Assembly (NCBI RefSeq): GCF_036697365.1
Contig: NZ_JBAHZA010000002.1
Location: 390,549 to 454,548 of the forward strand
Direction of reading: 5' to 3'
DNA length: 64,000 nucleotides
Origin: Psychromonas arctica
Lineage (GTDB): Bacteria; Pseudomonadota; Gammaproteobacteria; Enterobacterales; Psychromonadaceae
Shown: piece by piece, positions 1-64,000 of the stretch
How positions within the stretch are numbered: the stretch's first letter is position 1
Layout of the letters: each line of letters begins with the position of its first letter
Translations under genes and position numbers: made by a program
Notes under the pieces: model-generated
The model's input: only the letters and a program-made list of their open reading frames with translations
Told to the model about the DNA's origin: nothing
Database searches by the model: none

Positions 1-1239
1 TATCGTTAGCATCAATTGTAATAATAGTAAGTTTTTGATTACTGACAAACTGGATGTAATAAGTGACCTCCACCAAGAGAGTTCTTCTTTTCGCTGTATT
101 GCCTTACCTTTCATAATCCACAGAAAAATCACAATACCGCTCATTGCAGTATAAGAAAGCCATAAACTACTGCTTAGAATCGCTAATGGGTCGAATAGCA
201 ACATCAACCAAAAGCAAAGAAACAGTAAATCAAACAAAGCAATTTTTCGTTTACTAGACAACATAATAATACCTAGTAAAAGCATCAAAAGAGCGCGTTG
301 AGTGGGCAACGAAAAACCCGATATATAACCGTATATAAGGCAGACAATTAACCCCAAAACATTCGCTATTCGCCAAGAAGCCCAACCTAAATAAGCCACT
401 GGTAAGCTTAATTTACAAAAGTAATAAAGGACCATAAATGTAAACACAAATAACAAACCAATATGCAAACCAGAAATAGCAAATAGATGCGCTACACCTA
501 GGCCAGCTATAATTGCTTTGTCCTCGACACTCATTAAACTTTTATCAGCAAAAATTAAAGCAATGATTGCCCCTTGATGCCGCATTGATTCGGTCAGTAT
601 TAATACTTTATTATAAAGAAGTGACCGCATTGACTGTGATGCTTGAACAACAGATAAGTGTTGTTTAATAGAACCAATATAAGCAATATGTTGCGAGTAT
701 CGCCACTTTTGACGGTCGAAACCATCTGGGTTTGCGTTCCCTTGTAATGCCTTTAAGCGCACTTTAAATTGGTGAATTTGACCTGCTTGCACCATTAACG
801 TTGGGCGAAACCAACGCATTTCAATTAAAGGGCAAATAATACAGGCTTGATTATTGAGGGCGATCATACGAGCAACAAAATAACCACTATTTTTTGTATT
901 GATTAATGATTTCACCTGCACTGTTATGGTATTGTCTTGTCCCTTACTATTCTCAGACATAAAACTCATTAAGGATTGATGATTATTACTTAATAAATTA
1001 TCTAGTTGAGTGTTATTATGAGATGTTGTCGGATGGCTAACTCCCGACATAGTGATATAAACAAACAGACTAAAATACACTGCAGTAGCAGGTACAATGG
1101 TTAGATAGCGACACCTTGGCCAGCACATTAAAGTGATAATAATTAAGGCACAACTAAGTAGCCCACTCCCATTTAGTAACTGTGGCCAAAATAGAGTAGT
1201 AATAAAAGTAACAATAGACAGACTTATTGTTATGCGCAT
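1..1239 (-). CDS. comEC: DNA internalization competence protein ComEC/Rec2, N-terminal ~410 aa (partial, runs off window start)
   Basis: Minus-strand ATG at 1239. My translation reads without stops to position 1. It shows the ComEC competence-domain signature (GNANPDGFDRQKW...YIGSI) and the conserved AHLFAISGLHIGL motif. The gene is missing from the ORF track because there is no stop inside the window. Confidence 0.8.
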   Translation of the reverse strand, partial: MRITISLSIVTFITTLFWPQLLNGSGLLSCALIIITLMCWPRCRYLTIVPATAVYFSLFVYITMSGVSHPTTSHNNTQLDNLLSNNHQSLMSFMSENSKGQDNTITVQVKSLINTKNSGYFVARMIALNNQACIICPLIEMRWFRPTLMVQAGQIHQFKVRLKALQGNANPDGFDRQKWRYSQHIAYIGSIKQHLSVVQASQSMRSLLYNKVLILTESMRHQGAIIALIFADKSLMSVEDKAIIAGLGVAHLFAISGLHIGLLFVFTFMVLYYFCKLSLPVAYLGWASWRIANVLGLIVCLIYGYISGFSLPTQRALLMLLLGIIMLSSKRKIALFDLLFLCFWLMLLFDPLAILSSSLWLSYTAMSGIVIFLWIMKGKAIQRKEELSWWRSLITSSLSVIKNLLLLQLMLTI

Positions 1240-1272
1240 TTCTTTCCATTTAAGTAGATAAAGTTTAATTAT

Positions 1273-1791
1273 ATGCCAAAAAAATTTATTAAACGTTTTT
1301 CCCCAAATCCAGAGACGTTAAAGGCTCATCCTCATTTACAACGCTTTGGTTCTAAACTACAAAACCCAAATTTATGGCATTTGAATCGACGTAGTGCTGC
1401 TGGTGCAGTTGCTGTTGGTTTATTTTGTGCTTGGATGCCAATGCCTTTTCAAATGTTACTAGCCGCTTTTTTAGCGATGTTCTTTTCGGTTAATTTACCC
1501 ATATCAGTTGCACTAGTATGGGTATCTAACCCACTTACTATGCCGCCATTATTTTATTGTGCATATCGCCTAGGTGCTTTTATTTTACAAGCGCCACTCC
1601 TAGACTTTCATTTCAAACTTTCTTACCACTGGATAGTTAATGCCATTGAAACAATCGCACCACCGTTATTTGTCGGGTGCCTTATTTTAGGGAGCATCAC
1701 TGCAATATTAGGATACTGGGGCTTTACATTTTTTTGGCGTTACAGCTCAATTCAAAAATGGAAAAAGCGTAAGTCTTACAAGAAACATTAA
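1273..1791 (+). CDS. DUF2062 family membrane protein
   Basis: 172 aa. Basic N-terminus followed by hydrophobic helices (AVAVGLFCAWMPMPFQMLLAAFLAMFF). Arranged divergently to comEC, as seen for DUF2062 genes. Confidence 0.55.
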   Translation: MPKKFIKRFSPNPETLKAHPHLQRFGSKLQNPNLWHLNRRSAAGAVAVGLFCAWMPMPFQMLLAAFLAMFFSVNLPISVALVWVSNPLTMPPLFYCAYRLGAFILQAPLLDFHFKLSYHWIVNAIETIAPPLFVGCLILGSITAILGYWGFTFFWRYSSIQKWKKRKSYKKH

Positions 1792-1897
1792 GATAAAAAA
1801 TAAATAATTCGAGTTTATATAGAATTTACTTTATTCTATTGCGTTTAATAACAACTCTACTCTTTGTCAGTATATTAATTTAGAATATGGATATTGC

Positions 1898-2512
1898 ATG
1901 AAAACACATCAAAAAGTAATTTCAACATTACTATTAACGGCTTTGTCATCTCCTGTGTTCGCAGAACGTTTAGTTGAACCAGAATCAGCATATGATAATG
2001 ATTACATCAGTGTCACTGGATTCTTGGGTTCTCGAATTGACCTTGATTATGATGATGGAACTGATATTAATGACCCAGAGAGCGGTCTACGTTTTGCACA
2101 AGCGATTGCGCTAAATTGGAGTTACAAAGAAAACTCAGAAGGAGAATTAATTTTCTCTAATAGCGTTCGTTCATCTGGTGATATTGATATTTACTTACAA
2201 TACTTGCACTTTGGTGGTCGTATCTTATTCCAAGACACTTCCCCTTTCTCGACAAGTATTGCCCTAGGTGTTGGTGGTACACATATTTTGCCAGATAGCG
2301 ATGATTACAGCTCAGCTTATGCTTTTTCTGCAAGTGCAGCTGTAGGTATGCGTTACCAATTAAATCAGCACTTTGCACTTCGTAGTGACTTAAGAGTTTA
2401 TGGGACACTATTGCGTGAAGGACATACAGAATCTTTTTGTAGTGGTACAGATTGTGCAGATGGCTATCTAATTGAAGCAGAATTATTAGCAGGTATTGAA
2501 TACAAGTTCTAG
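1898..2512 (+). CDS. outer membrane beta-barrel protein (OmpW/OmpA-like small porin family)
   Basis: Signal peptide MKTHQKVISTLLLTALSSPVFA. The body has alternating aromatic and polar residues. The C-terminal YKF with a terminal Phe is typical of OMP barrels. Confidence 0.5.
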   Translation: MKTHQKVISTLLLTALSSPVFAERLVEPESAYDNDYISVTGFLGSRIDLDYDDGTDINDPESGLRFAQAIALNWSYKENSEGELIFSNSVRSSGDIDIYLQYLHFGGRILFQDTSPFSTSIALGVGGTHILPDSDDYSSAYAFSASAAVGMRYQLNQHFALRSDLRVYGTLLREGHTESFCSGTDCADGYLIEAELLAGIEYKF

Positions 2513-2542
2513 AACTTCTTCTGTTTTTAATGTTCGAATAAC

Positions 2543-2580
2543 AAAAGGCCAATTAGTGAGACTAATTGGCCTTTTTTATT
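2543..2580. terminator. bidirectional rho-independent terminator between the OMP gene and pepN
   Basis: Hairpin ggccaattagt-gag-actaattggcc (2547-2571) flanked by an A-run on the left and a T-run on the right (cttttttatt). Confidence 0.7.
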
Positions 2581-2582
2581 AT

Positions 2583-5228
2583 CTACTGTACCAGTGCTTT
2601 TGTAACTTTCTCATACAGATCGACAGCCAAATTAGGCAATGCTAATAATCTATTGAGTTGCACTTTAATCAGTTCTACACGCTTTTCATCTAAACGTTTG
2701 AATTGAATTAGTGGTGTAATTAAACGAGATGCGACTTGCGGATTTTGACTGTTCAACTTAATTAATTGATCAGTTAAGAATGCATACCCACTGCCATCAA
2801 TATTATGAAAACGGTAAGTATTATTCTGTGCAAATGCACCAACTAAAGAACGTAGACGGTTTGGATTACTAAAATCAAAGCTACGGTGATTAAACAATGC
2901 TTCAATATTTTGCAATACATTATCAGACGGCATACTTGCTTGTAAGGCGAACCATTTATCCATTACTAAGCCTGTTTCAAACCACTTATCATCAAACGCT
3001 TGCATCACAGATGCTCGGCAATCTAACAAACCACTATTAGCAGCGTTCAGTGCACCAAGGTAATCAGTCATGTTATTACATGCGTCAATTTGTGCTAAAA
3101 CGTATTCATTTGCTAATTTTTTATCTACACGAGCAATGAATGCCAGTGCACTATTTTTTAATTTACGTTTAGCAATATCTTCAATATCAGGTTGATACGC
3201 TTTTAATTCGTTATGATGTAGATAAGTATCTACAAATAACTCATGCAATTGCGTTGCAATCTCTTGCAGCATAAAGTCACGCGCTGTGTGTATTGCATCA
3301 ATATCCACTACATCAAATAACTCACGAGCACCATTTTCACTAGTGAAAGCAAACATATCAGCTACTAATGAAGGATCTAAATCTTCACTAACCAAGACCG
3401 ATTTAAAACCATCGATAAATATTTCAGGTAACGATAACATTTCTACATTCTGCAATGCTTTAACGTTTTTCACTAAATATTTGTTGAATAGGGTTTGTCC
3501 TGCATCCCAACGAGAAAATTCATCACTAGCGAAACTCATGATATCTAATAATTGCTCATCACTGTAAGCATATTGATATTTAACAGGCGCTGAAAAACCA
3601 CGGAATAAACATGGAACAGGTTTAGTTAATACATTCTTGAATACAAAAGTTTGTTCAGTATGAGTGAGACTTAATACACGGTTAGTTTTTCCCGGTAATA
3701 ATTCAATCGCGTTACCATTGCTGTCCAGCAACTCAATATCAACAGGGATATGCAACGGCAATTTTTTCTTTTGATCAGCAGTCGGTAAAGTCTTCTGTTT
3801 GAAAGTGATTTGGTAAGTTTGATTACTGCTATTGTAATGGTCCGTCACATAAACGTGCGGTGTACCCGATTGCGAATACCAACGTTTAAATAACGACAAA
3901 TCAATACCACTAGCATCTTGCATTGCCGCGACAAAGTCATCACAGGTTACAGCTTGTCCATCAAAACGTTGTACATAAAGTTGCATACCTTGTTGGAACT
4001 TCTCTTCCCCTAATAACGTATGCATCATTCGAATCACTTCAGATCCTTTTTCGTATACCGTTAATGTGTAGAAGTTATTCATTTCCATCACACTTTCTGG
4101 ACGAATTGGATGCGACATAGGACCAGCATCTTCAGCAAACTGATGATCACGCATAGTCATAACATTGGCAATACGATTAACACTACGACTGCCTAGATCA
4201 GAACTGAACTCTTGATCTCGAAATACGGTTAACCCTTCCTTCAAGCTTAACTGAAACCAATCTCGACAAGTAATACGATTACCCGTCCAGTTATGGAAAT
4301 ACTCATGGCCAATCACAGCTTCGATACCTAAATAATCTTGATCCGTTGCACTTTGCGAATTAGCTAATACAAATTTAGAGTTAAATACGTTTAAGCCTTT
4401 ATTTTCCATGGCGCCCATGTTGAAGAAGTCAACGGCAACAATCATGTAGATATCAAGATCGTATTCTAAATTAAAACGTTGTTCATCCCACTGCATTGAT
4501 TTTTTCAGTGATACCATCGCATGTTGAGTTTTATCTAAGTTACCTTTATCAACAAATAGAGCGAGTTTTACATCACGCCCACTTTTGGTTACAAAATTAT
4601 CTTCTAAACAATCAAAGTCTCCTGCCACTAGAGCAAATAAATAAGCAGGTTTAGGGAATGGGTCAACCCATGAAACAAAATGACGACCATTTTCTAAATC
4701 GCCTTGATCAACTTGGTTACCGTTTGATAGTAAATATGGATATAAGGCCTTATCGGCAATCACTTTAGTACTGAATTTTGCTAATATATCAGGACGATCT
4801 AAATAGTAAGTAATACGTCGGAAGCCTTCTGCTTCACACTGTGTACAAAACGCATCACCAGATTTATATAAACCTTCAAAGGCTTGATTCGCTACAGGGT
4901 CAATTTCAGTATTAATTTCTAAAGTAAACGAGGCAGGCAATTGGTTAATAACAATGCCATCTTCAACTAATTGATAATCGGAGTATGCAACGCCATCAAC
5001 CAAAATAGAAATTAAGGTTAATGATTCACCGAATAGAAACAATGGTGTTACTTCTGTGTTAACACGCTTGACTTGGCTTACTGCTTTTACTTTTGTTTGG
5101 CTATCAAACAGATCAAACTCAAGGTCAATCGTGGAGATAGTGTAATCTGATGGACGGTAATCGCTAAGGTGCTTTTCTTGCGGATTTCTTTCAATAACTT
5201 CTTCTACGAGAGAGTCAGACTGGCTCAT
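2583..5228 (-). CDS. pepN: aminopeptidase N (M1 family zinc metallopeptidase)
   Basis: 881 aa. GAMEN motif (FNMGAMENKGLN) and HEYFHNWTGNRIT...EG zinc-binding HExxH-E motif. The length matches PepN. Confidence 0.95.
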   Translation of the reverse strand: MSQSDSLVEEVIERNPQEKHLSDYRPSDYTISTIDLEFDLFDSQTKVKAVSQVKRVNTEVTPLFLFGESLTLISILVDGVAYSDYQLVEDGIVINQLPASFTLEINTEIDPVANQAFEGLYKSGDAFCTQCEAEGFRRITYYLDRPDILAKFSTKVIADKALYPYLLSNGNQVDQGDLENGRHFVSWVDPFPKPAYLFALVAGDFDCLEDNFVTKSGRDVKLALFVDKGNLDKTQHAMVSLKKSMQWDEQRFNLEYDLDIYMIVAVDFFNMGAMENKGLNVFNSKFVLANSQSATDQDYLGIEAVIGHEYFHNWTGNRITCRDWFQLSLKEGLTVFRDQEFSSDLGSRSVNRIANVMTMRDHQFAEDAGPMSHPIRPESVMEMNNFYTLTVYEKGSEVIRMMHTLLGEEKFQQGMQLYVQRFDGQAVTCDDFVAAMQDASGIDLSLFKRWYSQSGTPHVYVTDHYNSSNQTYQITFKQKTLPTADQKKKLPLHIPVDIELLDSNGNAIELLPGKTNRVLSLTHTEQTFVFKNVLTKPVPCLFRGFSAPVKYQYAYSDEQLLDIMSFASDEFSRWDAGQTLFNKYLVKNVKALQNVEMLSLPEIFIDGFKSVLVSEDLDPSLVADMFAFTSENGARELFDVVDIDAIHTARDFMLQEIATQLHELFVDTYLHHNELKAYQPDIEDIAKRKLKNSALAFIARVDKKLANEYVLAQIDACNNMTDYLGALNAANSGLLDCRASVMQAFDDKWFETGLVMDKWFALQASMPSDNVLQNIEALFNHRSFDFSNPNRLRSLVGAFAQNNTYRFHNIDGSGYAFLTDQLIKLNSQNPQVASRLITPLIQFKRLDEKRVELIKVQLNRLLALPNLAVDLYEKVTKALVQ

Positions 5229-5603
5229 TTTTATACACTCTTAAATCAGGGAAATTAATATGGTTAATATACAAGAAGGCGACTTATTTACTAAGCCTTA
5301 TTTGTATTTCAATAACATTCACACTTAATAAATTATCAATTTGACGATTTAACACTTATCCGTCTTAATCATTCGCATAAAGGCAATAAGCCTTTCATAA
5401 CTCATTAAGTGAGAATACAGCATTATTTACGATGTAAAACTTTAACAACTTATTGAATGTGATGTGTAACCATGACATTTACGTTTTATTTTTATTTTTA
5501 TTAAAAATCAATCTTAACCAGGTAAAACATTGACTATTTTACTGTGCACGGTGGCAATACGGATAACATCAATCAAGGCTGTTTGTTTGTATCAGACTTA
5601 CAC

Positions 5604-8306
5604 TCATTTTGTAAGTTCCATATGCATATTAATAATCCCCTCCTCAATATCACGCTCTATTTTAAAACCGAGTTTTTTGGCTAATTTAGCCATACCAATA
5701 TTACTTAACATGGTCATTGCAACTAACTGACGAGTGCCTTTTGATTGTTGATAAGCAACCATCTTATTTAACAATAATGACCCCATACCTAAACCTTGCA
5801 ATTCTCGACTTACTATCATGCCAAATTCGGCTTCGAGATTATCTGGATCAGTAGACGCCCGAATGACAGCAACAATATCTTGTTCTTCTTCATTATTGTA
5901 ATTAACCGCAATAAAAGCCATCTCTCTTTCGTAATCAATTTGTGTCAACATTGCCATTTCTTCATGGGTCATTGATCCACGTTGAGAAAAATAACGTTTA
6001 TAACGATCTTCTTTAGTTTGGCTATTATCAAAAAGTTGGTGGCGAACTTCATCTTCCGCAGTAATGGGTCTTAATAAAACGGTTTGTCCATTTTTTAAGT
6101 GAATAATTTCTTCAAGGTGTTTAGGGTAAGGACTAATTGCAAAACGACAGGGCAAGTTCTCTTCACTTTTTACTAATGTTATTTGACTATCTACTATCGT
6201 CACCTTACTACCTGTCACTAATACAGGATTTAAATCTAAATCTTCTATTTGTGGATTATCCAATAACATTTGTGATAACTGGGTAAGCATCAAGCAAACA
6301 GCCTGCATATCAAAGTCTTGTACTTGTTGTTTCACTTTTATCTTTTTGTCTTTAATACCTTGAATCACCAGATATCTCGCCAACGCCATATTTAAAGGCG
6401 GTAGAGCAACAACAGCATTCTCTAATGTTGTTTGTAAGTCTCTAGTGTCGCTATCTTGAGAAATAGCAATAACAGGCCCAAAAATAGCATCCTGTTTAAT
6501 CATCACTCGTAACTCCAATGCCAAACCAGATGCCACCATTTTTTGCAACGTAAACCCTGTTAATTGAGCATCTGGTAACGCTTTTTTTACACGCTCTGTT
6601 ATCGACCTTAATGCAGAATCCAGTTCGCGGGCATTATTGATATTTAACATCACCCCATGTACTTGTGATTTAAACTGAATGTCAGGCGAATTAATTTTAA
6701 CTGCTAACGGATAACCGATTATCTTCGCTTTTTCGATTGCATCAGTAATATCTAATGCGATATGCGTGTCTATAGTATTAAGGTGATAAGCATCAAACAA
6801 TGGTTTGGTACAATAAGTGCTCAGTTTAACAGGCAGACCGTCATCACCTTGGGTTCGTTCAATGATTACTTCTTTAATAAAGTTAGTTGCCGCTTTAGCG
6901 TCGTAAATAATATGATCTGGGACGCTAATTGGGGTTTCCATTAATAGTTTTTTGTTGCGTCGGTACTGTACCAAATGCATAAATGCGGTACTCGCCCCTG
7001 TAGGAGTTCTAAAAGTTGGGATTTTAGCGTTTGCAAAAATTTGTCGTGCCGGTCTTGCAGCGGCCTCTCCAGTCCAGTTAGTTAATATGTTGATTTGTTT
7101 ACGCCTTGGGTGCTTTTGAATTGCCTCGACGATGGCTAATGCAGTCTCTTCGCTGTTTGATAGTGCAGAAGGTGAATGGATAATTAAAATTGCATCGACC
7201 TGGTCACTATCCATTAGATGATTTAATGCAGTGGCATAACGTGTTGGATCTGCATCTCCGATCATATCAATGGGATTATTATGTGACCAATTATCAGGTA
7301 AACAGGCATTAAGCTTGTCCATTAAAGGTGCATCTAGCTCTGCTAAACGCCCTCCTTCTTCCATTAAATTATCAACAGCGAGTATGCCTAAACCACCACC
7401 ATTACTCACAATGGCTAATCGCTCGCCATGCAATGCTCTGGAATAAGCTAAGGTTTCTACAGCTGCAAATAATTCATGTAAATCATGCACTCTTAACAAA
7501 CCAGCTCGTTTAATTGCCGCATCATAAACGCTATCATGACCAAATAAGCCCTTGCTGTGTAAAGCTGCTGCTTTGGCACCTAATAAAGAACTGCCAGACT
7601 TTATTACCAATACCGTTTTATGTTGTGCAATAGCGCGTGCTGCTGAGACAAAAGCACGTGCATTATCAATATTATCGATATACAACAAGATAGACTGTGT
7701 TTTTGTATCACGAGCAAGGTAATCTAATACCTCAGCAAAACCAATATCTTGCGCATCACCTAATGAAATAAAAGCAGAGAAGCCGATGCCTTTACTACTT
7801 GCCCAATCCAACACAGTCGTACACACTGCTGCTGACTGTGAAACAAAAGCAATATTACCCGGTAACGCATTGCAATGGGCCAAGCTTGCATTCAACAAAC
7901 AATGCGGGTTAATAATCCCTAAACTACTCATACCTAATAAACGAATACGATGCTGAGCTGCTAATCGGTATATCTCACTTGATGTACTCGCTTGGTCTTC
8001 GGTAGCAACAATAATGGCAGACTGGCAACCTTTATTCGCTAATGCAAGAAGGATATCTGGTATACGAACCTCGTTCGTACAGATCACCGCTAAGTCAGGA
8101 ACAATCGGTAAATCAGGTATTTGTTGATAAGCCAAGACCCCGTGCACCGACCGATATTTTGGAGTAACCGGCATAATAGGTCCATTAAAACCAGCCGCTA
8201 ACAAGTTATTCATAACTAAATAACCTGCACGCTTAATATTGACCGATGCGCCAATAACAGCAACAGACTTAGGATTAAAGAAGTGTTTAAGTGATTGTAA
8301 GCTCAT
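5604..8306 (-). CDS. pat: protein lysine acetyltransferase Pat/YfiQ (ADP-forming acyl-CoA synthetase-like domains + C-terminal GNAT)
   Basis: 900 aa. N-terminus KSVAVIGASVNIKRAGYLVMNNLLAAGFNGPIMPVTPKY is a CoA-binding/NDP-forming acyl-CoA synthetase fold. The C-terminal ~150 aa is a GNAT domain (RELQGLGMGSLLLNKMVAY). Confidence 0.85.
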   Translation of the reverse strand: MSLQSLKHFFNPKSVAVIGASVNIKRAGYLVMNNLLAAGFNGPIMPVTPKYRSVHGVLAYQQIPDLPIVPDLAVICTNEVRIPDILLALANKGCQSAIIVATEDQASTSSEIYRLAAQHRIRLLGMSSLGIINPHCLLNASLAHCNALPGNIAFVSQSAAVCTTVLDWASSKGIGFSAFISLGDAQDIGFAEVLDYLARDTKTQSILLYIDNIDNARAFVSAARAIAQHKTVLVIKSGSSLLGAKAAALHSKGLFGHDSVYDAAIKRAGLLRVHDLHELFAAVETLAYSRALHGERLAIVSNGGGLGILAVDNLMEEGGRLAELDAPLMDKLNACLPDNWSHNNPIDMIGDADPTRYATALNHLMDSDQVDAILIIHSPSALSNSEETALAIVEAIQKHPRRKQINILTNWTGEAAARPARQIFANAKIPTFRTPTGASTAFMHLVQYRRNKKLLMETPISVPDHIIYDAKAATNFIKEVIIERTQGDDGLPVKLSTYCTKPLFDAYHLNTIDTHIALDITDAIEKAKIIGYPLAVKINSPDIQFKSQVHGVMLNINNARELDSALRSITERVKKALPDAQLTGFTLQKMVASGLALELRVMIKQDAIFGPVIAISQDSDTRDLQTTLENAVVALPPLNMALARYLVIQGIKDKKIKVKQQVQDFDMQAVCLMLTQLSQMLLDNPQIEDLDLNPVLVTGSKVTIVDSQITLVKSEENLPCRFAISPYPKHLEEIIHLKNGQTVLLRPITAEDEVRHQLFDNSQTKEDRYKRYFSQRGSMTHEEMAMLTQIDYEREMAFIAVNYNNEEEQDIVAVIRASTDPDNLEAEFGMIVSRELQGLGMGSLLLNKMVAYQQSKGTRQLVAMTMLSNIGMAKLAKKLGFKIERDIEEGIINMHMELTK

Positions 8307-8557
8307 AACTACCTTATCTAGTACTGTTAGTACAAATATGAAGAGGTAATAGTTTACCTATTCAAATAGAAGTTGCTGTATTTTTTAAATAAAGTAAGAG
8401 CCTTATCATCTATTTTCTGTTGTATTCTCGTTAATTTATTCTTACTCCAACTCACTCTTTTACAAAGCACTTCACCCATTAAAAAATAAGTCTATTAATT
8501 ATAATTTCACACTCAGACAAATAACTCAGCTATTTTGCACTTAAAGTAAGAATTCAA

Positions 8558-9964
8558 TTGCACCCTATTGCTGGTCATCATACACTCGCTATTTTTGCCT
8601 TGTCGGAGTCAGTTGTGCCATTTATCGTTGAATCTAAAAAAATCATCAAACTAAGCTTACCATTATTTATTGCGCAGTTTGCGCAAACTGCAATGGGCTT
8701 TGTTGATACGGTAATGGCCGGTGGTGTGAGCGCAACAGATATGGCAGCGGTTGCCATTGCAGCGAGTATTTGGTTACCTTGTATTCTATTTGGTGTCGGT
8801 GTACTGATGGCTTTGATCCCGCTAACGGCACAAGCACATGGTGCGAATGATTTAGACAATATTCCTAAAACAGGCCAACAAGGTTTATACCTATCATTAT
8901 TGTTATGCATCCCGGTTGCCATTGTATTATTTAACGCAAGCTCTCTGATGGTTTTGATGGAAATAGAAGACCGCTTAGCTGAAATAACAACGCATTATTT
9001 ATATGCAATGATTTTTGCCATTCCAGCATTTTTAATATTCCAAGCATTACGCAATTATATTGAAGGGTTATCGTTAACCAAGCCTGCAATGGTAATTGGA
9101 TTTTTAGGTTTATTACTAAATATCCCATTGAATTGGATGTTCGTATATGGAGAATGGGGAGCACCAGCCTTAGGCGGTGTAGGTTGTGGTGTTGCTACAG
9201 CGATTGTGTATTGGTTTATGTGTGCTGCACTAGCAGCTTACGTTTATTACACACGAAAGTTAAAAAACTACCCATTATTCACGAAATTTACTAAGCCTGA
9301 TTACAAACATATATATCACATTGCGAAATTAGGCTTACCGGTTGCTGTTGCCCTATTTTTTGAAGTAACCATCTTCGCTGCGATAGCAATACTTGTTGCT
9401 CCATTGGGAGCAAATGTAGTGGCCTCACATCAAATCGCCATTAACTTTTCGAGCATGATCTTTATGTTACCAATGAGTATCGCTAATGCAGTGAGTATTC
9501 GAGTGGGCTATAACTTAGGCAAACAAAGTAACAATGGTGCAAAGCAAGCAAGCTATGCAGGCCTTTCGATTGGCTTAGGATTATCAGTGATTACTGCTGC
9601 ACTAAGCATTATATTCAAACAGCAAATAGCAGAGCTCTACTCTAATAATATAGAGGTTATTGAGCTAGCCATAACGCTAATTTTATTATCGGCAATATAC
9701 CAATGTGTAGATGCGATTCAAGTAGTGGCAGCAGGTGCATTACGTGGTTATAAAGAGATGTCTGCAATATTTATTCGTACGTTCATTTCATACTGGATAG
9801 TTGGTTTACCGTTAGGCTACATTTTAGGAATGACCGACTGGTTAACAGAGCCAATGGGAGCGATTGGTTTTTGGATAGGTATCACAGTTGGATTAACAAC
9901 TGCCGCTATATTACTAGGTCAACGCCTTCATCATATTCAAAATAACCAATTTTCCGTTCACTAA
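8558..9964 (+). CDS. norM: MATE family multidrug efflux pump NorM
   Basis: 468 aa with 12 predicted TM helices. The N-terminal region LSLPLFIAQFAQTAMGFVDTVMAGGVSATDMAAVAIAASIWLP matches the NorM/MdtK signature. The true start may be the in-frame GTG at 8615. Confidence 0.85.
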   Translation: MHPIAGHHTLAIFALSESVVPFIVESKKIIKLSLPLFIAQFAQTAMGFVDTVMAGGVSATDMAAVAIAASIWLPCILFGVGVLMALIPLTAQAHGANDLDNIPKTGQQGLYLSLLLCIPVAIVLFNASSLMVLMEIEDRLAEITTHYLYAMIFAIPAFLIFQALRNYIEGLSLTKPAMVIGFLGLLLNIPLNWMFVYGEWGAPALGGVGCGVATAIVYWFMCAALAAYVYYTRKLKNYPLFTKFTKPDYKHIYHIAKLGLPVAVALFFEVTIFAAIAILVAPLGANVVASHQIAINFSSMIFMLPMSIANAVSIRVGYNLGKQSNNGAKQASYAGLSIGLGLSVITAALSIIFKQQIAELYSNNIEVIELAITLILLSAIYQCVDAIQVVAAGALRGYKEMSAIFIRTFISYWIVGLPLGYILGMTDWLTEPMGAIGFWIGITVGLTTAAILLGQRLHHIQNNQFSVH

Positions 9965-9973
9965 ATTGATTCT

Positions 9974-10000
9974 GCGAACAGCTACCTCAGAGCTGTTCGC
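9974..10000. terminator. hairpin between convergent norM and a membrane-protein gene (putative terminator, no strong U-run)
   Basis: gcgaacagct-acctcag-agctgttcgc forms a perfect 10-bp stem. Confidence 0.4.
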
Positions 10001-10001
10001 A

Positions 10002-10850
10002 TTACCTAAAACGATAACCTAAAACAAATAAATACCCTATTACCAATGGTAATAAAAGTAAACTAGCTAATACAATACCAATCAGATAAAACACAGAAGC
10101 GATATTAAGCATTGTACCTAGCTGAGCAAACCATGGCAGTTGAAGAAATTGGTTGCTGAGCATTAACAAGATACACAGTAATACAAAGACCAACAGTCCC
10201 CCACTAATTCCCTTTAAGTCCTCAGCAGAAGGTGATAAATGTAAGCTAATCGCTGCACAACAGTAACCCCAAACAATCACTTTAATAGGTTCATTAATAT
10301 ATGCCTGTTCGATGACCTCTAGCACTGCGCTTGTTAATTTGTGTGAGTTTTCGTATTGTAACTTGCTTATACCATCAGAAAGCCCACTTTGTAATAATAA
10401 AAATAACTCACCAGCATTATCTAACAAGCACCAACTAACTATATACAGGCTTAATAAACCACCAAATAAAGGAGCAATACCGATAAAGAAGTTACCCATT
10501 ATTTGCCATAAATTTCGATTATTATATGAATGAGTCACGTAACCTAATGTGCCCTTTTGATCAGGACTAAACAGTAAAATTCGCCTAATTTTATGCCCAA
10601 AAACAAGGCAAAAAAATGCATGACTTAATTCATGTATTGGAGTTCCTATCCAAGCACTAATATAAATTACTTTACCGCCAAACAAACGTAGACTTAATGC
10701 AAACACTAAACGTTGTAGAATAAATAAGATCACTATTAAAATAAAAAATAGGCTTACCGCATTTATAGCCATTACAATTTGTGAGAGAAGTTTATCAATA
10801 CTTATATCTCCAACAGCAGGTAAAGAAGCAATAGTTCGTTGTAAATCCAC
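10002..10850 (-). CDS. integral membrane protein with HExxH motif (putative membrane-embedded zinc metallopeptidase, DUF3267/M50-like)
   Basis: 282 aa with multiple TM segments. The HELSHAFFCLVFGH motif lies within or adjacent to a membrane segment. Confidence 0.4.
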   Translation of the reverse strand: MDLQRTIASLPAVGDISIDKLLSQIVMAINAVSLFFILIVILFILQRLVFALSLRLFGGKVIYISAWIGTPIHELSHAFFCLVFGHKIRRILLFSPDQKGTLGYVTHSYNNRNLWQIMGNFFIGIAPLFGGLLSLYIVSWCLLDNAGELFLLLQSGLSDGISKLQYENSHKLTSAVLEVIEQAYINEPIKVIVWGYCCAAISLHLSPSAEDLKGISGGLLVFVLLCILLMLSNQFLQLPWFAQLGTMLNIASVFYLIGIVLASLLLLPLVIGYLFVLGYRFR

Positions 10851-10917
10851 AGTTTTCTCTTTAGATGTAATAAGGCAATATTGTAAGGAAGCTTTTTTTA
10901 AAATACGTTTTATTTAC

Positions 10918-11817
10918 TTACGCATTAACTCTTGCCACAATAAAATCAATTGCAGCTTTCAGCTTAGGAACTTGATAGCGTTGCTTTTGATATAACAAAA
11001 AAATCCCTAAATTAGGATTTTGTGTCACGGTTAATGATGGCGTAATATTTAACTCAACTAACTCCCCTGATAAGATATGATCCTTCAATGCCCACTTTGG
11101 CATCATTAATATTCCTTTTCCAGCAATAGCTTGCCTTAATAACCAATCACCACTATTAGTGATTAGATAAGGTTTTGCTGAAACGTCATACCATTGCCCT
11201 TTTATATCACATAACCAAGGCGTAGCACCTGCAGGTGTTTTGAAGAACAAGCCTTGAAGTTGCTTTAACTTTAACGCATCTTCAATTTTACCAACTTTTT
11301 TAATATAACTAGGTGCTGCAACTGGGATGAAATCATTATCCATAAGTTTAATGGCAACCACTCGCTCGTCTGGTGCATAGCCTCCACGAATAGCTAAATC
11401 AACCTCATCTCTTGCAAGGGTAGACAGTTCATCAGTGAGTGTCACATTTAACGTGACCTGCGGATACAAACTATAAAATTCATCTAATAAAGGTAATAAC
11501 ACTTTTTCACCAAAACCGACCGTTGAGCTAATATTCAAGACTCCCATTGGGGTGGTTTGATAAGCCCTAACTGACTCATCACTGAGTTCCAGTGTTCTCA
11601 ATACATCGCATACTTGTTGATAATATTGCTGCCCTATTTCAGTGAGAGTCATTACCCTTGTTGATCGCTTTAATAAGGTAGCCCCTAAACTTTTTTCAAG
11701 ATCTGCAATACGTCGTGATAATGATGAAGGCGGTACAGAAAAGACCTCTGCAGCTTTGGTAAAACTGCCCATTTCTACTACTTGAACAAAGTATTTTAAT
11801 GCACGTAGCTGATCCAA
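10918..11817 (-). CDS. LysR family transcriptional regulator
   Basis: The N-terminal HTH region (LDQLRALKYFVQVVEMGSFTKAAEVFSVPPSSLSRRIADLE) is canonical LysR. The likely start is TTG at 11817, preceded by AAGGGAG 6 nt upstream. The ORF track extends to the ATG at 11877. Confidence 0.8.
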   Translation of the reverse strand: MDQLRALKYFVQVVEMGSFTKAAEVFSVPPSSLSRRIADLEKSLGATLLKRSTRVMTLTEIGQQYYQQVCDVLRTLELSDESVRAYQTTPMGVLNISSTVGFGEKVLLPLLDEFYSLYPQVTLNVTLTDELSTLARDEVDLAIRGGYAPDERVVAIKLMDNDFIPVAAPSYIKKVGKIEDALKLKQLQGLFFKTPAGATPWLCDIKGQWYDVSAKPYLITNSGDWLLRQAIAGKGILMMPKWALKDHILSGELVELNITPSLTVTQNPNLGIFLLYQKQRYQVPKLKAAIDFIVARVNA

Positions 11818-11848
11818 TTGAAACTCCCTTGCTATTAAACTTATAACT

Positions 11849-11865
11849 ATTGTCTTTATGACAAT
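11849..11865. promoter_or_regulatory. LysR-type T-N11-A box (ATTGTC-N5-GACAAT) in the divergent LysR/oxidoreductase promoter region
   Basis: Perfect 6-bp inverted repeat with a 5-bp spacer. It lies upstream of the proposed TTG start of the LysR gene and ~100 bp upstream of the divergent oxidoreductase gene. Confidence 0.4.
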
Positions 11866-11968
11866 AAAGATGCTCATATTAAGGTATATATCTCGTCATT
11901 AATAGTTGCAATAATCATTTCCGTTGATTCAACAACATAAACTTTGCTTTTATCAAGAGGAAAATAAC

Positions 11969-12967
11969 ATGACAACATTTACAGCAATTAATCTCGTTAA
12001 ATACCATGAAGGTGGTCATGTGGACTCATCAATTTTCGATGTAGTTGAGAAAACATTACCTGAAATCGAACCAGGTCAAATTTTGGTTAAACAAAACTAC
12101 ATGTCACTAGACCCAGCTATGTTTGGTTGGATGACGCCTGATACTAACAGTTATATCCCACCAGTTGCGCTAGGCGATGTCATGCGTAGTTCTGGTATTG
12201 GAGAAGTCACAGTCAGTAATCATCCAGACTTTACTGTCGGTGATCGTGTAATGGGCATGATGGGATGGCAAGAATACTACATAGGTGATGGTAAAGGACT
12301 AAATAAAGTAACCGCTGACTTACCAGATGAAAGCGTTTTATCTGTTTTTGCATTACCTGGTTTAACTGCTACACAAGGCTTATTTAACGTAGGTAAACCA
12401 CAAAAAGGCGAAACATTAATCGTAACGGGAGCAGCAGGATCTGTTGGCTCTATTGTAGGGCAACTTGCTAAAGCAGATGGCTTACGTGTAATTGGTGTTG
12501 TTGGTAGCGAAGAAAAAGCAGATTGGATTGTCAACGAACTAGGATTTGATGCAGCGATTAATTACAAGAGTGATGATTTAGCTGAGCAATTAGCAGACGC
12601 AGCGCCAGACGGTATAGACGTCTTCTTTGAAAATACTGGCGGACCTATCCAACATATGATCATAGATAAAATGAATGCACATGGTCGCGTTGTAGTATGT
12701 GGTTTGATATCTGACTATCATAGCGATGTTCCGGCACCAGGGCCAAGTTGGTTAAATGTGATTAAACGCCGTATCACTATTCAAGGCTTCACTATGCCAG
12801 ACCATTTTCATAAAGTGCCGGAGTTATTAGAAAAACTAACCCCTTATGTAATGGCAGGCCAAATTAAGCACAGAACCCATGTATTAGAAGGTTTAGAGTC
12901 TGCTATCGATGGTTTAAACCTATTTTCTACCGGTGCCAACAAAGGTAAATTGGTCGTAAAAATTTAG
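11969..12967 (+). CDS. NADP-dependent oxidoreductase, MDR superfamily (YncB/alkenal reductase-like)
   Basis: Rossmann motif GAAGSVGSIVGQLAK and an N-terminal GroES-like domain. ATG at 11969 has an AGGAA RBS. The ORF track starts at 11924. Confidence 0.8.
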   Translation: MTTFTAINLVKYHEGGHVDSSIFDVVEKTLPEIEPGQILVKQNYMSLDPAMFGWMTPDTNSYIPPVALGDVMRSSGIGEVTVSNHPDFTVGDRVMGMMGWQEYYIGDGKGLNKVTADLPDESVLSVFALPGLTATQGLFNVGKPQKGETLIVTGAAGSVGSIVGQLAKADGLRVIGVVGSEEKADWIVNELGFDAAINYKSDDLAEQLADAAPDGIDVFFENTGGPIQHMIIDKMNAHGRVVVCGLISDYHSDVPAPGPSWLNVIKRRITIQGFTMPDHFHKVPELLEKLTPYVMAGQIKHRTHVLEGLESAIDGLNLFSTGANKGKLVVKI

Positions 12968-13004
12968 ACTATTAAATTAATATATAGACATTTAATTTGA
13001 TACC

Positions 13005-13037
13005 AAAAGCACTAACGAGCACCGTTAGTGCTTTTTA
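13005..13037 (+). terminator. rho-independent terminator downstream of the oxidoreductase gene
   Basis: aaaagcactaacg-agcac-cgttagtgctttt followed by ttttt. Confidence 0.65.
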
Positions 13038-13135
13038 TGCCTTCTCGTGTTAATCCCCTATTTTAAAAGTCACTTGTAAAATAATTTAAGATCCCTAGAA
13101 TAGATTTAAACTAACCGGTCGTTTAGGTAAAAAAT

Positions 13136-13714
13136 ATGCCACGCAAAAAGAGTTATGAAGATAATGATGTCATCGAAAAAGCGACGGAGCTTTTTTGGCG
13201 TAATGGTTATCAAAATACTTCAATGAGTTTACTTGAATCTACAATGGGTATTAATAAATTCTCTATTTATGCCAGTTTTGGTAGTAAGCAAGGTGTATTT
13301 ATCGCCAGTTTACAAGCCTATCGAACTCTTCATTCCACAGCGATCATTAAATTAAAGCAAAGTAATCAAGGTTTAATGGCGATCAAAACTTTTTTCTATG
13401 ACTGTTTAGATATTTATCATGACACCGATTGTAGTAAAGGGTGTTTGATGTCTAACACTCGTGCCCAATTAAATAACCATAAAGAAACGAAAATACTCGC
13501 TGAAATTCAATCCTTTGTTGATTATCAACGACAACTCTTTATTGATAAGTTACTAGAGCATGGCCTTGACCAATCAACAGCAGTTAAGCAAGCAAATTAC
13601 CTTATCATTACTAAGCAATCTATATCAGCTGCATCAAAAGTGCATCCCATTGAACAAGTACATGACTATATCGAATTCACTTTCAACGCGATAAGTGCAA
13701 CTCACACACATTAA
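13136..13714 (+). CDS. TetR/AcrR family transcriptional regulator
   Basis: 192 aa. N-terminal HTH (ATELFWRNGYQNTSMSLLESTMGINKFSIYASFGSKQGVF). Confidence 0.8.
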   Translation: MPRKKSYEDNDVIEKATELFWRNGYQNTSMSLLESTMGINKFSIYASFGSKQGVFIASLQAYRTLHSTAIIKLKQSNQGLMAIKTFFYDCLDIYHDTDCSKGCLMSNTRAQLNNHKETKILAEIQSFVDYQRQLFIDKLLEHGLDQSTAVKQANYLIITKQSISAASKVHPIEQVHDYIEFTFNAISATHTH

Positions 13715-13779
13715 CCAATAAACAAGGTGATCAATTTCCACACCTCGTTTCTAACCAATCGTTTAGATATTGGAAAATT

Positions 13780-14946
13780 ATGAATAATCAAATTATCTTT
13801 TTATTAGGCTTGCTGCTTTTCTTTGCAAATGGTGATAATTACGCTGCTGCGCTTTTAATCGTTAACATTGCTGAAGATTTAGATTTTAGTGTTAATGCTG
13901 CAGCAACATCAGTTACAGCTTATATGTTAGCTTTTGGTGTATTTACCATCTTGTTTGGTCCTTTATCGGATCGCTACGGAAAAGTATTTATTATTCATGT
14001 TTCCACATTAGGGACAGCCATTTTTAGTATTTTAGGCGCATTGGCTTATGACTTACCTTCATTAATCTTTTTTAGATCTGTAAATGGAGCATTTGCGGCA
14101 GGTTTATTACCTGTTGTCTTAGCTTACCTAGGACAAGCAGCGTCAGATAATGAGCGACCTCAAGTACTGACTAAAATAATGTCTTATGGATTTTTAGGCA
14201 CTGCGACTGCAACATTGATCGGAGGTTCGATTGCGCAATTAGGCTCATGGAAACTAGTTTATTTAACTTATGGTGTACTAGAGCTCATACTTGGATTAGT
14301 GATGTTAAAAGTCATTAAAAGAGATGAACCGATCAGTAATAAAGTCACCATTATTGCGACCTATAAAAAAGTGTTATCAAATAGAGGTGTCATCGCACTT
14401 TGGCCATTATTTGTAATAATGGGTTTCACTGTTTTTGGAATTTTTACTTACACTGGTCAATTAATCAGTGAGCGATTTGGTTATGATATATTTACTGTAG
14501 GAGCCATGCTATCACCTTTTGGTCTAGGTATTATACTAGCTGGAAAGGCGATGCCGACATTGAGATTAAAATTGAAAAAAGGTTATATGCCTTTTAATGG
14601 ACTATTAATTGCAGCAGCATTAGTGGGATTAGCTAATACACAGAGCCCTGCTTTATTTTGCTTTTATTTATTCTGTTTCGGTGCAGGGTTTATCCTTTTT
14701 CAACCTGTTTTTATTGCTAAAATTCAAGAACAAATTCCAGAAATGAAAGGATCTATTATGTCTATAGCATCCTTTGGGCTATTTACAGGTGGTGCAATTG
14801 GCACCACTTTTAATGGATTTGTAATCACACATTGGGGGATGACAACTATGCTATATATTTCTGCTATTGTGATAACGATTACGGGCTTTATTGCCGCAGA
14901 AATAATGCATAAATTAACACCGAACTTAACAACCATTAAGACCTGA
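13780..14946 (+). CDS. MFS transporter
   Basis: 388 aa, ~12 TM segments. MFS motif region GPLSDRYGK. Confidence 0.8.
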   Translation: MNNQIIFLLGLLLFFANGDNYAAALLIVNIAEDLDFSVNAAATSVTAYMLAFGVFTILFGPLSDRYGKVFIIHVSTLGTAIFSILGALAYDLPSLIFFRSVNGAFAAGLLPVVLAYLGQAASDNERPQVLTKIMSYGFLGTATATLIGGSIAQLGSWKLVYLTYGVLELILGLVMLKVIKRDEPISNKVTIIATYKKVLSNRGVIALWPLFVIMGFTVFGIFTYTGQLISERFGYDIFTVGAMLSPFGLGIILAGKAMPTLRLKLKKGYMPFNGLLIAAALVGLANTQSPALFCFYLFCFGAGFILFQPVFIAKIQEQIPEMKGSIMSIASFGLFTGGAIGTTFNGFVITHWGMTTMLYISAIVITITGFIAAEIMHKLTPNLTTIKT

Positions 14947-14981
14947 ACCATTAATTAAAAATAAACAACCGAGGAATTTAT

Positions 14982-15659
14982 ATGAAACGTGACACCATCC
15001 TATTTGATATTAATGAAACAGTACTTAACTTAAATTTATTAAAGCCTAAATTTGCAAAAGCGTTTGGGGATGAATCTGTAATGGGCCTATGGTTTTCTAC
15101 CCTATTACACACATCCACAGTGTGCGCAGTCACTAATTTAAAAACGGAATTTGCTACTTTAGCCGGTAATGTATTAGATAATGTTGCTGTAAAAACCCAA
15201 ACGACACTCACAAAAGAGGCCCGAGAAGATATTTTATCAACCTTTTCTAGTTTGAAAGCACATGATGATATAAAACCAGCTTTGGCAAAATTACGCGAAA
15301 ATGGCTACCAAACCATTGCCTTCTCTAACTCATCGACTAGTTTAATTGAAAAACAGATCGCCAACGCCGGATTAAACGACACTTTTGATCAAATTCTTTC
15401 TGTTGAAACAACGGGGAGTTTTAAGCCAGATCCAGGTGTGTATCAATTTGCAGCAACCCATTTAGACAAGCCTATTAGTGAATTACGCTTAGTCGCAACC
15501 CATGACTGGGATACGCATGGCGCATTGTCAGCGGGCATGCTAGCTGCGTATATAGACCGTGCAGGCACACCTTACAATCCACAATACTTAACACCAACTA
15601 TTCACGAGCAAGATATGATGTCTGTTGTAGATAAAATCATTCTAGCAGACCCAAAATAG
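14982..15659 (+). CDS. HAD-superfamily hydrolase, haloacid dehalogenase type II-like
   Basis: HAD motif I FDINETVL, motif II FSNSS, motif III GSFKPDP, and a C-terminal Asp region (ATHDWDTHGA). Confidence 0.55.
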   Translation: MKRDTILFDINETVLNLNLLKPKFAKAFGDESVMGLWFSTLLHTSTVCAVTNLKTEFATLAGNVLDNVAVKTQTTLTKEAREDILSTFSSLKAHDDIKPALAKLRENGYQTIAFSNSSTSLIEKQIANAGLNDTFDQILSVETTGSFKPDPGVYQFAATHLDKPISELRLVATHDWDTHGALSAGMLAAYIDRAGTPYNPQYLTPTIHEQDMMSVVDKIILADPK

Positions 15660-15930
15660 CGGGTATTTCTTACCTAGCTTTAATTTTATTTTCAATATGT
15701 TATACCAATTATATTAAATAAGTAATCTAAATTTTACGCAGGAATAATGACTGAGTTCAAGGCGTAATTTAAGCCTTTTGTCGATTAACTTCGTTAATAG
15801 TCTATCGGATAATTAACGGTAAGATGTTAATTTTTAATAATTGTTCTATTTGCGAAAATTACAACGAAGAAATAAGTTATTTTAACAAGGAAAATAGATT
15901 AGTTAATCAGTGTGATTGGTATTAAATAAT

Positions 15931-15970
15931 AAAAAAGAGCTGTACCCTTTAGGATACAGCTCTTTTTAAT
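15931..15970. terminator. bidirectional rho-independent terminator downstream of acnB
   Basis: aaaaaagagctgta-cccttt-aggatacagctcttttt, flanked by an A-run and a T-run. Confidence 0.7.
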
Positions 15971-15987
15971 GTTAACTAAAAGCTAAT

Positions 15988-18789
15988 TTATAGATTATTC
16001 ACAGGAATAAACTCAACTGGCTCTGTCGTCATTTCATCCAATGGTGGAGCAAAATCAGTAAGCTTGATGCCTTTCACTGCGTTTTTGTATTCTTCCATTG
16101 TCGGTGTACGACCAAGAATAGTAGACAATACTACAACAGGTGTTGATGATAATAATGACTCACCTTTTTTACCTTCAGTATCTTCTACAACACGGCCTTG
16201 GAATAAACGAGTTGAAGTCGCCATTACCGTATCACCTTTTTCAGCTTTCTCTTGGTTACCCATACATAGGTTACAACCAGGACGTTCTAAATACATGATG
16301 TTTTCATATTTAGTACGAGCAGCTTCTTTAGGCGTGTCATCATTAAACTCAAAACCTGCGTATTTTTTCAATAGTTCCCAATCACCTTCAGCTTTTAACT
16401 CATCAACAATGTTGTAAGTTGGTGGAGCGATGACTAGTGGAGCTTTGAATTGAATTTTGCCATTTTGATCTTCAAGGTTTCTCAACATTTGCGAAATGAT
16501 CTTCATATCGCCTTTATGTACCATACAAGAACCAACAAACCCTAAATCAACTTTCTTCTCACCTTTGTAATAAGAAACTGGGCGAATAGTATCGTGCGTA
16601 TAACGCTTAGAAACATCTTCATTGTTTACGTCTGGATCGGCAATCATCGGTTCAACGATTTGGTCTAAATCAACCACTAATTCAGCAAAGTATTTAGCGT
16701 TATTATCAGGAGATAAAGCAGCTTTTTCACCAGATTTAATTTCATTGATACGTTTATCAGCAATCGCAATCAGACCTTTCAGCGTTTCTGCTTCGTTGTC
16801 CATCCCTTTATCAATCATGATTTGAATACGGCTTTTCGAAATCTCTAGCGACTCTATTAATGTTTCATCTTGTGAAATACAAATAGACGCTTTTGCTTTC
16901 ATTTCAGCAGTCCAATCGGTAAAAGTGAAGGCTTGGTCAGATAACAATGTACCGATATGTACTTCAATGACACGACCTTGGAAAACATTATCACCAAACT
17001 GTTTTAACATTTGTGCTTGTGTAGCATGTACTACATCACGGAAGTCCATATGGTCTTTCAAATCACCTTTGAAGGTTACTTTAACAGACTCAGGAATTGG
17101 CATTGATGCCTCACCCGTTGCTAATGCAAGACCAACCGTACCTGAATCGGCACCAAATGCGACACCTTTAGACATTCGAGTATGTGAGTCACCACCGATA
17201 ATGATAGCCCAGTCATCTACTGTAATATCATTCAATACTTTATGGATAACATCAGTCATTGGACGGTAAACACCTTTCGGGTCACGCGCTGTAATCAAAC
17301 CAAATTTGTTCATAAACTGCATTAGTTTAGGAATATTTGCTTGTGCTTTAGCATCCCAAACAGATGCAGTGTGACAACCAGACTGGTAGGCACCATCAAC
17401 AATTGGAGAGATAACGGTTGCTGCCATTGATTCAAGTTCTTGTGAAGTCATTAGACCCGTTGTATCTTGCGAACCAACAATATTAACTTGAACACGAACA
17501 TCAGAACCAGCATGAAGTGCAGCGTCTGTCATAACACCTACTGCATTTTTGTTGAAGATTTTTTCAACAGCAGTTAAACCTTGACCTTCATGTGAAATCT
17601 CTTTCGACGGTGCGTACACCAACTCTAATGGAACGCCTAATGTTTCTGCTGCAAATGTTTGTAGTTTTTTACCAAACACAATCGCGTAAGAACTGCCCGC
17701 TTTCATGAACTCAACCGCTTGAGGAGAAAATGCAGATGACACATCAACTAACTCTTTATCGCCGTTGTATAGTTTTTTCTCTTTAGTATTAATCGTTAAT
17801 ACTGTCCCTGTTTCAACAGAATATTTTTGCTCAAGTACTGGGTCACCATTTTCATTTAAAACAGTTTTTCCGTCTGCATCTACTTTCTTAACCCAGTTTT
17901 TAAGGTCTAAACCGATACCGCCAGTTACACCAACAGTTGTTAAGAAGATAGGAGAGATACCATTAGTACCTGCTACAACAGGTGCAAAGTTAACAAATGG
18001 AATATACGGACTAGCTTGTTCACCAGCCCAAAGTGCCACATTATTTACACCAGACATACGAGAAGAACCAACGCCCATGGTGCCTTTTTCAGCAATTAGC
18101 ATTACCTTTTTACCAGGATACTTCTTCTGTAGCGCTTGAATCTCGTCTTGTGCTTCTGGTGAAATCATACATTTACCATGTAATTCACGGTCAGAACGAG
18201 AGTGAGCTTGGTTACCTGGAGATAATAAATCGGTAGAAATATCACCTTCTGCAGCAATGTAAGTAACCACATCGATTGTTTCTGGTATTTCAGGCAATTT
18301 AGTAAAGAAGTCAGCTCGTGCATAACTTTCAAGAAGATCTTTAGCAACTTCGTTACCAGCTTTAAATGCAGCTTCAAGACGTTCAGTATCTGCTTCGTAT
18401 AAGAAAACTTGTGTTTTTAATACTTGTGCAGCTGGTTGAGCTACAGATGCGTCATCAGAAAGTGCTAAATCTAATAACACCTCAACAGAAGGACCACCTT
18501 TCATGTGTGAAAGTAGCTCAAATGCAAATTCAGGAGTGATTTCTTCAACCACTGATTTGCCTAGGATAATGTCTTTTAAAAATTGAGATTTAACACCCGC
18601 AGCGCTAGTTGTACCAGGCAAAGTGTTATAGATGAAGAAATGAAGAGAGTCTTTATGATGCTCATTACCAGTATCTTTGATTTGCTCGATGATTTCAGCT
18701 AATAGCTCACCTTTATCAATTGGTAGTGGATGTAATCCTTGAACTTTACGGTCTTCTATTTCATTTAAGTAATCTAAATACAGGCTCAT
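15988..18789 (-). CDS. acnB: aconitate hydratase B / 2-methylisocitrate dehydratase (AcnB type)
   Basis: 933 aa. The N-terminal HEAT-like and swivel domains and the C-terminal aconitase catalytic domain follow AcnB domain order. Cys ligand regions are VGSCMVHKGD and PGCNLCMGNQ. RBS agaggt sits before the ATG. Confidence 0.85.
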   Translation of the reverse strand: MSLYLDYLNEIEDRKVQGLHPLPIDKGELLAEIIEQIKDTGNEHHKDSLHFFIYNTLPGTTSAAGVKSQFLKDIILGKSVVEEITPEFAFELLSHMKGGPSVEVLLDLALSDDASVAQPAAQVLKTQVFLYEADTERLEAAFKAGNEVAKDLLESYARADFFTKLPEIPETIDVVTYIAAEGDISTDLLSPGNQAHSRSDRELHGKCMISPEAQDEIQALQKKYPGKKVMLIAEKGTMGVGSSRMSGVNNVALWAGEQASPYIPFVNFAPVVAGTNGISPIFLTTVGVTGGIGLDLKNWVKKVDADGKTVLNENGDPVLEQKYSVETGTVLTINTKEKKLYNGDKELVDVSSAFSPQAVEFMKAGSSYAIVFGKKLQTFAAETLGVPLELVYAPSKEISHEGQGLTAVEKIFNKNAVGVMTDAALHAGSDVRVQVNIVGSQDTTGLMTSQELESMAATVISPIVDGAYQSGCHTASVWDAKAQANIPKLMQFMNKFGLITARDPKGVYRPMTDVIHKVLNDITVDDWAIIIGGDSHTRMSKGVAFGADSGTVGLALATGEASMPIPESVKVTFKGDLKDHMDFRDVVHATQAQMLKQFGDNVFQGRVIEVHIGTLLSDQAFTFTDWTAEMKAKASICISQDETLIESLEISKSRIQIMIDKGMDNEAETLKGLIAIADKRINEIKSGEKAALSPDNNAKYFAELVVDLDQIVEPMIADPDVNNEDVSKRYTHDTIRPVSYYKGEKKVDLGFVGSCMVHKGDMKIISQMLRNLEDQNGKIQFKAPLVIAPPTYNIVDELKAEGDWELLKKYAGFEFNDDTPKEAARTKYENIMYLERPGCNLCMGNQEKAEKGDTVMATSTRLFQGRVVEDTEGKKGESLLSSTPVVVLSTILGRTPTMEEYKNAVKGIKLTDFAPPLDEMTTEPVEFIPVNNL

Positions 18790-19249
18790 TTATACCTCTA
18801 ATAATAACAATAATTTAACATACGTAACATTATATACTATAAACATAAAAAATAGATAGCAACTCAACTCGCAGATAAAACGATATAATTCAATAAAATG
18901 AGACTAAAACAGCCCCATATGATTATCATTATCAGTAGCAAGCTACTTGTTAACAATATTGAACATAATTTATCCAACTATTTACAATTGTTGAATTAAT
19001 ACTCTAAATCATCTGATACGTTCTATTTATCAATTACGTGTAATAACCATTAATTAAACATGGATAATTTCCTTTATACTATCATTTCCAATCAATAATT
19101 GAGTATTGAACGACACAATTTACAAATACCCCCCTAGTGACTAACAATCGTTCAATATGAATGTTAAAAACAATTAGCAAATGAATTATGATTTATTTAG
19201 ACTCCTTGTCACTTTATATCTATCCAACTAATGAACAATAGGAAATACA

Positions 19250-19723
19250 GTGCAAGAAATTTATTTAGCTGGCGGATGTTTGTGGGGAGTACAAGAATAC
19301 CTAAGACACCTTCCAGGCGTAACTTTAACTGAAGTAGGTAGAGCAAATGGAACAACACAAATATTAGACGGTAATTACGACGGGTATACTGAATGCGTAA
19401 AAACCCAATTTGATCCTAATATTATCTGTTTAAATACCCTAATCGAACGCTACTTTGAGATCATCGACCCTTACAGTATAAATAAACAGGGAATTGATGA
19501 AGGAGAAAAGTATCGAACAGGGATCTACTCAACAAAAACAGAACACCTTGCCATTGCTAAGCAATTTATTAGCAGCCGTGACGATAGTGCCAAAATAGCA
19601 GTAGAAGTATTACCTTTAAGTAACTACATCAAAAGTGCAGCAGAGCATCAAGATAGATTACAACACTACCCTGATGATTATTGCCATATTCCAGAAGCAA
19701 CACTTCATAAGTATAAACAATAG
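19250..19723 (+). CDS. msrA: peptide-methionine (S)-S-oxide reductase MsrA
   Basis: 157 aa. Active-site motif GGCLWG (GCFWG family) near the N-terminus. Confidence 0.85.
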   Translation: MQEIYLAGGCLWGVQEYLRHLPGVTLTEVGRANGTTQILDGNYDGYTECVKTQFDPNIICLNTLIERYFEIIDPYSINKQGIDEGEKYRTGIYSTKTEHLAIAKQFISSRDDSAKIAVEVLPLSNYIKSAAEHQDRLQHYPDDYCHIPEATLHKYKQ

Positions 19724-19776
19724 TATTTCAATTTATTATTCAGTGCAGGCAAAGAGGTTGTTAATAACCTCATCAC

Positions 19777-20385
19777 TTAATTTAAAATAAAAAATAAGGT
19801 CCCTACCGTCATCGCTCCCATCGTGTAATTAAAACGTTTCTTACGTTTGGCGGTAGTCAACCATTTTGCAATACCTACGCCCAGATAAGCCCAAATGCTA
19901 ATAGCCACAAATCCGTTTACAGCAAAACATAACATGATCCATAAACCTGAAACTAAGTATTGATCTCCCGCTAAGGTGAAAGTACTGATACTGCCAATAC
20001 CCATTGCCCACGCTTTAGGATTAACAAATTGAAAACAAGCTGCCCCTAAAAATGACATGGGCTTTGTTTTTTCTGATTTAATCCCTATTGTATTTCCTGC
20101 AGTAGATGCAGTGGTTATTTTCCAAGCTAGCCAAAAAAGGTAAACACTTCCTAATACTTTTAATATGTCGTAAAAAGAAGGAAAACGTTCCAGTACAGCA
20201 CCTAATCCAAGTAATACCGATGTTAACAAGCAAGCAATCCCAACAATAATCCCGAAAACATGTGGCAATGTTTTTTGATAACCAAATTGAGCGCCTGACG
20301 CTAACAACATAATATTGTTTGGACCTGGCGTTACCGACATAACAAAAGCAAACAAAGAAATTGCTAACAATGAAGAGATGTCCAT
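19777..20385 (-). CDS. LysE/RhtB family amino-acid exporter
   Basis: 202 aa with 6 TM segments. N-terminal signature FVMSVTPGPNNIMLLASGAQFG. Confidence 0.8.
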   Translation of the reverse strand: MDISSLLAISLFAFVMSVTPGPNNIMLLASGAQFGYQKTLPHVFGIIVGIACLLTSVLLGLGAVLERFPSFYDILKVLGSVYLFWLAWKITTASTAGNTIGIKSEKTKPMSFLGAACFQFVNPKAWAMGIGSISTFTLAGDQYLVSGLWIMLCFAVNGFVAISIWAYLGVGIAKWLTTAKRKKRFNYTMGAMTVGTLFFILN

Positions 20386-20386
20386 A

Positions 20387-20587
20387 TTACCCCCTCCCTA
20401 CAATAAGCTGATAGAGGTTGCGGATCCCTTTTCCCGTAATATATTTGATATTATTCTTAGTTAGCTCTCTGTCGACTTGATACTGCGTCTTACCTATATC
20501 CCTAAGAGTAAAGCGAGGTAAATGACGTAATTGCTGTCGTGTCCGATACTGTCTACATAACAATAATATTCTATTTAAATACTGCAT
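20387..20587 (-). CDS. DUF1127 domain small protein (possible)
   Basis: 66 aa. The motif QQLRHLPRFTLRDIGKTQYQVDREL resembles the DUF1127 core (LxxLsDxxLrDIGltR). It sits immediately upstream of the LysE gene, 1 nt from it. Confidence 0.4.
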   Translation of the reverse strand: MQYLNRILLLCRQYRTRQQLRHLPRFTLRDIGKTQYQVDRELTKNNIKYITGKGIRNLYQLIVGRG

Positions 20588-20821
20588 TGAGCCTCCTGAT
20601 TATTAACATTTCATTTATTGATTCAATTTTTGAATACCAAATGATTGTAAATAACAACAAAATGCAATACAGATTCAAATAAAATTATTTTCACAATACA
20701 GATATATCGATGAACGCACTGTATGCACAAAAATCATTCATTCTGTATGGTTAAGTTATAGTGTTTTGACTTAGTATATAATTCAGCCGAAGTATTACAT
20801 TTGCTTTTAAGGAAGAAAGTC

Positions 20822-22249
20822 ATGGCAACTACACTCAAGCTTTACGAACAGATTGCGAAAGTATTACGTGAAAATATTCATACAGGATTATTTGTAGAGG
20901 GCGACAAGTTACCTTCCATTCGTCAGTTAGTATCTGAATTTGAAGTAAGTATCTCGACAGTTCAACAAGCCTATCACCAGTTGGAAATGGAAGGCTTAAT
21001 CGAAGCACGCCCTAAATCTGGATATTTTGTCGCTCATAAAATGGATTCGCCTGATTTACCCATTACTTCAAGACCGGCTCAAAGGCCTATTGAGGTTTCT
21101 CAATGGCAAGATGTTTTAGAAGTGCTATTAGCTAAGGAAGACAAGCAAAAAGTACAGCTTCAACATGCCATGCCAAATATGAAAGTTTCTAGCTTGTCGC
21201 CACTACTGAAAAAGATGTCATGGTTAATGCGCCAACAAGCCGAAATAAGCCTCCCCTATTGCGATATAAAAGGAACGTTAGCATTACGCGAACAAATAGT
21301 AGAAATTGCAACTTATTCTGGTTGTGTGCTTCACCCTGATGACTTGGTGATCACATCAGGATGCCAAGAAGCCTTATCAGTTTGTTTACGAGCAGTAACA
21401 GAACCAGCTGATATTGTTGCCGTTGAATCACCGAGTTTTTATGGTTCAATGCAAGCAATTAAAGCAGCAAATCTGAAAGCCATAGAAATACCAACTAATT
21501 CCGAAAACGGCTTGAGTTTAGAAGCATTAGAATTAGCCTTAGAACAATGGCCTATTAAAGCAATATTGGTGACTCCGACAGTAAACAATCCAATGGGTTT
21601 CAGCATGTCGGAAGCTGATAAAAAACGCCTTTATCAACTCGCACAAAGTTATGATATTAGTATCATTGAGGATGATATTTATGGCGATATCAGTTACCAA
21701 TCTCCGCGCCCTAAAACAATTAAATCATTTGATGAGGATGGTCGTGTTTTACTGTGTAGCTCTTTTTCTAAAAGTGTCGCGCCTGGGATACGTGTTGGTT
21801 GGATTGCACCAGGTCGGTATCGCGATAAAGTGACTCACATTAAATATGTAAGTAGCTCTATGTGCCCTACTTTACCACAACTAGCAATAGCAGATTTTAT
21901 CCAATCAGGGGCTTATGCTCGTCATACACGCAAAGTACGTTTGTTGTATAAGCAAGGTCGAGATCACTTAATTCAATGTATTAAACAACACTTTCCAATA
22001 GGGACTCGGATTAGCTTTCCGCAAGGTGGTTATATACTTTGGGTAGAGCTCGATAAACGCTACGATACCGTCAAAGTCTACGCGCAAAGTAAAAAAAGTA
22101 CTGTCAGTATTGCCCCTGGCACACTCTTTTCGGCAACGGGAAAATTTCGGCATTGTATGCGCTTAAATTTTAGTGAAAAAACCGCGCTAGAAAGAGAACA
22201 AGGAATCATTGAATTAGCAAATTTGATTAAACAACAAGATAATGATTAA
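20822..22249 (+). CDS. MocR-like regulator (GntR-family HTH fused to PLP-dependent aminotransferase fold)
   Basis: N-terminal GntR HTH (LYEQIAKVLRENIHTGLFVEGDKLPSIRQLVSEFEVSISTVQQAYHQLE). The C-terminus is aminotransferase class I/II with the conserved Lys region (SSFSKSVAPGIRVGW). Confidence 0.8.
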   Translation: MATTLKLYEQIAKVLRENIHTGLFVEGDKLPSIRQLVSEFEVSISTVQQAYHQLEMEGLIEARPKSGYFVAHKMDSPDLPITSRPAQRPIEVSQWQDVLEVLLAKEDKQKVQLQHAMPNMKVSSLSPLLKKMSWLMRQQAEISLPYCDIKGTLALREQIVEIATYSGCVLHPDDLVITSGCQEALSVCLRAVTEPADIVAVESPSFYGSMQAIKAANLKAIEIPTNSENGLSLEALELALEQWPIKAILVTPTVNNPMGFSMSEADKKRLYQLAQSYDISIIEDDIYGDISYQSPRPKTIKSFDEDGRVLLCSSFSKSVAPGIRVGWIAPGRYRDKVTHIKYVSSSMCPTLPQLAIADFIQSGAYARHTRKVRLLYKQGRDHLIQCIKQHFPIGTRISFPQGGYILWVELDKRYDTVKVYAQSKKSTVSIAPGTLFSATGKFRHCMRLNFSEKTALEREQGIIELANLIKQQDND

Positions 22250-22324
22250 TGTTTGTAGATGATTCCGCTATGATTCGCGCTCAACTATTCCCCTACAAAA
22301 TAGACCTAAGGTAATCACAGTAAT

Positions 22325-23125
22325 ATGAACGGAACGTTAAATAATTTGAAAGTAACTTACGATCATCAAGGTTACTTTGTATTAAGAAATTATTTTAACG
22401 CTGAAGAACTACTGCATTTACGACAAGCTGTATTGCAATTTCATTATAACTGGCAACAAGATAATCAGCACTTCTACCAAACTGAAGCTTTTAATTCGTC
22501 TCTCATTACAGGGACACAATACTTAGCAAACACAGAACGCTTACAGTTATTTAATTTTATCAGTTCAACTAAAATGACACAGATAATCGAGACTATTGTT
22601 CCTCATAAACCCGCATTTATGAATACACAACTGTTTTTTAACCCGTGTACCGCAGCACAAGAAAATTTTTGGCACCGAGATTGTCAATATGACCATGATA
22701 TTGCAGGTCAACAACAAGCTATTAAAGACACACAAGTAGTGCATTTTCGAGTGCCGTTGTTCGACGAACCTGGAATGGAGTTAGTACCAGGGTCACATAA
22801 ACGCTGGGATACTCAAGAAGAATTAGATGTACGATTAGCGAGAAAACGTAAATTCAGTAGCGATGAGCTCTCTACTGGTAAAAAAATCCCATTAAATGCT
22901 GGTGATCTATTAGTATTTTCAGCAGATATGATTCACCGAGGCTTATATGGTCAAGATAGATTGGCCTTTGATACGCTGATTTTTGATTCATCTGGTGATT
23001 TTGTCGATTATGTTGATGATGACTGTTTACCAAATCAACAAATGCTTAAACACATTAACAACCCAACTATTTTTAATAACACTCTCCATTTGAAGTCATT
23101 AAATTATCATAATCACGCTTATTAA
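22325..23125 (+). CDS. PhyH-family Fe(II)/2-oxoglutarate-dependent dioxygenase
   Basis: HxD motif (FWHRDCQYD) and a distal His (MIHRG). The length and pattern match phytanoyl-CoA dioxygenase-like proteins. Confidence 0.5.
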   Translation: MNGTLNNLKVTYDHQGYFVLRNYFNAEELLHLRQAVLQFHYNWQQDNQHFYQTEAFNSSLITGTQYLANTERLQLFNFISSTKMTQIIETIVPHKPAFMNTQLFFNPCTAAQENFWHRDCQYDHDIAGQQQAIKDTQVVHFRVPLFDEPGMELVPGSHKRWDTQEELDVRLARKRKFSSDELSTGKKIPLNAGDLLVFSADMIHRGLYGQDRLAFDTLIFDSSGDFVDYVDDDCLPNQQMLKHINNPTIFNNTLHLKSLNYHNHAY

Positions 23126-23309
23126 TTGATGCTTTACCAGTAAACAAATAATTTAATTCCGTGAACCTTTATTGATAAGCCGGGTCTGTTATTTCAATGG
23201 ATTGCTGTTATTACTCAAACAAAGCACCCTAGCTAAAAACTAATCTAATGCAAAAATGAACATAAAATTACAATAAAATAATCATGGATAAATGATAAAG
23301 GAATTAATC

Positions 23310-24266
23310 ATGTCGATTATTAGCTCAGTAAAATGGATCACCTTAAGCTTATTAACCTTCAGCTTTTCAGTATTACATGCGCAACAAAGTACCCAACCCA
23401 CAACCCATCAAAATCCATTAAATAATATCGGTGAAGTAAAAGTTGTTGCCAGTGGGTTTATCTCAACTGAAGGACCTGTTTGGCATAAAAAATCTAATTC
23501 ATTGATCTTCAGTGATATTCCTGGTGACACTATCTATGCCTTAGAAGCCGACACAGCAACCTTATCGGTATTACGTAATCCAAGTAATAATGCAAATGGA
23601 CTAGTGCTAGATAACCAAGGCTTTTTACTGGCAGCTGAGCAAAAAACCAGAGCCATCTCACGTATGGATCTTGCAACTTCAGAGGTTGTTCCTTTTATTA
23701 GCCGCCTTGAATTCGATGGTGCAACTAAAAAGTTTAACTCTCCCAACGATATCGCAGTGTTTCACGATGGCAGTGTCTTTTTCACTGATCCGCCCTTTGG
23801 CTTAAGAGGAAAGACCTCAGACTTAGGCTTCAATGGTATTTATGTGCGTTATCCTAGTGGACAAATTAACTTAATCAAAAGAATGCCTTTAGATAAGAAA
23901 CCTAATGGCATTATTTTTAATCAACAACAAAACACCTTATATGTTGCCATTTCAGATGACAAATCTGGTCCTATTTTCGCTTACGATGTTGATTTGAAAG
24001 GTATGTTACTCAATGAAAGGGAATTTGTTTATGCGCAAAATGCAGATGGAATGGCTGTTGATAAAAAAGGAAATTTATATGTCGCGTCTCGCACAGGAGT
24101 CGAAGTCTTTTCTACAACTGGAAAAAAATGGGGGAAAATAGTATTACCAAATGCATTACGCACGACTAACTGCACATTTGGTGGCAAAGAGATGAACACT
24201 TTATATATTACCAACAGAAGTGGTGAACTCTATGCAGTGCAATTACCTGCTTTGTTAGAACAATAA
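23310..24266 (+). CDS. SMP-30/gluconolactonase/LRE family protein (secreted)
   Basis: Signal peptide MSIISSVKWITLSLLTFSFSVLHA. Beta-propeller motifs EGPVWH and SDIPGDTIY. RBS aaagga sits before the ATG at 23310. Confidence 0.7.
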   Translation: MSIISSVKWITLSLLTFSFSVLHAQQSTQPTTHQNPLNNIGEVKVVASGFISTEGPVWHKKSNSLIFSDIPGDTIYALEADTATLSVLRNPSNNANGLVLDNQGFLLAAEQKTRAISRMDLATSEVVPFISRLEFDGATKKFNSPNDIAVFHDGSVFFTDPPFGLRGKTSDLGFNGIYVRYPSGQINLIKRMPLDKKPNGIIFNQQQNTLYVAISDDKSGPIFAYDVDLKGMLLNEREFVYAQNADGMAVDKKGNLYVASRTGVEVFSTTGKKWGKIVLPNALRTTNCTFGGKEMNTLYITNRSGELYAVQLPALLEQ

Positions 24267-24373
24267 TAGCAATTACATTACATATTCGATCTAAGTTTTG
24301 CGCTAAAAAAACAGTTCAATTTTAGATGAAATAGACGGAGACGTTAACTCTACTAATCATCTGCTGAAAAGTA

Positions 24374-25006
24374 CTATAACCATTTAGAGACTTGTACTTT
24401 GTAAGCATGATATTGAGTAGGATAAACAGTCAATAAATGCGTTTCTTCAGCAACGCTTTGACGTTGTAAAGCAATCACGCCAATCACTAAACAAGTTAGT
24501 GAAAAAACTGAAGGTAATGCCAGGAAAAAGCCTAATTGCGATAGCATAATACTAACAAACATCGGATGGCGAGAAAGTCTATAAACGCCGGTAGTACGTA
24601 TACTTGACGGGCCATTGGGATCAATTCCAGTACGCCAATGTTTACCTAATAATAAATGGATCGCGACAGTAGAAAGAAAGCCAAGTGTTAACAGTACATT
24701 ACCCAAAGTAATAATAGCCGCTGAGTTTAAAAATGAAATAACTCCCAGATAATGATCGAAGTCTACAAAAGCGAGACGAAGCAAACAAACAGCCCAAATT
24801 ACAGCTCTAAATACTCGGAAAGTCATATGATTCCACCAAGTACAACAAAACCGCTCTCCAGGAAATACCACTGATTTAGTCTCAGTGCTCCGCTGCTTTA
24901 TTATAATTCGACCAGTATAAAATACAGCGACAAAAGAATAAAAAACGGCAAGATAAATACGGGTAAAATCGACCACTTGTTGATCGCTGTAAAAGAAATC
25001 CATCAC
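24374..25006 (-). CDS. isoprenylcysteine carboxyl methyltransferase (ICMT/PEMT) family membrane methyltransferase
   Basis: Signature RLSRHPMFVSIMLSQLGFF (the R..RHP.Y motif of the ICMT/PEMT family). Multiple TM helices. Confidence 0.6.
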   Translation of the reverse strand: MMDFFYSDQQVVDFTRIYLAVFYSFVAVFYTGRIIIKQRSTETKSVVFPGERFCCTWWNHMTFRVFRAVIWAVCLLRLAFVDFDHYLGVISFLNSAAIITLGNVLLTLGFLSTVAIHLLLGKHWRTGIDPNGPSSIRTTGVYRLSRHPMFVSIMLSQLGFFLALPSVFSLTCLVIGVIALQRQSVAEETHLLTVYPTQYHAYKVQVSKWL

Positions 25007-25141
25007 TTAAATTTACCTTAGTGTAGCCTGCGTTAAATAATTGCTGATCGTAACATTACTGAACATCATAGTTTAATATTTTTTAAGATATTGATAATAA
25101 ATAGAATTAGTTAACTGTATTCATCATTAATTATAGCAACT

Positions 25142-25801
25142 TTATGGTGCATCTCTTTCGCTAGGAGAATTTTTAAATGTTGTTCCTACGCTCAATGGGT
25201 TAACAAGCTTACGTTGTTGGTTAGTTGCTTCTGCCCACCACATAAGTTGATTAAAGGTTTGTGTAAAATAGTTAAACCACGCATCCTGTTCTTGATTTAC
25301 ATGCATCGAGCCATCTGCAGTGAAAACTTCCTGTGCTTTAGGGATATGAATCATTGAAGATACCGATAAACTCCCTAATTCAGATAAAAAAGTACGCATC
25401 CCCATAGCGGCTCGCATACCGCCCCATTGTCCGGCAGAATAAGTGACAATCGCACTCGGCTTATATGAAAAGAGTGAACTCCCAAAGTGATTAAGTAAAT
25501 GACTCAATGCGGGACTCATTGAATGATTATATTCAGGACTAATCATAATATAACCATCACTGACTTTTATCTTGTTTGCTAATGCTTCTAAATCTTTTGG
25601 GACCTGACTTTTAGCATAAGCAAAATGAGGTTTAAAAACATCATCGAATGAAAAATCTAAAGCATCAATTAACTCGAACTGATGCTCGTCATATCGGCTC
25701 TGTAAACAAGAGATACAAGCCTTAGCGACTCTTTCGCCTAATCTAGCAGGTTTCGGTGGCGTACTATCACGTACCGAACCTAAAAAGACTAAAAACTTCA
25801 T
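25142..25801 (-). CDS. NADPH-dependent FMN reductase family oxidoreductase (flavodoxin-like fold)
   Basis: N-terminus MKFLVFLGSVRDSTPP is typical of the FMN_red family. 219 aa. Confidence 0.65.
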   Translation of the reverse strand: MKFLVFLGSVRDSTPPKPARLGERVAKACISCLQSRYDEHQFELIDALDFSFDDVFKPHFAYAKSQVPKDLEALANKIKVSDGYIMISPEYNHSMSPALSHLLNHFGSSLFSYKPSAIVTYSAGQWGGMRAAMGMRTFLSELGSLSVSSMIHIPKAQEVFTADGSMHVNQEQDAWFNYFTQTFNQLMWWAEATNQQRKLVNPLSVGTTFKNSPSERDAP

Positions 25802-25858
25802 ATCACCTCACTCTCAGTAAATTCATCACTGTCTATTATCAATCAAAAATATTAAAGT

Positions 25859-26668
25859 TTAAGCATCTAGTACAAACTTTTGAATCGCTTTAGCCACACC
25901 GCTTTCAGTGTTTGATAGTGTGACATAATCAGCGATCTCTTTAATATCATCCGTCGCATTACCCATCGCTACCCCCAACCCTGCATATTTAATCATATGA
26001 TAATCATTGCCAGCATCACCAACACACATAACTTGCTCAGCAGGAATAGAAAAGTAATCTGCAAGTGCCTTAACACCAATCCCTTTATTACTCTGCTTAT
26101 GCAAAAATTCCAAAAAGAAAGGAGCACTTTTTAGAATAGTAAATTGCTCATATAATTCAGGAGGTAATTTTTCAATGGCTGCACTTAACTTTTCTGGTTT
26201 ATCTATGATCATCACTTTTAAAATAGCGTCATCATCATTAAATTCTTTAAAATCAAACAAAGTAATTAATTCACCATTAATGCGGGATTCTAAATCCGTG
26301 TATTCATTGTGAGCAGGAGTTACTAAGCCTCTCTCTGCACAAAAGGCATGTACATGTAATCCCATTAAATCTGCTAATGCGGCGATCTGTTTTGCGTCTT
26401 TACCCTGCAAAATTTGGCTTCGAACAATATTGCCACTTTCAACTTGCTGCACGACAGAAGCATTAAAACTTAATACATAGTCATCGTCAGTAGTCATACC
26501 TAACTCATCTAATGCGCCTCTCATACCACTAGTTGGACGTCCAGAAACTAAGACAACACGTACACCTTTAGCGCGAGCAGCTTCAATAGCGGCTTTATTT
26601 TCATCTGTGATTTTTTTATCCGGCGTCATTAATGTGCCATCAATATCTAAGGCAATCAGTTTATACAT
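25859..26668 (-). CDS. Cof-type HAD-IIB family sugar-phosphate phosphatase
   Basis: LIALDIDGTLM motif I. The C-terminus GDAGNDYHMIKYAGLGVAMGNA is a Cof/YidA-type motif IV. Confidence 0.8.
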   Translation of the reverse strand: MYKLIALDIDGTLMTPDKKITDENKAAIEAARAKGVRVVLVSGRPTSGMRGALDELGMTTDDDYVLSFNASVVQQVESGNIVRSQILQGKDAKQIAALADLMGLHVHAFCAERGLVTPAHNEYTDLESRINGELITLFDFKEFNDDDAILKVMIIDKPEKLSAAIEKLPPELYEQFTILKSAPFFLEFLHKQSNKGIGVKALADYFSIPAEQVMCVGDAGNDYHMIKYAGLGVAMGNATDDIKEIADYVTLSNTESGVAKAIQKFVLDA

Positions 26669-26724
26669 ACACACTCCTCTTATGTCGGGCTAAAATAAAT
26701 TACTGAAACCACTTATTGTTAGTA

Positions 26725-28635
26725 TTATTTGTTGTTTTTACTTATCCAATTAACTACGTCGGAAAAACGATAATTCTCTAGTGAAGCAAATCCAGGTAAT
26801 TGGCGTACTTTTAAACGAGTAAATATTGGTGTCGTTAATCCACATAAAAATCGAGCTCTCAATATATAGCTATCATGTTCACCTAATTTTTCAGCGATAG
26901 ACTGGCTTAACTGCACTGGGTCAAATTGTTGTAAAGGTGTTAAAGCGGGCACTACAGGCATCACTGCAGGCTGCCCTACACATACCGAGCAGTGACCACA
27001 TTGAGTTTGTAAACGGCGATCAGAAAAGTAGTCAGCGAGTTGCCAATTCAAACACTGGTCACTCGCAAAAAAGTCTAATAAATGATGGATACGTTGAATC
27101 TCGCTCTGTTCTTTTTGCAAGAATCGCGTAATGAGTTCATCGCGCAGGTCATTAGTAATATTGGATTTGTCAATTTTGTAGACTTGCGTCATCTGTTTAG
27201 TTTGTAGTTCTATCAACCCCTGTTGATCTAGATAATCTAACGCAGTAAGTACCCTACTACGGTCACATTGAACCTGGCTTTGCATGCGTTCAAAATTTAA
27301 TGAAGACCAAGTGCGAGCTTTATCAGAAGTCGCTAAAATAGTTTGTACAAACTGAGCCCTTTCCCCATGAAAACGTCCCACTAACTCAGTTTCAGGTACC
27401 AATAATTTATACTTATATTCTGCATAATAACTGTAAGCAGGTTCGATCACTGCTTCCAGCTCTAAATATACTAATAATGTTTTCAAAGCTAACAAGCGAA
27501 TATTAGACTGAGCCGACAGACTATTCATGACCACTTCCCATTGCCCTTGTGCTTGTTGTATTTCGTGAATAATAAAATCCACTGCACTGGCTTCCGGTGT
27601 ATCGGCATGTACAAAGTTTTCTAATATATTAAGGTTATTTTTATTGGCTAGCACAAGGCATTCTGAAGTTTTACCGTCACGTCCTGCTCGGCCAATTTCT
27701 TGAGCATAGTTTTCAATAGACTTAGGTAAGTCATAATGCACCACAAAGCGAATATCACTTTTATCAATCCCCATCCCAAAGGCAATAGTAGCTACGATTA
27801 ATGGTAACTGTCCGTCCATAAATTGCTGTTGTATGAGTTGCCTTTGTTCATTGCCTAACCCTGCGTGATAAGCGATTGCCTTAATACCAGCTTGAGATAG
27901 CGCTTCAGCGACCTGTTCTGCAGTTTTTTGTAACGTCACATAAATGATCCCTGCTTGCCCAGCTTTACTTTCTAGCCAAGGCACTAAACAAGGTAATTTA
28001 TTCTGCTCATCTACACCTAAAACGGAGAGGTTTAAGTTAGCACGGTAAGAACCCGTAAGCGTAATATGCTCTGATTCAATATGAAATTTTTCTGCCATAT
28101 CCTGAATCACTTTATCAGTGGCAGTGGCAGTCAATAACAAAACTTGATTAATCGAAAACTGCTCTCGATAAGCTGCCAGCTTTAAGTAATCTGGCCTAAA
28201 ATTATGTCCCCACTCACTGATACAGTGTGCTTCATCAACCACCATTAATGAGATCGGGACTTGCTTCAAAAATGTTCTAAACCGTTCGTTATTCAAACGC
28301 TCTACTGAAATAAATAAGATCTTAATTTCACCTTCACTAACACGTTTATAAACGTCAGCCGCTTCTGCTGCTGTTTGCATAGATTGAATACTCGCCGCGT
28401 GAATTCCTTTGCTTTGTAAAAAATCTAACTGATCTTGGATTAGGGCTAACAAAGGCGATACAACTAACGTTAAATGTGGGAGGTGTAATGCAGGCAATTG
28501 ATAGCAGAGGCTTTTTCCTGAACCTGTAGGAAAGATAGCAGCAGCACTATGGCCATTTAAGAGTGATTGAATCACTGGCTCTTGCCCAGCACGAAACTGA
28601 TCAAAACCAAAATATTGCTGCAAGGTAGAATACAT
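26725..28635 (-). CDS. RecQ-family ATP-dependent DNA helicase
   Basis: Walker A PTGSGKSLCYQLPA, DEAH box (VVDEAHCISEWGHNFRPDY), and a C-terminal Zn-binding region (CGHCSVC). Confidence 0.85.
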   Translation of the reverse strand: MYSTLQQYFGFDQFRAGQEPVIQSLLNGHSAAAIFPTGSGKSLCYQLPALHLPHLTLVVSPLLALIQDQLDFLQSKGIHAASIQSMQTAAEAADVYKRVSEGEIKILFISVERLNNERFRTFLKQVPISLMVVDEAHCISEWGHNFRPDYLKLAAYREQFSINQVLLLTATATDKVIQDMAEKFHIESEHITLTGSYRANLNLSVLGVDEQNKLPCLVPWLESKAGQAGIIYVTLQKTAEQVAEALSQAGIKAIAYHAGLGNEQRQLIQQQFMDGQLPLIVATIAFGMGIDKSDIRFVVHYDLPKSIENYAQEIGRAGRDGKTSECLVLANKNNLNILENFVHADTPEASAVDFIIHEIQQAQGQWEVVMNSLSAQSNIRLLALKTLLVYLELEAVIEPAYSYYAEYKYKLLVPETELVGRFHGERAQFVQTILATSDKARTWSSLNFERMQSQVQCDRSRVLTALDYLDQQGLIELQTKQMTQVYKIDKSNITNDLRDELITRFLQKEQSEIQRIHHLLDFFASDQCLNWQLADYFSDRRLQTQCGHCSVCVGQPAVMPVVPALTPLQQFDPVQLSQSIAEKLGEHDSYILRARFLCGLTTPIFTRLKVRQLPGFASLENYRFSDVVNWISKNNK

Positions 28636-28935
28636 ATAAGAATCCGAAAAATAAATTAATAAGCATTTATATCATAGTTACTTGTGATTTGTTGTTATGT
28701 TCCCTTAGCAATATCAATAAAATATAGATGAACACTAGCAACGTCCGGCTACATAAATTAAATTATTTATCTAATGACAAGCACCACCGACCTAATCTAA
28801 AAAAACACTATACCTCTGAATTTAAAGCTATTTTAATTATTAACTTGCGACAGCCTATTATCGCAAAATAACAAACCTTGCCTGCCAAGTAAAAGCCCCT
28901 TATTATCATCTTAAAAATATAAACTAGAGGTCAAG

Positions 28936-30168
28936 ATGACAACTGCACAGCCTAAAAAAGTCAGTAAACGATTAATTATCACTTTGTCATCTATTTATGC
29001 CATTTCCCCTTTTGCCATTGACAGTTATTTACCAGCGATCCCATTAATTGCCAATGAAATGCAGGTTGATATTTCTTTATTATCAGTCACTGTTAGTTTA
29101 TATATTTTGGGTTTAGCCATTGGCCAACTGATCGGCGGCCCACTTTCCGATAAACACGGAAGATTACCTATTATGCTATTAGGTTTGTTCATCTTTGCAG
29201 TTGCAAGTTTGTTACTCACCACCAGCAGTCATATAGCTTTGTTATGGGGATGGCGCTTAATGCAAGCTATTGGTGGAGGGATCGCCATCGTTGGCGTACC
29301 AGCCACTATTCGAGATAATGCTGATGGTAAAGAAGCTGCAAAACTCTTTGCTCTAGTCGCCCTAATCATGATGATAGCGCCATCAATTGCGCCTACCATT
29401 GGTAATCTTATTTTATCTTTGCATTCATGGCACTGGATTTTCTATTTTACGGCAGGCTTTTCATGTATAGCGATGTTGATGGCTAAGAAATACGTCCCAC
29501 ATCAATCAAAAAAACAAAAAAAATTATTAGCCATCACCATTGAACGTAAAAAAGGCATTAAATTTATTGAAGTGTTTAAGCACAAGCAAGGGATCGGTTA
29601 CATGCTGGCACAAGCCTTTGCATTTGCTGTAATGATGACCTTTGTCGCTAACTCAGCCATGATCTATTTATCTATTTTTAAGGTTACCGCCACGACCTTC
29701 ACTCAGCTATTTGCATTAAATATTGGCGGCTTAATATTTATTAATCGGCTTAATACCTTGCTATTGAATCGTTTTGAACCAGCGATATTAGCAAGGTGCT
29801 TTTTGACCATGCAGTTTTTAGGAGGTGTTTTATTGGTTGCATCAAGCTTGATTGTTCCAGATAATTTAACCCTAATCGTAATTGGTTTTATGATAATGAT
29901 CAGTGCAAATGGAGGCGTAATGGCTAACTGTAATGCTTGTTTCTTAAAATATTTTGGTAAAAATGCAGGCACTGCTTCTGCAGTTTTAGGCGCTTTTCAA
30001 TGCACAATGGGGGCAACGATTAGCGCTTTTGCTGCGTTTATTAGTATGGGCTATTTGCAACCAGTGGTGTTTATTATGCTGATTGCCTCATCAATTGCTT
30101 TAACTGCCGTTATTCACAGTAATAAACAAGCTCGTTTAGCTGAAATACTAGAATCAGAAACCCCGTAA
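28936..30168 (+). CDS. MFS transporter, Bcr/CflA-type multidrug efflux
   Basis: 410 aa with 12 TM segments. Motif GPLSDKHGRLPIML. Confidence 0.8.
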   Translation: MTTAQPKKVSKRLIITLSSIYAISPFAIDSYLPAIPLIANEMQVDISLLSVTVSLYILGLAIGQLIGGPLSDKHGRLPIMLLGLFIFAVASLLLTTSSHIALLWGWRLMQAIGGGIAIVGVPATIRDNADGKEAAKLFALVALIMMIAPSIAPTIGNLILSLHSWHWIFYFTAGFSCIAMLMAKKYVPHQSKKQKKLLAITIERKKGIKFIEVFKHKQGIGYMLAQAFAFAVMMTFVANSAMIYLSIFKVTATTFTQLFALNIGGLIFINRLNTLLLNRFEPAILARCFLTMQFLGGVLLVASSLIVPDNLTLIVIGFMIMISANGGVMANCNACFLKYFGKNAGTASAVLGAFQCTMGATISAFAAFISMGYLQPVVFIMLIASSIALTAVIHSNKQARLAEILESETP

Positions 30169-30191
30169 TTTCGAGGCCTCGTATTTAATTT

Positions 30192-30488
30192 TTATAACAT
30201 ACTAGTGAAATGCCCATAGTAAAGCTTTTCACCTACTAGCGACTCTAAAGCTTCACGACTCGGTAAGCTATGCCAAAGCTCAGCGGCCTGCTTGACCGCT
30301 TGCTCACTTGTCCAAGTCAATTGCCAACAAACCTCATCTTCGCGATCAATACTTTGTAAAATATCATATGATGATATTAACTGACCGTGCACATTAATTT
30401 CTTCAAAAATTAATAAACTCACACGCATCACTTCAGGGATATTGTTTTTAGAGACTTTAAAAATAGCGACTTCAGAACATAAACTCAT
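30192..30488 (-). CDS. hypothetical protein, possible ABM (antibiotic biosynthesis monooxygenase-like) fold
   Basis: 98 aa. The pattern VAIFKV...W.S.EA...H..SP resembles Dabb/ABM domains. Weak call. Confidence 0.3.
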   Translation of the reverse strand: MSLCSEVAIFKVSKNNIPEVMRVSLLIFEEINVHGQLISSYDILQSIDREDEVCWQLTWTSEQAVKQAAELWHSLPSREALESLVGEKLYYGHFTSML

Positions 30489-30687
30489 TTTTGTTAACCT
30501 TTTTCTAAATCTATTAAAAACACAGTTTTCCTTATTTCGTTAATAAAGCCAATCACATTAAATAATGATGCTAAATTTTAATCAGAAAAATTTATGCAAG
30601 AGCAAAGTTGATTGTTTCTAAATTAACGACGTTAGGTATTAGTCAAAAATAATCCAAACAATGATAACTCTTTACAGGTTTACCTAT

Positions 30688-31641
30688 TTAACTTTTATAG
30701 GACTGCAACAATAAACAGATCAGAATTAAAAAAAGCCCTAGCCAACCTAATAATGAAATTGACTCGCCTACTACAAAAACCGCGAACAAAGCAGCAACAG
30801 CAGGCTCAAAAAGAGTCAATAAAGTTGCTTTACTCGCATGAGTTGTTTTCAAGCCAAAACCAAAACAAAGGTAACCAATAAACATTGGAATAACCGCTAT
30901 ATACACAAGTACTATGGTATCAATAGAAGCAATAACTAACGAGTTACTGTTGATCAGAAACACAGGCACCAACAAGATACCACCAATACCAAATATACTA
31001 CCCACCGCTGACTTTGAGCTAACACCACGATTAATTAATGCTTTTGCTGCCCAAGAATACAAGGCATAGGTAAAGCCTGCGATAAAACCTAATAAAATGC
31101 CTAAATATTTACTGTTTTCATCAAACTCACTACCCGAAATATTAGTCTCTGAGCCAGCTAAAAAAACAATGCCAACGGCTCCCAACAACAAACTAACTAA
31201 CCAATATCCATCAATATTATTTTCTTTGCTAAAAAGTCGCTCAATAACAGCAACAAAAAATGGTGCACTAGCAATCGAAACAACTGTGCCGATAGCAACG
31301 CCAGATAAGCGCATCGCACTATAAAATGCTAATGGATAAATAGCTAATGCAATGGCGCCAATCAGTAAGGTATAACGAGACTCACTCAGTTTTTTCATGT
31401 CCAAACGAATATGTTTAGCGCCGTTAATAGCCAACAATAACCCACCAATCCCCATGGTGAAAGATCCAATAGCTAAAGGACTGATAGTTGATGCGTAGGA
31501 AGCAGCTGTTCCTGTTGTTCCCCACAGTAATGAGGCAAACAAAATGGCAAATACGCCCTGTTTACTTGCCTTGCTACTCACGCTTAATTGGCTCAATGTT
31601 AACTTCCTTCTCTTATAGATTAGTATCAAATCATAAAGCAT
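30688..31641 (-). CDS. DMT superfamily (EamA-like) transporter
   Basis: 317 aa. Two EamA repeats with ~10 TM helices. Confidence 0.75.
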   Translation of the reverse strand: MLYDLILIYKRRKLTLSQLSVSSKASKQGVFAILFASLLWGTTGTAASYASTISPLAIGSFTMGIGGLLLAINGAKHIRLDMKKLSESRYTLLIGAIALAIYPLAFYSAMRLSGVAIGTVVSIASAPFFVAVIERLFSKENNIDGYWLVSLLLGAVGIVFLAGSETNISGSEFDENSKYLGILLGFIAGFTYALYSWAAKALINRGVSSKSAVGSIFGIGGILLVPVFLINSNSLVIASIDTIVLVYIAVIPMFIGYLCFGFGLKTTHASKATLLTLFEPAVAALFAVFVVGESISLLGWLGLFLILICLLLQSYKS

Positions 31642-31695
31642 TCATTTAACAATTAGTTTGCAGTTAAGACGCTGTGTTTGACATTAAAGACTTAG

Positions 31696-32403
31696 TTAAC
31701 GTCTTATTTGGCGCGGAGAGAGTTGATAAAATTGAGAGAATCGGCGACTAAAAGCCGAGATATCACTGTAACCTACTTGTTCTGATATTAATTGTACCGG
31801 GATATCGGTGTGCGTTAACAAGGCTTTAGCTTTTTCCATTCTTTGTTCGGTAATATATTGCAATACACTTTGACCGATGCACTGTTTAAATACCTTTTTA
31901 AATTGAGTTGGACTAAGACAAGCCAACTGTGCAAGTTGATTAACATGTAAAGGTTGAGAAAGATCATCTGAAATGCTCTGCAAAACAGCTCGAATTCTAG
32001 GGTCTATTTGTTCTCCAGCTATTTGTTCTGATAACAATTTACTAAACATTTCAATCATCATTTTCTCTAATGACTGATCAACTTTATGCTGCAATTGCTG
32101 CTCAATAAATAGCAAATAACTACGTAACGGCGCTGACATAGCAAAAACAGAAGAGCTCATACTCAATAAATTATCTGGGAGATGGTTAAGGTCAGCAACA
32201 ATAAAACGTGCACTCTCATTGGCTTTAAACAGATGAAAAACTTGTGCGGGTATTACCACACATTCACCAACTGATACCTTACCCGTATAACCTTCTAGCT
32301 CAATAATAATTGTTCCAATAATGGGCAGAACTAACTGATGATAGCAGTGTACATGCCCTTTTTGTTGTTTGCTGTAAGCGCGAATACTCAGGTTATCTTG
32401 CAT
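31696..32403 (-). CDS. AraC family transcriptional regulator (cupin + AraC HTH)
   Basis: C-terminal AraC HTH signature (GYSDISAFSRRFSQFYQLSPRQ). Confidence 0.8.
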   Translation of the reverse strand: MQDNLSIRAYSKQQKGHVHCYHQLVLPIIGTIIIELEGYTGKVSVGECVVIPAQVFHLFKANESARFIVADLNHLPDNLLSMSSSVFAMSAPLRSYLLFIEQQLQHKVDQSLEKMMIEMFSKLLSEQIAGEQIDPRIRAVLQSISDDLSQPLHVNQLAQLACLSPTQFKKVFKQCIGQSVLQYITEQRMEKAKALLTHTDIPVQLISEQVGYSDISAFSRRFSQFYQLSPRQIRR

Positions 32404-33365
32404 TAATCACTCACTTCCACTTCATTGCTATCAACTGCATTTTTAACACCAAAGGGGATATGTACAGAAGGCGCAACCGTACTTGTTGAACTTAAATGAC
32501 CGGATTGGTCATCAAAGAAAATATGTGGCTTTAATACACCAAGGATCAAGCCTTTATCAACACCACCTAAGAAAAAAGCATCGTTGGTCATTACGCCCCA
32601 CTCTTTTAAAGTATTTAAGGCTCTTTCATGGGAAGGCGCATTACGCGCAGTGACAATCGATACACGTAAACGATTACGATAGGCGGGATCATTCTTTTTT
32701 TTATTTTCTTCAATTTTTTGAATGGCAGACACTTTCACTAAGAATTCTTTTAACGGCCCCGGATTATGCGGCTGTAAAACATTCTTTGTTTCATGTTCAT
32801 GAAACTGATTCAAATCATTCGTCTTATGCATCACGGTTTCTGATTCATCATCTGCTAGCACTCCATCAAAATCGAAGGCGATACGGAGATCATCATCGTC
32901 GTCATCAATTATTGCAGATTTCATGACATGCCCGGCTGGATAACCTAGTCTAATCGCCTCTTTTACATCAGAAGAATTTCCCGATAAAAACAAAGAAATA
33001 CTTAAAGCGGGAATATACTGATATGGTGACTTGCCTTGCATGAATATCGCTCGTGTAATGGGTAGATTATGATGTTTAATCGACTTCATGACACGTAACC
33101 CCGTATCGGGATCGTTACGCGATAACAACACAACTTCAACCAATGGATCAGACTTCGGATCATCAGTTAAATTATTAAGTGACAATAAACGTTTAACAAA
33201 TGAAAACGATGGTCCTTTTGGTAAAGGCACATCAACCTTCTCTGTTTGATATTTACGGTATTCTTCTTCCCCTTTAGTACGAAAGACTGTATCAGACTCA
33301 GTTAAATCAAACATCGCACTCGAAGCAACACCAATCACTAAACGGTTACCTAATTCATAAGGCAT
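32403..33365 (-). CDS. 5'-nucleotidase of the cN-IA-like family (Pfam 5-nucleotidase, PF06189)
   Basis: HAD-like DxDGV motif (RIAFDFDGVLADDESE). N-terminus MPYELGNRLVIGVASSAMFDL matches the bacterial cN-IA-like family. Start chosen at the ATG at 33365, which has a GGAG RBS. The gene overlaps the AraC gene by 1 nt. Confidence 0.55.
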   Translation of the reverse strand: MPYELGNRLVIGVASSAMFDLTESDTVFRTKGEEEYRKYQTEKVDVPLPKGPSFSFVKRLLSLNNLTDDPKSDPLVEVVLLSRNDPDTGLRVMKSIKHHNLPITRAIFMQGKSPYQYIPALSISLFLSGNSSDVKEAIRLGYPAGHVMKSAIIDDDDDDLRIAFDFDGVLADDESETVMHKTNDLNQFHEHETKNVLQPHNPGPLKEFLVKVSAIQKIEENKKKNDPAYRNRLRVSIVTARNAPSHERALNTLKEWGVMTNDAFFLGGVDKGLILGVLKPHIFFDDQSGHLSSTSTVAPSVHIPFGVKNAVDSNEVEVSD

Positions 33366-33650
33366 AGTAAAACTCCACAGATTAATATTAGCCATTAATA
33401 GCAATCACAATAAATGGCTTATTTATTGGTATAACTCACTAACTAAATGAGAAAAACTCAAAAAGAAAAATACTATTTACGCTTATTATGCGAACCTAAG
33501 AGAAAATAAACAGGATTATTACGAATAATAAAAAATCATCTCAAACCGTCACACAATAAATGTTCCTTTTTACAATCAATCTAGCGCTGAATATTAACCA
33601 CGATTAATGTATTATGTCGCGCATATATTCCCCGACATAAAAGAATTTTC

Positions 33651-35249
33651 ATGGCTATTCAACAATTCGATAACGAACTCACTATTATGCGTACTGCTAA
33701 CACTGATGTAGCGGCGCCTGTTATTGAGGGTTTATCTTCTTCTAGCATCATACTCTCCACGCTCAACTCTAAATATATCCACTCCAGTTTAGGGCTACGT
33801 TACTTATATGCTAATTTAAAAGATTTACAGCCGAATTGTGAAGTTAAAGAGTTTGTTATTCATACACGTCCTCTGGACATTGTAGAGCAAATACTCGCAA
33901 CGAACCCTACTATAGTAGGCTTTGGTGTGTATATATGGAATATTATTGAGACGACCAATGTCGTTAGCTTATTAAAAGTAATCGCACCTAATGTAAAAAT
34001 TGTATTAGGTGGTCCAGAAGTAAGCTATGAATCTGAATCACAACCTATAGTGCAAACTGCCGATTATGTATTAACTGGCGAAGCTGATATCAGCTTTTAC
34101 GATTTATGCAGGGATATCTTAAGTGATAATGCCCCTGATACTAAGGTCATGAAATCTAAACCAGTAGATTTAAAAGACTTAGCAATGCCCTATCAATATT
34201 ACAGCGATGAAGATTTAAAGAATCGATTATTGTATGTAGAGGCATCACGAGGCTGTCCTTTTAAATGTGAGTTCTGCTTATCTTCTTTAGATACAAAATC
34301 AAACCCTTATGAATTAACCGTTTTCTTACAACAAATGGAAACCTTGTATCAACGCGGTGCGCGTAACTTTAAATTTATTGATAGAACCTTTAATTTAGAC
34401 ATTAAAACGTCTTTACAAATTATGCAATTCTTCTTGGATAGAATGACAGACGACCTTTATCTACACTTTGAAGTAGTACCTGATCATTTACCAAGAAAAC
34501 TGAAAGAGATGCTGGCTTTATTCCCTGAAAATACTCTGCAGTTTGAAATTGGAATACAGACTTTTGATCAAGAAGTGCAAACGAATATCAGCCGTAAGCA
34601 AAATAATCCAAAATCAAAAGAAAATTTAATCTGGTTGAAAGAAAATACCACTGCACACATCCACGCAGATTTAATCTTCGGATTACCTGGTGAAACATTT
34701 GAGACATTTAAAGATAGCTTCGATCAACTGTACGCTTGTAAACCACATGAAATTCAAATGGGTATTTTAAAGCGCCTTAAAGGTAGCCCAATTATTAGGC
34801 ATACAGAGAACTTCGATCTTCGCTTTAACCCGCTACCACCTTTTAATATATTAAGTACCGATCGCGTTGACTTTGCGACGATGCAATTGGTGAATCGTTT
34901 TGCGCGTTACTGGGATATGATTGGTAATTCAGGTCGGTTCAAGCACACTCTCGACCTATTACTTGCAGATAAGCCCTTCGATAACTTTATGGCTATCTCT
35001 AACTGGATTTTTGAAGAAACCGGTCAAACACATAAGATTAACTTAAAGCGACTTTATGAATTAATCTCTCAGTCAGTGGTAACACTTTTCCCTGAGCAAC
35101 ATTCAGTGGTACTGGTACAACTTGAAAAGGACTACCAAGCTTCAGGATTAAAAAGTATCTTTAACACACTAAACCTTTACCAAGCTCGAATAAAAGACAC
35201 CAATAAACCAAGTAAATTGCTACAACGCCAGAAACAGCACATGAGCTAA
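33651..35249 (+). CDS. B12-binding domain radical SAM protein with C-terminal DUF4080
   Basis: CxxxCxxC radical SAM motif (GCPFKCEFC), preceded by a B12-binding-like N-terminal domain. 532 aa. Confidence 0.8.
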   Translation: MAIQQFDNELTIMRTANTDVAAPVIEGLSSSSIILSTLNSKYIHSSLGLRYLYANLKDLQPNCEVKEFVIHTRPLDIVEQILATNPTIVGFGVYIWNIIETTNVVSLLKVIAPNVKIVLGGPEVSYESESQPIVQTADYVLTGEADISFYDLCRDILSDNAPDTKVMKSKPVDLKDLAMPYQYYSDEDLKNRLLYVEASRGCPFKCEFCLSSLDTKSNPYELTVFLQQMETLYQRGARNFKFIDRTFNLDIKTSLQIMQFFLDRMTDDLYLHFEVVPDHLPRKLKEMLALFPENTLQFEIGIQTFDQEVQTNISRKQNNPKSKENLIWLKENTTAHIHADLIFGLPGETFETFKDSFDQLYACKPHEIQMGILKRLKGSPIIRHTENFDLRFNPLPPFNILSTDRVDFATMQLVNRFARYWDMIGNSGRFKHTLDLLLADKPFDNFMAISNWIFEETGQTHKINLKRLYELISQSVVTLFPEQHSVVLVQLEKDYQASGLKSIFNTLNLYQARIKDTNKPSKLLQRQKQHMS

Positions 35250-35629
35250 TGTACACAAGACAAACAAGAACCAGACAGCTATTGAATATCCGCTTGAAGC
35301 AGTTTTCAACGATTATTCAGTGCTGTCTGAGTAAGTGCTTTTGCTGCTAACAAGAGTAATTTTAAACAGTTCATACTCGCTATTTTCCTCTACATCAATT
35401 CAATATATCTGCTTCAACAGGCCTAATCCTCTCTGTAATAACACCCCATTTAATAACACCAAAAAAACAACAATTGACTCCTACATTCCTACTTAACATT
35501 TTTGTCTATTTTCTATAAAAACAGTACGTTAACTGTGCAATTTAGTTTGCAAAATCTGATCGGCTAATAGCAAATTGTTACTTTTTGTGAAGCCTTTCTT
35601 ACCTTATAGAAATGAATGAAAGGAAGAAA

Positions 35630-36442
35630 ATGATTACTTTTAACGCATTAAATTTAAACAAACACACGCTAAACGAGTTAACCAATATAAAATCCACATT
35701 TTATCGACAAGGCTTTGTATTAATAGATACCAGCTCTATTGAGGATAAAGATAAAATATCCCCTATTGCAGCAGCATTAAACTTAGGCGATGCAGCGACA
35801 ACCTATTACAACAAAACCTACTTTGACTACAAGCTAACAACAGACAATATGGCTGTAATTGGCAACCTTCCCAATAGAAAAGGTCAAATTAACCATGAAG
35901 GTTTTGAAAGTAATAATGCTCAAGGATTACACGTAGACGGGACTATTGAACCGTTAGGATCCATACAAACATCACTTTTATATTGCAAACAACCTGCCAA
36001 AGTCGGTGGTGAAAGTATTGTCTTCAACCTGATTGGAGCCATTAATCACTTAGCCAAAAAAGATTTATCTCTCATTCAACCTTTATTTGATCCAAATGCA
36101 CTCAAAAGAGCCTCAACCTATGAAGGTATCAATGAGAGTCATACTGGTCCTATCCTAGGCTACCACCCAGAAACAAAGAGGTTGATTGCTCGATTTGCAA
36201 TAAACATTACCTGCCAGTGGCAAGATGGATTTAACAAAGTACCTGGCTTGCACAGAACTGTTGCTCAACTCTTTGACATGGCAAAGGAAGGCTCACCTTT
36301 TACCGCTAAGTTTCAATTACAAAGCGGAACATTAATGGTGATGGATAATAGCCGAATTTGCCATGGTCGAGCGGCTTATAAGGATTGCATTGATAATCCA
36401 CGGACTATGATTAGAGGTATTTACTCAAAATTACCTAGTTAG
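35630..36442 (+). CDS. TauD/TfdA-like Fe(II)/2-oxoglutarate dioxygenase (putative)
   Basis: HxD (LHVDGT) with a distal His (ICHGRAAY). Start chosen at the ATG with an AAAGGAAG RBS. The ORF track starts at 35612. Confidence 0.45.
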   Translation: MITFNALNLNKHTLNELTNIKSTFYRQGFVLIDTSSIEDKDKISPIAAALNLGDAATTYYNKTYFDYKLTTDNMAVIGNLPNRKGQINHEGFESNNAQGLHVDGTIEPLGSIQTSLLYCKQPAKVGGESIVFNLIGAINHLAKKDLSLIQPLFDPNALKRASTYEGINESHTGPILGYHPETKRLIARFAINITCQWQDGFNKVPGLHRTVAQLFDMAKEGSPFTAKFQLQSGTLMVMDNSRICHGRAAYKDCIDNPRTMIRGIYSKLPS

Positions 36443-36476
36443 TTTTCAACAAGGTCATTGCTAACTATCACAATCT

Positions 36477-36505
36477 AAAGCACGCGTTTACTGTCGTGCT
36501 TTTTC
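36477..36505 (+). terminator. rho-independent terminator
   Basis: aaagcacg-cgtttactgt-cgtgcttttt. Confidence 0.6.
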
Positions 36506-36757
36506 ATTGGTCGGTAATACAATTCCATTCAATTACCCCACCTTTTCATATGACGCAGCCTTTTACACCTATCAGTTTGATTGGAAATAACCATAGCAAA
36601 AACACGATATGTCATGGACAAACCTATCAATAAGGCATAAATTGAACACATCTTAATAATAACTATTATCATTAAATGGCGATATTATTTCTTTATGACA
36701 AGCATAAAACAAAATAGCTAACAGAATATAAGCACTACACATTAAATTGGGTGAATT

Positions 36758-38275
36758 ATGAATAAAAAAACAATACTTATGATTTTAGATGGCTGGGGCA
36801 CTTCACCAGATCCTAAAGTATCAGCACCAGACAATGCGAACATTCCATTTTTAGATTCTTTATATAAAGATTACCCTAATGCCTCATTACGCACTGACGG
36901 AGAACATGTTGGTTTACCGACGGGTCAAATGGGTAATAGTGAAGTTGGGCATATGAACCTTGGCGCAGGACGCATTGTGTACCAAGACTTAGCAAAAATT
37001 AACATGGCAGTAGCAGATAACACGTTAGCAAAAGAACCTGTTTTAGTTGATGCACTGCAATATGCCAAAGATAATAACAAAGATGTACACTTCTTAGGTC
37101 TTTTAAGTGACGGTGGCGTACACTCCCACTCAAGTCATTTAAAAGGCTTTATCGACGCAGCAGAACAAGCGGGTATAAAAAACGCTTATGTTCACGCATT
37201 TTCTGATGGTCGTGATGTAGACCCTAAATCAGGAAAAGGCTCTATTGCTGATTTGCAAAACTACATTAAAAATACCAATACTCAAATAGCGTCAATCACA
37301 GGTCGCTACTACGCAATGGACAGAGACAATCGCTGGGAGCGAGTACAACTAGCTTATGATGCACTGGTTAATGGTGTTGGTGTAAAAGCCACAGATCCAA
37401 TCAGTGCAATTGAACAAAGTTATGCCGATGGTGTTACTGATGAGTTTGTTAAACCAATTATCTTAACTGATGAGCAAGCACAGCCTAAAGCAACGATTAA
37501 AAAAGATGATGTGGTTATATTCTTTAACTTCCGTACCGACCGTGGTCGTGAATTAACTCAAATGTTAAGCCAACAGGACTTTCCTGAGCAGAATACCGCT
37601 AAACTTGATTTATATTACGTAACGATTACTAACTACAGCGATGACTTTGAAAATGTAAAAGTCATCTACGACAAAGACAATATCAGTGAAACACTTGGTG
37701 AAGTATTAGAAAAAAACGGTAAAAAGCAAATTCGTATTGCCGAAACTGAAAAATACCCACACGTTACGTTTTTCTTTTCTGGTGGTCGAGAAGAGCCTTT
37801 TGAAGGCGAATCACGTATCTTAAAAAACTCACCAAAAGTAGCGACGTACGATTTAAAACCTGAAATGAGTGCATACGAATTACGTGATGCATTAGTACCA
37901 GAACTAAACAAAGGTGAAGCTGACTTTGTTTGTCTTAACTTTGCAAACGGCGATATGGTCGGTCATACAGGCATGATGGATGCAGCAATTAAAGCCTGCG
38001 AAGCAGTAGATGAATGTGTTAAAGATGTTGTTACTGCTGCGCTTGCTAATGACTACACTACATTAATTATTGCCGATCACGGTAACTGTGAAACCATGAT
38101 GAATCCAGATGGTAGTCCACATACTGCACACACAACAAACCCTGTGCCAGTAATTCTAGTGGATAAAGACCTGAAGAGTATTGAAGACGGTGTGTTAGGT
38201 GATATGGCACCAACCATATTAAAGTTAATTGGCGTAGAACAACCTGCTGCAATGACTAGACACTCACTGATTTAG
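36758..38275 (+). CDS. gpmI: 2,3-bisphosphoglycerate-independent phosphoglycerate mutase
   Basis: 505 aa. N-terminus LMILDGWG, with the SDGGVHSH and DHGN motifs of iPGM. Confidence 0.95.
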   Translation: MNKKTILMILDGWGTSPDPKVSAPDNANIPFLDSLYKDYPNASLRTDGEHVGLPTGQMGNSEVGHMNLGAGRIVYQDLAKINMAVADNTLAKEPVLVDALQYAKDNNKDVHFLGLLSDGGVHSHSSHLKGFIDAAEQAGIKNAYVHAFSDGRDVDPKSGKGSIADLQNYIKNTNTQIASITGRYYAMDRDNRWERVQLAYDALVNGVGVKATDPISAIEQSYADGVTDEFVKPIILTDEQAQPKATIKKDDVVIFFNFRTDRGRELTQMLSQQDFPEQNTAKLDLYYVTITNYSDDFENVKVIYDKDNISETLGEVLEKNGKKQIRIAETEKYPHVTFFFSGGREEPFEGESRILKNSPKVATYDLKPEMSAYELRDALVPELNKGEADFVCLNFANGDMVGHTGMMDAAIKACEAVDECVKDVVTAALANDYTTLIIADHGNCETMMNPDGSPHTAHTTNPVPVILVDKDLKSIEDGVLGDMAPTILKLIGVEQPAAMTRHSLI

Positions 38276-38299
38276 CCGAGGCGCATCAAGAGCTAACGA

Positions 38300-38326
38300 C
38301 AGGGTAGGAAACTACCCTGCTTTTAA
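38300..38326 (+). terminator. rho-independent terminator of gpmI
   Basis: cagggtag-gaaa-ctaccctg followed by cttttaat. Confidence 0.7.
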
Positions 38327-38856
38327 TGATAACCATGACATACTTCCTGAATGCCTACTTCATTTTTCATTCTCTAATTCATTTAATCTTAACAATACTA
38401 TAAGCGATAAATTCTGATTTATACTGTTTTGTAAATAGTTAAATATTACGTTAATAGACCTATAATTATTAGTAAATTGATATTCAAATACAGGCTGTAA
38501 CAATAGTATTCATAATTTTAATCTGTTCAACACAAACTAAAAAAACAAGCTGATTTTAATACCTCATAACCCTAATTCTGATTAGGCAGCCTCCAAAACA
38601 CTTCAAATAATGATTTAATTTTAAATAACCTTTATATTTAAAAAATAAATTAAATTTATTGTTTTGACTTTATTTATACTTTTTAGTAAATTTCTCGAGT
38701 TACGCACAAATGTAATAAAGCCACCAAATAATACTTTTCTCGTTTAATTGTTTACCCAAAAATATTTATACCTATTTAATAAATATTAAACGTCCAAGTA
38801 GAAATGTTTTACCCCCAAAAAATAACAACACGAACTAAACACATAAAGGAACATTT

Positions 38857-39492
38857 GTGGAACACTTCCTCATTAACATAACAAGCTACCCAACTGTTAT
38901 CTACACAACATTATTATTAATAATATTATTATTCTGGCTACTAACAGTGGTTGGTTTATTCGACATGGATATTTTAGATGTTGATATCGACTTAGACACC
39001 TCTGAAGTCGGTGGCGCACTAGGGGTGCTTGTTACATTAGGGTTAACAGGAGTACCTGTCACTTTAGTACTTAGCATACTTATTTTATATAGCTGGACAC
39101 TTTGTTCAATATTGTCACTATTTATTGGTCACTTCGATTGGGATTATGGCGTATTAACTTTCCTTTTAAATACTTTTATTTTGATCGCTACTGGTGCCCT
39201 TTCTATCCCACTTACCGCTAAAACAATTAACCCACTTAGACCACTATTTCGAGCTTTTAATCAAGGCCCTATACAAGAAACCTTAATGGGTAAAGAAGCA
39301 CGAGTACGCACTACAAAAATTGACGAAAATTCAGGTCAGATTGAATGTTCTCGTGATGGAGCTAGTTTAATACTCAACGCAAGATCAGGTAGCGCAAAAC
39401 AATATTTATACGGTGAAACAGTAATCATCATCGACTTTAAAGAAATTGACAACATGTACATTGTCGTTAGTAAACAAGAATTCAATCAATAA
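38857..39492 (+). CDS. YqiJ/NfeD-like inner-membrane protein (DUF1449, C-terminal OB-fold)
   Basis: 211 aa. Three or four TM helices, then a soluble C-terminal beta-rich domain. It sits immediately upstream of a flotillin gene, matching the E. coli yqiJ-yqiK arrangement. Confidence 0.6.
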   Translation: MEHFLINITSYPTVIYTTLLLIILLFWLLTVVGLFDMDILDVDIDLDTSEVGGALGVLVTLGLTGVPVTLVLSILILYSWTLCSILSLFIGHFDWDYGVLTFLLNTFILIATGALSIPLTAKTINPLRPLFRAFNQGPIQETLMGKEARVRTTKIDENSGQIECSRDGASLILNARSGSAKQYLYGETVIIIDFKEIDNMYIVVSKQEFNQ

Positions 39493-39507
39493 TACGGAGC
39501 TCAAACC

Positions 39508-41565
39508 ATGGATACTAGTATCTTAATAACAATAGGGACTGCGGTCCTTGCTGTCATTGCCATTATTACTTTATTGGCAATGACATTTAGTGCCTTTTAT
39601 AAAAAAATCAGCCAAGGTCATGCGATGATCGTGAATGACATGTCTTCTAAACCAAAGGTACATTTTACAGGTGGCATGGTCTTACCGGTTGTACACAAGA
39701 TGGAAATAATGAAAATTTCATTAATTACACTTGAAATCGACCGTCGTGGTAGCGATGGATTAATTTGTAAAGACAACTTACGTGCTGATATTACTGTTGC
39801 CTTTTACTTACGTGTAAATGAAACACGTGATGATGTATTGAAAGTAGCAAAAGCCATAGGTGTTGATCGAGCATCTGACAAAGATGCTGTTAACGAGTTA
39901 TTTAATGCTAAATTTTCTGAAGCATTAAAAACTGCCGGCAAAGGGATGGACTTCCTTGAGCTTTTTGAAAATCGTATGGGCTTTCGTGAAAAGATTGTCA
40001 CTGTTGTAGGTAATGATCTTAACGGTTATGTATTAGAAGATGTGGCAATTGATTACTTAGAGCAAACACCAAAATCTAGTTTAGATCCAAACAACATTTT
40101 AGACTCTGAAGGTATTCGTAAAATTACCGAAAAAACCGCAGTACAAAATATTGAAACTAACCGTTTAGAAAAAGATGAATCTCTTTCTATTACCAAAAAG
40201 AACGTAGAAACACGTGAAGCAATGTTAGCGTTAGAGCGTCAAGAAGTTGATGCAGAATCTAAACAGAAACGTGAGATAGAAACAGTAAAAGCACGTGAAG
40301 AAGCTGAAACACATAAAATTCAACAGGAAGAACGCAGCAAGTCAGAACAAGCTCAACTAGAAGCCGATGAACAAATTGCCATTCGAGACCAAGTAAAATT
40401 ACGTCAAGTTGAGATCGCAGAACAAAGTAGAGAACGTGCTGTTATTATCGAAAAAGAAAAAGTCATTCGCGCACAAGAAATGGAAATTGTGAATCGTAAA
40501 CGCGAAGTTGAATTATCAGAAATTGATAAAGAAAAAGCACTGGAAGAAGAGCGTAAAATTATTGCTCAAACAATCAGTGAAAGAATTGCAGTAGATCGTA
40601 AAGTAGCTGAAGAAGAAGAAAGAATTAAAGAAGTACAAGAAGTCTCTGAAGCTGATCGTCTAAAACAAATTACTATCATAGAAGCAGAAGCTAAAGCACA
40701 AGAAGAATTACTTCGTGTTGTCAAACAAGCTGAGGCAGATGAACAAAAAGCTGAACATAAATCTCGTGAAATTAACTTAATGGCACAAGCTAACCTTGAA
40801 GTAGCGTCTAAAGAAGCTGAATCAATTAAGAAACTAGCCGAAGGTACTCAAGCAGAACAAGCAGCGAATGGTTTAGCTGACGCAAAAGTATTAATAGCAA
40901 AAGCTGATGCAACTGAAAAAGAAGGATTAGCAAAAGTTCGAGTAGAGGAAGCGCAAGCCAAAGCAACAGAAATGACAGGTCTTGCAGAAGCTAAAGTACT
41001 TGAAGAAAAACTAACAGCTGAAGCTCGTGGTAATGAAGGATTGGGTAAAGCAGAGGCTGTTGCCAAACGTGAAGTTGGTCTGAGTGAAGCAGAAGTCTTA
41101 ACTGAAAAAGGCAGAGCAGAAGCGGTATCTAAACGTGAGATTGGTGTTAGTGAAGCAGACATTATTCGCGAGAAAGGTAAAGCTGAAGCAGATGGTCTAA
41201 TTGAAAAATTCGCTGCAATGAACAACATGAGTAAAGAAAGCAGAGAGTTTGAAGAATTCCGTATGAACCTTGAAATAGAATTCAAACAAACATTAGCTAA
41301 TATCGAAGCTAACAAAGAGATTTCAAGCGATCAAGCAAGCGTATTAGGTGCCGCACTGAAACATGCGAATATCGATATTGTAGGTGGTCAAGGTGAATAC
41401 TTTGACAAGCTGTATAAAGGTTTAGGAGCAGGTAATGCAATTAACGGTTTCTTAGAAAAGAGCCCTGTTATCCAAAGCTTGATGGAGAAATTATTGGCGG
41501 GTACCTCAAATGAAAAAGAGATAAACCAACCAATCGTAGAAACAACGAAGACACCTGAGGTTTAA
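39508..41565 (+). CDS. flotillin family protein (SPFH/Band-7, YqiK/FloT-like) with extended C-terminal EA-repeat coiled coil
   Basis: N-terminal TM helix followed by an SPFH domain (MIVNDMSSKPKVHFTGGMVLPVVHKMEIMKISLITLEIDR...). It has a long Glu/Ala/Lys-rich heptad region and tandem ~20-aa repeats (GLAEAKVLEEKLTAEA / VGLSEAEVLTEKGRAEA / IGVSEADIIREKGKAEA). Confidence 0.85.
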   Translation: MDTSILITIGTAVLAVIAIITLLAMTFSAFYKKISQGHAMIVNDMSSKPKVHFTGGMVLPVVHKMEIMKISLITLEIDRRGSDGLICKDNLRADITVAFYLRVNETRDDVLKVAKAIGVDRASDKDAVNELFNAKFSEALKTAGKGMDFLELFENRMGFREKIVTVVGNDLNGYVLEDVAIDYLEQTPKSSLDPNNILDSEGIRKITEKTAVQNIETNRLEKDESLSITKKNVETREAMLALERQEVDAESKQKREIETVKAREEAETHKIQQEERSKSEQAQLEADEQIAIRDQVKLRQVEIAEQSRERAVIIEKEKVIRAQEMEIVNRKREVELSEIDKEKALEEERKIIAQTISERIAVDRKVAEEEERIKEVQEVSEADRLKQITIIEAEAKAQEELLRVVKQAEADEQKAEHKSREINLMAQANLEVASKEAESIKKLAEGTQAEQAANGLADAKVLIAKADATEKEGLAKVRVEEAQAKATEMTGLAEAKVLEEKLTAEARGNEGLGKAEAVAKREVGLSEAEVLTEKGRAEAVSKREIGVSEADIIREKGKAEADGLIEKFAAMNNMSKESREFEEFRMNLEIEFKQTLANIEANKEISSDQASVLGAALKHANIDIVGGQGEYFDKLYKGLGAGNAINGFLEKSPVIQSLMEKLLAGTSNEKEINQPIVETTKTPEV

Positions 41566-41723
41566 TTAACCTCTTCCTACTCAGTACTTAATCGTTTAAT
41601 AAGGAATGTTCATATTCAACCAACCTGATTAAACGATTACCTGAGTAGCGATTCATTTAATATATTTACATATAGTCAGAGCCCTGCTCTGACTTGTCAA
41701 TTAAAGCTGTTTAGGAAGTAATT

Positions 41724-44700
41724 GTGACTGATAAATCAATGATAGTAGAACAAGCCGTCGCACAAGGTGGCGCTTATGAAATCATTCGTAAACGTCTTGA
41801 AGATCAAGGCAACCAACTAGATAGCTTAACTCAACAACTCAACTTAGATAGACAAAAAGAATTCGGCACTACTGAAATGAAAGTGTTGGGTCGTACTCGT
41901 ATTCGAACAGAACATAATTGCCAAGCAACAGACTTGGTTATCGTTGGTGATTATGTTCTATTTGGTTATAATGTTTTTCTAGGTTTAAAAAAACAAACAG
42001 TACTAAGTGATGTACTCTCACTATTTCAATTAGAGCAAGTCGAACAGCAATATGAACTGAAGCAAGTTGACTTAGATAGCTCATTTCTCTCAGACCCTCG
42101 ATTTATTACTGAATTCCAAGAAGTATATGCATACTACAAAGATGCTACCCTTTCTCAATTAGTATTGAGAAACAATAAACTGTTAGCGGCCTTCAAGATT
42201 GGTGAAAAACTAACAGATATTCGAGTATTTCGCTGGCAAGTAAATGGTAATGATATCGAGTACATCGATAATCGTGGTGAACGAGATTTAAAATTACCTG
42301 ATACACACGACTTTCAATGGAATCGCTGTGGTCGTGAAGATATTATCGATGGGCGTAACCCACATGTTAATGTCCTTGATACCCTTTTTATTGACAGTTT
42401 ACGTGGTGATATCACCATAAAAGTTGAAGATAATACTAATGTGGGACAAGGTATTTACAGCGAACCAGTACAAGAAAGTAATCAGTCAATTAACGATGCT
42501 GAATTTTATTATGCAGATCTTGATCCCATTATTTTATTGAAAATAAGACCTTATCAAGAAGAAAATTATCGATACCTCCTTTTCAATAAAAAAAACCAAG
42601 ATATAAAACGAGTTGATGCTATTGGTGACTCTTGCCAGCAACTCCCGGAGAATCACGGTATTATTTTCCCTGGTGGTTATTACCTTACGACAGGTGAACT
42701 TAAAACTTTTGAGGATGATTTAGAAGGACTAGTTTTTAATAGCAGCATGAAATCACCTAATGGTGAAGATGTGTTATTCGTATTCTATCAACCACATACA
42801 AATATCGTGGCGTTATACCCATATAATTTAATCAATAAGTCATTACAAAATCCAATATTCGGGCATGGTTATGGTTTCTATGAAGATGGCCGTATGATCA
42901 TCTTTTATGCAGAACAAGAAGCAAGCCGTATTCATCCTGTGCAAATTTGGCAAACCGCTTATTACTCAGATGTTTTTGCTAGCCAACAAATTCAGTCCCC
43001 TACCTTCTTCGGGAAAATTGGTAACACCGATCTGGTTCGTGGTATTTCAGAGTTATATACCATCTCAAAGAGTATTCACCAAGAAGCCAGCTCTGCTAAT
43101 CATTACAATGATTTAATCAAACATTGTGCCACTATTTTTGATGCTTATTACTGGTTAGACAGCAAAGAACTTGAGCCAATTCGCAACCTGCTTTATACCG
43201 TAAAAGAAACTTCAGAAGCCGTGATTGATGAATATGAAAAAGTAGAAAGTATTCGTAAACAATCAGACAAAGCATTAAGTGAAGCAAACAAAAAACAAGT
43301 AGAAATATTACGTCAGATTCAGCCTGGTAGTTGGCGTTCACCACAGGAATTTGTGGATGGCTTGAATACCATCTCAGCACAACAAGGACATTTATTAACG
43401 ATTAGAGAATATCGTTATATTGATGTAGAAGCGATTGATGAATTGAACCAAAAGCTGACTAAAACCAGTGAAGAACTGAATCAAAGAACGGTTGAATTTT
43501 TATCGTCTGATGATGCGTTGAAAAGTTATTACAGCGACCTTGAACAGATTATATCAAGCAGTGAAAAGGCCCAATCAACTGCAGAACTATCACCTCAAAT
43601 AGACGCATTGAACGATATTTCACAAGGGTTGGATCTCATTAGTCAGATCATGGCTTCATTAAAAGTATCCGATGCCACCATGCAAACACAAATTGTTGAT
43701 GCAGTCTCTACACTTTACAGCAAAATTAATCAGCAAAAAGCTCAGCTCAGCCACCAGCAAAAGAGTTTTGGTAGCCACGAAGCACAAGCTCAGTTTTCAG
43801 CTAGATTAAAACTATTAAATCAAACTATTCATAACGCATTAAGTCTTTCAACATCACCCGATAAATGTGATGAGCAATCAGCAAGGTTAATGGTACAAGT
43901 TGAAGAGTTAGAAAGTGAATTCAGCGAATATGATCAATTCATTGGCGATATTGTCACAAAGCGTGATGAAATATTTGAATCTTTTGAAACACATCGTCAA
44001 TCGCTTATTGAAACAAGACAACGCAAAGCACAATCACTAGAAGATGCTGCAAAACGTATTTTATCTTCTGTGACTAAACGTATTAATCGTTTTACTGAAG
44101 CCAGTGAAATGAATACTTTTTTTGCTGCTGATAGTTTAATCAATAAAATTCGCGATATTATTGAGCAACTGAACCAGCTTGATAGCTCAGTTAAAGCCGA
44201 AGATGTTGATGCAAAACTCAAAGCTATTAAAGCACAAGCACTCCGTTCTTTACGTGATAAAAGTGACTTATTTGAGGAAGGCGGCAATGTCATCAAGTTA
44301 GGCCCGCGCCACAAATTCTCAGTCAATAAACAAGCCTTAGATTTAAGCCTTTTAGCAAAAGATGAACAAATGTATGTTCGGCTTACCGGTACTGATTATG
44401 AACAAGTGATACAAAACGCTAAATTAGATGACTTAAAACCTTATTGGAACATACATTATCCATCTGAAACAAATTTACTATATCGTAGTGAGTTCTTAGC
44501 TTATTCGGTTTTACAAGCAGCGATTAATCAAACTGATGGCTTAACCTGGCAATCACTTAGCGCTGTAGTGGGAAGCCAAGATTTACTCTCTAAATTAGTC
44601 AGTGAATTTGCGAGTACGCGTTATAAAGAAGGCTATGAAAAAGGCATACATGATTTTGATGCCACATTAATATTAACCAAATTATTCCCAGCTTATGAAA

Positions 44701-46628
44701 CCGCAGGGGTATTTGTTCACAGCCCATTTGCGAGAGGGTTAGCGTGTATTTTTTGGGCGAATACTCAAACAGAAAAGCCTCAAACACTTTGGCATCAAGC
44801 GTGTAAAAACGCCGCTCAAATGCAACGTCTTTTTGGTCAGTTAACCGCTAAAACGACAATCATTAATGAAATTCAACAATCATTAAGCGCTTTTCTCGTA
44901 AAACATCAGTTTGCTGTGCCAACACAAATCATTTCACGTGCAAGTGAATACTTAAGTGAAGAGCTTGCAAAAGATCAAGTTAACTTTGACACCAGTAAGT
45001 ATGCACGTCGTTTGTGTGATGATTTTACAACATATTTAAATACACATGATGTATGGCAAGACTACTTAAAATTATTGAACGAATTACAAGGCGAAACGGG
45101 TAAACGTTGGCAATTAACAGAAAGTTGGTTAACAGCATTTGTTGAGTCACAAGGTAAAACAGACTTATATGAATTTATCGGTGAAGCCATTGGTATCCTT
45201 AATGCAGAAAAACGTATCGACAGAAATGACCGTGAAGTTGATATTCAGTTTACCATTACAGGATTGCTAGGTAATCATCCGCTTATTAAAGAACAAGCAT
45301 TAACCATTCAACTGCCTGATTTTCTGGATCGTAACAATCATTTCCATCAACAAGTGCTACCAAAATACTTAGATTACTTAAGTACGCGCCAACAGGTTAT
45401 GGATGAACAAAAGTCACTACTTCGTTTAGAAGAGTTTAAAGCAAAACCACTTTCATCATTTGTACGTAACCGTCTAATTTCAGATTCTTATTTACCGTTA
45501 ATTGGTGATAACCTCGCCAAACAAATGGGCACAGTAGGGAGCAGTAAGCGTACGGACTTGATGGGATTATTATTAATGATTTCACCGCCTGGTTACGGTA
45601 AAACCACCTTGATGGAGTATGTCGCAGATCGTCTTGGCTTGATATTCATGAAAATTAACTGCCCTGTTATTGGCCATTCAGTGACATCCGTTGATCCAAA
45701 TGGCACAACCGACAGCGCAGCAAAACAAGAACTAGAAAAGCTCAATCTAGCTTTAGAAATGGGCAGTAATGTGATGTTATATCTAGATGATATTCAACAT
45801 ACCAACTCAGAATTCTTACAAAAGTTCATTTCGCTTTGTGATGGCACAAGAAAAATTGAAGGCGTTTGGCAAGGTAAAACCAAAACCTATGACATGCGCG
45901 GTAAAAAGTTCTGTGTTGTGATGGCCGGCAACCCCTACACTGAAACTGGTGAGACATTCCAAATTCCAGATATGTTAGCCAACCGAGCAGATATTTATAA
46001 TCTAGGTGATGTATTAAGCGGTAAAGAAGAGGTGTTTAATCTAAGTTATATTGAAAACGCCCTATCTTCCAATGCAATATTAGCACCTTTAGCCAGTCGT
46101 TCGATGGATGATGTGTATAAATTTGTTGATATGGCAGAGGGTAAAAATGTGGCGAGTACTGACTTTAGTCACCAATATAGTGCTGCTGAAAGTAAAGAGA
46201 TAGTCACCGTATTGCAAAAGCTACAACAAATACAGAGCGTGGTTGCTATCGTCAATAAACAATACATTCAGTCAAGCGCACAAGATCCTAAATACCGTAC
46301 AGAGCCTCCATTCAAGTTACAGGGTTCATATCGTAATATGAATAAAATGGCTGAGAAGATCTCTGCCATTATGACCGATAAAGAATTGGCCGACTTGGTT
46401 GATGACCATTACCAAGGTGAATCGCAGTTATTAACAACAGGCACTGAAGCGAATCTGTTAAAACTAGCTGAATTACGTGGATTATTAACCTCAGAAGATA
46501 ATAAACGTTGGGCCTCTATAAAAGCTGACTTCAAACGTAATTTAGCAATGGGTGGCGATGAAACAGATAGCGGACAACAAATTGTCGGTCAATTGAATGA
46601 CATTGTTAATGCGATTAACAATAAATAA
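41724..46628 (+). CDS. 1634-aa multidomain protein with C-terminal MoxR/AAA_5-type AAA+ ATPase module; function unknown
   Basis: Walker A LLMISPPGYGKTTL, Walker B VMLYLDDIQH, sensor-1 CVVMAGNP, Arg-finger region LANRADIYNL. The N-terminal ~480 aa is beta-rich. The centre (~aa 480-1000) is predicted long alpha-helical/coiled coil. The gene is co-oriented with the flotillin operon, 158 bp downstream of it. Confidence 0.6.
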   Translation: MTDKSMIVEQAVAQGGAYEIIRKRLEDQGNQLDSLTQQLNLDRQKEFGTTEMKVLGRTRIRTEHNCQATDLVIVGDYVLFGYNVFLGLKKQTVLSDVLSLFQLEQVEQQYELKQVDLDSSFLSDPRFITEFQEVYAYYKDATLSQLVLRNNKLLAAFKIGEKLTDIRVFRWQVNGNDIEYIDNRGERDLKLPDTHDFQWNRCGREDIIDGRNPHVNVLDTLFIDSLRGDITIKVEDNTNVGQGIYSEPVQESNQSINDAEFYYADLDPIILLKIRPYQEENYRYLLFNKKNQDIKRVDAIGDSCQQLPENHGIIFPGGYYLTTGELKTFEDDLEGLVFNSSMKSPNGEDVLFVFYQPHTNIVALYPYNLINKSLQNPIFGHGYGFYEDGRMIIFYAEQEASRIHPVQIWQTAYYSDVFASQQIQSPTFFGKIGNTDLVRGISELYTISKSIHQEASSANHYNDLIKHCATIFDAYYWLDSKELEPIRNLLYTVKETSEAVIDEYEKVESIRKQSDKALSEANKKQVEILRQIQPGSWRSPQEFVDGLNTISAQQGHLLTIREYRYIDVEAIDELNQKLTKTSEELNQRTVEFLSSDDALKSYYSDLEQIISSSEKAQSTAELSPQIDALNDISQGLDLISQIMASLKVSDATMQTQIVDAVSTLYSKINQQKAQLSHQQKSFGSHEAQAQFSARLKLLNQTIHNALSLSTSPDKCDEQSARLMVQVEELESEFSEYDQFIGDIVTKRDEIFESFETHRQSLIETRQRKAQSLEDAAKRILSSVTKRINRFTEASEMNTFFAADSLINKIRDIIEQLNQLDSSVKAEDVDAKLKAIKAQALRSLRDKSDLFEEGGNVIKLGPRHKFSVNKQALDLSLLAKDEQMYVRLTGTDYEQVIQNAKLDDLKPYWNIHYPSETNLLYRSEFLAYSVLQAAINQTDGLTWQSLSAVVGSQDLLSKLVSEFASTRYKEGYEKGIHDFDATLILTKLFPAYETAGVFVHSPFARGLACIFWANTQTEKPQTLWHQACKNAAQMQRLFGQLTAKTTIINEIQQSLSAFLVKHQFAVPTQIISRASEYLSEELAKDQVNFDTSKYARRLCDDFTTYLNTHDVWQDYLKLLNELQGETGKRWQLTESWLTAFVESQGKTDLYEFIGEAIGILNAEKRIDRNDREVDIQFTITGLLGNHPLIKEQALTIQLPDFLDRNNHFHQQVLPKYLDYLSTRQQVMDEQKSLLRLEEFKAKPLSSFVRNRLISDSYLPLIGDNLAKQMGTVGSSKRTDLMGLLLMISPPGYGKTTLMEYVADRLGLIFMKINCPVIGHSVTSVDPNGTTDSAAKQELEKLNLALEMGSNVMLYLDDIQHTNSEFLQKFISLCDGTRKIEGVWQGKTKTYDMRGKKFCVVMAGNPYTETGETFQIPDMLANRADIYNLGDVLSGKEEVFNLSYIENALSSNAILAPLASRSMDDVYKFVDMAEGKNVASTDFSHQYSAAESKEIVTVLQKLQQIQSVVAIVNKQYIQSSAQDPKYRTEPPFKLQGSYRNMNKMAEKISAIMTDKELADLVDDHYQGESQLLTTGTEANLLKLAELRGLLTSEDNKRWASIKADFKRNLAMGGDETDSGQQIVGQLNDIVNAINNK

Positions 46629-46712
46629 AAACCCAGATGCATATAATAACTAAAAGCAATAATGCGTTTATCGCTGTGGTTATAAATAATATGACTTTGA
46701 TTGGTTTGATAT

Positions 46713-46757
46713 AACTCACTTATTGCTTCCTTACTAAGGTAGTAAGTGAGTTTTTAC
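46713..46757 (+). terminator. rho-independent terminator ending the yqiJ-flotillin-ATPase operon
   Basis: ctcacttattgcttccttactaaggtagtaagtgag followed by ttttt. Confidence 0.65.
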
Positions 46758-46784
46758 TCGTAATAAAAATTAACTAAGGATTTA

Positions 46785-47060
46785 TTGATGGCTCTTATCC
46801 ATACAACCAGAGATCATAATTTACCGATTTCAGTCTTAAAACAAAAAATTGATAACATAGCCGCGGAGTTAGCCACTGAATATCAACTAACAAGTGAATG
46901 GGAAGATAACTGTCTTTTTTTTCGTCGTAAAGGGGCAAGTGGAAGTATTGAAATTGACGCACAAAGCTTAGAGTTGAATCTAACCCTTGGGGCGCTATTT
47001 AAAGTCGCGAAAAACGATATAGAATCAAAAATAAACAAGATGTTAGATACGCATTTGTAG
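46785..47060 (+). CDS. polyhydroxyalkanoic acid system family small protein (TIGR02610-like)
   Basis: 91 aa. The pattern ELATEYQLTSEWEDNCLFFRRKGASGSIEID...LELNLTLGALFKVAK...IESKI matches the conserved ~90-aa PHA-system family. Confidence 0.5.
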   Translation: MMALIHTTRDHNLPISVLKQKIDNIAAELATEYQLTSEWEDNCLFFRRKGASGSIEIDAQSLELNLTLGALFKVAKNDIESKINKMLDTHL

Positions 47061-47116
47061 TGGTCAGTAAACCTGGCCACGGATTGATAGTCAGTTATTA
47101 GTCGTAAGTAAGTTAC

Positions 47117-47488
47117 TCACTTACTTTTATCTAAAACAGTATAAGAGTGCTCAGGTAACTCAAACATCGCCCCTGTTACAGGATCGACCACGAGCATACC
47201 AAGAAAGCTAATAATGAGAATATTACCAAAATACCATTCATCTAAATTACTGTCTATTATCACTGTTTTTTCAATATACCCTTTTTTGTTTAAAGTGAGC
47301 GTGTACGTCTCTCCTTTATAAAATCCAGAGGACGCATTTAGTATAAGTGAAATAGGCGTTGTACCCGTATGTATTAATGCCCCACTTCTATTTTTAAGTG
47401 TGATATGAGCGTGACTAGGTTCACTGGTAATTTCAACTAAATATCGACGTTCACTAACAATACTTGAACATCCTGATAAAAACGACAC
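47117..47488 (-). CDS. lipoprotein, hypothetical
   Basis: Lipobox-like MSFLSGCSS at the N-terminus. 123 aa. Confidence 0.45.
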   Translation of the reverse strand: MSFLSGCSSIVSERRYLVEITSEPSHAHITLKNRSGALIHTGTTPISLILNASSGFYKGETYTLTLNKKGYIEKTVIIDSNLDEWYFGNILIISFLGMLVVDPVTGAMFELPEHSYTVLDKSK

Positions 47489-47739
47489 GATCAGAATCGC
47501 CAGAATAAAATGAATTATAAATTTTCCATAAATGCTTAAAACAGTGAAAAATACTGAAGTAATATAATTTAATAAACACAGTCATCAATAATAATTAAAA
47601 TTAATTTATAGTGAACACGATCAGAAAGTAACAAATAAATCATAATAACCATTTATTGTTTGCTAATGAATATTACGCGCTTATCCCAAGTAACACTTAA
47701 TGATATGATTACACAACAAAAAATACCAAGGTACAAGCG

Positions 47740-48855
47740 ATGACAAACACTGATGAGATTATTGAAATTGAAAACCAAGATGAGCTAAATTTAGCTGTTC
47801 GTCCTGTTTATATGGAAAATGACATCAACGTTCGTATTGCAAAAGAACAATCGAGCGTATTTGAACTACTTCGCCGTGAAAAACGCGGTGATCTTATCTT
47901 AGCCCCTGACTTTCAAAGAAACGATGTTTGGGATTTAAAACATAAATCAGAGTTAATCGAGTCCATTCTAATGGGATTTCCGATCCCTTTAATTTATCTT
48001 TTTGAAAATGAAAACGGTATTAGACAAGTAGTCGATGGTAAGCAGCGAATTAGCGCCCTAAAAGCGTTTCTCAATAATGAATTCGCCCTCACAACACTAT
48101 CAATGTTGCCAGACCTAAAAGGTAAAACCTTTGATGATATACGCCCTCTTTCACAAGCAAAGCTAGAAGATTACCAATTACATACTTATGTGATTCAACC
48201 TCCCACTCCGGAGTTTGTAAAATTTAATATTTTTGAGCGTGTTAATCGAAGTGGTATCAGCATTAATAAACAAGAGATGCGACACGCCTTGTATCAAGGT
48301 AAAGCGACTGATTTACTGCAAGTACTAGCAGAAAGCACCGCATTCAAGCTGTGCACTGATAATGGGGTAAAACCAGATCGAATGCGTGACCGCTATTTAC
48401 TATTACGTTTTATCGCTTTTTATCTATTAAAGGCAGAACAAACACCTACAACCAATATTGAATACAAGTCAGATATTGACTCTTTTCTCGCCGCTACAAT
48501 GGCATATTTAAACGAGAAAGCATCTGATGAATTAATTCAACATATTACACAAACTTGTTTGCAAGGTATGCACAATATTTACCAAATAATAGGCGATCAG
48601 GCTTTTCGTTTTGATAGCAAAGCCTCGGCACATAAACGCCCTATCAATATCGGATTATTCGAAATGTTAGTCTTTGCATTTGGCCATATAGAGCTCGATA
48701 AAGTGAACATAGAAAAGGCTAAAAATCTCATTAAAGAGAAAAAAGCTTATCTCGATGAGCAAGGTATTTTTGGTGGTAGCATCGATACTATTGAACATGT
48801 AACAATGCGGTTTAACACTGCTCTAGAAATAACGGAAGGATTAACCAATGCTTAA
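47740..48855 (+). CDS. DUF262 domain protein (ParB/Srx-like, GmrSD N-terminal nuclease/NTPase fold)
   Basis: Motifs DFQRNDVW and the DGQQR-type VDGKQRISAL, plus the hydrophobic pattern (ILMGFPIPLIY) characteristic of DUF262. Confidence 0.8.
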   Translation: MTNTDEIIEIENQDELNLAVRPVYMENDINVRIAKEQSSVFELLRREKRGDLILAPDFQRNDVWDLKHKSELIESILMGFPIPLIYLFENENGIRQVVDGKQRISALKAFLNNEFALTTLSMLPDLKGKTFDDIRPLSQAKLEDYQLHTYVIQPPTPEFVKFNIFERVNRSGISINKQEMRHALYQGKATDLLQVLAESTAFKLCTDNGVKPDRMRDRYLLLRFIAFYLLKAEQTPTTNIEYKSDIDSFLAATMAYLNEKASDELIQHITQTCLQGMHNIYQIIGDQAFRFDSKASAHKRPINIGLFEMLVFAFGHIELDKVNIEKAKNLIKEKKAYLDEQGIFGGSIDTIEHVTMRFNTALEITEGLTNA

Positions 48856-49897
48856 GCAACTCGATATTACTAACTTAAAAAGTATTAGTAAAACATCATT
48901 AAAACTTGCTCCTTTAACCATTCTAGCAGGGGCAAATTCCGCAGGTAAGTCCACGGTGATGCAATCACTGATGTTATTAATTAAACATAGCGGATCAAGC
49001 AATCGCTTTAGTATGGAAGAACTATTACGTTACATGAACGATTTCTCAGCTATCCGCAATAAGAGAAACAATGCCAGATCATTAAATATCACCGCCATCG
49101 ATCATCAAGATAAATCCCATCAGATCAACATTAATGCAGATGGCGTAGAAGCTGATAGTCAATTACAGTACATTTATGAGCCGCCAACAAAAATCGCTGA
49201 ACAAGAGCTGCTTTACCTAAATGCAAACCGTATTGGCGCACAAGAATTAGTACCCGTAGCAGATCGTAAAATAGGCTTATTAGGAGAATTTGTTTTTCCT
49301 ACTTTTGATAAAGTGAAAGGTAATATTTTACCCGATGAACTGTTAAAGTTTGAAGGTTCTAAAACCATTTCATACCAACTTAGTCAATGGTTAGCGTTTA
49401 TCACAGGTACTTCGTTAGAACTGCAAACAGAAAAAACAAGCGATCAAGTTAAAGTGTCTTTCAACGTAAAAGATATAGACAGTCAAGTATCCCCTTACAA
49501 TTTGGGTGCTGGCATGAGTGATGTAGCCAAGGTACTCATTGTGTGTTTAATGGCTAAAAAAGGCGATTTAATTTTAATTGAAAATCCAGAAGTACAACTT
49601 CACCCTAAAGCACAAGCCCTATTAGGTGTATTCCTCGCGTTTATCGCCAGTTCAGGCATTCAACTCATTATTGAAACACACTGTGAGCACTTAATTAATA
49701 AAGTAGCTTATCAAGTGTATGAAGATGAAATAGAGAGTGGAGATGTTGTCATCCATTACAAAGGACATGTAGAAGAAGACTTTCAAGCAATCACTATTGA
49801 CCTGAATGGTGAGTTCAACGATCTAGAAGGTAACATTATTAGCTTCCCTGCAGGCTTCTTCGATGTCACCTTGACTGACTTGATGGACATGAGGTAA
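48848..49897 (+). CDS. ABC-like AAA_21/AAA_15 family ATPase with DUF3696-type C-terminus
   Basis: Walker A LTILAGANSAGKST. Walker B/D-loop DLILIENPEVQLHP. H-loop IIETHCEHLI. Its start overlaps the upstream gene by 8 nt. Confidence 0.8.
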   Translation: MLKQLDITNLKSISKTSLKLAPLTILAGANSAGKSTVMQSLMLLIKHSGSSNRFSMEELLRYMNDFSAIRNKRNNARSLNITAIDHQDKSHQININADGVEADSQLQYIYEPPTKIAEQELLYLNANRIGAQELVPVADRKIGLLGEFVFPTFDKVKGNILPDELLKFEGSKTISYQLSQWLAFITGTSLELQTEKTSDQVKVSFNVKDIDSQVSPYNLGAGMSDVAKVLIVCLMAKKGDLILIENPEVQLHPKAQALLGVFLAFIASSGIQLIIETHCEHLINKVAYQVYEDEIESGDVVIHYKGHVEEDFQAITIDLNGEFNDLEGNIISFPAGFFDVTLTDLMDMR

Positions 49898-49904
49898 TTC
49901 GATA

Positions 49905-50654
49905 ATGGCTGAAAAAATGGTTCTCAGCACCTCTTTATTGATTGCCTATGAAAACATGGCGTTTGATGCTCGTCAGTATCAAAAAAAGTATAAGCGTTTA
50001 ATGAAAACCTTATCTTTACCCTATAAAACCAATAAAAGGCAGTTAATTGAGGCAAAAAGCCAAGGGCTTAACGACGTTACTTACAATCGGTTAATGCCTC
50101 AGTTACAGCATCAATCTAATAGAGATGATTCGCTTGAAATGTTGGCAATGAACACCAGTTTAAAAATCATTCTAACGGAAGATAAAGCCGCTAAATTGCC
50201 CTATGTATTTTATCGCTCATCGTTTCTTAGTAATGAATTATCAATTAGTTTGAAAGCAGATGATAGCCGTACTGATTTGGTTAAATACCTACAAATACTG
50301 TGTGCGAGCGCGACTAAAATCACCATTTGTGATAACTACTTTGCACAAGGCTGGGACAACACTCAAAGTTTATTCAGGTTCATATTACCCCGCCATAAAC
50401 TTCAAATAGAATATGTCGAAACCCCACGAGTCATTACAGTGACAAAGAATAGTGCAAAAATGAGTGAACGATTCATGCATAGCATTTGTAAAGAGTGGTC
50501 TATCTGTGAAAGCACAAAATATAAAGGTTCTCACGATCGCTATCTTCTGATTGAATCCCCTCAAGGCAACATTGAAGTAATGCTTTCAAGTGGGTTTGAT
50601 CATATTTGGAAGAGTCGTCCCAAAGAGATTACTTGTGTTATTCGAGAAGCCTAG
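49905..50654 (+). CDS. hypothetical protein, third gene of DUF262-ATPase operon
   Basis: 249 aa with no motif I can recognise. It starts 7 nt after the ATPase gene stop. Confidence 0.5.
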   Translation: MAEKMVLSTSLLIAYENMAFDARQYQKKYKRLMKTLSLPYKTNKRQLIEAKSQGLNDVTYNRLMPQLQHQSNRDDSLEMLAMNTSLKIILTEDKAAKLPYVFYRSSFLSNELSISLKADDSRTDLVKYLQILCASATKITICDNYFAQGWDNTQSLFRFILPRHKLQIEYVETPRVITVTKNSAKMSERFMHSICKEWSICESTKYKGSHDRYLLIESPQGNIEVMLSSGFDHIWKSRPKEITCVIREA

Positions 50655-51322
50655 CCGTTGTTTAACAAACTTATTAATGGTGGGCTTTCTAAGTTTATTA
50701 TTAAACTTGATAAAAATAATCGTAATATAAAAGTTTATTTCAATGTCTTCTGCCAATATCAGTAACCATTGCTATCAATTTACTGACCGTTCATAATTTT
50801 AAAGCTTATAAAGGGCTTAAATTTTTAAGATCCTATAAAGAAAATATTATTAATTTTTCGCATTAAATATCGCACAACCATTCTCCTTAATTGATTACTT
50901 AAGACGATAATATTAAAAATATCCCCTCGTCATTTCTCATCTAAAAATTTACAACTACATCACTATAAAGTGATATTTATTGGCAAGATATAAGCACTAT
51001 TCTTTTACTATTTTTATTAAATGAAACTATTAAATCAATCAACTGTCAGTATCCATAGGACATAACAATCATAAAATGACAGTGTTCATTATTAACTCTC
51101 ATTTTAGCTTCAGTATATTTTAATTAAATAAATTTGATTTTTTATCAATACGCTAATGCAAGTTTGATAGCATTTAATTGTTATTTAGAGTTCGATTACA
51201 CATTAAAAGATCATTATAAATTAGCTTAAATTTTTCAAAAAAATGTAAGAGATAACTAAAACAGCACCCTACTTTAACGATTGGTCAGTTTATTTTAAAT
51301 CATCACTAGAGAGTTTAATTAT

Positions 51323-52918
51323 ATGCCTTTGTTACCTACGACTGTACGACCATTTACCTTAAAAAAAATAATCTTTATTAGCTGCTTATTACCTGGCGTT
51401 GCTTTCTCTAAAGTGCCTTTTAATGCGAATACTGATCCAGTACAAACATCGAATAATACAAAAATTCTTTATGCTGTTGATGGTAAATTTGATCGTAATA
51501 CAGTGGTTTCTATAGCGCGTGACTTAGCTAGCAAACCATATCAAGAACCTAATTTGACATTGCCTGCTGAATTGCAAGACTTGAATTATGACCAATACAG
51601 AGACATTCGCTTTAATCCTAATGCTGCTATATGGAAAGATGAATCGTTACCTTTCCAAATGCAGCTCTTTCATCGTGGCTTTTATTTTAAAGAGACTGTG
51701 GAAATTGCGATCGTAGAGAATGGTCAATCAAAGCACTTACGCTACCAACCTGATATGTTTACAACGGGTGATGTTATGCAGAAAACGTTGCCAAATGCAG
51801 ATGTTGGTTTCGCTGGTCTACGTTTACACAACCCATTAAATACCCCTGATTATTATGATGAAGTAGCGGTTTTTCAAGGTGGTAGCTATTTTCGCTCCCT
51901 CGGTAAAAATGAAGGTTATGGTCTGTCATCACGTGGTTTAGCGCTCAAAACCGCTGATCCTGAAGGAGAGGAATTTCCAGCTTTTCGAGCATTTTGGATT
52001 GAAAAGCCAGCCAATGACAGTAATTCAATTGTTGTTTATGCCTTATTAGATAGCCCAAGTACAACCGGTGCCTATCGCTTCACAATCCGTCCAGGTGACA
52101 ATACCGTGATGGATGTAGAAGCCACTTTATTCCCACGTGAAGATTTAGATAAAGTAGGATTAGCAGCTGGTACAAGTATGTTCATGTTCTCTTCATACGA
52201 ACGAGAACAAGTCGATGATTTCCGACCTCGTGTTCACGATTCAGATGGGTTATTAATGATTAATGGACGCGGTGATAGATTATGGCGCCCCTTACGTAAC
52301 CCTAGAAATTTAGAAGTCAGTGCATTTAGTGACAACGGGCCTATTGGCTTTGGCTTGATACAACGTAATCGTGATTTTAATAACTTCCAAGATTTAGAAG
52401 CTAATTATCAACAACGCCCAAGTTTATGGGTTGAACCTCTTGGTAATTGGGCAAGAGGATCTGTCGTTTTAGTTGAAATCCCGACAGAGTCTGAGGTCAA
52501 TGATAATATTGTTGCTTATTGGTCTCCTAGTGAAGTCATTCCTGCCGGATCTGAATATCAGTTTGCATACCGATTACTCTGGGGCGAAGCTCCATCAGTA
52601 AAGAAAGATGAAGCTATTGTCGAAGCAACACGAAGCGGTCGAGCGAGTATTAATGGCCCGACGGAGAAGCGCTTATTTGTTGTCGACTATCGTTTTCCTA
52701 ATCCTTCAAATCATATCGCCACTCAAAAACCAACCACATCAATTGAAAACACCGCAGGTGAAATACACAATGTGGTTATTACTGAAAACCACCAGGATGG
52801 TTATCGTGTTACTTTTGAACTTGACCCACTTGATGCTGAATTAATTGAGCTTCGATTAGCATTACAATTTGCCGATGGTAGAAAAGCTGAAAATTGGATG
52901 TATCAATGGACAAAATAA
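51323..52918 (+). CDS. opgG: glucan biosynthesis protein G (periplasmic, OPG synthesis)
   Basis: 531 aa. Signal peptide, and the MdoG-family conserved regions (FRAFWIEKP, WRPLRNP, GFGLIQRNRDF). Confidence 0.9.
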   Translation: MPLLPTTVRPFTLKKIIFISCLLPGVAFSKVPFNANTDPVQTSNNTKILYAVDGKFDRNTVVSIARDLASKPYQEPNLTLPAELQDLNYDQYRDIRFNPNAAIWKDESLPFQMQLFHRGFYFKETVEIAIVENGQSKHLRYQPDMFTTGDVMQKTLPNADVGFAGLRLHNPLNTPDYYDEVAVFQGGSYFRSLGKNEGYGLSSRGLALKTADPEGEEFPAFRAFWIEKPANDSNSIVVYALLDSPSTTGAYRFTIRPGDNTVMDVEATLFPREDLDKVGLAAGTSMFMFSSYEREQVDDFRPRVHDSDGLLMINGRGDRLWRPLRNPRNLEVSAFSDNGPIGFGLIQRNRDFNNFQDLEANYQQRPSLWVEPLGNWARGSVVLVEIPTESEVNDNIVAYWSPSEVIPAGSEYQFAYRLLWGEAPSVKKDEAIVEATRSGRASINGPTEKRLFVVDYRFPNPSNHIATQKPTTSIENTAGEIHNVVITENHQDGYRVTFELDPLDAELIELRLALQFADGRKAENWMYQWTK

Positions 52919-55071
52919 TTGTGCATGACACTCCTTTATCTGAACCAGATATTGTTGAACCAGGTATGCCAAAAGAGCATTTTGAGGCGATGCCAGTTCA
53001 ATCTTTAAGCGACTATGATACAAGTAACAAACGCACTCCCATCAACCCTAAGGGAGTTAAATCCCAAGTATTAAGAAGATGGTTAGTTTTAGGATCATCA
53101 CTTTTATTGTCTATATGGGGAGTCAATGAAATGCATACCGTGCTCGGTGCGGATAATATGACTTTCATTCAATACCTCTTTCTTATTTTATTCGCTTTGA
53201 CTTTTAGCTGGATCACCGTTGCCTTTAGTGGCTCAATTGTTGGTTTTTTCTTAGTCTGTGCTCAACGCCTCCAAAAACCTAAGCGCTTAACAAATACACT
53301 CGTTGGCCGAACCGCGGTATTAATGCCAACCTATAACGAAGATCCTGATCGTATTTACGCAGCGATTGAAGTGATGGCAGTAGAAATCGCTGAATCAGGG
53401 GAAAGTAAAGCATTTGATTGGTTTGTTATTAGTGACACAACAGATCCAGAGATAGTACTCAAAGAAGAAGCAGGTTTTCATACATTACGCCAACGAATAA
53501 GCCACTCTACAAACGTTTATTATCGTCGACGCCAAAACAACACAGCAAGAAAAGCAGGTAATGTTTCTGATTTTTGTAAACGCTGGGGAGCGAGTTACGA
53601 CCACTTATTAGTGTTAGATGCCGATAGCTTGATGGAAGCAGATACCATGCTGGAATTAGCTCGTCGTATGGAGGCTGATCCTGATTCTGGTTTAATTCAA
53701 ACCATCCCTCAATTAATAAATGGCACCACCTTAATCGCTAGGTTACAACAGTTTTCTACTTGTGTTTATGGCCCCATTGTCGGTACTGGGCTTGCTTGGT
53801 GGACTCATAAAGAAGGCAACTTCTGGGGACATAATGCCATTATACGTACTAAAGCAATGATGTCGGCTGCTGGCTTGCCAGATCTTAAAGGCGCTCCACC
53901 ATTTGGTGGGCATATTTTAAGCCATGACTTTGTAGAAGCATCATTGATTAGACGTGCTGGTTGGAGTGTGACTATTGCAGCAGACCTTTATGGTTCATAC
54001 GAGGAATGCCCACCATCTATCACCGACTTAGCAATTCGAGATCGTCGTTGGTGCCAAGGTAATTTACAACATGGCCGTATTATCACTGCAAAAGGCTTAC
54101 ATTGGGTGAGCCGTAGTCATTTATTAACGGGAATCATGTCATACCTATCATCACCTTTGTGGTTGATGTTAATTCTAGTCGGGCTAGCACTTTCTTTACA
54201 GGCTGAATATATTCGTCCAGAGTATTTTAGCGACCAATTCTCGTTATTTCCTACTTGGCCTCAAATGGATGCCGCGCGTGCCCTAAGCTTATTTGCCTTT
54301 ACCATGGTGATACTTTTCACACCAAAAACCTTAGGCTTAATCTCCTATATGATCCACAGTCCTTTAAGAAAACGTTGCGGTGGATTTTTCATTTTGATGC
54401 TCAGCTTTATTGTCGAAATTATTTTATCAGCAATGCTCGCTCCTATCATGATGCTTATTCATACTGGCGCAGTCTTTTCTATCTTGATTGGCCAAGATTC
54501 TGGTTGGAACCCACAACGCCGCGACGATGGTAGCTTACCCGTTAAGCATTTAATCTACAGACATCGTTGGCACATGATTGTGGGATTATTATTAACAGTG
54601 GCTGGTTACCTCAACTCACTCGCATTATTAGCTTGGTTGTCCCCGGCTATTTTAGGAATGCTGTTATCGGTGCCATTATCACTATTAACCGGGTCATGGG
54701 CCGTTGGTAATGCTGTTAAGAAATCAACAATATTATCTACGCAATACGAGAAAGAAAAACCAATAATTCAGCAAGCGATGGATGATACAAGAAGTGTCTA
54801 TCAAACTGCTGTCAATAATGCGCCTGATTTAATTGAAATAGCTGCAAACCCTAAATGGCGTGCAGTACACCTCTCCCTGATGGACTCAATTCCATTAAGA
54901 GCGCGTGGTCAAATAAATGTAGTTGAAGCAACTGCAACAGTAAAAATCCTTGAAGCAACAACGATAGTCGAAGCTGTTAGTTACTTAAACAAACAAGAAC
55001 AAACCTGTGTATTAGGCACACCTGATTTATTTAAAAAGTTATCAAGTTTACCGCGATACTCGGAAAGTTAA
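52906..55071 (+). CDS. opgH: glucans biosynthesis glucosyltransferase H (GT2)
   Basis: Motifs MPTYNEDP, LVLDADSLM, GHNAIIRT, DRRWCQGN and multiple TM helices match OpgH/MdoH. It overlaps the opgG stop. The ORF track starts at 52894. Confidence 0.9.
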   Translation: MDKIIVHDTPLSEPDIVEPGMPKEHFEAMPVQSLSDYDTSNKRTPINPKGVKSQVLRRWLVLGSSLLLSIWGVNEMHTVLGADNMTFIQYLFLILFALTFSWITVAFSGSIVGFFLVCAQRLQKPKRLTNTLVGRTAVLMPTYNEDPDRIYAAIEVMAVEIAESGESKAFDWFVISDTTDPEIVLKEEAGFHTLRQRISHSTNVYYRRRQNNTARKAGNVSDFCKRWGASYDHLLVLDADSLMEADTMLELARRMEADPDSGLIQTIPQLINGTTLIARLQQFSTCVYGPIVGTGLAWWTHKEGNFWGHNAIIRTKAMMSAAGLPDLKGAPPFGGHILSHDFVEASLIRRAGWSVTIAADLYGSYEECPPSITDLAIRDRRWCQGNLQHGRIITAKGLHWVSRSHLLTGIMSYLSSPLWLMLILVGLALSLQAEYIRPEYFSDQFSLFPTWPQMDAARALSLFAFTMVILFTPKTLGLISYMIHSPLRKRCGGFFILMLSFIVEIILSAMLAPIMMLIHTGAVFSILIGQDSGWNPQRRDDGSLPVKHLIYRHRWHMIVGLLLTVAGYLNSLALLAWLSPAILGMLLSVPLSLLTGSWAVGNAVKKSTILSTQYEKEKPIIQQAMDDTRSVYQTAVNNAPDLIEIAANPKWRAVHLSLMDSIPLRARGQINVVEATATVKILEATTIVEAVSYLNKQEQTCVLGTPDLFKKLSSLPRYSES

Positions 55072-55128
55072 TTAGCAGAATTTATTCACCACAACGAATT
55101 TATCAAACCCAATGTATTGGAGATTTTT

Positions 55129-56667
55129 ATGAGATTGAAGTTATTTGTCGCCATTGTATTTTCTACCTCAATGTCGTCTCACGCATCAGAAGTATTAGAT
55201 AGAAAAGAGTTTACCTTCGAAGATTTGAAGGGACTTGCAAAAGCCTCTGCTGCCAGCCCCTATTCTCCTCCGGTTGTTCCAGCAACAGACTTAATTGATA
55301 AAATTACCTATGATCAGCATTGGAAAATACGCTTCAAAGACGAAAAAACCTTATACCCAAATGGAACAAAAGCACCTGTGCAATTTTTTTACCCTGGTCG
55401 ATACTTCCAAGAACCAGTAAAAATTTATGTACGTGATAATAACAACCAAGCTCAACACATTCCTTTCAGTAATGATTTTTTTGATATGCCATCTGATAGC
55501 CCTGCCCAAAATCTTCCTGCTGGATTTGGATTTGCAGGTTTTAGAATAATGCGACCAGATAACAAACCAGATTGGATATCTTTTCTCGGTGCATCCTACT
55601 TTCGAACTGATGGGCCTGAAGGGCAATATGGTTTATCAGCCAGAGGCATTGCAATCAATACAGGTATGAGCCAGCCTGAAGAATTTCCTCGCTTTTCAGC
55701 ATTTTGGTTAGGTCCTGCAGATAAACAAGGAGAAAGTTTGTCTGTTTGGGCGCTACTTGAAGGTCCCTCTATCACTGGCGCCTACCGTTTTGAATTAAGT
55801 AAAGATAACAAAGAAGCTAAAGGACATATTACCTCTGTTACCGCCAACCTATATATGCGTGCTGATGTTGAACGATTAGGTATTGCACCATTAACCAGTA
55901 TGTATTGGTATTCAGAGAAAGATAAAACAATCGCTAAAGACTGGCGTCCCGAAATTCATGACAGTGATGGCATTGCTATTCATACTGGATCAGGTCAACA
56001 AATCTGGCGTCCACTGAATAACCCTCAATCAGTATCTACCAATAGTTTTATCGATGAGAACCCGAAAGGATTTGGCTTAATTCAAAGAGATCGTGATTTT
56101 AGCCATTACCAAGATGATGGCGTTTTCTACAATAAACGCTCGTCAGCTTGGATTAAACCGATTGGTGATTGGGGTAAAGGCGCTGTTCAATTAATTGAAA
56201 TTCCAACCAAAGATGAAACTTTCGATAATATTGTGGCTTATTGGGTACCCGATAAACCGGCTCGTAAAGGTGATGAGTTTACTTTTTCTTACGATATTGA
56301 ATGGCGTCCACTTGATCCGAGATCCACAACCTTAGCCACTGTTGTAAACACTCGACAAGGTTTAGGTGGCATTCCCGGCCAGCCAATACCTGCTGATATC
56401 AATAAAATGGTCATTGATTTTGACGGTGCAGCATTAAAAGGACTAGACAGAGACAGTGGAATAAAGCCCATTGTTGAAGCGAGTAATGGAGAAATCTTAG
56501 AGCCGATACGCGCCTACCCTATTGTCGGCACAGACCAATGGCGCTTAACCTTTGATTACAAACAAGTTAATGCCAACCCAGTTACTATTAGCGCGCATTT
56601 AATCAACAAACAAGGCAAAGCAATCACTGAAACTTGGGTAAGCAACGCCACTGTCGACATAAAATAA
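55129..56667 (+). CDS. opgD: OpgD/OpgG-family periplasmic glucan biosynthesis protein (paralogue of opgG)
   Basis: Signal peptide. Paralogous conserved blocks (FSAFWLGP, WRPLNNP, GFGLIQRDRDF). ATG at 55129 has a GGAG RBS. The ORF track uses the TTG at 55117. Confidence 0.8.
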   Translation: MRLKLFVAIVFSTSMSSHASEVLDRKEFTFEDLKGLAKASAASPYSPPVVPATDLIDKITYDQHWKIRFKDEKTLYPNGTKAPVQFFYPGRYFQEPVKIYVRDNNNQAQHIPFSNDFFDMPSDSPAQNLPAGFGFAGFRIMRPDNKPDWISFLGASYFRTDGPEGQYGLSARGIAINTGMSQPEEFPRFSAFWLGPADKQGESLSVWALLEGPSITGAYRFELSKDNKEAKGHITSVTANLYMRADVERLGIAPLTSMYWYSEKDKTIAKDWRPEIHDSDGIAIHTGSGQQIWRPLNNPQSVSTNSFIDENPKGFGLIQRDRDFSHYQDDGVFYNKRSSAWIKPIGDWGKGAVQLIEIPTKDETFDNIVAYWVPDKPARKGDEFTFSYDIEWRPLDPRSTTLATVVNTRQGLGGIPGQPIPADINKMVIDFDGAALKGLDRDSGIKPIVEASNGEILEPIRAYPIVGTDQWRLTFDYKQVNANPVTISAHLINKQGKAITETWVSNATVDIK

Positions 56668-56746
56668 ACCAATACTTTTCAATCTACATTATTCAAAGTA
56701 TTAATCGTAACGACAATATCTGTTTAGCGACTTACTCTTGAATAAT

Positions 56747-56781
56747 GTATTTTGAAACCTACTCTTCAAAATACGCTTTTT
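56747..56781 (+). terminator. rho-independent terminator after the opg cluster
   Basis: gtattttgaa-acctactc-ttcaaaatac followed by gcttttt. Confidence 0.65.
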
Positions 56782-57019
56782 AACAATGACTTACATCCAA
56801 ACTTACCGTTATAAAAAGCAACGTTATCTTTTGTACTCATTAATATTAATAACACCAACGACTAATCTATATTACTTTTTAAAATCATATATTTAATGTA
56901 ATTGCCATCAAAGTGAACTGATCTATATTATTTATCCGTATGATGTGGAGTGGATTGTATTTACTATCAACAAAATCGTACAATTTTTATTAATATAAAC
57001 AAATGGATATCATATAATT

Positions 57020-58438
57020 ATGGTTGATTTTAGCCGACTAGCTTATGTTGATCTTGAAACAACAGGAACCAAACCAACACGAGATCAAATAACAGAAATT
57101 GCTATCGTACAAACCCTCAACGGAGTCATAGTTGATAGGTGGCAATCGCTAATTTACCCAGATACAAACATCCCCTTAATGATTCAGAAGTTAACGGGAA
57201 TAACTCCTGAGATGGTGGCAGACGCCCCAACTATCGATCAAGTTATTCCTACTGTTATTGAAAAGCTTAAAGGACATGTTGTCGTTGCACATAATGCACG
57301 ATTTGACGTGGGCTTTTTAAAAAATGCCTTTAAACAAAACAATGTAGAATTTAAATATCCAGTCGTGTGCACCGTTAAACTCTCACGAGAACTATACCCA
57401 AGTTTCAAAAGACATAACCTTGATAGCATCATTAAACGCTTTGATCTAACCTGTGAAGCGAGACATAGAGCAATGGACGATGCGGCTATTTTACCGCAGA
57501 TAGTTGCACGTATGACGGGTGAATTTGATGAAGCCAAAGTCATGAAAGCTATGCAATCTCAACAAAAGCTATCTAGTGTTCCGCCCCATATAAACCCTGA
57601 TATTTTCTCAACTATGCCCAATGAACCCGGAGTTTATTTGTTCTACGGCGAAACAGGTAATTTATTATATGTTGGTAAAAGCGTACAAATCAGAGCGAGA
57701 GTCATTTCACATTTTTCTAGCGATCATAGTCATGATAGAGAAATGCGTATGGCTCAACAAGTATATGATATTGAATGGATAACCACAGCGGGTGAATTTA
57801 GTGCGTTAGTTTTAGAATCCGAATTAGTTAAGTCACGCGCCCCTTTATTCAATAGGCAGCTTAGAAAACAAAAATCTCTATTTACAATCTATTGGGAAAA
57901 CAGTACGAATGAGAATGTTGCTCAACCAAGTGTGATTGATATTAATACTTTAAATACACAATCGAAAAAAGCATCACTACGTAACACCTACGGACTTTAT
58001 AAAAACCGCCGAACCGCACTTGAAGCCCTACGTAAATTAAAAGATGAAAATCAACTATGCGGAATACAATTAGGTTTAGATAAAGGAAAAGGCCCTTGTT
58101 TTTCCTATCAACTTAAAAAATGTAAAGGTATTTGCTGTGGCCAAGAGTCGAACATCAGTTACCAAATGCGAATGCAACAAGCATTTTCACCGATAAAAAT
58201 TAAAGGTTGGCCCTACTCAGGTGCAATTGGCATTAAAGAGTACAATGAAACAAGCGATATAAGCTGTATTCATATTATTTCGCATTGGTTATATTTAGGG
58301 AAAGTGAATAATGAAAGTGAACTAGCAGACTTTAATTTTAATGTGACCGCCAAACTGGATATAGACTTTTACAAGATATGTATTTCTCAGTTACAAAAGA
58401 GCCCTGCGTTGATTAATTTAGAAGATATTATTTCATAA
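57020..58438 (+). CDS. DnaQ-like 3'-5' exonuclease domain fused to GIY-YIG nuclease domain (Cho/UvrC-N-like)
   Basis: DEDDh motifs (YVDLETTG; VVAHNARFDVGFL; the H of RHRAMDDA), followed by GIY-YIG (GVYLFYGETGNLLYVGKSVQIRARVISHF). The C-terminus is Cys-rich (CFSYQLKKCKGICC). Confidence 0.8.
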   Translation: MVDFSRLAYVDLETTGTKPTRDQITEIAIVQTLNGVIVDRWQSLIYPDTNIPLMIQKLTGITPEMVADAPTIDQVIPTVIEKLKGHVVVAHNARFDVGFLKNAFKQNNVEFKYPVVCTVKLSRELYPSFKRHNLDSIIKRFDLTCEARHRAMDDAAILPQIVARMTGEFDEAKVMKAMQSQQKLSSVPPHINPDIFSTMPNEPGVYLFYGETGNLLYVGKSVQIRARVISHFSSDHSHDREMRMAQQVYDIEWITTAGEFSALVLESELVKSRAPLFNRQLRKQKSLFTIYWENSTNENVAQPSVIDINTLNTQSKKASLRNTYGLYKNRRTALEALRKLKDENQLCGIQLGLDKGKGPCFSYQLKKCKGICCGQESNISYQMRMQQAFSPIKIKGWPYSGAIGIKEYNETSDISCIHIISHWLYLGKVNNESELADFNFNVTAKLDIDFYKICISQLQKSPALINLEDIIS

Positions 58439-59019
58439 CTGAAGCCTATTGCCTTTGCATTCAAGTAATAAATGCAATCGATTAGGCTCGTTCTCATCAA
58501 CGGCTAATCACCACTAACTCAGCTATATTTTCAGGGACTAAGCATGTTTGTTCGCTCTGCCGACATTCAACTTAAACGGGTTTAGGATATAACTGATACC
58601 ACCGTTAACACACCTCTCATTGGTGGGTTGATAGTTAAGCTAATCATAAACGTATAAGACTAAATGGTAGCGATTAAAGACTGACGTTAATGCAGAAGGC
58701 ACATAACCAGATACATCAATATTAGAAGCCAATAATTTACCTGTTCAATCAACCATTGACGTCTACGTTCAAAAAATTTTTTATATATATCTTCCCCGCA
58801 AAAATAAGCGCGCGAATACAATATGAAATACAGTAATAATGAGGTGTATCCGATGACGATATCTAAGATTGGCGAGACTGAGTCATAACAACTACCTCTT
58901 AGCGTGCAAAAGTTACATGACTAAAAGGTTGAAGGCTACTTATGACTCGTCAAGTTTTATGGTTGTCCACGCTCTTTTCCGATTTACAAAGAGTTACCAT
59001 ATATGTTCACTATTTATTA

Positions 59020-59757
59020 TTATTTTTTTAACTCATAAATATCAGTTTGAGCCTTATTAACTTGGTCTTTGGATATGTTTTTTACCACTTTTTTGGTAAA
59101 ACTAGGTGTTTGAATATAATAGCTAATTTCACCTTCGTGTTCAGTCTCATATTGAACCTGTAAAATGTTAGTACCTTTGATTAAGTTTAAATCTGTAAGT
59201 CCACCTGAGCCTCCAAAATACATTAAGCTTTCATCGTTTAAGGTAGCTTGAAAAGAACTCATTCTTTCAGAGTAAATAAAAGCAGCATCTTTATTGCCTA
59301 AAGTAATTTGTTCTTTTTCTGGCCTTTCTTTTGTGTAATTCAAGTAAAACTTTGACGTTATAACACCTGATTCTTTTTCACTTGAAACATAATAGAAAGG
59401 AATATATTCCGTTGAGCTTGTTAAACCAAAGCTAAATTTTCTAGGTGGAGAAAAGTTTGCCCTTTTTCTATCAAACTTTAATTCAATGGTATTCTCGCCC
59501 TCTTTTAATACAAAGGCTAATATGTCTTGAACAAAAGGAGGCATATCTTGAAATTGATTTTTAAGTGGATTTTCTTCATTAAAAATTTTTAGACCTGAAA
59601 CAGCTCCTTTACCTACAGGTTTTCCATTAATTTTGAGTTGTACGTCGTAATTACTATTATGACCGGAAACGAACGCTTTAATATTTTGACTAGCCTTGGA
59701 TGCCATACTTATAAAAAATATTGAAATTATAATTAATAAACTCGCTCTTTTGCTCAT
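59020..59757 (-). CDS. hypothetical secreted protein
   Basis: Signal peptide MSKRASLLIIISIFFISMASKA. 245 aa. Confidence 0.45.
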   Translation of the reverse strand: MSKRASLLIIISIFFISMASKASQNIKAFVSGHNSNYDVQLKINGKPVGKGAVSGLKIFNEENPLKNQFQDMPPFVQDILAFVLKEGENTIELKFDRKRANFSPPRKFSFGLTSSTEYIPFYYVSSEKESGVITSKFYLNYTKERPEKEQITLGNKDAAFIYSERMSSFQATLNDESLMYFGGSGGLTDLNLIKGTNILQVQYETEHEGEISYYIQTPSFTKKVVKNISKDQVNKAQTDIYELKK

Positions 59758-59963
59758 ATTTGCTTCTTCTTTTTAATTGTTATGTTTATATTTTTTGCTG
59801 AAAACATCGATAAAGCCTTGAACTTCAATTACTATTTGCAACATATATTGTTCACATTATGCTCAATCGACTCACGGTTAAAAGTAATAACACACTCAAC
59901 ATTATTTATTAACTTACAAAATAGTACATCCATTAAAATTTTATGGCTGTCTACGATCTTTCG

Positions 59964-60461
59964 CTAGACCTTAATTATACTAGGGTACCTGAGCAAGCCA
60001 AATGAAACTTTACAAGCTTGAATTATCTCTTCTTGCCTTTTTTCTTTAGACCAACCATTAATATGCTCACAATACCATTCGTCTTCATAAATTGTATATT
60101 CTGAAAACGACTCAGGGTAACCTAAAAATACATTAGCATCATAAATCTTGGAGGCTCCGTCTTCGGGAGGAAGCATTCCTCGGATAACTTCATGGGCTAA
60201 AATTTTAACATAACCCTCGACAGCCTCTTCAAGCTTAGGAAACTTTAGATCTAACTCAGAGATCACAATATTAAAGTGCTCATCTACTTCAAATTCATTT
60301 AGTGGATTTAATAAAGAGGCCAAAATACAAAGGTTTTCGGTTTCGACGCCTTGCTCAAGTAAACTCATAGCCCAATTGACTTTAAGTTTACTTCCACCGA
60401 CTGTCATTGCAATCAAACCGAAAGCTTTAATTGTTTCTAATTCTTGCGTAGAAGTCAGCAT
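59964..60461 (-). CDS. hypothetical protein
   Basis: 165 aa ORF co-oriented with the islet genes. No recognisable motif. Confidence 0.4.
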   Translation of the reverse strand: MLTSTQELETIKAFGLIAMTVGGSKLKVNWAMSLLEQGVETENLCILASLLNPLNEFEVDEHFNIVISELDLKFPKLEEAVEGYVKILAHEVIRGMLPPEDGASKIYDANVFLGYPESFSEYTIYEDEWYCEHINGWSKEKRQEEIIQACKVSFGLLRYPSIIKV

Positions 60462-60549
60462 ACTATCCCAGATACAATAAAATAGCTTTTTAAAATCAGC
60501 GACCTGCGAGCAATAACCAACTGCCCTGCTTAAATAACTTATTATACAT

Positions 60550-60879
60550 TTATTCTACCAACTCAATAACTTTGATAGTTGGTCTAGAATCTCCGAGCCA
60601 AAATTTAGTACCAGTAAATAGTTTTATTGAACTATGAGACTTACTATTAAAAGAAATCTCAAAGTCTCCATGTATTGTTAATTCACTTTTGTTACCAATA
60701 GCCACTCCACCAGCGATTCTTAAGTCTGATGTGCAAACTTTATAGTCAGCAGGCTCGATTGATTTCAAAATCCAAGATTTACCTTGTGGGACCTCATAAT
60801 CATTAGACTTCTCCAAAGTCAATTCATTAGCAAAAATTGGCAAAGAGAAGAATAAAAAGACGAAACTTAAGATTTTCAT
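60550..60879 (-). CDS. hypothetical small secreted protein
   Basis: Signal peptide MKILSFVFLFFSLPIFA. 109 aa. Preceded by copy 1 of the repeat element. Confidence 0.45.
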   Translation of the reverse strand: MKILSFVFLFFSLPIFANELTLEKSNDYEVPQGKSWILKSIEPADYKVCTSDLRIAGGVAIGNKSELTIHGDFEISFNSKSHSSIKLFTGTKFWLGDSRPTIKVIELVE

Positions 60880-60884
60880 ATATC

Positions 60885-61150
60885 ACTTCGAAACGTATAA
60901 CTAGGCTGTAGAACTTCTCATTTTCAGCCTGTTTATTTTAAATAAAAAATGACAGTATCTTACATTTACTTGAGATTAAATAGATTATTTTATTTTTATT
61001 AACTAATTAATTAAATTGAGCTATAAATGGGGTTAGAAGGCTAAACACACGGAATTTATTGAGTTAAGGGTTGAGCAGTTCCGTTAATGTAAACTATTCC
61101 TTAGCTTCTCACCGTTATAACGAACAGTATGAATGAGACGGTACATTTAC
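60885..61150. repeat. repeat element copy 1 (~265 bp) upstream of a minus-strand gene
   Basis: Shares ends and an internal hairpin (aggctgtagaaYttctcattttcagcc) with the region at 63745-64000. The conserved end blocks are aatgtaaactattcctta...acgaRcagtacattt. Confidence 0.6.
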
Positions 61151-61602
61151 CATTGCGTATTCATTTTATCTTGGCGACACAAAATGAGTTTACTCATCCT
61201 TTTATTACCCCTCTGATTTTAAAAATAAGAACAGTAGACGCTATTCGTCTACCTTATTTAAATAATAGGCTGCAACCTCGAAAAGTGTATATTGAAATAC
61301 ACTGGGAATAATTTACTGTTCAAAATCAATCGAAATGAATTTACTTGGGCAAGATATATCAGGTTTGCCTCTTTACTTTAAAAGAGTGCAACCATGTTTA
61401 TCTCTGAGTAAAATAACTATCAGGTCACGGACGATCAGCTCAATAAAGATTATTTTTCGTACAATGAGATTATAAAAAAGAACATAAAAACATTATTTTT
61501 GGAGAAATGCTAAAGTCTCAACGTCACATTAAGCGGACTAGAATAGTGAATTAGAAAGTGATACGTATCCACTATTTTATTTACGTTTAATCTCCTGCTA
61601 TA

Positions 61603-62010
61603 TCATTTTATATACTCAAGCATTGTTAGCTTAACAATTACATTAATATTGTTATCTGTTGCCTCTATTGTAATTTTTCTATTTTCACCATCCGAAAAAC
61701 TTGACCCCACCATTTTATAACCATTAGCATTTAAATATTCTCTAAGCTCATTTTTAATTTGAGTTGAGTCTTTCATACTATGGAATATAAGAGAAATTAT
61801 CATTGGCTTATTGCCGTCACTGGAATTATAAATATAACGTTCCTCAATAATATCTGCAGATGAAATGTTTTTAAATAAATTAGGAGCGAGTAAATAATAA
61901 TCAAGCGAAGACTTAGAAAAATCCCTCCTTTCCGATAAAGATATCATCGAATAGTAAAACCCTAGTAATACAATTGATAATACACTGAAATATATTAATT
62001 TTTTTATCAC
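61603..62010 (-). CDS. hypothetical membrane-anchored protein
   Basis: N-terminal TM/signal-anchor KLIYFSVLSIVLLGFYY. 135 aa. Confidence 0.4.
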   Translation of the reverse strand: MIKKLIYFSVLSIVLLGFYYSMISLSERRDFSKSSLDYYLLAPNLFKNISSADIIEERYIYNSSDGNKPMIISLIFHSMKDSTQIKNELREYLNANGYKMVGSSFSDGENRKITIEATDNNINVIVKLTMLEYIK

Positions 62011-62055
62011 TTATTTTACCTCACAAAACAATACACCCTGCTTTACGGGAGTAAT

Positions 62056-62394
62056 TCAATTGAAAGCATGACGAAGAGACATCCTTAAAGGCGTTGATCT
62101 AGACGAGTTTGGAAGAGGATAGATATAAGGGATCGTAGTAGTATTTTTATTATCACCGCCCCCCATATTTATCCCATATTTCAAAGCGATATTTTTGCTG
62201 ACAAGTTCGCAAATAGAAATGAATTGATTATTTGGTTCTACCGCCCGATAAAACCCAATTAGGTTTGCAACAAAATCTTCTGCACTAAAACTACTATTGG
62301 TAAAGTTACTGAACAACCAATTTCCCCACATGGTTTCGAATCCTTTAGATACGCCAAGAAAAATTGCCAATGAAATTGATTTATTGTCTGCCAA
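62056..62394 (-). CDS. hypothetical protein (TTG start in ORF track; may begin at an internal ATG)
   Basis: 112 aa ORF. No recognisable motif. Confidence 0.3.
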   Translation of the reverse strand: MADNKSISLAIFLGVSKGFETMWGNWLFSNFTNSSFSAEDFVANLIGFYRAVEPNNQFISICELVSKNIALKYGINMGGGDNKNTTTIPYIYPLPNSSRSTPLRMSLRHAFN

Positions 62395-62431
62395 GCTAAT
62401 TATTTTTTTATATCATAAAAAAATAATTAGC
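62395..62431. repeat. perfect 16-bp inverted repeat with 5-nt loop exactly filling an intergenic gap
   Basis: gctaattattttttta-tatca-taaaaaaataattagc. Confidence 0.7.
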
Positions 62432-62727
62432 TACCTACCATAATAATGGCTTGCATCTGAGCATAGTACTTCCACTTTTTTCCTCTTACCTTTAAGTTTG
62501 AACACGATTTCATCTGTATTAATTGAAACAATTTCAACAAATTGGAACTGCTTACCTAATTCACCAGGAATTTCATAACTCCAACCAGCTTTTTCAGAGC
62601 GACACATGTGAAGCTTATTATTCTCAATTTTTAGAAAAAATCGCCATGATGTATCAGCGATAAGGTAATTATCATTGTGAGCCGACTTAATATTGTCAAA
62701 TAGAGATTCTTCTTCACCAAAAGTCAT
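62431..62727 (-). CDS. hypothetical protein
   Basis: 98 aa ORF, co-oriented with the islet genes. Confidence 0.35.
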   Translation of the reverse strand: MTFGEEESLFDNIKSAHNDNYLIADTSWRFFLKIENNKLHMCRSEKAGWSYEIPGELGKQFQFVEIVSINTDEIVFKLKGKRKKVEVLCSDASHYYGR

Positions 62728-62815
62728 AATTTCCCAGAGCCATATAACAGCTCAAACGCCGGATTGTGAATGTTGGCGAATTTTTTAAACGTTTTCTCAA
62801 AAAAGGTAACAGTAT

Positions 62816-63283
62816 TTACAATTCCGCGTGCTTTGGCTTGTTAAATTTTAGCTCCATTGGCTGATACGTTAGCCCTGCTGATTCTGATACACAGCCAGAA
62901 CACTCGAATCCATACTGCCGATAAGCCGAAACGGATGTTAGTGATGCGCTAACAGTGACGATATCATTTTTAGCATACGGGAGCATTGCTGAAACCAACG
63001 ACTTACCCACGCCTTTTTTCTGAGCGCCAGGAGATACGAAAAGCATGGCAATGTGGCGGCCTTCTTTAAGCTCAAGAAAACCTACTACTTCACCATTATT
63101 CTCGTAAACCAGCATTTCATTATCTGCGTCCATTCGTCTTTCTAAGCTTCCTCTAGATGCAATTCTCTGAAATGTTTGAATCCCCTTTTTTCCCAGTGTT
63201 GGTGCTATCGTTTCCATAAAAGCATCAATGCATATAGTGCTTACACCGCATAAATCTGCTGAGTTAACTTTTCTAATTGACAC
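62816..63283 (-). CDS. GNAT family N-acetyltransferase
   Basis: Motif A region VVGFLELKEGRHIAMLFVSPGAQKKGVGKSLVSAM. 155 aa. Confidence 0.75.
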   Translation of the reverse strand: MSIRKVNSADLCGVSTICIDAFMETIAPTLGKKGIQTFQRIASRGSLERRMDADNEMLVYENNGEVVGFLELKEGRHIAMLFVSPGAQKKGVGKSLVSAMLPYAKNDIVTVSASLTSVSAYRQYGFECSGCVSESAGLTYQPMELKFNKPKHAEL

Positions 63284-63390
63284 CGATGCTCCTTGTGAAC
63301 TTAACGCCTCAATAAGGGGCTAAAAATTGTTTGCTAAAATGTGTAGCGAAGTGAAACCAAGTAAACTGTTTTTAATTCCGCTTAATTAGC

Positions 63391-63738
63391 TTATTGTAAC
63401 TTTATGCTATTTTCTAACTCTTTTAACAATCTGCTATTTTCAAGTCTTAAAAAAGCAACCTCTTCTTCTAATGACATTTTCTTTTTAGCTGGCTGCTCAC
63501 CTTCATGTAAGTCTCTTATTTCAAGCATAATTTGCTCAGATGAAACAATATCTCCTACTTTTGCTTTAAAGTTATCTACAACGCCAGAACGAGGTGCTGG
63601 CAACTCTATGGATACTTTTTCACTTTCTACATCTAGCAAAACATCCCCTTCCTTAACTGCCTGCCCATCATTAACGTATATCACCGTGATTTTTGTTTCA
63701 CCCATTGAAGAGAAAAGCTCTGGAAGTTTGACATCCAT
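63391..63738 (-). CDS. biotinyl/lipoyl-attachment domain small protein with C-terminal coiled-coil tail
   Basis: The lipoyl-domain pattern EGDVLLDVESEKVSIELPAPRSGVV...VGDIVSSEQIMLEI has the E-x-E-K Lys position. RBS aaggag. Preceded by copy 2 of the repeat element. Confidence 0.5.
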   Translation of the reverse strand: MDVKLPELFSSMGETKITVIYVNDGQAVKEGDVLLDVESEKVSIELPAPRSGVVDNFKAKVGDIVSSEQIMLEIRDLHEGEQPAKKKMSLEEEVAFLRLENSRLLKELENSIKLQ

Positions 63739-63744
63739 GTTTAA

Positions 63745-64000
63745 ATACTCCTTAAGTTATAACGAGGCTGTAGAATTTCTCATTTTCAGCCCGATTATTT
63801 AAAATAAAAAACACATTAATTCATATTTAGTTGAGATTCCAATAGATAATTCGGATTTTCAATAAATGATTGATTAATTTGAGTTGTAAAGACGTATATG
63901 AAGTTATTTAGGCTGGATTATTGCGGTTTAAGGGCTTAGCCTTTGGCTTAATGTAAACTATTCCTTAACTTCTCTATATTATGAACGAGACAGTACATTT
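63745..64000. repeat. repeat element copy 2 (runs to window end)
   Basis: See copy 1. Both the hairpin and the terminal blocks are conserved. Confidence 0.6.

Follow-up and report, generated by a model that had tools for sequence, protein, structure and literature searches.

A flotillin, YqiJ-like and giant AAA+ ATPase locus of Psychromonas arctica is probably an abbreviated membrane-stress module

The window analyzed here, a 64-kb stretch of the Psychromonas arctica genome, carries three co-directional genes encoding a YqiJ-like membrane protein, a flotillin, and a giant ATPase (table 1). We conclude that this locus is probably an abbreviated form of the flotillin-centred membrane-stress module described by Ravi et al. 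(2024; PMC11237479) and found in Pseudomonas aeruginosa as bacABCDEF, accompanied by a clade-specific PHA_gran_rgn gene, and that the ATPase may remodel the scaffold. The preliminary description of this DNA gave the three ORFs and their orientation correctly. The YqiJ-like and flotillin genes are separated by 15 nt, and the flotillin and giant genes by 158 nt.

The preliminary description considered the association of a flotillin with a giant AAA+ protein not to be a described system, a view that has to be abandoned. Ravi et al. (2024; PMC11237479) reported an operon combining a Band-7/flotillin protein, a YqiJ/YuaF protein, and a beta-propeller AAA+ protein, tied to the PspA (phage-shock) system, and they included "abbreviated" operons devoid of the CesT/Tir-PspA pair. 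Our locus likewise clusters genes for a TM-band-7-coiled-coil protein, a YqiJ-type protein, and a beta-propeller AAA+ ATPase, all in the same direction. By tblastn with eight members per family, we found neither CesT/Tir-like nor PspA genes in the 64-kb window. The locus therefore has the abbreviated form, and any role linked to PspA would require that a partner be encoded beyond these 64 kb. It is a member of the already described operon class, without essential difference from the abbreviated operons, and not a new system.

Table 1. Features of the flotillin/giant ATPase locus, in positions of the window
Feature	Position	Strand	Remarks
Upstream intergenic region	38276..38856	+	581 nt, 26.7% GC; presumed promoter carrier
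Terminator-like hairpin of upstream iPGM gene	38300..38319	+	8-bp stem, 5 GC pairs, then CTTTT
YqiJ/YuaF-like (short NfeD-type) membrane protein	38857..39492	+	211 aa; counterpart BacC/PA3730
Flotillin-family protein	39508..41565	+	685 aa; counterpart BacD/PA3729/PaFlo3
Structured spacer	41566..41723	+	158 nt; hairpins about 41575-41651 and 41674-41694
Giant ATPase	41724..46628	+	1634 aa; by position counterpart of BacE/PA3728
Spacer with decayed giant 3' remnant	46629..46787	+	159 nt; aligned to Psychromonas PT13, 89 codons there
Terminator-like hairpin	46713..46752	+	inside 159-nt spacer; then TTTTT
PHA_gran_rgn-family protein	46788..47060	+	90 aa; own AAGGA ribosome-binding site

The YqiJ-like protein has TM segments at its N-terminus and a small beta domain at its C-terminus. 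Taken alone, it matches no Pfam, NCBIfam, or PADLOC entry, and a PDB sequence search with its profile returned nothing. The profile of its orthologues aligns with Escherichia coli YqiJ (hhalign probability 95%, E 3e-8, 136 columns). Among 22 orthologues, two match YqiJ_N and one NfeD in Pfam, all weakly (E about 0.002), and the annotation of the Hymenobacter orthologue places it in the DUF1449 family. The flotillin is composed of an N-terminal TM segment, visible as a hydrophobic N-terminus in the translation, an SPFH/Band_7 domain, and a long coiled coil rich in E, A, and K. The full-length protein matches nothing in Pfam, NCBIfam, or PADLOC; the SPFH/Band_7 domain (PF01145, residues 33-181, E 5e-11) was found only when residues 1-224 were scanned alone. 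A search of the last 123 residues for a C-terminal Flot domain gave no Pfam match at E up to 10, and a PDB sequence search with the flotillin found nothing. According to BLASTP, it shares 27% identity over 473 residues with E. coli YqiK (E 4e-43). A homologous pair of NfeD-type and flotillin genes is thus present in E. coli (yqiJK), as it is in Bacillus subtilis (yuaF-floT). However, in E. coli K-12 yqiK is followed by sibD/ibsD and hldE and not by a giant ATPase gene, and YqiK is 553 aa long compared with 685 aa for the flotillin of the window.

The giant protein starts with an N-terminal helix, followed by a beta-propeller (DUF3686, residues ~53-410), a long helical and coiled-coil region with DUF7902 (~416-800), a helical middle domain (~870-1240), and a C-terminal AAA+ module (~1250-1600). 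Pfam reports DUF3686 (E 5e-184), DUF7902, and one AAA/AAA_5 domain at residues 1283-1406, PF00004 and PF07728 both exceeding their cut-offs. The AAA+ module is the only one in the 1634 residues, in agreement with the single module noted earlier. In the family alignment, Walker A (GYGKTT, K1293), Walker B (LYLDD, D1355/D1356), N1403, and R1421 show no variation; conservation holds for Walker A, Walker B, sensor-1, and the arginine finger alike. Of the AF2 models (pLDDT 81 and 74.7), one displays the N-terminal helix and the propeller. Fold searches with the giant protein yielded no more than generic matches to beta-propellers and AAA+ proteins; they confirmed the AAA+ fold, with NorQ and CbbQ as the best superpositions, and matched nothing for the helical middle domain. 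The PDB sequence search returned only P-loop-level matches, and the protein contains neither a TM segment nor a protease domain. MoxR proteins are about 250-350 aa long and are paired with VWA proteins. The giant protein, in contrast, is only 13-15% identical to the MoxR-family proteins NorQ and CbbQ, the module in the window has no VWA partner, and the likeness of its AAA+ module to those of ClpB/ClpA, Lon, and RuvB is about as strong as to the MoxR family.

Comparison of loci strongly supports the coupling of YqiJ-like protein, flotillin, and giant ATPase proposed at the outset. In a contig scan counted from the giant gene, the flotillin gene lies immediately 5' of it in 74 of the 75 informative gammaproteobacterial loci, and the YqiJ-like gene sits 5' of the flotillin gene in 71 loci. 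The adjacency is also found on all four distant plasmids, from Deinococcus, Streptomyces (two), and Hymenobacter, the last with the gene order Tir-PspA-DUF1449-flotillin-giant. In evolution, the three genes have stayed together as a fixed unit in four or more phyla. Psychromonas PT13, the closest relative, shares DNA homology with the window within the module and not in its flanks. Among 80 loci, the recurrent neighbours are genes for PspA, CesT/Tir-like, rhomboid, PLD-family, and zinc-ribbon proteins; housekeeping genes, recJ among them, lie close by.

The same core is found in the P. aeruginosa bacABCDEF operon (PA3732-PA3727 / PA14_16140-16200; Mace 2008, PMC2587700; Wallart 2024, PMC10948618), in which the short NfeD/YqiJ-like BacC, the flotillin BacD/PaFlo3, and the "ATPase" BacE/PA3728 follow each other in one orientation, as in the window. 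A Pseudomonas paraeruginosa locus (L045) has this layout too, with a giant protein that shares 52% identity with ours. From the gene order of L045 and the annotation "ATPase," PA14_16190/PA3728 (BacE) is assigned by position as the giant ATPase; likewise by position, bacF is probably the rhomboid-like gene that many loci carry 3' of the giant gene. Compared with the P. aeruginosa operon, the window lacks bacA (DUF2170, CesT/Tir-like), bacB (PspA), and bacF; its giant protein is tail-less and a PHA_gran_rgn gene follows it. Published expression data agree with the conserved gene order. In P. aeruginosa, RT-PCR products were obtained over every junction from bacA to PA14_16200, including that between the flotillin gene and the next one, indicating a single transcript, and in a bacA mutant the bac proteins co-accumulate 6- to 13-fold (PMC10948618). 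Phage infection induces PA3728-PA3732 together (PMC12041424).

It is nevertheless conceivable that the giant gene forms a transcription unit of its own, related in function to the flotillin pair but driven by a separate promoter inside the 158-nt spacer, the hairpins of which would end the flotillin transcript. The spacer is indeed strongly structured (MFE -39.7 kcal/mol, z -6.15) and contains two stable hairpins, a layout kept in Psychromonas PT13 with a different inner stem sequence. In every locus, the flotillin and giant genes are non-overlapping and translational coupling is never seen; the spacers range from 30 to 500 nt and many are structured, with a median z of -2.3 that is indicative only, as mononucleotide shuffles were used. 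Yet the promoter/terminator pair that the preliminary description had named as a sign of independent expression was not reported on the + strand by the scan of this spacer, no U tract comes after either hairpin, and in P. aeruginosa the equivalent junction is covered by an RT-PCR product (PMC10948618) and PA3728 is induced along with PA3729-PA3732 (PMC12041424). We therefore consider a separate unit unlikely. The giant gene has a GTG start preceded by a conserved AGGAAG ribosome-binding site. The structured spacer probably lowers its expression relative to that of the abundant scaffold protein, and the two hairpins could uncouple the expression of the two genes.

In this lineage, the giant protein has lost its C-terminal tail. 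Judging from the alignment with Psychromonas PT13, the 159-nt spacer that follows the giant gene is what is left, in decayed form, of the sequence for this tail, and the tail-less copy may have an altered function. The hairpin within this spacer is real, with an MFE of -19.1 kcal/mol and a z of -3.56, and none of 200 shuffles reached the same stability; our consensus terminator scan missed it because of its AT-rich stem. We also considered a repeated element, but the window has no second copy of the full hairpin sequence, and just an 11-mer of it is found again, 3' of the small gene. The preliminary description took this hairpin as the terminator closing a three-gene unit. As a structure it stands, but a conserved gene encoding a PHA_gran_rgn-family protein (PF09650, E 8e-23) lies 3' of it, and the conserved unit therefore does not end at the hairpin. 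In each of the six closest loci (L001, L002, L003, L004, L006, and L071), a homologue of this gene begins 2-100 nt past the giant gene, and DNA homology to Psychromonas PT13 resumes at 46881-47030. The PHA_gran_rgn gene is thus a fourth member of the module, specific to this clade.

At the other end, the terminator-like hairpin of the iPGM gene (MFE -14.4 kcal/mol, z -4.0) separates the module from this preceding housekeeping gene. The AT-rich leader had been read as a sign of regulated or silenced expression; this reading is not supported, as its GC content is ordinary for the intergenic regions of the window (24.7-37%). Sigma-70-like matches are no more frequent in the leader than in shuffles and did not locate the promoter. 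In contrast to the P. aeruginosa operon, no sigma-54 site was found on searching the leader. An Rfam scan of 38200-47800 matched no family, and the leader has no homology to that of Psychromonas PT13 beyond 12 nt 5' of the start codon.

A role in defence, raised in the preliminary description, could be given a genomic basis, the module being a membrane-associated anti-phage system in a defence island. Genes for NsnA, NsnB, and NsnC lie 1.1 kb 3' of the module (PADLOC, E 5e-105, 9e-80, and 2e-87, respectively), housekeeping genes (iPGM; mdoGH-like) bracket the module together with NsnABC, the module flanks differ from those of the closest relative, and PA3728-PA3732 respond to phage in P. aeruginosa (PMC12041424). 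However, PADLOC matches none of the three proteins above threshold, the giant protein giving just a sub-threshold mad8 P-loop hit (E 0.0098), and the recurrent neighbours in the 80 loci are not defence genes. Moreover, the family is near-universal in whole genera, for example Pseudomonas, whereas defence systems are patchy, and induction by phage is also expected from a general envelope-stress response. We thus judge this explanation very improbable. That the giant protein serves in DNA repair and lies next to flotillin only incidentally, as the label "DNA repair ATPase" in the Pfam DUF3686 description and in NCBI product names, a weak P-loop similarity to RuvB, and a LexA-family regulator upstream of the Hymenobacter locus might suggest, is extremely improbable, for we found no nuclease, helicase, or DNA-binding domain in it, the RuvB similarity spans about 45 residues round the P-loop (E 0.002-0.2), our literature search retrieved no paper on "DUF3686" nor on "flotillin" with "DNA repair ATPase," and flotillin adjacency across phyla is hard to square with chance placement.

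We regard remodelling powered by ATP, at a membrane scaffold made of flotillin and under envelope stress, as the most likely role of the membrane-stress module. On the cytoplasmic side of the inner membrane, the YqiJ-like protein and the flotillin would build an SPFH cage or microdomain. The AAA+ module would drive oligomerization of the giant protein, whose propeller and coiled-coil arms may dock onto the flotillin coiled coil or onto client proteins, and, when the envelope is under stress, ATP hydrolysis would then assemble, remodel, or dismantle the scaffold itself or its client proteins. Such a machine would be analogous to FtsH within the HflK/C cage, or to Vps4 on ESCRT-III. HflK/C is a membrane scaffold of the SPFH family, and its AAA+ partner is the membrane-anchored protease FtsH. 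The likeness of scaffold and AAA+ partner concerns their possible working only, the giant protein not being homologous to this system outside the AAA+ core.

A more specific and doubtful proposal is that the giant protein is a dedicated remodeller of the flotillin cage which, in full operons, also acts on ESCRT-III-like PspA polymers through a conserved C-terminal tail motif, as a functional counterpart of Vps4. The co-occurrence of tail and PspA in gammaproteobacterial loci fits this docking: with tails detected by a jackhmmer profile, both are present in 49 loci, neither in 12, and 7 are discordant. The Hymenobacter plasmid, with PspA and a giant protein devoid of the tail, is a counter-example to this pairing. 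If the proposal is true, the window holds a natural minimal version of the system, from which PspA and the tail have both been shed.

The module as a whole is very widespread, with more than 4843 homologues of the giant protein, found in Pseudomonadota, Actinomycetota, Deinococcota, and Bacteroidota, and it includes a set of P. aeruginosa genes that have been linked with biofilm formation and virulence. The P. arctica locus, with neither a PspA nor a CesT/Tir gene and with a tail-less ATPase, is a compact natural variant that could serve as a minimal model, and the C-terminal tail present elsewhere provides a lead, as it may be the interface with PspA.

The preliminary description called the three genes of the module and their families essentially correctly (see table). 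The full-length flotillin had no Pfam match; its N-terminal part alone (residues 1–224) matched the SPFH/Band_7 domain (E 5e-11), and it shares 27% identity with Escherichia coli YqiK across 473 residues (E 4e-43). Similarly, the 211-aa protein by itself matched no family. A profile of 22 of its orthologues matched E. coli YqiJ (probability 95%, E 3e-8), and a few of these orthologues weakly matched the YqiJ_N and NfeD models. The giant protein, which has more than 4843 homologues, matches DUF3686 (E 5e-184) and DUF7902 and has a single AAA/AAA_5 module (residues 1283–1406). It was modeled with AlphaFold in two parts, each from 25-sequence alignments (pLDDT 81 for residues 1–800 and 74.7 for residues 801–1634). 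The upstream neighbor of the module is a cofactor-independent phosphoglycerate mutase gene.

Features of the module, its surroundings, and the giant protein (window coordinates unless residues are stated)
Feature	Position	Strand	Remarks
Terminator-like hairpin of phosphoglycerate mutase gene	38300–38319		gene's own 3' end
YqiJ-like gene	38857–39492	+	ORF, 211 aa
Flotillin gene	39508–41565	+	ORF, 685 aa
Giant ATPase gene	41724–46628	+	ORF, 1634 aa
PHA_gran_rgn (PF09650) gene	46788–47060		90 aa; own ribosome-binding site
NsnABC anti-phage defence system	47740–50654		complete; PADLOC: NsnA E 5e-105, NsnB E 9e-80, NsnC E 2e-87
mdoG / mdoH-like glycosyltransferase / mdoD-like cluster	51323–56667		osmoregulated periplasmic glucans
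Small ORF, fifth of its group	62056–62394	-	outside Pfam scan
Giant protein, N-terminal helix	residues 4–47		AlphaFold model
Giant protein, beta-propeller	residues 53–410		AlphaFold model
Giant protein, long helices	~400 residues after propeller		AlphaFold model
Giant protein, helical middle domain	roughly residues 870–1240		AlphaFold model; confidently folded
Giant protein, single AAA+ module	after middle domain		AlphaFold model

A genome scan with the giant protein, limited to a single genome for each species, gave 80 loci, 49–83% identical and mostly from gammaproteobacteria, whose ORFs were called and searched with the proteins of the window. The flotillin gene lies directly upstream of the giant gene on the same strand in 74 of the 80 loci, and a YqiJ-like gene is present in 71. 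Among the six loci without an upstream flotillin, the giant gene sits at the end of a contig in five and is preceded by IS-like fragments in the sixth (L028). By tblastn, 13 further homologues from other phyla were found on plasmids. All four records examined (one Deinococcus, two Streptomyces, and one Hymenobacter) encode a flotillin homologue directly upstream (E 1e-137 to 1e-203), the order in Hymenobacter being Tir chaperone, PspA, DUF1449, flotillin, giant. Gene order in the 74 loci and the four plasmids thus strongly supports the proposed coupling. DNA homology with Psychromonas sp. PT13, the closest genome, is confined to 38845–46618 and a portion of the small gene that follows, with no homology in the flanks, which indicates that the module genes travel and persist as a unit. 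Among the loci compared, only a zetaproteobacterial MAG (L005) has a 2-kb flotillin–giant gap, where two near-identical genes of ~310 aa, Rpn/YhgA-like as judged by eye, are inserted (L005 8024–9924).

The claim that this system is undescribed is incorrect. Ravi et al. 2024 (PMC11237479) described an operon of a CesT/Tir–PspA pair and three further proteins, sometimes with a PLD hydrolase, and a wider distribution of abbreviated operons made of a flotillin and a YqiJ/YuaF protein, sometimes with an AAA+ ATPase. Clustering of neighboring genes showed, just upstream of the module in ~51 loci, genes for DUF2170 (CesT/Tir-like, YjfI-type) and PspA/IM30 proteins; on the downstream side, many loci encode a rhomboid-like membrane protein, a member of the PLD family, or a zinc-ribbon protein. 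The trio stands alone, as in the window, in at least 14 loci including PT13, and no homologue of these accessory genes was found within the 64 kb.

In Pseudomonas aeruginosa, this cluster is known as the bac locus, PA3732–PA3729 (Mace 2008, PMC2587700), which Wallart et al. 2024 (PMC10948618) extended to bacABCDEF. The latter authors obtained RT-PCR products over every bacABCDEF junction, including bacD–PA14_16190, and found that, in a bacA mutant, BacB to BacF co-accumulated 6- to 13-fold. PA14_16160/PA14_16180 have been named short NfeD/PaFlo3 (PMC13086221), and PA3728–PA3732 rise together in phage-infected cells (PMC12041424). Our assignment of PA14_16190/PA3728 to the giant ATPase relies on position rather than on the PAO1/PA14 sequence: it follows the flotillin gene, an order shared by locus L045 of P. 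paraeruginosa, and PA3728 carries the label 'ATPase' (PMC8190622). The module is already known; comparative work has described it, and experiments support it in part.

The window copy is an abbreviated form with a tail-less ATPase. Its giant protein ends at residue 1634 (stop 46626–46628); that of PT13 continues for 89 codons, to 1723 aa, and homologues among the matches listed are mostly about 1750–1800 aa long. As a 96%-identical database protein also has 1634 aa, the shorter C-terminus characterizes the lineage and does not stem from a sequencing error. Judging from the alignment of 46600–46787 with PT13 (L001 14895–15172), the 159-nt spacer downstream is a decayed remnant of the C-terminal tail. 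This spacer holds the hairpin proposed to close the operon (46713–46752, followed by UUUUU), which is real (MFE -19.1 kcal/mol, z -3.56), but the conserved module goes on beyond it with the PHA_gran_rgn gene. In the six loci nearest to the window, homologues of this gene start 2–100 nt past the giant gene, and no clade but the closest keeps it there (Psychromonas and Kangiellaceae: L001–L004, L006, L071). A weak second hairpin follows the small gene (47106–47126, MFE -10.3 kcal/mol, z -1.7, then UUUUAU) and shares the 11-mer ACTCACTTACT with an arm of the first.

Most gammaproteobacterial homologues carry, at their C-terminus, the conserved tail motif PLVRxMDGKLDLDLxTHxKM. In the 68 loci with sufficient upstream sequence, tail and operon-encoded PspA were both found in 49, neither in 12, PspA only in 2, and the tail only in 5, that is, 7 discordant loci (Fisher's exact test without phylogenetic correction, p = 6.5e-8). 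In the window lineage, tail and PspA have both been lost. As the Hymenobacter plasmid (L083) encodes PspA and lacks the motif, the association is suggestive only.

The flotillin and giant genes never overlap: a spacer of 30–500 nt, often structured, separates them in all loci. The 158-nt spacer of the window (41566–41723) forms a pair of stable hairpins (MFE -39.7 kcal/mol, z -6.15), neither followed by a U tract nor matched in Rfam; PT13 (L001 9839–9994) keeps the two-hairpin layout with a different inner stem sequence. These hairpins may act in RNA processing or attenuation, and such a structured spacer would set the ATPase level below that of the scaffold protein. Alternatively, the giant gene may have its own promoter there, but a consensus scan of the spacer found no + strand promoter or terminator. 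Upstream of the module, the 581-nt leader, whose AT-richness had been taken to suggest regulated or silenced expression, shows no evidence of special silencing: its GC content (26.7%) is within the range of other intergenic regions of the window (24.7% to 37%), and it has neither a sigma-54 site nor an Rfam match. It is not conserved in PT13.

The module and NsnABC, whose NsnA carries a GmrSD_N domain and whose NsnB is an AAA_15/AAA_21 ATPase, lie in a variable segment bounded by the mdo cluster. Between them, a 123-aa ORF (47117–47488, - strand) without Pfam match may not be a gene. Farther downstream, 59020–62394 (- strand) contains small ORFs, four of which (59020–59757, 59964–60461, 60550–60879, and 61603–62010) have no Pfam match; the region is AT-rich (30–33% GC over 59001–62000). 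The complete NsnABC system 1.1 kb downstream and the flanks that vary between the window and PT13 could point to an anti-phage defence role for the module itself. This role is very improbable: neither the YqiJ-like protein nor the flotillin matches a PADLOC model, the giant protein gave only a sub-threshold P-loop match there, and the recurrent neighbors in other loci are envelope-stress rather than defence genes. We rather propose that, during membrane stress, the ATPase would carry out ATP-driven remodeling at the flotillin scaffold.

Follow-up and report, generated by a model that had tools for sequence, protein, structure and literature searches.

What the very large ATPase encoded next to a flotillin gene in Psychromonas arctica does, and whether the name 'DNA repair ATPase' under which it is filed describes it, are the questions raised by this locus. 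The gene (41724..46628, on the + strand, as are all features described here) is the third of a three-gene unit in the 64,000-nucleotide stretch of P. arctica DNA that was analysed (the window). Its open reading frame begins with a GTG start preceded by AGGAAG 5 nt upstream, and the 1634-aa product of roughly 180 kDa is identical to P. arctica WP_333382108.1, the record that carries the 'DNA repair ATPase' name. The frame is not a chance one, since its homologues fill more than 6000 clusters at 90% identity, and the GC content of the operon equals that of the window (37.1% and 36.6%, respectively), which gives no sign of recent transfer. No transmembrane (TM) segment is predicted, and by its sequence the ATPase is a soluble, cytoplasmic protein. 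NCBIfam and PADLOC scans returned nothing meaningful for it. An earlier note on this DNA gave no validated function, and a search of the literature likewise found none. We consider it an even call that the protein, as a hexamer, remodels membrane assemblies of flotillin/NfeD (and PspA), as the orthologue of Pseudomonas aeruginosa BacE in a three-gene membrane module; most likely, it acts on membrane-stress scaffolds and not in DNA repair.

The only catalytic signature of the protein is a single, contiguous AAA+ module (aa 1240–1460, nt 45441..46103), as the earlier note had stated, and the motifs quoted there (PPGYGKTT, DDIQH, AGNP and ANRAD), together with the N-terminal β-rich stretches, were all found where it had placed them. 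The module contains a highly conserved pre-AAA segment (aa 1242–1272), Walker A (SPPGYGKTT, aa 1287–1295, nt 45582–45608), a conserved β2–α2 loop (NCPVIGHSVTSVDP, aa 1312–1325), Walker B (VMLYLDDIQH, aa 1350–1359, nt 45771–45800), a β-hairpin predicted at the pre-sensor-1 position between the Walker B helix and strand β4 (aa 1377–1390), sensor-1 (AGNP with N1403, aa 1401–1404, nt 45924–45935) and an arginine motif (ANRAD with R1421, aa 1419–1423, nt 45978–45992). The features of the AAA+ superfamily are thus present: Walker A and B, the polar sensor-1 residue, the arginine after β4/β5, the αβα core and the helical lid. Among homologues, PPGYGKTT is found in 440 of 440 sequences, and hhhDD[IV]Q and LANRAD are each found in 439. 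Conservation reaches at least 90% in 63% of the AAA core columns across the range from Proteobacteria to Actinomycetes, and the loops at the pore-facing positions (aa 1312–1325 and 1376–1396) contain many invariant residues in a 24-sequence alignment. This degree of motif conservation suggests an active, constrained enzyme. The unusual Walker B motif with DD instead of DE could point to slow hydrolysis and to a role as a switch or scaffold, not as a processive remodeller, and its presence in all but one of the 440 members counts against the remodeller reading.

The affiliation of the module with the MoxR/AAA_5 type, proposed in the earlier note, holds by fold but not by sequence profile. The closest solved folds are CbbQ (14.2), midasin (13.3), NorQ (13.1) and dynein (12.9), compared with 11.7 for ClpA, which places the module nearest to MoxR/midasin/dynein. 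At the sequence level, MoxR is not singled out: the Pfam AAA_5 score of 25.3 bits exceeds its cut-off of 22, with that of generic AAA about equal (26.4), and hhalign of the AAA sub-alignment against Escherichia coli RavA gave a probability of 11% (with a single-sequence template of limited sensitivity). The corresponding values for RuvB (96%), ClpX (90%) and McrB (69%), also obtained with single-sequence templates, reflect short P-loop-centred stretches. Searches against the PDB with the single sequence and with a 108-sequence profile yielded P-loop-level matches only, and by these searches the ATPase has no solved relative at the sequence level. The earlier view that a lone AAA+ module is unusual did not hold, as one module per chain is normal for the ring-forming CbbQ, NorQ and RavA; midasin and dynein, in contrast, contain six tandem modules. 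The ATPase differs from all of these proteins by ∼1240 extra residues (the N-terminal propeller, rod and alpha domains), and from the MoxR family also by the DD in Walker B and in that no VWA/MIDAS partner was found among the recurrent neighbours in 80 loci. It may differ in helix 2 as well, where no β-hairpin is predicted (the β2–α2 segment, aa 1313–1330, is modelled as a conserved loop containing short helices).

Pfam matches, together with two AlphaFold models of good confidence, provided the architecture of the remainder of the chain. A long N-terminal helix (aa 17–47, nt 41772..41864), in which 108 sequences share R24, L25, N40, R43 and F47 without exception, precedes a β-propeller (aa 53–410, nt 41880..42953) that forms the core of Pfam DUF3686 (PF12458, E 5.5e-184, aa 32–476, full profile length). 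The AlphaFold model of this region comprises ∼28 strands with pLDDT mostly 85–95, which probably form seven blades, and Foldseek matched it to the propellers of prolyl oligopeptidase, CyRPA and trilobed protease with a probability of 1.0 at 8–12% identity. The N-terminal β-rich region, which includes GDYVLFGYNVFLGL (aa 75–88) and FVFYQPHTNIVALYPYNLINKS (aa 352–373), had been suggested to be a binding or propeller domain, in agreement with these results. Among 686 representatives, DUF3686 occurs essentially only in this architecture, in proteins of ∼1600–1900 aa, and almost always at the N-terminus where the full-length protein was seen. The propeller is followed by a predicted all-α rod (aa 428–847, nt 43005..44264), in which 13 helices form antiparallel bundles and which includes Pfam DUF7902 (PF25472, E 2.4e-21, aa 597–680, nt 43512–43763). 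This ∼420-aa segment, which had been described as a ∼500-aa coiled-coil centre, is instead a segmented rod of spectrin-like helical bundles and not a classical coiled coil. Next come a small β domain (aa 856–896, nt 44289..44411), in which, as in the propeller, conservation is at least 90% in 34% of the columns, and a stretch (44484..45422) composed of an all-α domain (aa 921–1165), a small β element and a long helix (aa 1167–1233) that leads into the ATPase module. The C-terminal region (aa 1461–1634, nt 46104..46625) is helical and contains the conserved motif YRTEPPFKLQGSYRNMNKMAEK (aa 1524–1545). Most homologues carry an extra C-terminal tail, usually of ∼70–170 aa, which the P. arctica protein lacks.

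When the whole chain was compared with known structures in Foldseek, the best matches were propeller-plus-helical coat and scaffold proteins, i.e. IFT-A (E 1e-7), clathrin heavy chain (3e-5) and nucleoporins. Their TM-scores are only 0.07–0.14, so the likeness lies in domain order and not in detail. These matches, the similarity of the long spectrin-like rod to cytoskeletal linkers and the nearly universal DD in Walker B speak for an ATP-gated scaffold or tether, in which the nucleotide state would act as a switch with slow hydrolysis and the arms of the protein would either connect flotillin microdomains with another cellular structure or form a coat-like lattice on them. The low TM-scores weaken this proposal, however, as do the sensor-1 Asn and the arginine motif, which are kept as in hydrolysing AAA+ rings, and the nature of the nearest folds, which are working motors and remodellers. 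On balance we regard a scaffold or tether as unlikely, and favor a protein that remodels membrane assemblies.

The two genes upstream in the window indicate which assemblies these could be. The first gene of the unit (38857..39492) encodes a 211-aa protein of the YqiJ/YuaF family (short NfeD-like), with three predicted TM segments and a C-terminal β domain. Plain BLASTP against YqiJ and Pfam gave essentially nothing for this protein, but a profile of 30 orthologues aligned with E. coli YqiJ in hhalign with a probability of 93.4% (E 2.5e-7, 138 columns). The second gene (39508..41565) encodes a 685-aa flotillin-family (SPFH) protein with a single predicted TM helix at the N-terminus, an SPFH domain and an extended helical region rich in E, K and A. 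It shares 27% identity with E. coli YqiK over 473 aa (E 4e-43), which confirms the flotillin connection made in the earlier note. The flotillin is a further annotation gap at this locus, as it has no Pfam match and is recorded only as a 'hypothetical protein'. Its C-terminal part was inspected for a conserved motif that could be an ATPase-binding site, and nothing stands out there; the SPFH domain is the conserved part.

The linkage between the flotillin and the ATPase is strict. Of a sample of 80 related loci, 77 have the flotillin gene directly upstream of that for the ATPase, and these are all the loci with enough flanking sequence, the other three being cut by contig ends before the flotillin position. 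The median gap between the two genes is 99 nt. The linkage spans Gamma-, Beta- and Zetaproteobacteria, Myxococcota, a Clostridia MAG and Nocardiopsis, and the divergence of the flotillin tracks that of the ATPase (Spearman rho 0.74). The ATPase family itself shows high conservation in Proteobacteria, Myxococcota and Actinomycetes, and a Bacteroidota genome also encodes a member. By tblastn, 69 of the 80 loci have a same-strand YqiJ-like gene upstream (72 by ORF clustering), and a DUF2170/CesT-like and PspA_IM30 pair is upstream in 39. The recurrent neighbours are the YqiJ-like protein, flotillin, DUF2170, PspA, rhomboid, TelA and a Zn-ribbon protein; TelA, rhomboid and PLD genes, which are membrane-stress genes, are found near the ATPase in some lineages.

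These neighbourhoods bear on two other explanations. According to the first, the ATPase would act as a chaperone of assembly, or as a maturase, of the MoxR type, and its client would be a membrane complex recruited to flotillin microdomains, with the flotillin and NfeD-like proteins forming the platform rather than the substrate. It draws on the closest solved folds, CbbQ and NorQ, which are MoxR-family activases/maturases of specific enzyme clients, and on the chaperone-like roles in building membrane-linked complexes proposed by Ravi et al. 2024 (PMC11237479). Yet the recurrent neighbour clusters of the 80 loci contain no VWA/MIDAS adaptor, the conserved neighbour families that were checked include no candidate client enzyme but only genes for membrane scaffolds and stress, and the sequence-level similarity to RavA is negligible, so that we find this explanation distinctly unlikely. 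According to the second, the database name is right and the protein is a DNA repair ATPase. The name is only inherited, from Pfam PF12458 and the NCBI records, and the recJ gene, located three genes downstream of bacE in P. aeruginosa, is the one neighbour in its favor; the recJ neighbourhood is absent from the recurrent neighbour families of the other loci, where the conserved neighbours are membrane proteins. The Pfam content includes no DNA-binding domain, nuclease or SMC/Rad50-type split ABC head, the ATPase being one contiguous AAA+ module, and RuvB matches only at the P-loop, with the NCBIfam RuvB models at 15–17 bits against cut-offs of 282–299. No literature supporting the name for the DUF3686/PF12458 family was found. 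The earlier note had called this label loose, and neither Pfam, the homologues nor the neighbourhood support it; a role in DNA repair is highly improbable, and the name is a misleading one that has spread over thousands of records.

The studied relative of the P. arctica protein is BacE of P. aeruginosa (PA3728/PA14_16190), of which it is the orthologue. BacE, a 1746-aa homologue that was matched through a published primer, has the same DUF3686, DUF7902 and AAA build, shares ∼51% identity in the first 1000 aa and 54% in aa 860–1634, and carries the C-terminal tail. The order of genes, YqiJ-like, then flotillin, then ATPase, is also the same as in the window. The P. aeruginosa operon bacABCDEF ('biofilm-associated cluster') has in addition BacA (DUF2170/CesT-like) and BacB (PspA) upstream and the PLD-family BacF downstream; the window lacks all three, and no PspA, DUF2170, PLD, TelA or rhomboid gene was found in it. 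BacE is the only family member with experimental data, which concern its transcription and abundance. The operon is transcribed as one transcript with a proposed sigma-54 promoter, and BacE was increased 8.9-fold in a bacA mutant, alongside BacB–D and BacF (PMC10948618). By analogy with bacA, a sigma-54 site was sought upstream of 38857, and none was present in 38320–38856, a point against the preferred reading as a remodeller.

The same build and operon were described by Ravi et al. 2024 (PMC11237479), who proposed roles in sub-membrane dynamics. Their class combines CesT/Tir-PspA, band-7/flotillin, YqiJ/YuaF and a novel AAA+ ATPase with a β-propeller and a coiled coil, and the window corresponds to their 'abbreviated operon' of a flotillin, a YqiJ/YuaF-type TM protein and an AAA+ ATPase, with no PspA. 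Their work was comparative genomics alone; the structure models, motif statistics and fold matches are added here. The build is thus not the unusual one it had been taken for. The ATPase is an ordinary member of a large, widespread and previously noted family, with DUF3686, DUF7902, the AAA motifs and the operon position all matching, and for this window there is nothing beyond what knowledge of the family already holds.

An alternative of a different kind is a membrane-associated anti-phage defence or abortive infection system, in which the propeller would sense infection and the ATPase would trigger a membrane or PLD effector. A big NTPase with a repeat sensor and a DD Walker B motif is reminiscent of STAND-like defence proteins. 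In P. aeruginosa, a PLD-family gene follows bacE, and PA3728–PA3732 were induced in every phage-infected sample (PMC12041424). However, the fold is that of an AAA+ protein with an arginine motif and not of STAND, the PLD gene is absent from the window, and the best match in PADLOC-DB 2.0 was mad8 (E 0.0098) over 70 residues of the P-loop region, with nothing for the neighbours. The co-divergence with the flotillin across phyla, the GC content equal to that of the surrounding genome and, in P. aeruginosa, the 3222 ATPase sequences in one 90% cluster, which look like those of a conserved chromosomal gene, also stand against a defence role, which we consider improbable.

For the preferred role as a remodeller, the following mechanism can be envisaged. 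The single MoxR/midasin-like AAA+ module would assemble into a ring, probably a hexamer, from which every subunit would project a spectrin-like rod tipped by a β-propeller. The propellers, or conserved loops of the ring, could engage the cytoplasmic flotillin/NfeD assembly and perhaps also, where it is encoded, the PspA (ESCRT-III-like) polymer. ATP binding and hydrolysis would then drive the assembly, opening, disassembly or recycling of these scaffolds at the inner face of the membrane, and the module may be part of a phage-shock-type envelope stress response. As the window contains no PspA gene, any link to PspA would be indirect in P. arctica, and this lack, like that of DUF2170, PLD, TelA and rhomboid genes, speaks against the proposal, as do the mild phenotypes (∼20% less biofilm) reported for a P. 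aeruginosa mutant of the partner flotillin PaFlo3 (PMC13086221).

A functional analogy is offered by Vps4/ESCRT-III, as the AAA+ protein is tied genetically, in about half of the loci, to PspA, a polymer of the ESCRT-III superfamily at the cytoplasmic face of the membrane; the Vps4 type itself is a classical-clade AAA with an N-terminal MIT domain, which the ATPase is not. Another functional analogy is FtsH with HflK/HflC, in which an AAA+ machine of the bacterial inner membrane is coupled to an SPFH cage; FtsH, though, belongs to the classical AAA clade and is a protease anchored in the membrane, whereas the ATPase is soluble, has no protease domain and has a flotillin-type SPFH partner. The ATPase is the obvious candidate for a dedicated energy source behind the assembly, movement and takedown of bacterial flotillin and PspA, because it is always flotillin-adjacent, is highly conserved and belongs in P. 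aeruginosa to an operon responsive to biofilm growth and phage. A more specific version, which we offer tentatively, as possible rather than probable, is that the family is the missing bacterial disassemblase: a hexameric MoxR-like ring whose six spectrin-like, propeller-tipped arms would clasp the cytoplasmic flotillin/NfeD dome, as well as any PspA/ESCRT-III polymers, and open or recycle them with ATP. If true, it would be a functional counterpart of Vps4 made from unrelated parts, and bacterial flotillin dynamics would be energy-driven.

Some additional features of the locus and its relatives were also examined. A possible link between the missing C-terminal tail and the absence of PspA was not borne out by a clear correlation (37 of the tailed loci have PspA and 27 do not, and only six loci are tail-less). 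The knock-out of Shewanella SO1377 (YqiK-type), considered as a source of a link to mutation or DNA damage, was set aside, since it concerns a two-gene yqiJ–yqiK unit that lacks an ATPase and has a terminator of its own. An Rfam scan of the window gave no matches, and no T-run terminator was called in the spacer between the flotillin and ATPase genes (41566..41723). Along with the ribosome-binding site, this spacer contains an inverted repeat (I2) and two strong hairpins (∼41577–41648 and 41674–41694), and its RNA fold of −45.3 kcal/mol is well below that of shuffled sequences (z = −5.2).

The ORF of the ATPase is located at 41724..46628 (+), exactly as given in the earlier note, and comprises 1634 codons with a GTG start and AGGAAG five bases 5′ of it; all six peptide strings that the note had quoted lie where it had placed them. 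The sequence is identical to WP_333382108.1, 'DNA repair ATPase [Psychromonas arctica]', and both checked upstream proteins are likewise identical to Psychromonas arctica genome entries. Pfam identified DUF3686 ('ATPase involved in DNA repair'; residues 32–476, E 5.5e-184), DUF7902 (residues 597–680, E 2.4e-21), and AAA and AAA_5 (residues 1283–1406, weak yet above threshold). Each of three protein searches returned thousands of homologues, mostly 1620–1830 aa long and named 'DNA repair ATPase', 'AAA family ATPase' or 'MoxR-like ATPase'. The protein is a member of a recognised, widely distributed family, the operon context of which has been published before. A function in DNA repair, for which the inherited name is the sole basis, is very improbable.

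Two AlphaFold models were obtained from a 108-sequence alignment, for residues 1–1000 and 860–1634 (mean pLDDT of 83.4 and 87.2, respectively). In these models, a long helix (residues 17–47) is followed by ∼28 β strands (53–410), thirteen helices, the longest of ∼50–58 residues (428–847), a small β domain (856–896), an all-α domain with a small β element and a long helix (921–1233), the AAA+ core with its lid (∼1240–1460), and a helical C-terminal region (1461–1634). The overall description in the earlier note was largely right. In Foldseek, the N-terminal domain matched the β-propellers of prolyl oligopeptidase, CyRPA and trilobed protease with a probability of 1.0 but at 8–12% identity, so it is a propeller without a close solved relative. 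When residues 1–480 were used to scan all 1.84 billion cluster representatives, only 686 matched, and wherever a full-length protein was seen, the domain nearly always formed the N-terminus of a chain of ∼1600–1900 aa; the propeller is therefore essentially specific to the propeller-rod-AAA+ architecture. No 19-residue window of the ATPase is TM-like in hydropathy (maximum 1.46), which indicates a soluble protein. From Proteobacteria to Actinomycetes, the share of columns with a conservation of at least 90% is 63% in the AAA core, 34% in the propeller and 19% in the rod. Overall, the ATPase is soluble and combines a single, strongly constrained AAA+ module with a propeller and a long rod of helices.

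All 440 family members compared carry Walker A (PPGYGKTT), and 439 carry LANRAD. Walker B (45771–45800, residues 1350–1359) follows the pattern hhhDD[IV]Q in 439/440, with Asp-Asp in place of the usual Asp-Glu and a single member with DE; Asp-Asp could signify slow, switch-like hydrolysis. It would also suit a nucleotide-gated scaffold, tether or coat, as would Foldseek matches to the propeller-plus-helical coat proteins IFT-A, clathrin and nucleoporins, which are low (TM ≤0.14); we regard this reading as rather unlikely. In the AlphaFold model, a β-hairpin at residues 1377–1390, between the Walker B helix and β4, occupies the pre-sensor-1 position, and the β2-α2 segment contains a conserved loop with no hairpin. 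When profiles were compared, the AAA region matched E. coli RavA with a probability of 11%, and RuvB, ClpX and Lon outscored RavA, only over short, P-loop-centred stretches; a PDB profile search gave the same picture of short P-loop-centred matches. The case for the MoxR clade from sequence is weak, so we use the label 'MoxR/midasin-like by fold' and not MoxR family member: the MoxR/AAA_5-like assignment in the earlier note stands at the level of fold. As a lead, AGNPYTETGETFQIPDMLANRAD appears to share layout and spacing with the MoxR consensus, ATQNPxExEGTYxLPEAQLDRF.

Upstream of the ATPase ORF, the same strand carries two genes. The product of 39508..41565 (+), a 685-aa protein with one N-terminal TM helix and the database name 'hypothetical protein', is 27% identical to the E. 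coli flotillin YqiK over 473 residues (E 4e-43), so the hint at flotillin in the earlier note was apt. Neither Pfam Band_7 nor Flot matched it even at E values up to 10, although both matched YqiK. This flotillin subfamily looks like an annotation blind spot, possibly due to its E/K/A-rich composition. The product of 38857..39492 (+), with 211 aa and three hydrophobic segments, showed no similarity to E. coli YqiJ in BLASTP; a profile of 30 orthologues matched YqiJ with a probability of 93.4% (E 2.5e-7). A clear terminator-like hairpin (38300–38319) follows the upstream iPGM gene and no terminator was called between the YqiJ-like, flotillin and ATPase genes, so the three look like one transcription unit. 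Its non-coding leader (38320–38856, 530 nt) is very AT-rich and contains no sigma-54 −24/−12 site, unlike the proposed P. aeruginosa bacA promoter. The 158-nt flotillin-ATPase spacer (41566–41723) is predicted to fold with −45.3 kcal/mol (z = −5.2) into two strong hairpins, one at about 41577–41648 that contains an inverted repeat of 16 nt with 94% complementarity, and one at 41674–41694 with a 9-bp GC-rich stem. No T-run follows them, and they may process, stabilise or attenuate the transcript, setting the flotillin:ATPase ratio.

Relatives were sought in one genome per species, at least 564 were confirmed from the first 600 candidate stretches, and 80 loci were kept, from Gamma-, Beta- and Zeta-proteobacteria, Myxococcota, a Clostridia MAG and Nocardiopsis. 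A flotillin gene lies directly 5′ of the ATPase on the same strand in 77/80 loci, the other three being cut by contig ends, with a median gap of 99 nt. The larger gaps that were checked are filled by unrelated insertions: two tandem PDDEXK_2 transposase-like genes in locus L001 (6024–7924, locus coordinates here and below), and an alpha/beta hydrolase and a NYN-domain gene in locus L032 (4503–7149). The YqiJ-like gene was found in 69 loci by tblastn and in 72 by ORF clustering, and divergence of flotillin and ATPase from the window proteins correlates (Spearman 0.74). Farther upstream, 39/80 loci contain a DUF2170 (YjfI/CesT-like) and PspA_IM30 pair (ORF clustering and Pfam). Genetically, the ATPase is linked to flotillin, to a YqiJ/NfeD-like membrane protein and, in many loci, to PspA. 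Lineage-specific genes 3′ of the ATPase are all membrane- or stress-related: TelA (toxic anion resistance) in 14 loci, nearly all from Xanthomonadales-type genera (about 13.7–15.2 kb in L018, L021, L022 and others); a rhomboid protease in 11 loci, downstream in all but one (about 13.2–13.9 kb in L002, L008, L009 and L012); and the PLDc_2 protein BacF in P. aeruginosa (L082, 13260–13952, just 3′ of the ATPase). A Zn-ribbon protein occurs occasionally. No VWA partner or client gene is among the recurrent neighbours checked, which makes a MoxR-style maturase acting on a client unlikely. A defence system is more doubtful still: there was no PADLOC match, and the gene behaves as a conserved chromosomal gene.

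Operons of this class that include an AAA+ ATPase, some also with a PLD hydrolase, have been described, abbreviated forms without PspA being more widespread, and 'Betapropeller+Coiled-coil+AAA-ATPase' was tabulated for a Dokdonia locus (Ravi et al., PMC11237479). RT-PCR in P. aeruginosa enlarged the bac 'biofilm-associated cluster' to bacABCDEF, for which a sigma-54 promoter was proposed; loss of bacA by mutation raised BacB-D, PA14_16190 (BacE) and PA14_16200 (BacF) 6- to 13-fold (PMC10948618). The P. aeruginosa homologue in our set (P0131, 1746 aa) lies in the order DUF2170, PspA, 213-aa protein, 688-aa protein, ATPase and PLDc_2, with recJ and lasB downstream. The published primer 'PA14_16190/20_F' maps inside the 3′-terminal part of the ATPase gene, and its partner maps to where the PLD gene starts; together with the gene order, this confirms BacE as a family member. 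The 'PA14_16190/20' pair spans 176 bp (L082, 13105–13280) versus a tabled product of 501 bp (PMC10948618, supplement), and 'PA14_16180/90_R' has no match within one mismatch in the P. aeruginosa contig; strain variation or errors in the table could account for these discrepancies, which have no bearing on the BacE conclusion. Deletion of PaFlo3 (BacD) had only mild effects (PMC13086221), and PA3728 has been listed as a recurrent target of mutation in cystic-fibrosis isolates (PMC8190622). In P. aeruginosa, the ATPase is co-expressed with bac genes (PMC10948618) and induced by phage infection: PA3728–PA3732 belong to a set of 17 genes whose induction was common to all phage-infected samples (PMC12041424). 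No published tests of the ATPase itself were found in the searched literature.

A joint explanation, to which we give an even chance, is that the ATPase forms a ring that remodels flotillin/NfeD or PspA assemblies. The AAA+ module would assemble into a ring like its nearest structural relatives, the propeller-tipped arms or conserved ring loops would engage the flotillin/NfeD assembly or PspA polymers, and ATP turnover would then remodel or recycle them. SPFH cage domes (HflK/C, flotillin-1/2) reach a height of roughly 15–25 nm, similar to the length that about four spectrin-like bundles would cover; this argues for plausibility and no more. Taken as a whole, the family is a good, testable candidate for an energy-dependent step in bacterial flotillin/PspA dynamics, which makes the finding one of moderate interest.

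The Psychromonas arctica copy is distinct in two ways: it has no C-terminal tail, and its operon is the PspA-less three-gene form. The C-terminus (46500–46628) is about 70–170 aa shorter than in most homologues, and more compared with a few; the absent part consists of a variable linker and a conserved terminal motif (consensus ...PL...MDGKLD.DL...). The tail is likewise absent from close Psychromonas relatives (1634 aa), Xenorhabdus, Gilliamella and many Actinomycetes, and whether a protein has the tail showed no clear relation to whether its operon includes PspA. The window contains no PspA, DUF2170, PLD, TelA or rhomboid homologue, and GC content of the operon (37.1%) is close to that of the window (36.6%). 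Two further genes, neither conserved beside the ATPase in other loci, follow: one just 3′ of it (46785–47060, +) encodes a 91-aa PHA_gran_rgn protein of the polyhydroxyalkanoate-system family (E 8.8e-23), and the other (47117–47488, −) a 123-aa protein with a weak PEGA-domain match, whose N-terminus, MSFLSGCSS, looks by eye like a lipoprotein signal.

What the first reader, a model, noticed from the sequence alone, without database searches (positions are those of the whole stretch)
47740..50654. Compact DUF262 - ABC-like ATPase (AAA_21/DUF3696) - unknown three-gene operon: candidate anti-phage defence module
Seen in the sequence: three co-oriented genes are translationally coupled. The first two overlap by 8 nt and the third starts 7 nt after the second. 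Gene 1 has the DUF262 DGQQR-type motifs (DFQRNDVW, VDGKQRISAL) of ParB-like/GmrSD-N nuclease-NTPase domains. Gene 2 has Walker A, Walker B/D-loop and H-loop motifs of the OLD/AAA_21 clade with a DUF3696-like tail. Gene 3 (249 aa) has no recognisable domain. From established knowledge: DUF262 proteins and AAA_15/21 ATPases are recurrent components of defence islands, for example GmrSD, BrxU, and described ATPase plus DUF262 systems such as Menshen-type NsnB/NsnC. Here the gene order differs (nuclease first) and the third partner looks unrelated, so this may be an undescribed variant. The operon is bracketed by AT-rich non-coding stretches (47489-47739 and the 668-bp 50655-51322) and lies between housekeeping loci (the flotillin operon and opgGHD), consistent with an inserted islet.
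Basis: partly seen in the sequence, partly recalled or inferred. Interest (0 to 1): 0.8.

Follow-up and report, generated by a model that had tools for sequence, protein, structure and literature searches.

The report
Known Menshen anti-phage defence operon
The three coupled genes are an ordinary, intact copy of the already described Menshen (NsnA-NsnB-NsnC) anti-phage system, in its usual gene order and carrying a phospholipase-D-like effector that has already been catalogued, so this is not a new variant.

Summary
The three ORFs, their 8-nt overlap and 7-nt gap, and the cited motifs are all real.

**Identity.** Each protein matches a PADLOC Menshen model almost end to end: NsnA 4.7e-105, NsnB 8.6e-80, NsnC 2.2e-87. 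The canonical Menshen order is NsnA (DUF262), then NsnB (ABC ATPase), then NsnC (PMC12065111).

**Defence reading.** It is supported by relatives. The same triad sits beside hsdRMS in Salmonella and E. coli (1 of 5,426 complete E. coli genomes). It also sits in an integrase island in Vibrio and in a plasmid defence island in Klebsiella.

**Islet claim.** It could not be shown at this locus: GC is host-like and there are no repeats, integrase or tRNA.

The mechanism remains inferred. Verdict: already known, low interest.

The parts
47489..47739 (+). 251-bp AT-rich (GC 0.255) upstream intergenic region; presumed promoter and 5' leader of the operon
   Evidence: It is the gap between the divergent 123-aa ORF and nsnA; GC. 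Sigma-70-like hexamers are present, but no more than in shuffled sequence, so the promoter position is not established.
47740..48855 (+). nsnA: 371-aa ParB-like DUF262 NTPase plus C-terminal ParBDB-type region. It has no extra N-terminal sensor domain, so this is Type I Menshen. Predicted sensor.
   Evidence: PADLOC NsnA 4.7e-105, residues 27-369 against model positions 40-383 of 385. Pfam GmrSD_N 1.3e-24 and no DUF1524. It is 58-67% identical to NsnA in five other genera and 91% to a metagenomic relative.
47860..48294 (+). DUF262/GmrSD_N domain of NsnA, carrying motif I QRNDVW (47914-47931), motif II DGKQR (48034-48048) and motif III FERVN (48232-48246)
   Evidence: Pfam match to residues 41-185. 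Motif positions. All three motifs are identical in seven aligned homologues. Motif definitions come from PMC12065111.
48848..49897 (+). nsnB: 349-aa ABC-type (OLD/AAA_15-21) ATPase with a short C-terminal helical tail. Predicted transducer that holds and regulates NsnC.
   Evidence: PADLOC NsnB 8.6e-80, residues 1-347 against model positions 1-341 of 345. AAA_15 2.6e-21 and AAA_21 2e-18. Motifs: Walker A GANSAGKS (48929-48952), R-containing Q-loop NANRIGAQ (49220-49243), GxG LGAGMS (49502-49519), Walker B with EN instead of DE, LILIEN (49568-49585), and His motif ETHCEH (49673-49690). These are the Menshen-specific substitutions described in PMC12065111. The DUF3696 tail (49733-49888) is sub-threshold at E = 0.16.
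49905..50654 (+). nsnC: 249-aa two-domain predicted effector
   Evidence: PADLOC NsnC (PDLC03880) 2.2e-87, full length. 87 homologue clusters were found, mostly from Gammaproteobacteria. AlphaFold2 model with pLDDT 93.5 and pTM 0.89.
49905..50264 (+). NsnC N-terminal PIN-like alpha/beta domain lacking the PIN acidic quartet (the 'inPIN' type); approximate boundary at residue 120
50265..50651 (+). NsnC C-terminal phospholipase-D-superfamily domain (PB-PLD1 / MIT_C-like), with invariant CDNY (50328-50339), HDRY (50532-50543), SGF (within 50586-50597) and K240 (within 50619-50636)

Best explanation
The locus is an intact Type I Menshen anti-phage system (nsnA-nsnB-nsnC) of the subtype whose effector is an inactive-PIN domain fused to a phospholipase-D-like PB-PLD1 domain.

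**Shown here:** family membership of all three proteins, conservation of their nucleotide-binding and putative catalytic motifs, the translationally coupled A-B-C operon, and the accessory, defence-island-associated distribution of the same triad in other bacteria.

**Inferred mechanism**, following the published model for Menshen and solved analogues such as Gabija, Septu and PARIS:
1. NsnA uses its ParB-like DUF262 NTPase and the adjoining DNA-binding domain to recognise incoming phage DNA.
2. This signal changes the ATP-binding or hydrolysis state of an NsnB ABC-ATPase oligomer, which holds NsnC by its PIN-like N-terminal domain through the NsnB C-terminal tails.
3. NsnC is thereby released or activated.
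4. Its PLD-like site (H210/R212 with D143, E224, S229 and K240) cleaves phosphodiester bonds of nucleic acid, stopping phage replication either directly or by aborting the infected cell.

**My own added inference:** single-HKD PLD nucleases act as dimers with a composite active site. Control may therefore work by keeping NsnC monomers apart until activation.
For: - Full-length PADLOC matches: NsnA 4.7e-105, NsnB 8.6e-80, NsnC 2.2e-87. The next-best families are 50-70 orders of magnitude weaker.
- Pfam gives DUF262 and AAA_15/21.
- Order and coupling are A-B-C, as in canonical Menshen.
- NsnB carries the Menshen-specific substitutions: EN Walker B, GxG, and Arg in the Q-loop.
- D143 and H210-D211-R212 are invariant in 53 homologues.
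- Contexts of the same triad:
  - between hsdR and yjiA in the hsd/symE/GmrSD region of Salmonella and E. coli;
  - present in only 1 of 5,426 complete E. coli genomes;
  - in a two-integrase island beside smpB in Vibrio alginolyticus;
  - beside an ABC-three-component system and a retron/PtuA on a conjugative Klebsiella plasmid;
  - at a different locus in Psychromonas aquatilis.
- Deleting or mutating the DUF262 gene abolished Menshen defence in the validated system (PMC10952713).
Against: - No experiment exists for this locus. As far as the searched literature shows, none exists for any PB-PLD1-type Menshen either. The validated system, from Solibacillus silvestris, has a BECR RNase effector.
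- The closest structural match, MITD1 MIT_C, is from my own knowledge a membrane-binding domain with no demonstrated catalysis. Nuclease activity of PB-PLD1 is therefore a prediction.
- The motif is H-D-R rather than the canonical HxK.
- How NsnA signals to NsnB is unknown even in the published model.
- The local neighbourhood in this window contains no other recognised defence system.
- The operon shows no compositional sign of recent acquisition.
- The DUF3696 tail is below Pfam threshold.
Confidence: 0.9

Rival explanations
1. Same Menshen membership, but the effector is a restriction-like enzyme. Once licensed by NsnA and NsnB, NsnC's PLD domain cuts phage DNA directly, as in modification-dependent or ATP-dependent PLD restriction enzymes. 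This would replace the RNA degradation or abortive infection favoured in the published model.
Against: Most other NsnC effectors are RNases, and the N-terminal domain derives from an RNase fold, which led the authors to favour RNA targets. PLD nucleases such as Zucchini and Nuc also cut RNA. No substrate data exist.
Confidence: 0.3
2. Same Menshen membership, but the PB-PLD1 domain acts on membranes or phospholipids. It would bind or hydrolyse lipid and so kill the infected cell by membrane damage, rather than cutting nucleic acid.
Against: The compact single-domain hits closest in size are nucleases (NucT, Nuc, Zucchini). NsnC has no predicted membrane segment. Every other characterised Menshen effector class points to nucleic acid.
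Confidence: 0.1
3. It is not Menshen but a different DUF262-plus-ATPase system, such as PD-T4-2, a GmrSD/BrxU-type type IV restriction enzyme, a PARIS/Gabija-like system, or candidate PDC-M55.
For: Secondary PADLOC hits: gene 1 to PD-T4-2_A at 8.3e-31 and PDC-M55C at 2.1e-06; gene 2 to AriA at 9e-23, PDC-M55A at 2e-21 and GajA at about 1e-13.
Against: The Menshen models score 50-75 orders of magnitude better and cover the full lengths. There is no DUF1524/HNH domain. No AriB, GajB or PD-T4-2 partner is present, and gene 3 hits only NsnC.
Confidence: 0.02
4. It is a housekeeping or selfish non-defence module, for example a ParB/SMC-like chromosome-handling set or a toxin-antitoxin-like addiction cassette.
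For: The local flanks are housekeeping genes (opgGHD, a PHA-granule-region protein) and GC is host-like. Gene 2 has a weak SMC_N hit at 8.9e-05, below the cut-off.
Against: The distribution is patchy and horizontally scattered: 1 of 5,426 E. coli genomes, plasmids, integrase islands, and positions next to R-M systems. A family member has experimentally validated anti-phage activity.
Confidence: 0.03

Closest known systems
Menshen (NsnA-NsnB-NsnC), Type I, with inPIN + PB-PLD1 effector (Millman et al. 2022; Li et al. 2025, PMC12065111)
   Same: It has the same three proteins, order, coupling and domain architecture. It carries the NsnB-specific motif substitutions, the MIT_C/PLD-like effector with conserved Asp and HDR, and no extra N-terminal domain on NsnA.
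   Different: Nothing architectural differs. It is a new instance in a Psychromonas-like marine gammaproteobacterium. The nearest named homologues are 65-71% identical (Pseudoalteromonas, P. aquatilis) and metagenomic relatives are 91-98% identical. Which numbered inPIN family it belongs to could not be determined, because the paper's supplement is not held.
Experimentally validated Menshen of Solibacillus silvestris StLB046
   Same: It has the same NsnA (DUF262 + ParBDB) and NsnB (ABC ATPase + DUF3696) modules and the same A-B-C operon.
   Different: That system's NsnC is inPIN11 plus a BECR-fold RNase (PB-BECR1) with an H-R-H triad. Here the effector is a PLD-superfamily domain, so the substrate and outcome may differ.
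GmrSD / BrxU / SspE (DUF262-DUF1524 enzymes)
   Same: They share a DUF262 NTPase sensor with QRxxxW, DGxQR and FxxxN motifs, followed by a helical DNA-binding region.
   Different: They are single polypeptides with a fused DUF1524 HNH-type nuclease. Here there is no DUF1524, and the effector is a separate protein reached through an ABC ATPase.
PARIS (AriA/AriB), Septu (PtuA/PtuB), Gabija (GajA)
   Same: In each, an OLD-clade ABC ATPase holds or regulates a nuclease effector. NsnB hits AriA at 9e-23 and GajA at about 1e-13. The predicted NsnB4-NsnC2 assembly resembles these.
   Different: They have no DUF262 sensor protein, and their effectors are Toprim or HNH rather than PLD.
MITD1 MIT_C domain, and PLD-family nucleases (Nuc, NucT, Zucchini, BfiI, SauUSI)
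   Different: Sequence identity is only 5-16%. The motif here is HDR rather than the canonical HxK(x)4D. MIT_C is not a known enzyme (my own knowledge).

Membership tests
Menshen (NsnABC) | NsnA has a ParB-like DUF262 domain with QRxxxW, DGxQR and FxxxN motifs | tested here: met
   PF03235 at 1.3e-24. Motifs QRNDVW59, DGKQR99 and FERVN165 are conserved in 7 of 7 homologues.
Menshen (NsnABC) | NsnA has a C-terminal ParBDB helical domain and no fused DUF1524 nuclease | tested here: met
   The PADLOC NsnA model aligns through residue 369 of 371. Pfam finds only GmrSD_N. The fold of the C-terminal region itself was not modelled.
Menshen (NsnABC) | NsnB is an ABC/OLD-type ATPase with Walker A, Walker B 'EN', GxG in place of SGG, Arg in the Q-loop, and a His motif | tested here: met
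   PADLOC NsnB 8.6e-80, full length. GANSAGKS28, NANRIGAQ125, LGAGMS219, LILIEN241 and ETHCEH276 are conserved in 7 of 7 homologues.
Menshen (NsnABC) | NsnB has a C-terminal DUF3696 helical tail | tested here: inconclusive
   PF12476 gives E = 0.16 and 12.6 bits against a 22-bit cut-off, at residues 296-347 against model positions 2-51 of 52. The position is right and the NsnB HMM covers it, but the Pfam score is sub-threshold.
Menshen (NsnABC) | A third gene lies immediately downstream and encodes an N-terminal inactive PIN-like domain plus a C-terminal effector domain | tested here: met
Menshen (NsnABC) | Co-oriented, contiguous A-B-C operon | tested here: met
   8-nt overlap and 7-nt gap. 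The same layout is seen in Pseudoalteromonas, Vibrio, Salmonella, E. coli, Klebsiella and P. aquatilis.
Menshen (NsnABC) | Confers resistance to phage | not testable with these tools
   Only the S. silvestris system is cited as validated. Plaque assays are needed.
PB-PLD1 effector class of NsnC | PLD-superfamily fold closest to MIT_C, with a conserved Asp/Glu after strand 2 and an HDR motif before strand 5 | tested here: met
GmrSD / BrxU / SspE | DUF1524 (HNH-like) nuclease domain fused C-terminal to DUF262 | tested here: not met
   No DUF1524 hit in any of the three proteins at E <= 1. SspE scores only 0.011 in PADLOC.
PD-T4-2 | PD-T4-2_A with its own partner protein | tested here: not met
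   Gene 1 hits PD-T4-2_A at 8.3e-31, far below NsnA at 4.7e-105. Gene 3 hits NsnC only, and no PD-T4-2 partner model appears among the top 25 hits shown for gene 2.
PARIS / Gabija / Septu | ABC ATPase paired or fused with a Toprim (AriB, GajA C-terminus) or HNH (PtuB) nuclease | tested here: not met
   Only partial ATPase-domain hits: AriA 9e-23, GajA about 1e-13. There is no Toprim or HNH domain in the operon.

The most novel reading that the evidence does not exclude
The PB-PLD1 effector of this Menshen subtype may not be a nuclease. It could be a membrane- or lipid-directed PLD domain like its closest structural relative, MITD1 MIT_C. Alternatively, it could be a PLD phosphodiesterase that becomes active only when NsnB releases two NsnC monomers to form a composite active site. 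Either would give Menshen a killing mechanism different from the RNase model drawn from the validated system.
Probability: 0.12. Interest if true: 0.5.

Novelty: already known. Interest (0 to 1): 0.12.

Why it matters
Very little is new. A standard PADLOC run would label this locus Menshen, and its effector class (inPIN + PB-PLD1) is already in the 2025 catalogue of 1,997 Menshen systems.

Two modest points of value remain:
- It is an intact PLD-type Menshen from a cold-marine Psychromonas-like genome that could serve as a test case. No PLD-type Menshen appears to have been tested experimentally, and the top structural match (MIT_C) is not a proven enzyme.
- RefSeq still names these genes 'DUF262 domain-containing protein / AAA family ATPase / hypothetical protein'.

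Tried and rejected
1. **Empty site in relatives.**
   - An OpgG-anchored scan of species genomes found Psychromonas spp. at 74-84% OpgG identity. Only opgGH(D) is shared with the window. Everything upstream differs, so no clean presence/absence comparison is possible.
   - An exact look-up of the 123-aa neighbour found nothing.
   - A metagenome scan with that protein returned one 47%-identical hit on a 1.4-kb contig.
   - An exact look-up of NsnC found only a 1.2-kb contig.
2. **Islet boundaries.** Flanking direct and inverted repeats are short, AT-rich and 72-93% matched, so they are treated as chance. There are no tRNA genes in the window and no Rfam family (one hit at E = 0.55). Promoter and terminator matches do not exceed shuffled sequence.
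3. **Compositional anomaly.** There is none: 0.371 against 0.366.
4. **A defence island in the window itself.** Upstream neighbours have no PADLOC hits. Only two 'candidate' PDC models hit likely housekeeping genes: a radical-SAM protein and a DEDDh/GIY-YIG exonuclease.
5. **Phage carriage.** There is no tblastn hit in 50,697 phage records.
6. **Solved structures by sequence.** None for NsnA or NsnC, and only an OLD nuclease N-terminus for NsnB.
7. **Supplementary tables of Li et al.** These would have given the inPIN family number, but they are not held.
8. **The 'flotillin' label for the upstream 685-aa protein.** It has no Pfam or PDB sequence support.
Full report
**Observation.** The window holds three co-oriented ORFs at 47740-48855 (371 aa), 48848-49897 (349 aa) and 49905-50654 (249 aa). 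The first two overlap by 8 nt, and the third starts 7 nt after the second. Each start is preceded by a purine-rich Shine-Dalgarno-like element (sequence). The flanking non-coding stretches are real and AT-rich: GC is 0.255 for 47489-47739 and 0.247 for 50655-51322, against 0.366 for the window.
- The DUF3696 tail is below the Pfam threshold (E = 0.16).
- Gene 3 lacks a Pfam or NCBIfam domain but does have a PADLOC family.
- The upstream 'flotillin operon' label could not be verified.

**What it is.** Against PADLOC-DB, the three proteins match the three Menshen models nearly end to end:

| Gene | Model | E-value | Residues | Model positions |
|---|---|---|---|---|
| 1 | NsnA | 4.7e-105 | 27-369 | 40-383 of 385 |
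| 2 | NsnB | 8.6e-80 | 1-347 | 1-341 of 345 |
| 3 | NsnC (PDLC03880) | 2.2e-87 | 1-248 | 1-240 of 242 |

The runners-up are tens of orders of magnitude weaker: PD-T4-2_A at 8.3e-31 for gene 1, HEC-03B and AriA at about 1e-23 for gene 2, and none for gene 3. Pfam agrees on the first two genes (GmrSD_N/DUF262 at 1.3e-24; AAA_15 at 2.6e-21 and AAA_21 at 2e-18) and is silent on the third.

**Comparison with the published description of Menshen.** Li et al. 2025 (PMC12065111) describe the system as follows:
- NsnA is ParB-DUF262 plus a ParBDB DNA-binding domain.
- An NsnB ABC ATPase with a DUF3696 tail follows.
- 'Almost always a third gene' lies immediately downstream, encoding an inactive PIN-like N-terminal domain and a variable C-terminal effector.

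NsnA has no extra N-terminal domain, which makes this a Type I system. NsnB carries the peculiar substitutions the paper lists for Menshen ATPases: Walker B 'EN' instead of 'DE' (LILIEN241-246), GxG instead of SGG (LGAGMS), an Arg in the Q-loop (NANRIGAQ) and the His motif (ETHCEH). All are identical in seven aligned homologues.

**The third protein.** A homologue search found 87 clusters. The named ones are mostly Gammaproteobacteria: Pseudoalteromonas, Psychromonas, Photobacterium, Vibrio, Moritella, Salmonella, Klebsiella, E. coli, Yersinia and others.
- A 53-sequence alignment shows invariant C142-D143-x-Y145, H210-D211-R212-Y213, E224, S229-G230-F231 and K240.
- The AlphaFold2 model built on that alignment is confident (pLDDT 93.5, pTM 0.89).
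- These are almost the same hits and scores that Li et al. report for their PB-PLD1 effector class (MIT_C 11.4, NucT 8.9, Tdp1 8.7).
- Their diagnostic 'conserved Asp/Glu after strand 2 and HDR before strand 5' corresponds to D143 (after strand 138-142) and H210-D211-R212 (before strand 213-218).
- The N-terminal 120 residues have no invariant acidic residue and only two columns that are at least 80% acidic. That is consistent with an inactive PIN.

Gene 3 is thus a catalogued NsnC type, not an unrelated partner.

**Is it defence, and is it mobile?** The window itself gives little evidence.
- The neighbours are a DUF3686/AAA giant protein, a PHA-granule-region protein, a small 123-aa protein and opgGHD. 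None hits a defence model.
- There is no tRNA, integrase or convincing repeat, and GC is host-like.
- The long AT-rich spacer before opgG is not an islet scar. Psychromonas genomes without Menshen at that position also have 655-1057 bp AT-rich gaps upstream of opgG, with weak collinear similarity to the opgG-proximal 320 bp of the window's spacer.
- The two closest metagenomic relatives (NsnA/B/C 91/98/94% identical) have the same upstream neighbours. No empty site was found.

The family-level evidence is clear. The same triad occurs in the following places, with gene lengths of 371-375, 348-349 and 248-249 aa and an 8-nt A/B overlap in all but the E. coli and Klebsiella copies:
- between unrelated housekeeping genes in Pseudoalteromonas;
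- at a different locus in Psychromonas aquatilis;
- in an island with two integrases next to smpB in Vibrio alginolyticus;
- directly beside hsdR-hsdM-hsdS, symE and a GmrSD-type gene in Salmonella;
- at the same place (hsdR | nsnABC | yjiA-yjiX-btsT) in one of 5,426 complete E. coli genomes;
- next to an ABC-three-component system and a retron/PtuA on conjugative IncFIB/IncHI1B Klebsiella plasmids.

No copy was found in phage genomes.

**Mechanism.** Nothing functional is shown here. Following Li et al., and by analogy with GmrSD/SspE for DUF262 and with Gabija, Septu and PARIS for ABC-ATPase-held nucleases, the most likely sequence is:
1. NsnA senses phage DNA through its ParB-like NTPase and DNA-binding domains.
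2. This alters the ATP state of an NsnB oligomer whose C-terminal tails clamp the PIN-like domain of NsnC.
3. NsnC is released or activated.
4. Its PLD-like site hydrolyses phosphodiester bonds.

Whether the target is RNA (favoured by the authors for Menshen generally) or DNA is open. The structural similarity to PLD restriction enzymes makes DNA plausible. A lipid or membrane activity cannot be excluded, because the best structural match, MIT_C, is a membrane-binding domain (my own knowledge). Single-HKD PLD nucleases work as dimers, so control by keeping NsnC monomers apart is a reasonable inference, but it is untested. The validated Menshen (S. silvestris) has a different, BECR-type effector. 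Deleting or mutating its DUF262 gene abolished defence. No Menshen structure is in the PDB by sequence search.

**Verdict.** This is a canonical, intact Type I Menshen system with an inPIN + PB-PLD1 effector in a Psychromonas-like genome (OpgG is 84% identical to Psychromonas sp. GE-S-Ul-11). The defence interpretation is supported. The 'undescribed variant' claim is refuted. The 'inserted islet' claim is unproven at this locus. Novelty is 'already known' and interest is low.

Noticed in passing
window 38857-46628 (+): A three-gene operon lies upstream. The 211-aa protein looks like a membrane protein by eye. The 685-aa protein has an N-terminal hydrophobic stretch and a long Glu/Ala/Lys-rich coiled-coil-like region. 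Neither has a Pfam hit at E <= 0.1, and the 685-aa protein has no PDB sequence hit. The third gene encodes a 1634-aa protein with DUF3686 ('ATPase involved in DNA repair', 5.5e-184), DUF7902 and a C-terminal AAA domain. None of the three hits PADLOC.
   Followed up: partly
window 50655-51322; L004 8944-10000; L002 9346-10000: An unusually long, very AT-rich (GC 0.247) non-coding region lies upstream of opgG. It is a conserved feature of Psychromonas genomes whether or not Menshen is adjacent: the gaps are 655-1057 bp, with weak collinear similarity at window 51004-51075 and 51280-51322. It is possibly a long regulatory leader for opgGHD. No Rfam match.
   Followed up: partly
window 57020-58438 (+): A 472-aa fusion of a DEDDh (RNase_T) exonuclease and a GIY-YIG domain. 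It hits the PADLOC candidate model PDC-S48 (2.5e-39) and the Cas-associated DEDDh model. It may simply be a DnaQ/Cho-like repair protein.
   Followed up: no
window 33651-35249 (+): A B12-binding radical-SAM protein with DUF4080 hits the PADLOC candidate model PDC-M51A (2e-31). It is probably metabolic rather than defence-related.
   Followed up: no
window 59020-60879 (-): Three consecutive minus-strand ORFs (245, 165 and 109 aa) have no Pfam hit at E <= 0.1.
   Followed up: no
L088-L090 (Salmonella) and L096 (E. coli EC42405, NZ_CP043414.1 4371879-4374796): The same Menshen subtype sits between hsdR (EcoAI family) and yjiA in the hsd/symE/GmrSD 'immigration control' region. That is the slot E. 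coli K-12 uses for mrr (K-12 map from my own knowledge). It is present in only 1 of 5,426 complete E. coli genomes. RefSeq annotates the genes only as DUF262 protein, AAA ATPase and hypothetical protein.
   Followed up: yes
P0007 (Psychromonas aquatilis NsnC homologue): UniRef names this NsnC homologue 'WYL domain-containing protein'. Nothing in the Pfam scan or the structure model of the window's 69%-identical protein supports a WYL domain, so the name is probably an annotation error.
   Followed up: no

Follow-up and report, generated by a model that had tools for sequence, protein, structure and literature searches.

The window, i.e. the whole 64-kb stretch of DNA that was analysed, ends in a series of small and mutually unrelated ORFs (59020-63738) that all lie on the minus strand. 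Among the ORFs of this neighbourhood, only GNAT, biotin/lipoyl and exonuclease/GIY-YIG proteins were recognisable by Pfam. The lipoyl domain that the initial annotation had assigned to a 115-aa protein was found in this way, and a 109-aa protein with a signal-peptide-like N-terminus gave no match (Table 1). The genes of these two proteins are each preceded by one copy of a repeat, here called copy B and copy A, respectively. Since the ORFs are on the minus strand throughout, the repeat was read on this strand too. The gene bordering the array (57020-58438) codes for a 472-aa fusion of DnaQ-like 3'-5' exonuclease (RNase_T) and GIY-YIG nuclease domains, and about 580 nt, apparently non-coding, separate it from the first minus-strand ORF.

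Table 1. Positions of the repeat copies, cassette ORFs and attC sites in the terminal region of the window (IRL and IRR, left and right terminal inverted repeats; R1, attC covariance model).
Feature	Positions	Strand	Evidence
109-aa cassette ORF downstream of copy A, signal-peptide-like N-terminus	60550-60879	-	no Pfam match
GTTATAC: IS-flanking GTT and start of the next cassette (integron R' core, joined between G and TT)	60895-60901	-	
Copy A: internally deleted, decayed, non-autonomous IS1182-family IS, 618 bp, both ends kept	60902-61519	-	blastn, tblastn
Copy A IRR, 16/18 with respect to GAGAAATTCTACAGCCTC; 3' arm and loop of the hairpin	60902-60919	-	
Copy A hairpin, 27 nt	60903-60929		
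Copy A transposase C-terminal remnant, aa 490-531, with in-frame stop; stop codon 61084-61086	61084-61224	-	tblastn
Copy A transposase N-terminal remnant, aa 26-62	61256-61366	-	tblastn
Copy A IRL, degenerate, GAGACTTTAGCATTTCTC, 14/18 matches	61502-61519	-	
attC of 135-aa cassette; its R' GTT (61520-61522) adjoins copy A IRL	61520-61603	-	R1 33.6 bits, E = 1e-4
attC of GNAT acetyltransferase cassette, unoccupied	62746-62846	-	R1 26.2 bits, E = 0.005
attC of lipoyl-domain cassette, unoccupied, ending in ...GAGGCGTT followed by AAGT	63303-63399	-	R1 69.8 bits, E = 2e-12
115-aa biotin/lipoyl-domain cassette ORF downstream of copy B	63391-63738	-	Pfam PF00364, E = 1.7e-14
GTTATAAC: flanking GTT of copy B and start of lipoyl-domain cassette (integron R' core)	63756-63763	-	
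Copy B: right end of a second decayed IS of another subfamily, cut at the window end	63764-64000	-	
Copy B IRR	63764-63781	-	
Copy B hairpin, 27 nt	63765-63791	-	
Copy B transposase remnant, aa 516-531; stop codon 63948-63950	63951-63998	-	

The repeat and its decayed transposase genes

The initial annotation had described a unit of about 265 bp in two copies upstream of two unrelated minus-strand genes, with the reservation that the likeness might be mere AT bias. Formal alignment showed that the repeat is real, the copies being identical in 79% of positions as mean column identity (MAFFT, from ~60894/63756 outward) and in 74% over 233 nt (blastn). The near-identical 27-nt hairpin is found exactly twice in the 64-kb window and in none of 100 shuffles, and, in agreement with the initial annotation, no U-run follows it. 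It is also correct that each copy adjoins a different small gene, copy A ending 22 nt and copy B 25 nt before the ATG of the minus-strand ORF. The extent of the unit, on the other hand, had been set too small, as copy A reaches 61519 and copy B runs past the window end. The conserved distal end exists as a sequence, in that the 20-mer TTAATGTAAACTATTCCTTA occurs twice (61084 and 63948), but it is not a structural end: it codes for a transposase remnant that finishes with EKLRNSLH and a stop codon.

The palindromic GTTATAAC, reported at both ends of both copies, corresponds to the sequence only loosely. The proximal end of copy A reads GTATAAC, and copy B carries GTTATAAC at its proximal end only. 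The distal GTTATAAC of copy A (61113-61120) was rejected as an element end or target duplication, because it sits inside the transposase remnant, where it codes for VRYNG, within a 12-nt indel that separates subfamilies and is missing from copy B. The occurrences of GTTATAAC do not qualify as target-site duplications of the 265-bp unit. The indel itself lies at the transposase C-terminus (61113-61124 vs. 63975, HTVRYNGEKLRNSLH vs. HNIEKLRNSLH) and creates this distal GTTATAAC.

Read on the gene strand, each copy comprises the final codons of a transposase gene that is no longer intact, then some 170 nt that are non-coding, the 18-bp right terminal inverted repeat GAGAAATTCTACAGCCTC and a GTT. 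The hairpin is this inverted repeat together with a short subterminal complement (GGCTG...CAGCC, with CAGCC within the repeat). Similarity between the copies ceases after the GTT, and the 22-25 nt nearest the RBS are not conserved between them. The copy number, which it had been proposed to check, goes well beyond the two copies of the window: an exact-pattern scan for the hairpin, with one genome per species, found it at 32 loci in 13 Psychromonas assemblies, with up to six or more copies per genome. Every copy is conserved through ...CTACAGCCTC GTT A and is followed by unrelated sequence in which an ORF with an RBS soon starts, and upstream of the hairpin the conservation runs on into a transposase gene. 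Dozens of unrelated cassettes in other genomes have the same sequence in front of them, and the stretch between it and the start codon is unrelated every time.

Matches to an intact transposase (see below) were obtained by tblastn in both window copies. When the intact IS of locus L008 was compared with copy A by blastn, its left 250 bp corresponded to 61282-61537 and its right 300 bp to 60899-61206. Copy A occupies most of a 722-nt gap that is apparently non-coding, and an ORF overlapping it on the plus strand (61129-61311) was discarded as spurious. The 75-nt segment at its deletion joint (61207-61281) has no match in any of 155 loci; it includes a hairpin (61233-61253, GTAGACG...CGTCTAC plus a T-run) that looks like a terminator on both strands. 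We also considered copy A as a MITE amplified to many copies and rejected this possibility, because neither the deletion joint nor the 75-nt middle has a match in the 155 loci; copy A is a one-off deletion derivative.

Copy B has a perfect right repeat. It could be followed beyond the window on L001, a 3.7-kb metagenome contig that was the sole one found with an identical lipoyl protein and that reaches 380 nt or, by another count, at least 580 nt past the window end. More of the transposase pseudogene lies upstream there, with aa ~56-415 missing. The distal block, whose ORF ends on the gene strand with ...FTLRGQEKVSAQWKMYCLVHTVRYNGEKIRSSLH and a stop, matches Pfam PF13751 (DDE_Tnp_1_6) with E = 5e-13 when it is extended by L001 and the upstream frames are joined. 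Stops or frameshifts interrupt the transposase remnant in both copies, and neither contains an intact transposase ORF, so that both fail as autonomous IS and are presumably inert today. The subfamily nearest to copy A is that of strain SP041 and P. arctica (83-91%), and that nearest to copy B is found in P. aquatilis and KJ10-10 (91-94%). Since the two copies are only 74% alike and are nearest to different subfamilies, they derive from independent insertions and not from a local duplication.

The parent insertion sequence

The intact transposase is a 531-aa ORF in L008, which matches the NCBIfam profile IS1182 (NF033551) over positions 25-485 of 488 with E = 2.8e-78. The score of 264 bits is 6 bits short of the curated cut-off of 270, and for this reason the family label is given here as IS1182-like. 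The Pfam architecture comprises DUF772, DDE_Tnp_1 and DDE_Tnp_1_6, all over threshold, and a 512-aa homologue that is 81% identical carries the NCBI name "IS1182 family transposase". The intact element measures about 1848 bp and contains a single ORF. Its terminal inverted repeats, GAGGCTGTAGAATTTCTC ... GAGAAATTCTACAGCCTC, match at 18 of 18 bp in L008, L013, L025 and L035, and at the right end of L034 the repeat is kept at 15 of 18. In Psychromonas sp. KJ10-10 three copies, 99.6-100% identical over ~1865 nt, occupy different loci with different flanks. The complete inverted repeats together with the differing flanks define the ends of the element. A homologue with a 72%-identical transposase is present in Shewanella goraebulensis, and further transposase homologues were found in Colwellia, Marinomonas and Pseudoalteromonas.

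Most left ends carry, directly after the repeat, a terminator-like hairpin with an A-tract and a T-tract, whose stem shows compensatory changes between lineages (GAGCG/CGCTC, GGAACAT/ATGTTCC and GACGT/ACGTC). At the right end, the terminal ~125 nt are 85-92% conserved, as compared to 66-69% in the preceding 70 nt. Many of the copies are fragments that comprise the right end only.

In its DDE transposase architecture and profile, its single ORF in ~1.85 kb, its terminal inverted repeats and its near-identical multiple copies, the element agrees with the IS1182 family. The present lineage differs from this family in its profile score, which is below the curated cut-off, and in having a strict attC R' target (GGCGTT^A) and a strict orientation. 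No report of attC targeting or strict orientation for IS1182-type elements was found in the searchable literature, ISfinder being outside the scope of this search.

The cassette array and the target site

On the left, every full copy is bordered by an imperfect palindrome of ~90-105 nt, which runs from ...ATAACAA to ...GGCGTT and is directly followed by the left repeat. Eleven such flanks fold to a common hairpin of 24 pairs; compensatory changes are seen in 17 of these, and AAC pairs with GTT at the base of the hairpin. This shared fold with its AAC-GTT base is the architecture of an attC site. An attC covariance model (R1) was built from the 11 left flanks and gave 38 matches across the genome loci, oriented like the IS. 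In the window, R1 yielded three matches only at E < 0.01; each is on the minus strand and falls between ORFs in the terminal region (Table 1). A candidate fourth site at 48148-48241 (+) scored 15.7 bits (E = 0.82, with filters off and E up to 1) and was treated as a chance match.

The window end (~61520-64000) is thus an integron-type gene-cassette array on the minus strand. Like sedentary chromosomal integron arrays and CALIN of the Vibrio VCR type, it contains small unrelated ORFs on the same strand, and behind each ORF there is an imperfectly palindromic stretch of ~90-100 nt that has ...TAAC...GTTA... ends and keeps its structure via compensatory changes; a congener (P. ingrahamii 37) possesses intI. 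The 265-bp repeat, in contrast to the VCR-type attC repeats of Vibrio, is not an attC but an IS relic lodged in the array. This also settles the earlier suggestion of a recombination site used to shuffle small genes. The suggestion was right about the neighbourhood, as the small genes are cassettes and the GTTATA(A)C beside the hairpin is a cassette boundary (the R' core, joined between G and TT), and it was wrong about the object, as the 265-bp element is no such site, the attC sites being those at 63303-63399, 62746-62846 and 61520-61603.

No integron integrase is visible in the window, and the array passes the window end at 64000; the locus could be either a CALIN or a complete integron. 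The same IS is found in P. ingrahamii 37 behind the first cassette, with a divergent 324-aa integron integrase one cassette upstream of it (TIGR02249, 448 bits as compared to a cut-off of 265).

R1 detected no attC after the 165-aa and 245-aa ORFs. The spacer that follows the 109-aa ORF (60462-60549) gave no R1 match either, and its likeness to the local attC family is confined to the 5' half (...TTATTTAAGCAGGGCAGTTGGTTAT...). As attC is missing or halved after the 109-, 165- and 245-aa ORFs, the distal part of the array looks degraded. A perfect 18-bp palindrome (62394-62432, AGCTAATTATTTTTTTAT gat ATAAAAAAATAATTAGCT) stands between the 98-aa and 112-aa ORFs, at the place where an attC would be expected; it has the look of a bidirectional terminator and no R1 match. 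The adjacent 112-aa frame contains an in-frame stop in L001.

In Psychromonas and Shewanella, full copies share one structure: an attC ending in GCGTT, the IRL, the body of the element, the IRR and GTTAnn. More precisely, GTTA(G/T)N and then the next ORF come after the right repeat. The sequence before the IRL and that after the IRR are ...GAGGCGTT and GTTAGGTTTC in S. goraebulensis, and ...GCGGCGTT and GTTATATACC in P. ingrahamii 37. In the window, the IRL of copy A adjoins the R' GTT of an attC in the same manner.

An unbiased scan of metagenomes, with the 18-mer repeat as the only query, returned 120 loci and 130 occurrences with flanking sequence. Left ends preceded by CTTAnnnnGGCGTT accounted for 69 of the 130 and right ends followed by GTTA[G/T]N for 49, so that 118 of the 130 ends are flanked by GTT; matches to the repeat that lack this flank amount to ~9%. 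In the metagenome loci, the left junction fell within 4 nt of the end of an attC-profile match in 52 of 67 cases. The transposase gene and the attC lie on the same strand in all the loci having both (33/33). This targeting of attC by the lineage is well supported.

Sites with the same 3' halves that are free of the IS carry a single GTT followed by A. Occupied sites, compared with these, show a 3-bp duplication of GTT, which is equivalent to an insertion made precisely at the point of IntI crossover. GTT on both sides fits a target-site duplication, which is how we are inclined to read it, and IntI-type joining would leave the same pattern. An exception to the attC rule is seen in a Psychromonas MAG (L033, SMAG_U4020, minus strand, ~2865), where CGTGAGC, and not GTT, comes after a right-end fragment of ~92 nt. 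Upstream of this fragment there is a 399-aa frame without the obvious character of a cassette gene.

Interpretation and relation to known systems

The two repeats are very probably the fossil right ends of two independent insertions of IS1182-family DDE elements at the attC R' core of a Psychromonas-like cassette array. The occurrence of the same element before two unrelated genes would follow from this, because an IS inserted there necessarily has its right end only a few bases before the next cassette's RBS and start codon. For this window, the outcome is an ordinary one, namely two IS relics of two subfamilies within a cassette array.

In the mechanism that we propose, the IS lineage would integrate at the R' core 5'-GGCGTT^A-3', at the point between G and TT where IntI joins cassettes. 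The DDE transposase would bind the terminal repeats, insert the element at GGCGTT^A and duplicate GTT (3 bp), always in the orientation that makes the transposase gene co-directional with the cassettes. The terminator-like hairpin of the left end may shield the transposase gene from read-through and make the insertion polar on upstream transcription. The upstream attC would stay recombinable, its R' now reading GTTGAGG, and the downstream ORF would lose its own 5' boundary, IS and ORF then travelling as one composite cassette. Later internal deletions would leave right-end relics joined to the 5' side of cassette ORFs, next to which they would be preserved because of this composite nature. The finding of the same relic with the same cassette in two species (L015 and L023) agrees with the composite-cassette idea.

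A different reason for the persistence of right ends has to be considered. The conserved ~125 nt might have been retained as a portable outward promoter or 5' leader for otherwise silent cassettes, a function that is plausible by analogy with Pout of group IIC-attC introns, which provide a precedent (Leon et al., 2010, PMC3001079). The step in conservation from 66-69% to 85-92% would suit such a function, as would the many right-end-only fragments directly 5' of an ORF, and a terminator-like left end would mean that downstream cassettes need a new promoter. However, subterminal conservation is expected anyway from transposase binding, and the gene strand of the right end contained no sigma-70-like match, the sites in the region numbering 14 as compared to 14.8 expected in shuffles. 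We therefore regard a promoter or leader function as unlikely. The earlier proposal of a MITE-like mobile element carrying promoter activity keeps its first half, since the copies are deletion derivatives of an IS1182-family IS and copy A has both repeats, and loses its second, no outward sigma-70 promoter standing above chance.

Since IntI insertion would automatically place the boundaries between G and TT on both sides and impose a strict cassette orientation, the element might itself be an integron cassette, moved and oriented by IntI rather than by its own transposase, with the 3' hairpin and GTT as a minimal attC. The hairpin stem can in fact be extended by ATAA(A/T)C ... GTTAT to a miniature shape of R'', L'', loop, L' and R'. 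Nevertheless, the R''-like box is AAT and not AAC in the main subfamily, with no unpaired spacer before L'', the right end has no match to R1, and it does not match GCCTCAAC, which a circularised element would need. Moreover, the hairpin is missing in more than half of the metagenome right-end lineages, and its stability is not above that of shuffles. Perfect 18-bp terminal repeats, an intact DDE transposase and the presence of several nearly identical copies are instead the signature of transposition, and movement by IntI appears very improbable. We likewise rejected the whole unit as one very long attC and the hairpin as a mini-attC, which have the wrong geometry and gave no R1 match in either of the copies, even up to E = 1 and with the filters off.

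A cis-regulatory RNA co-regulating both genes (riboswitch, thermosensor or protein-binding leader), which the initial annotation had put forward as a shared leader and which a conserved stem-loop ~25 nt upstream of the RBS would suit, is scarcely credible, as the stem-loop is the inverted repeat of the IS, the conservation halts at the end of the mobile element and leaves out the 22-25 nt next to the RBS, the same sequence stands before dozens of unrelated cassettes elsewhere, an Rfam gathering scan of the whole window gave no matches, and the hairpin with its flanks shows no extra stability with respect to shuffles (z = -0.8 and -0.9 for the window copies).

The insertion of IS1182-type elements at attC, the reading that we prefer, can be compared with what is known of other mobile elements in integrons. 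The IS1111-attC group is reportedly the subject of work by Tetu and Holmes in 2008 and by Post and Hall in 2009. Its members (ISPa21, ISPst6, ISKpn4 and ISUnCu1) are attC-specific, insert in one orientation and have a DEDD (IS110/IS1111) transposase that is guided by a seekRNA (PMC11187229). The present lineage shares with them the specificity for attC and for orientation. It differs in being of the DDE IS1182 type with perfect terminal repeats and GTT on both sides, whereas the IS1111-attC group has subterminal repeats and causes no duplication, and also in its position, which coincides exactly with the point of IntI crossover. Group IIC-attC introns (S.ma.I2 and relatives) are attC-specific, lie between cassettes and block transcription from Pc (Leon et al., 2010, PMC3001079). 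They resemble the present IS as attC-specific mobile elements located between cassettes, but as retroelements they enter the bottom strand, and they have outward promoters shown experimentally, none being detectable in the present IS by consensus scan. These two are the known attC-specific mobile elements. Cury et al. (2016) found IS in 23% of complete integrons and described no such specificity.

As to the parent element, we consider the chances even that it represents an undescribed "IS1182-attC" group, consisting of DDE elements that insert in one orientation at GGCGTT^A, leave the upstream attC intact, become fused to the downstream ORF as a composite cassette and are widespread in the chromosomal integrons of marine Gammaproteobacteria (observed here in Psychromonas and Shewanella). 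If this is true, the group would constitute a third class of attC-targeting mobile elements, distinct in its mechanism, after the RNA-guided IS1111-attC group and group IIC-attC introns, and would raise the question of how a structure-defined and sequence-variable attC is recognised by a protein-only DDE transposase without a guide RNA. Such elements would insulate downstream cassettes by their left-end terminator, generate composite cassettes and provide repeats by which arrays can be rearranged or CALIN formed, with a bearing on the expression and reshuffling of large chromosomal integrons. For the annotation of the window, the gain is two IS relics, three attC sites and a cassette array, the small ORFs being integron cassettes. 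Right-end relics shift the 5' boundaries of cassettes and could mislead the annotation of cassettes and attC sites.

Some loci show the 18-bp repeat in other arrangements. In L100 (SPKZ01002178.1, ~1637-1654 and 3498-3515), a right repeat and GTT are directly followed by the left repeat of another element (...GAGTAATTCTACAGGCTC GTT GAGGCTGTAGAATTTCTC...), which reflects either a tandem insertion, with the GTT that the first copy had recreated as its target, or a junction of the dimer or circle type. A transposase match was present in only 46 of 156 loci. Short elements with the same 18-bp repeat and unrelated interiors (CATTTTCAGAAAAAA... or CAAAGTGGAAAATGACGGATGAAATTTATGTTCATACAGCC...) occur in L007 (109-126), in L031 (minus strand, 4528-4545) and in a large number of metagenome loci such as L042, L086 and L116. 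MITE-like families with the same ends and the same GTT target probably exist.
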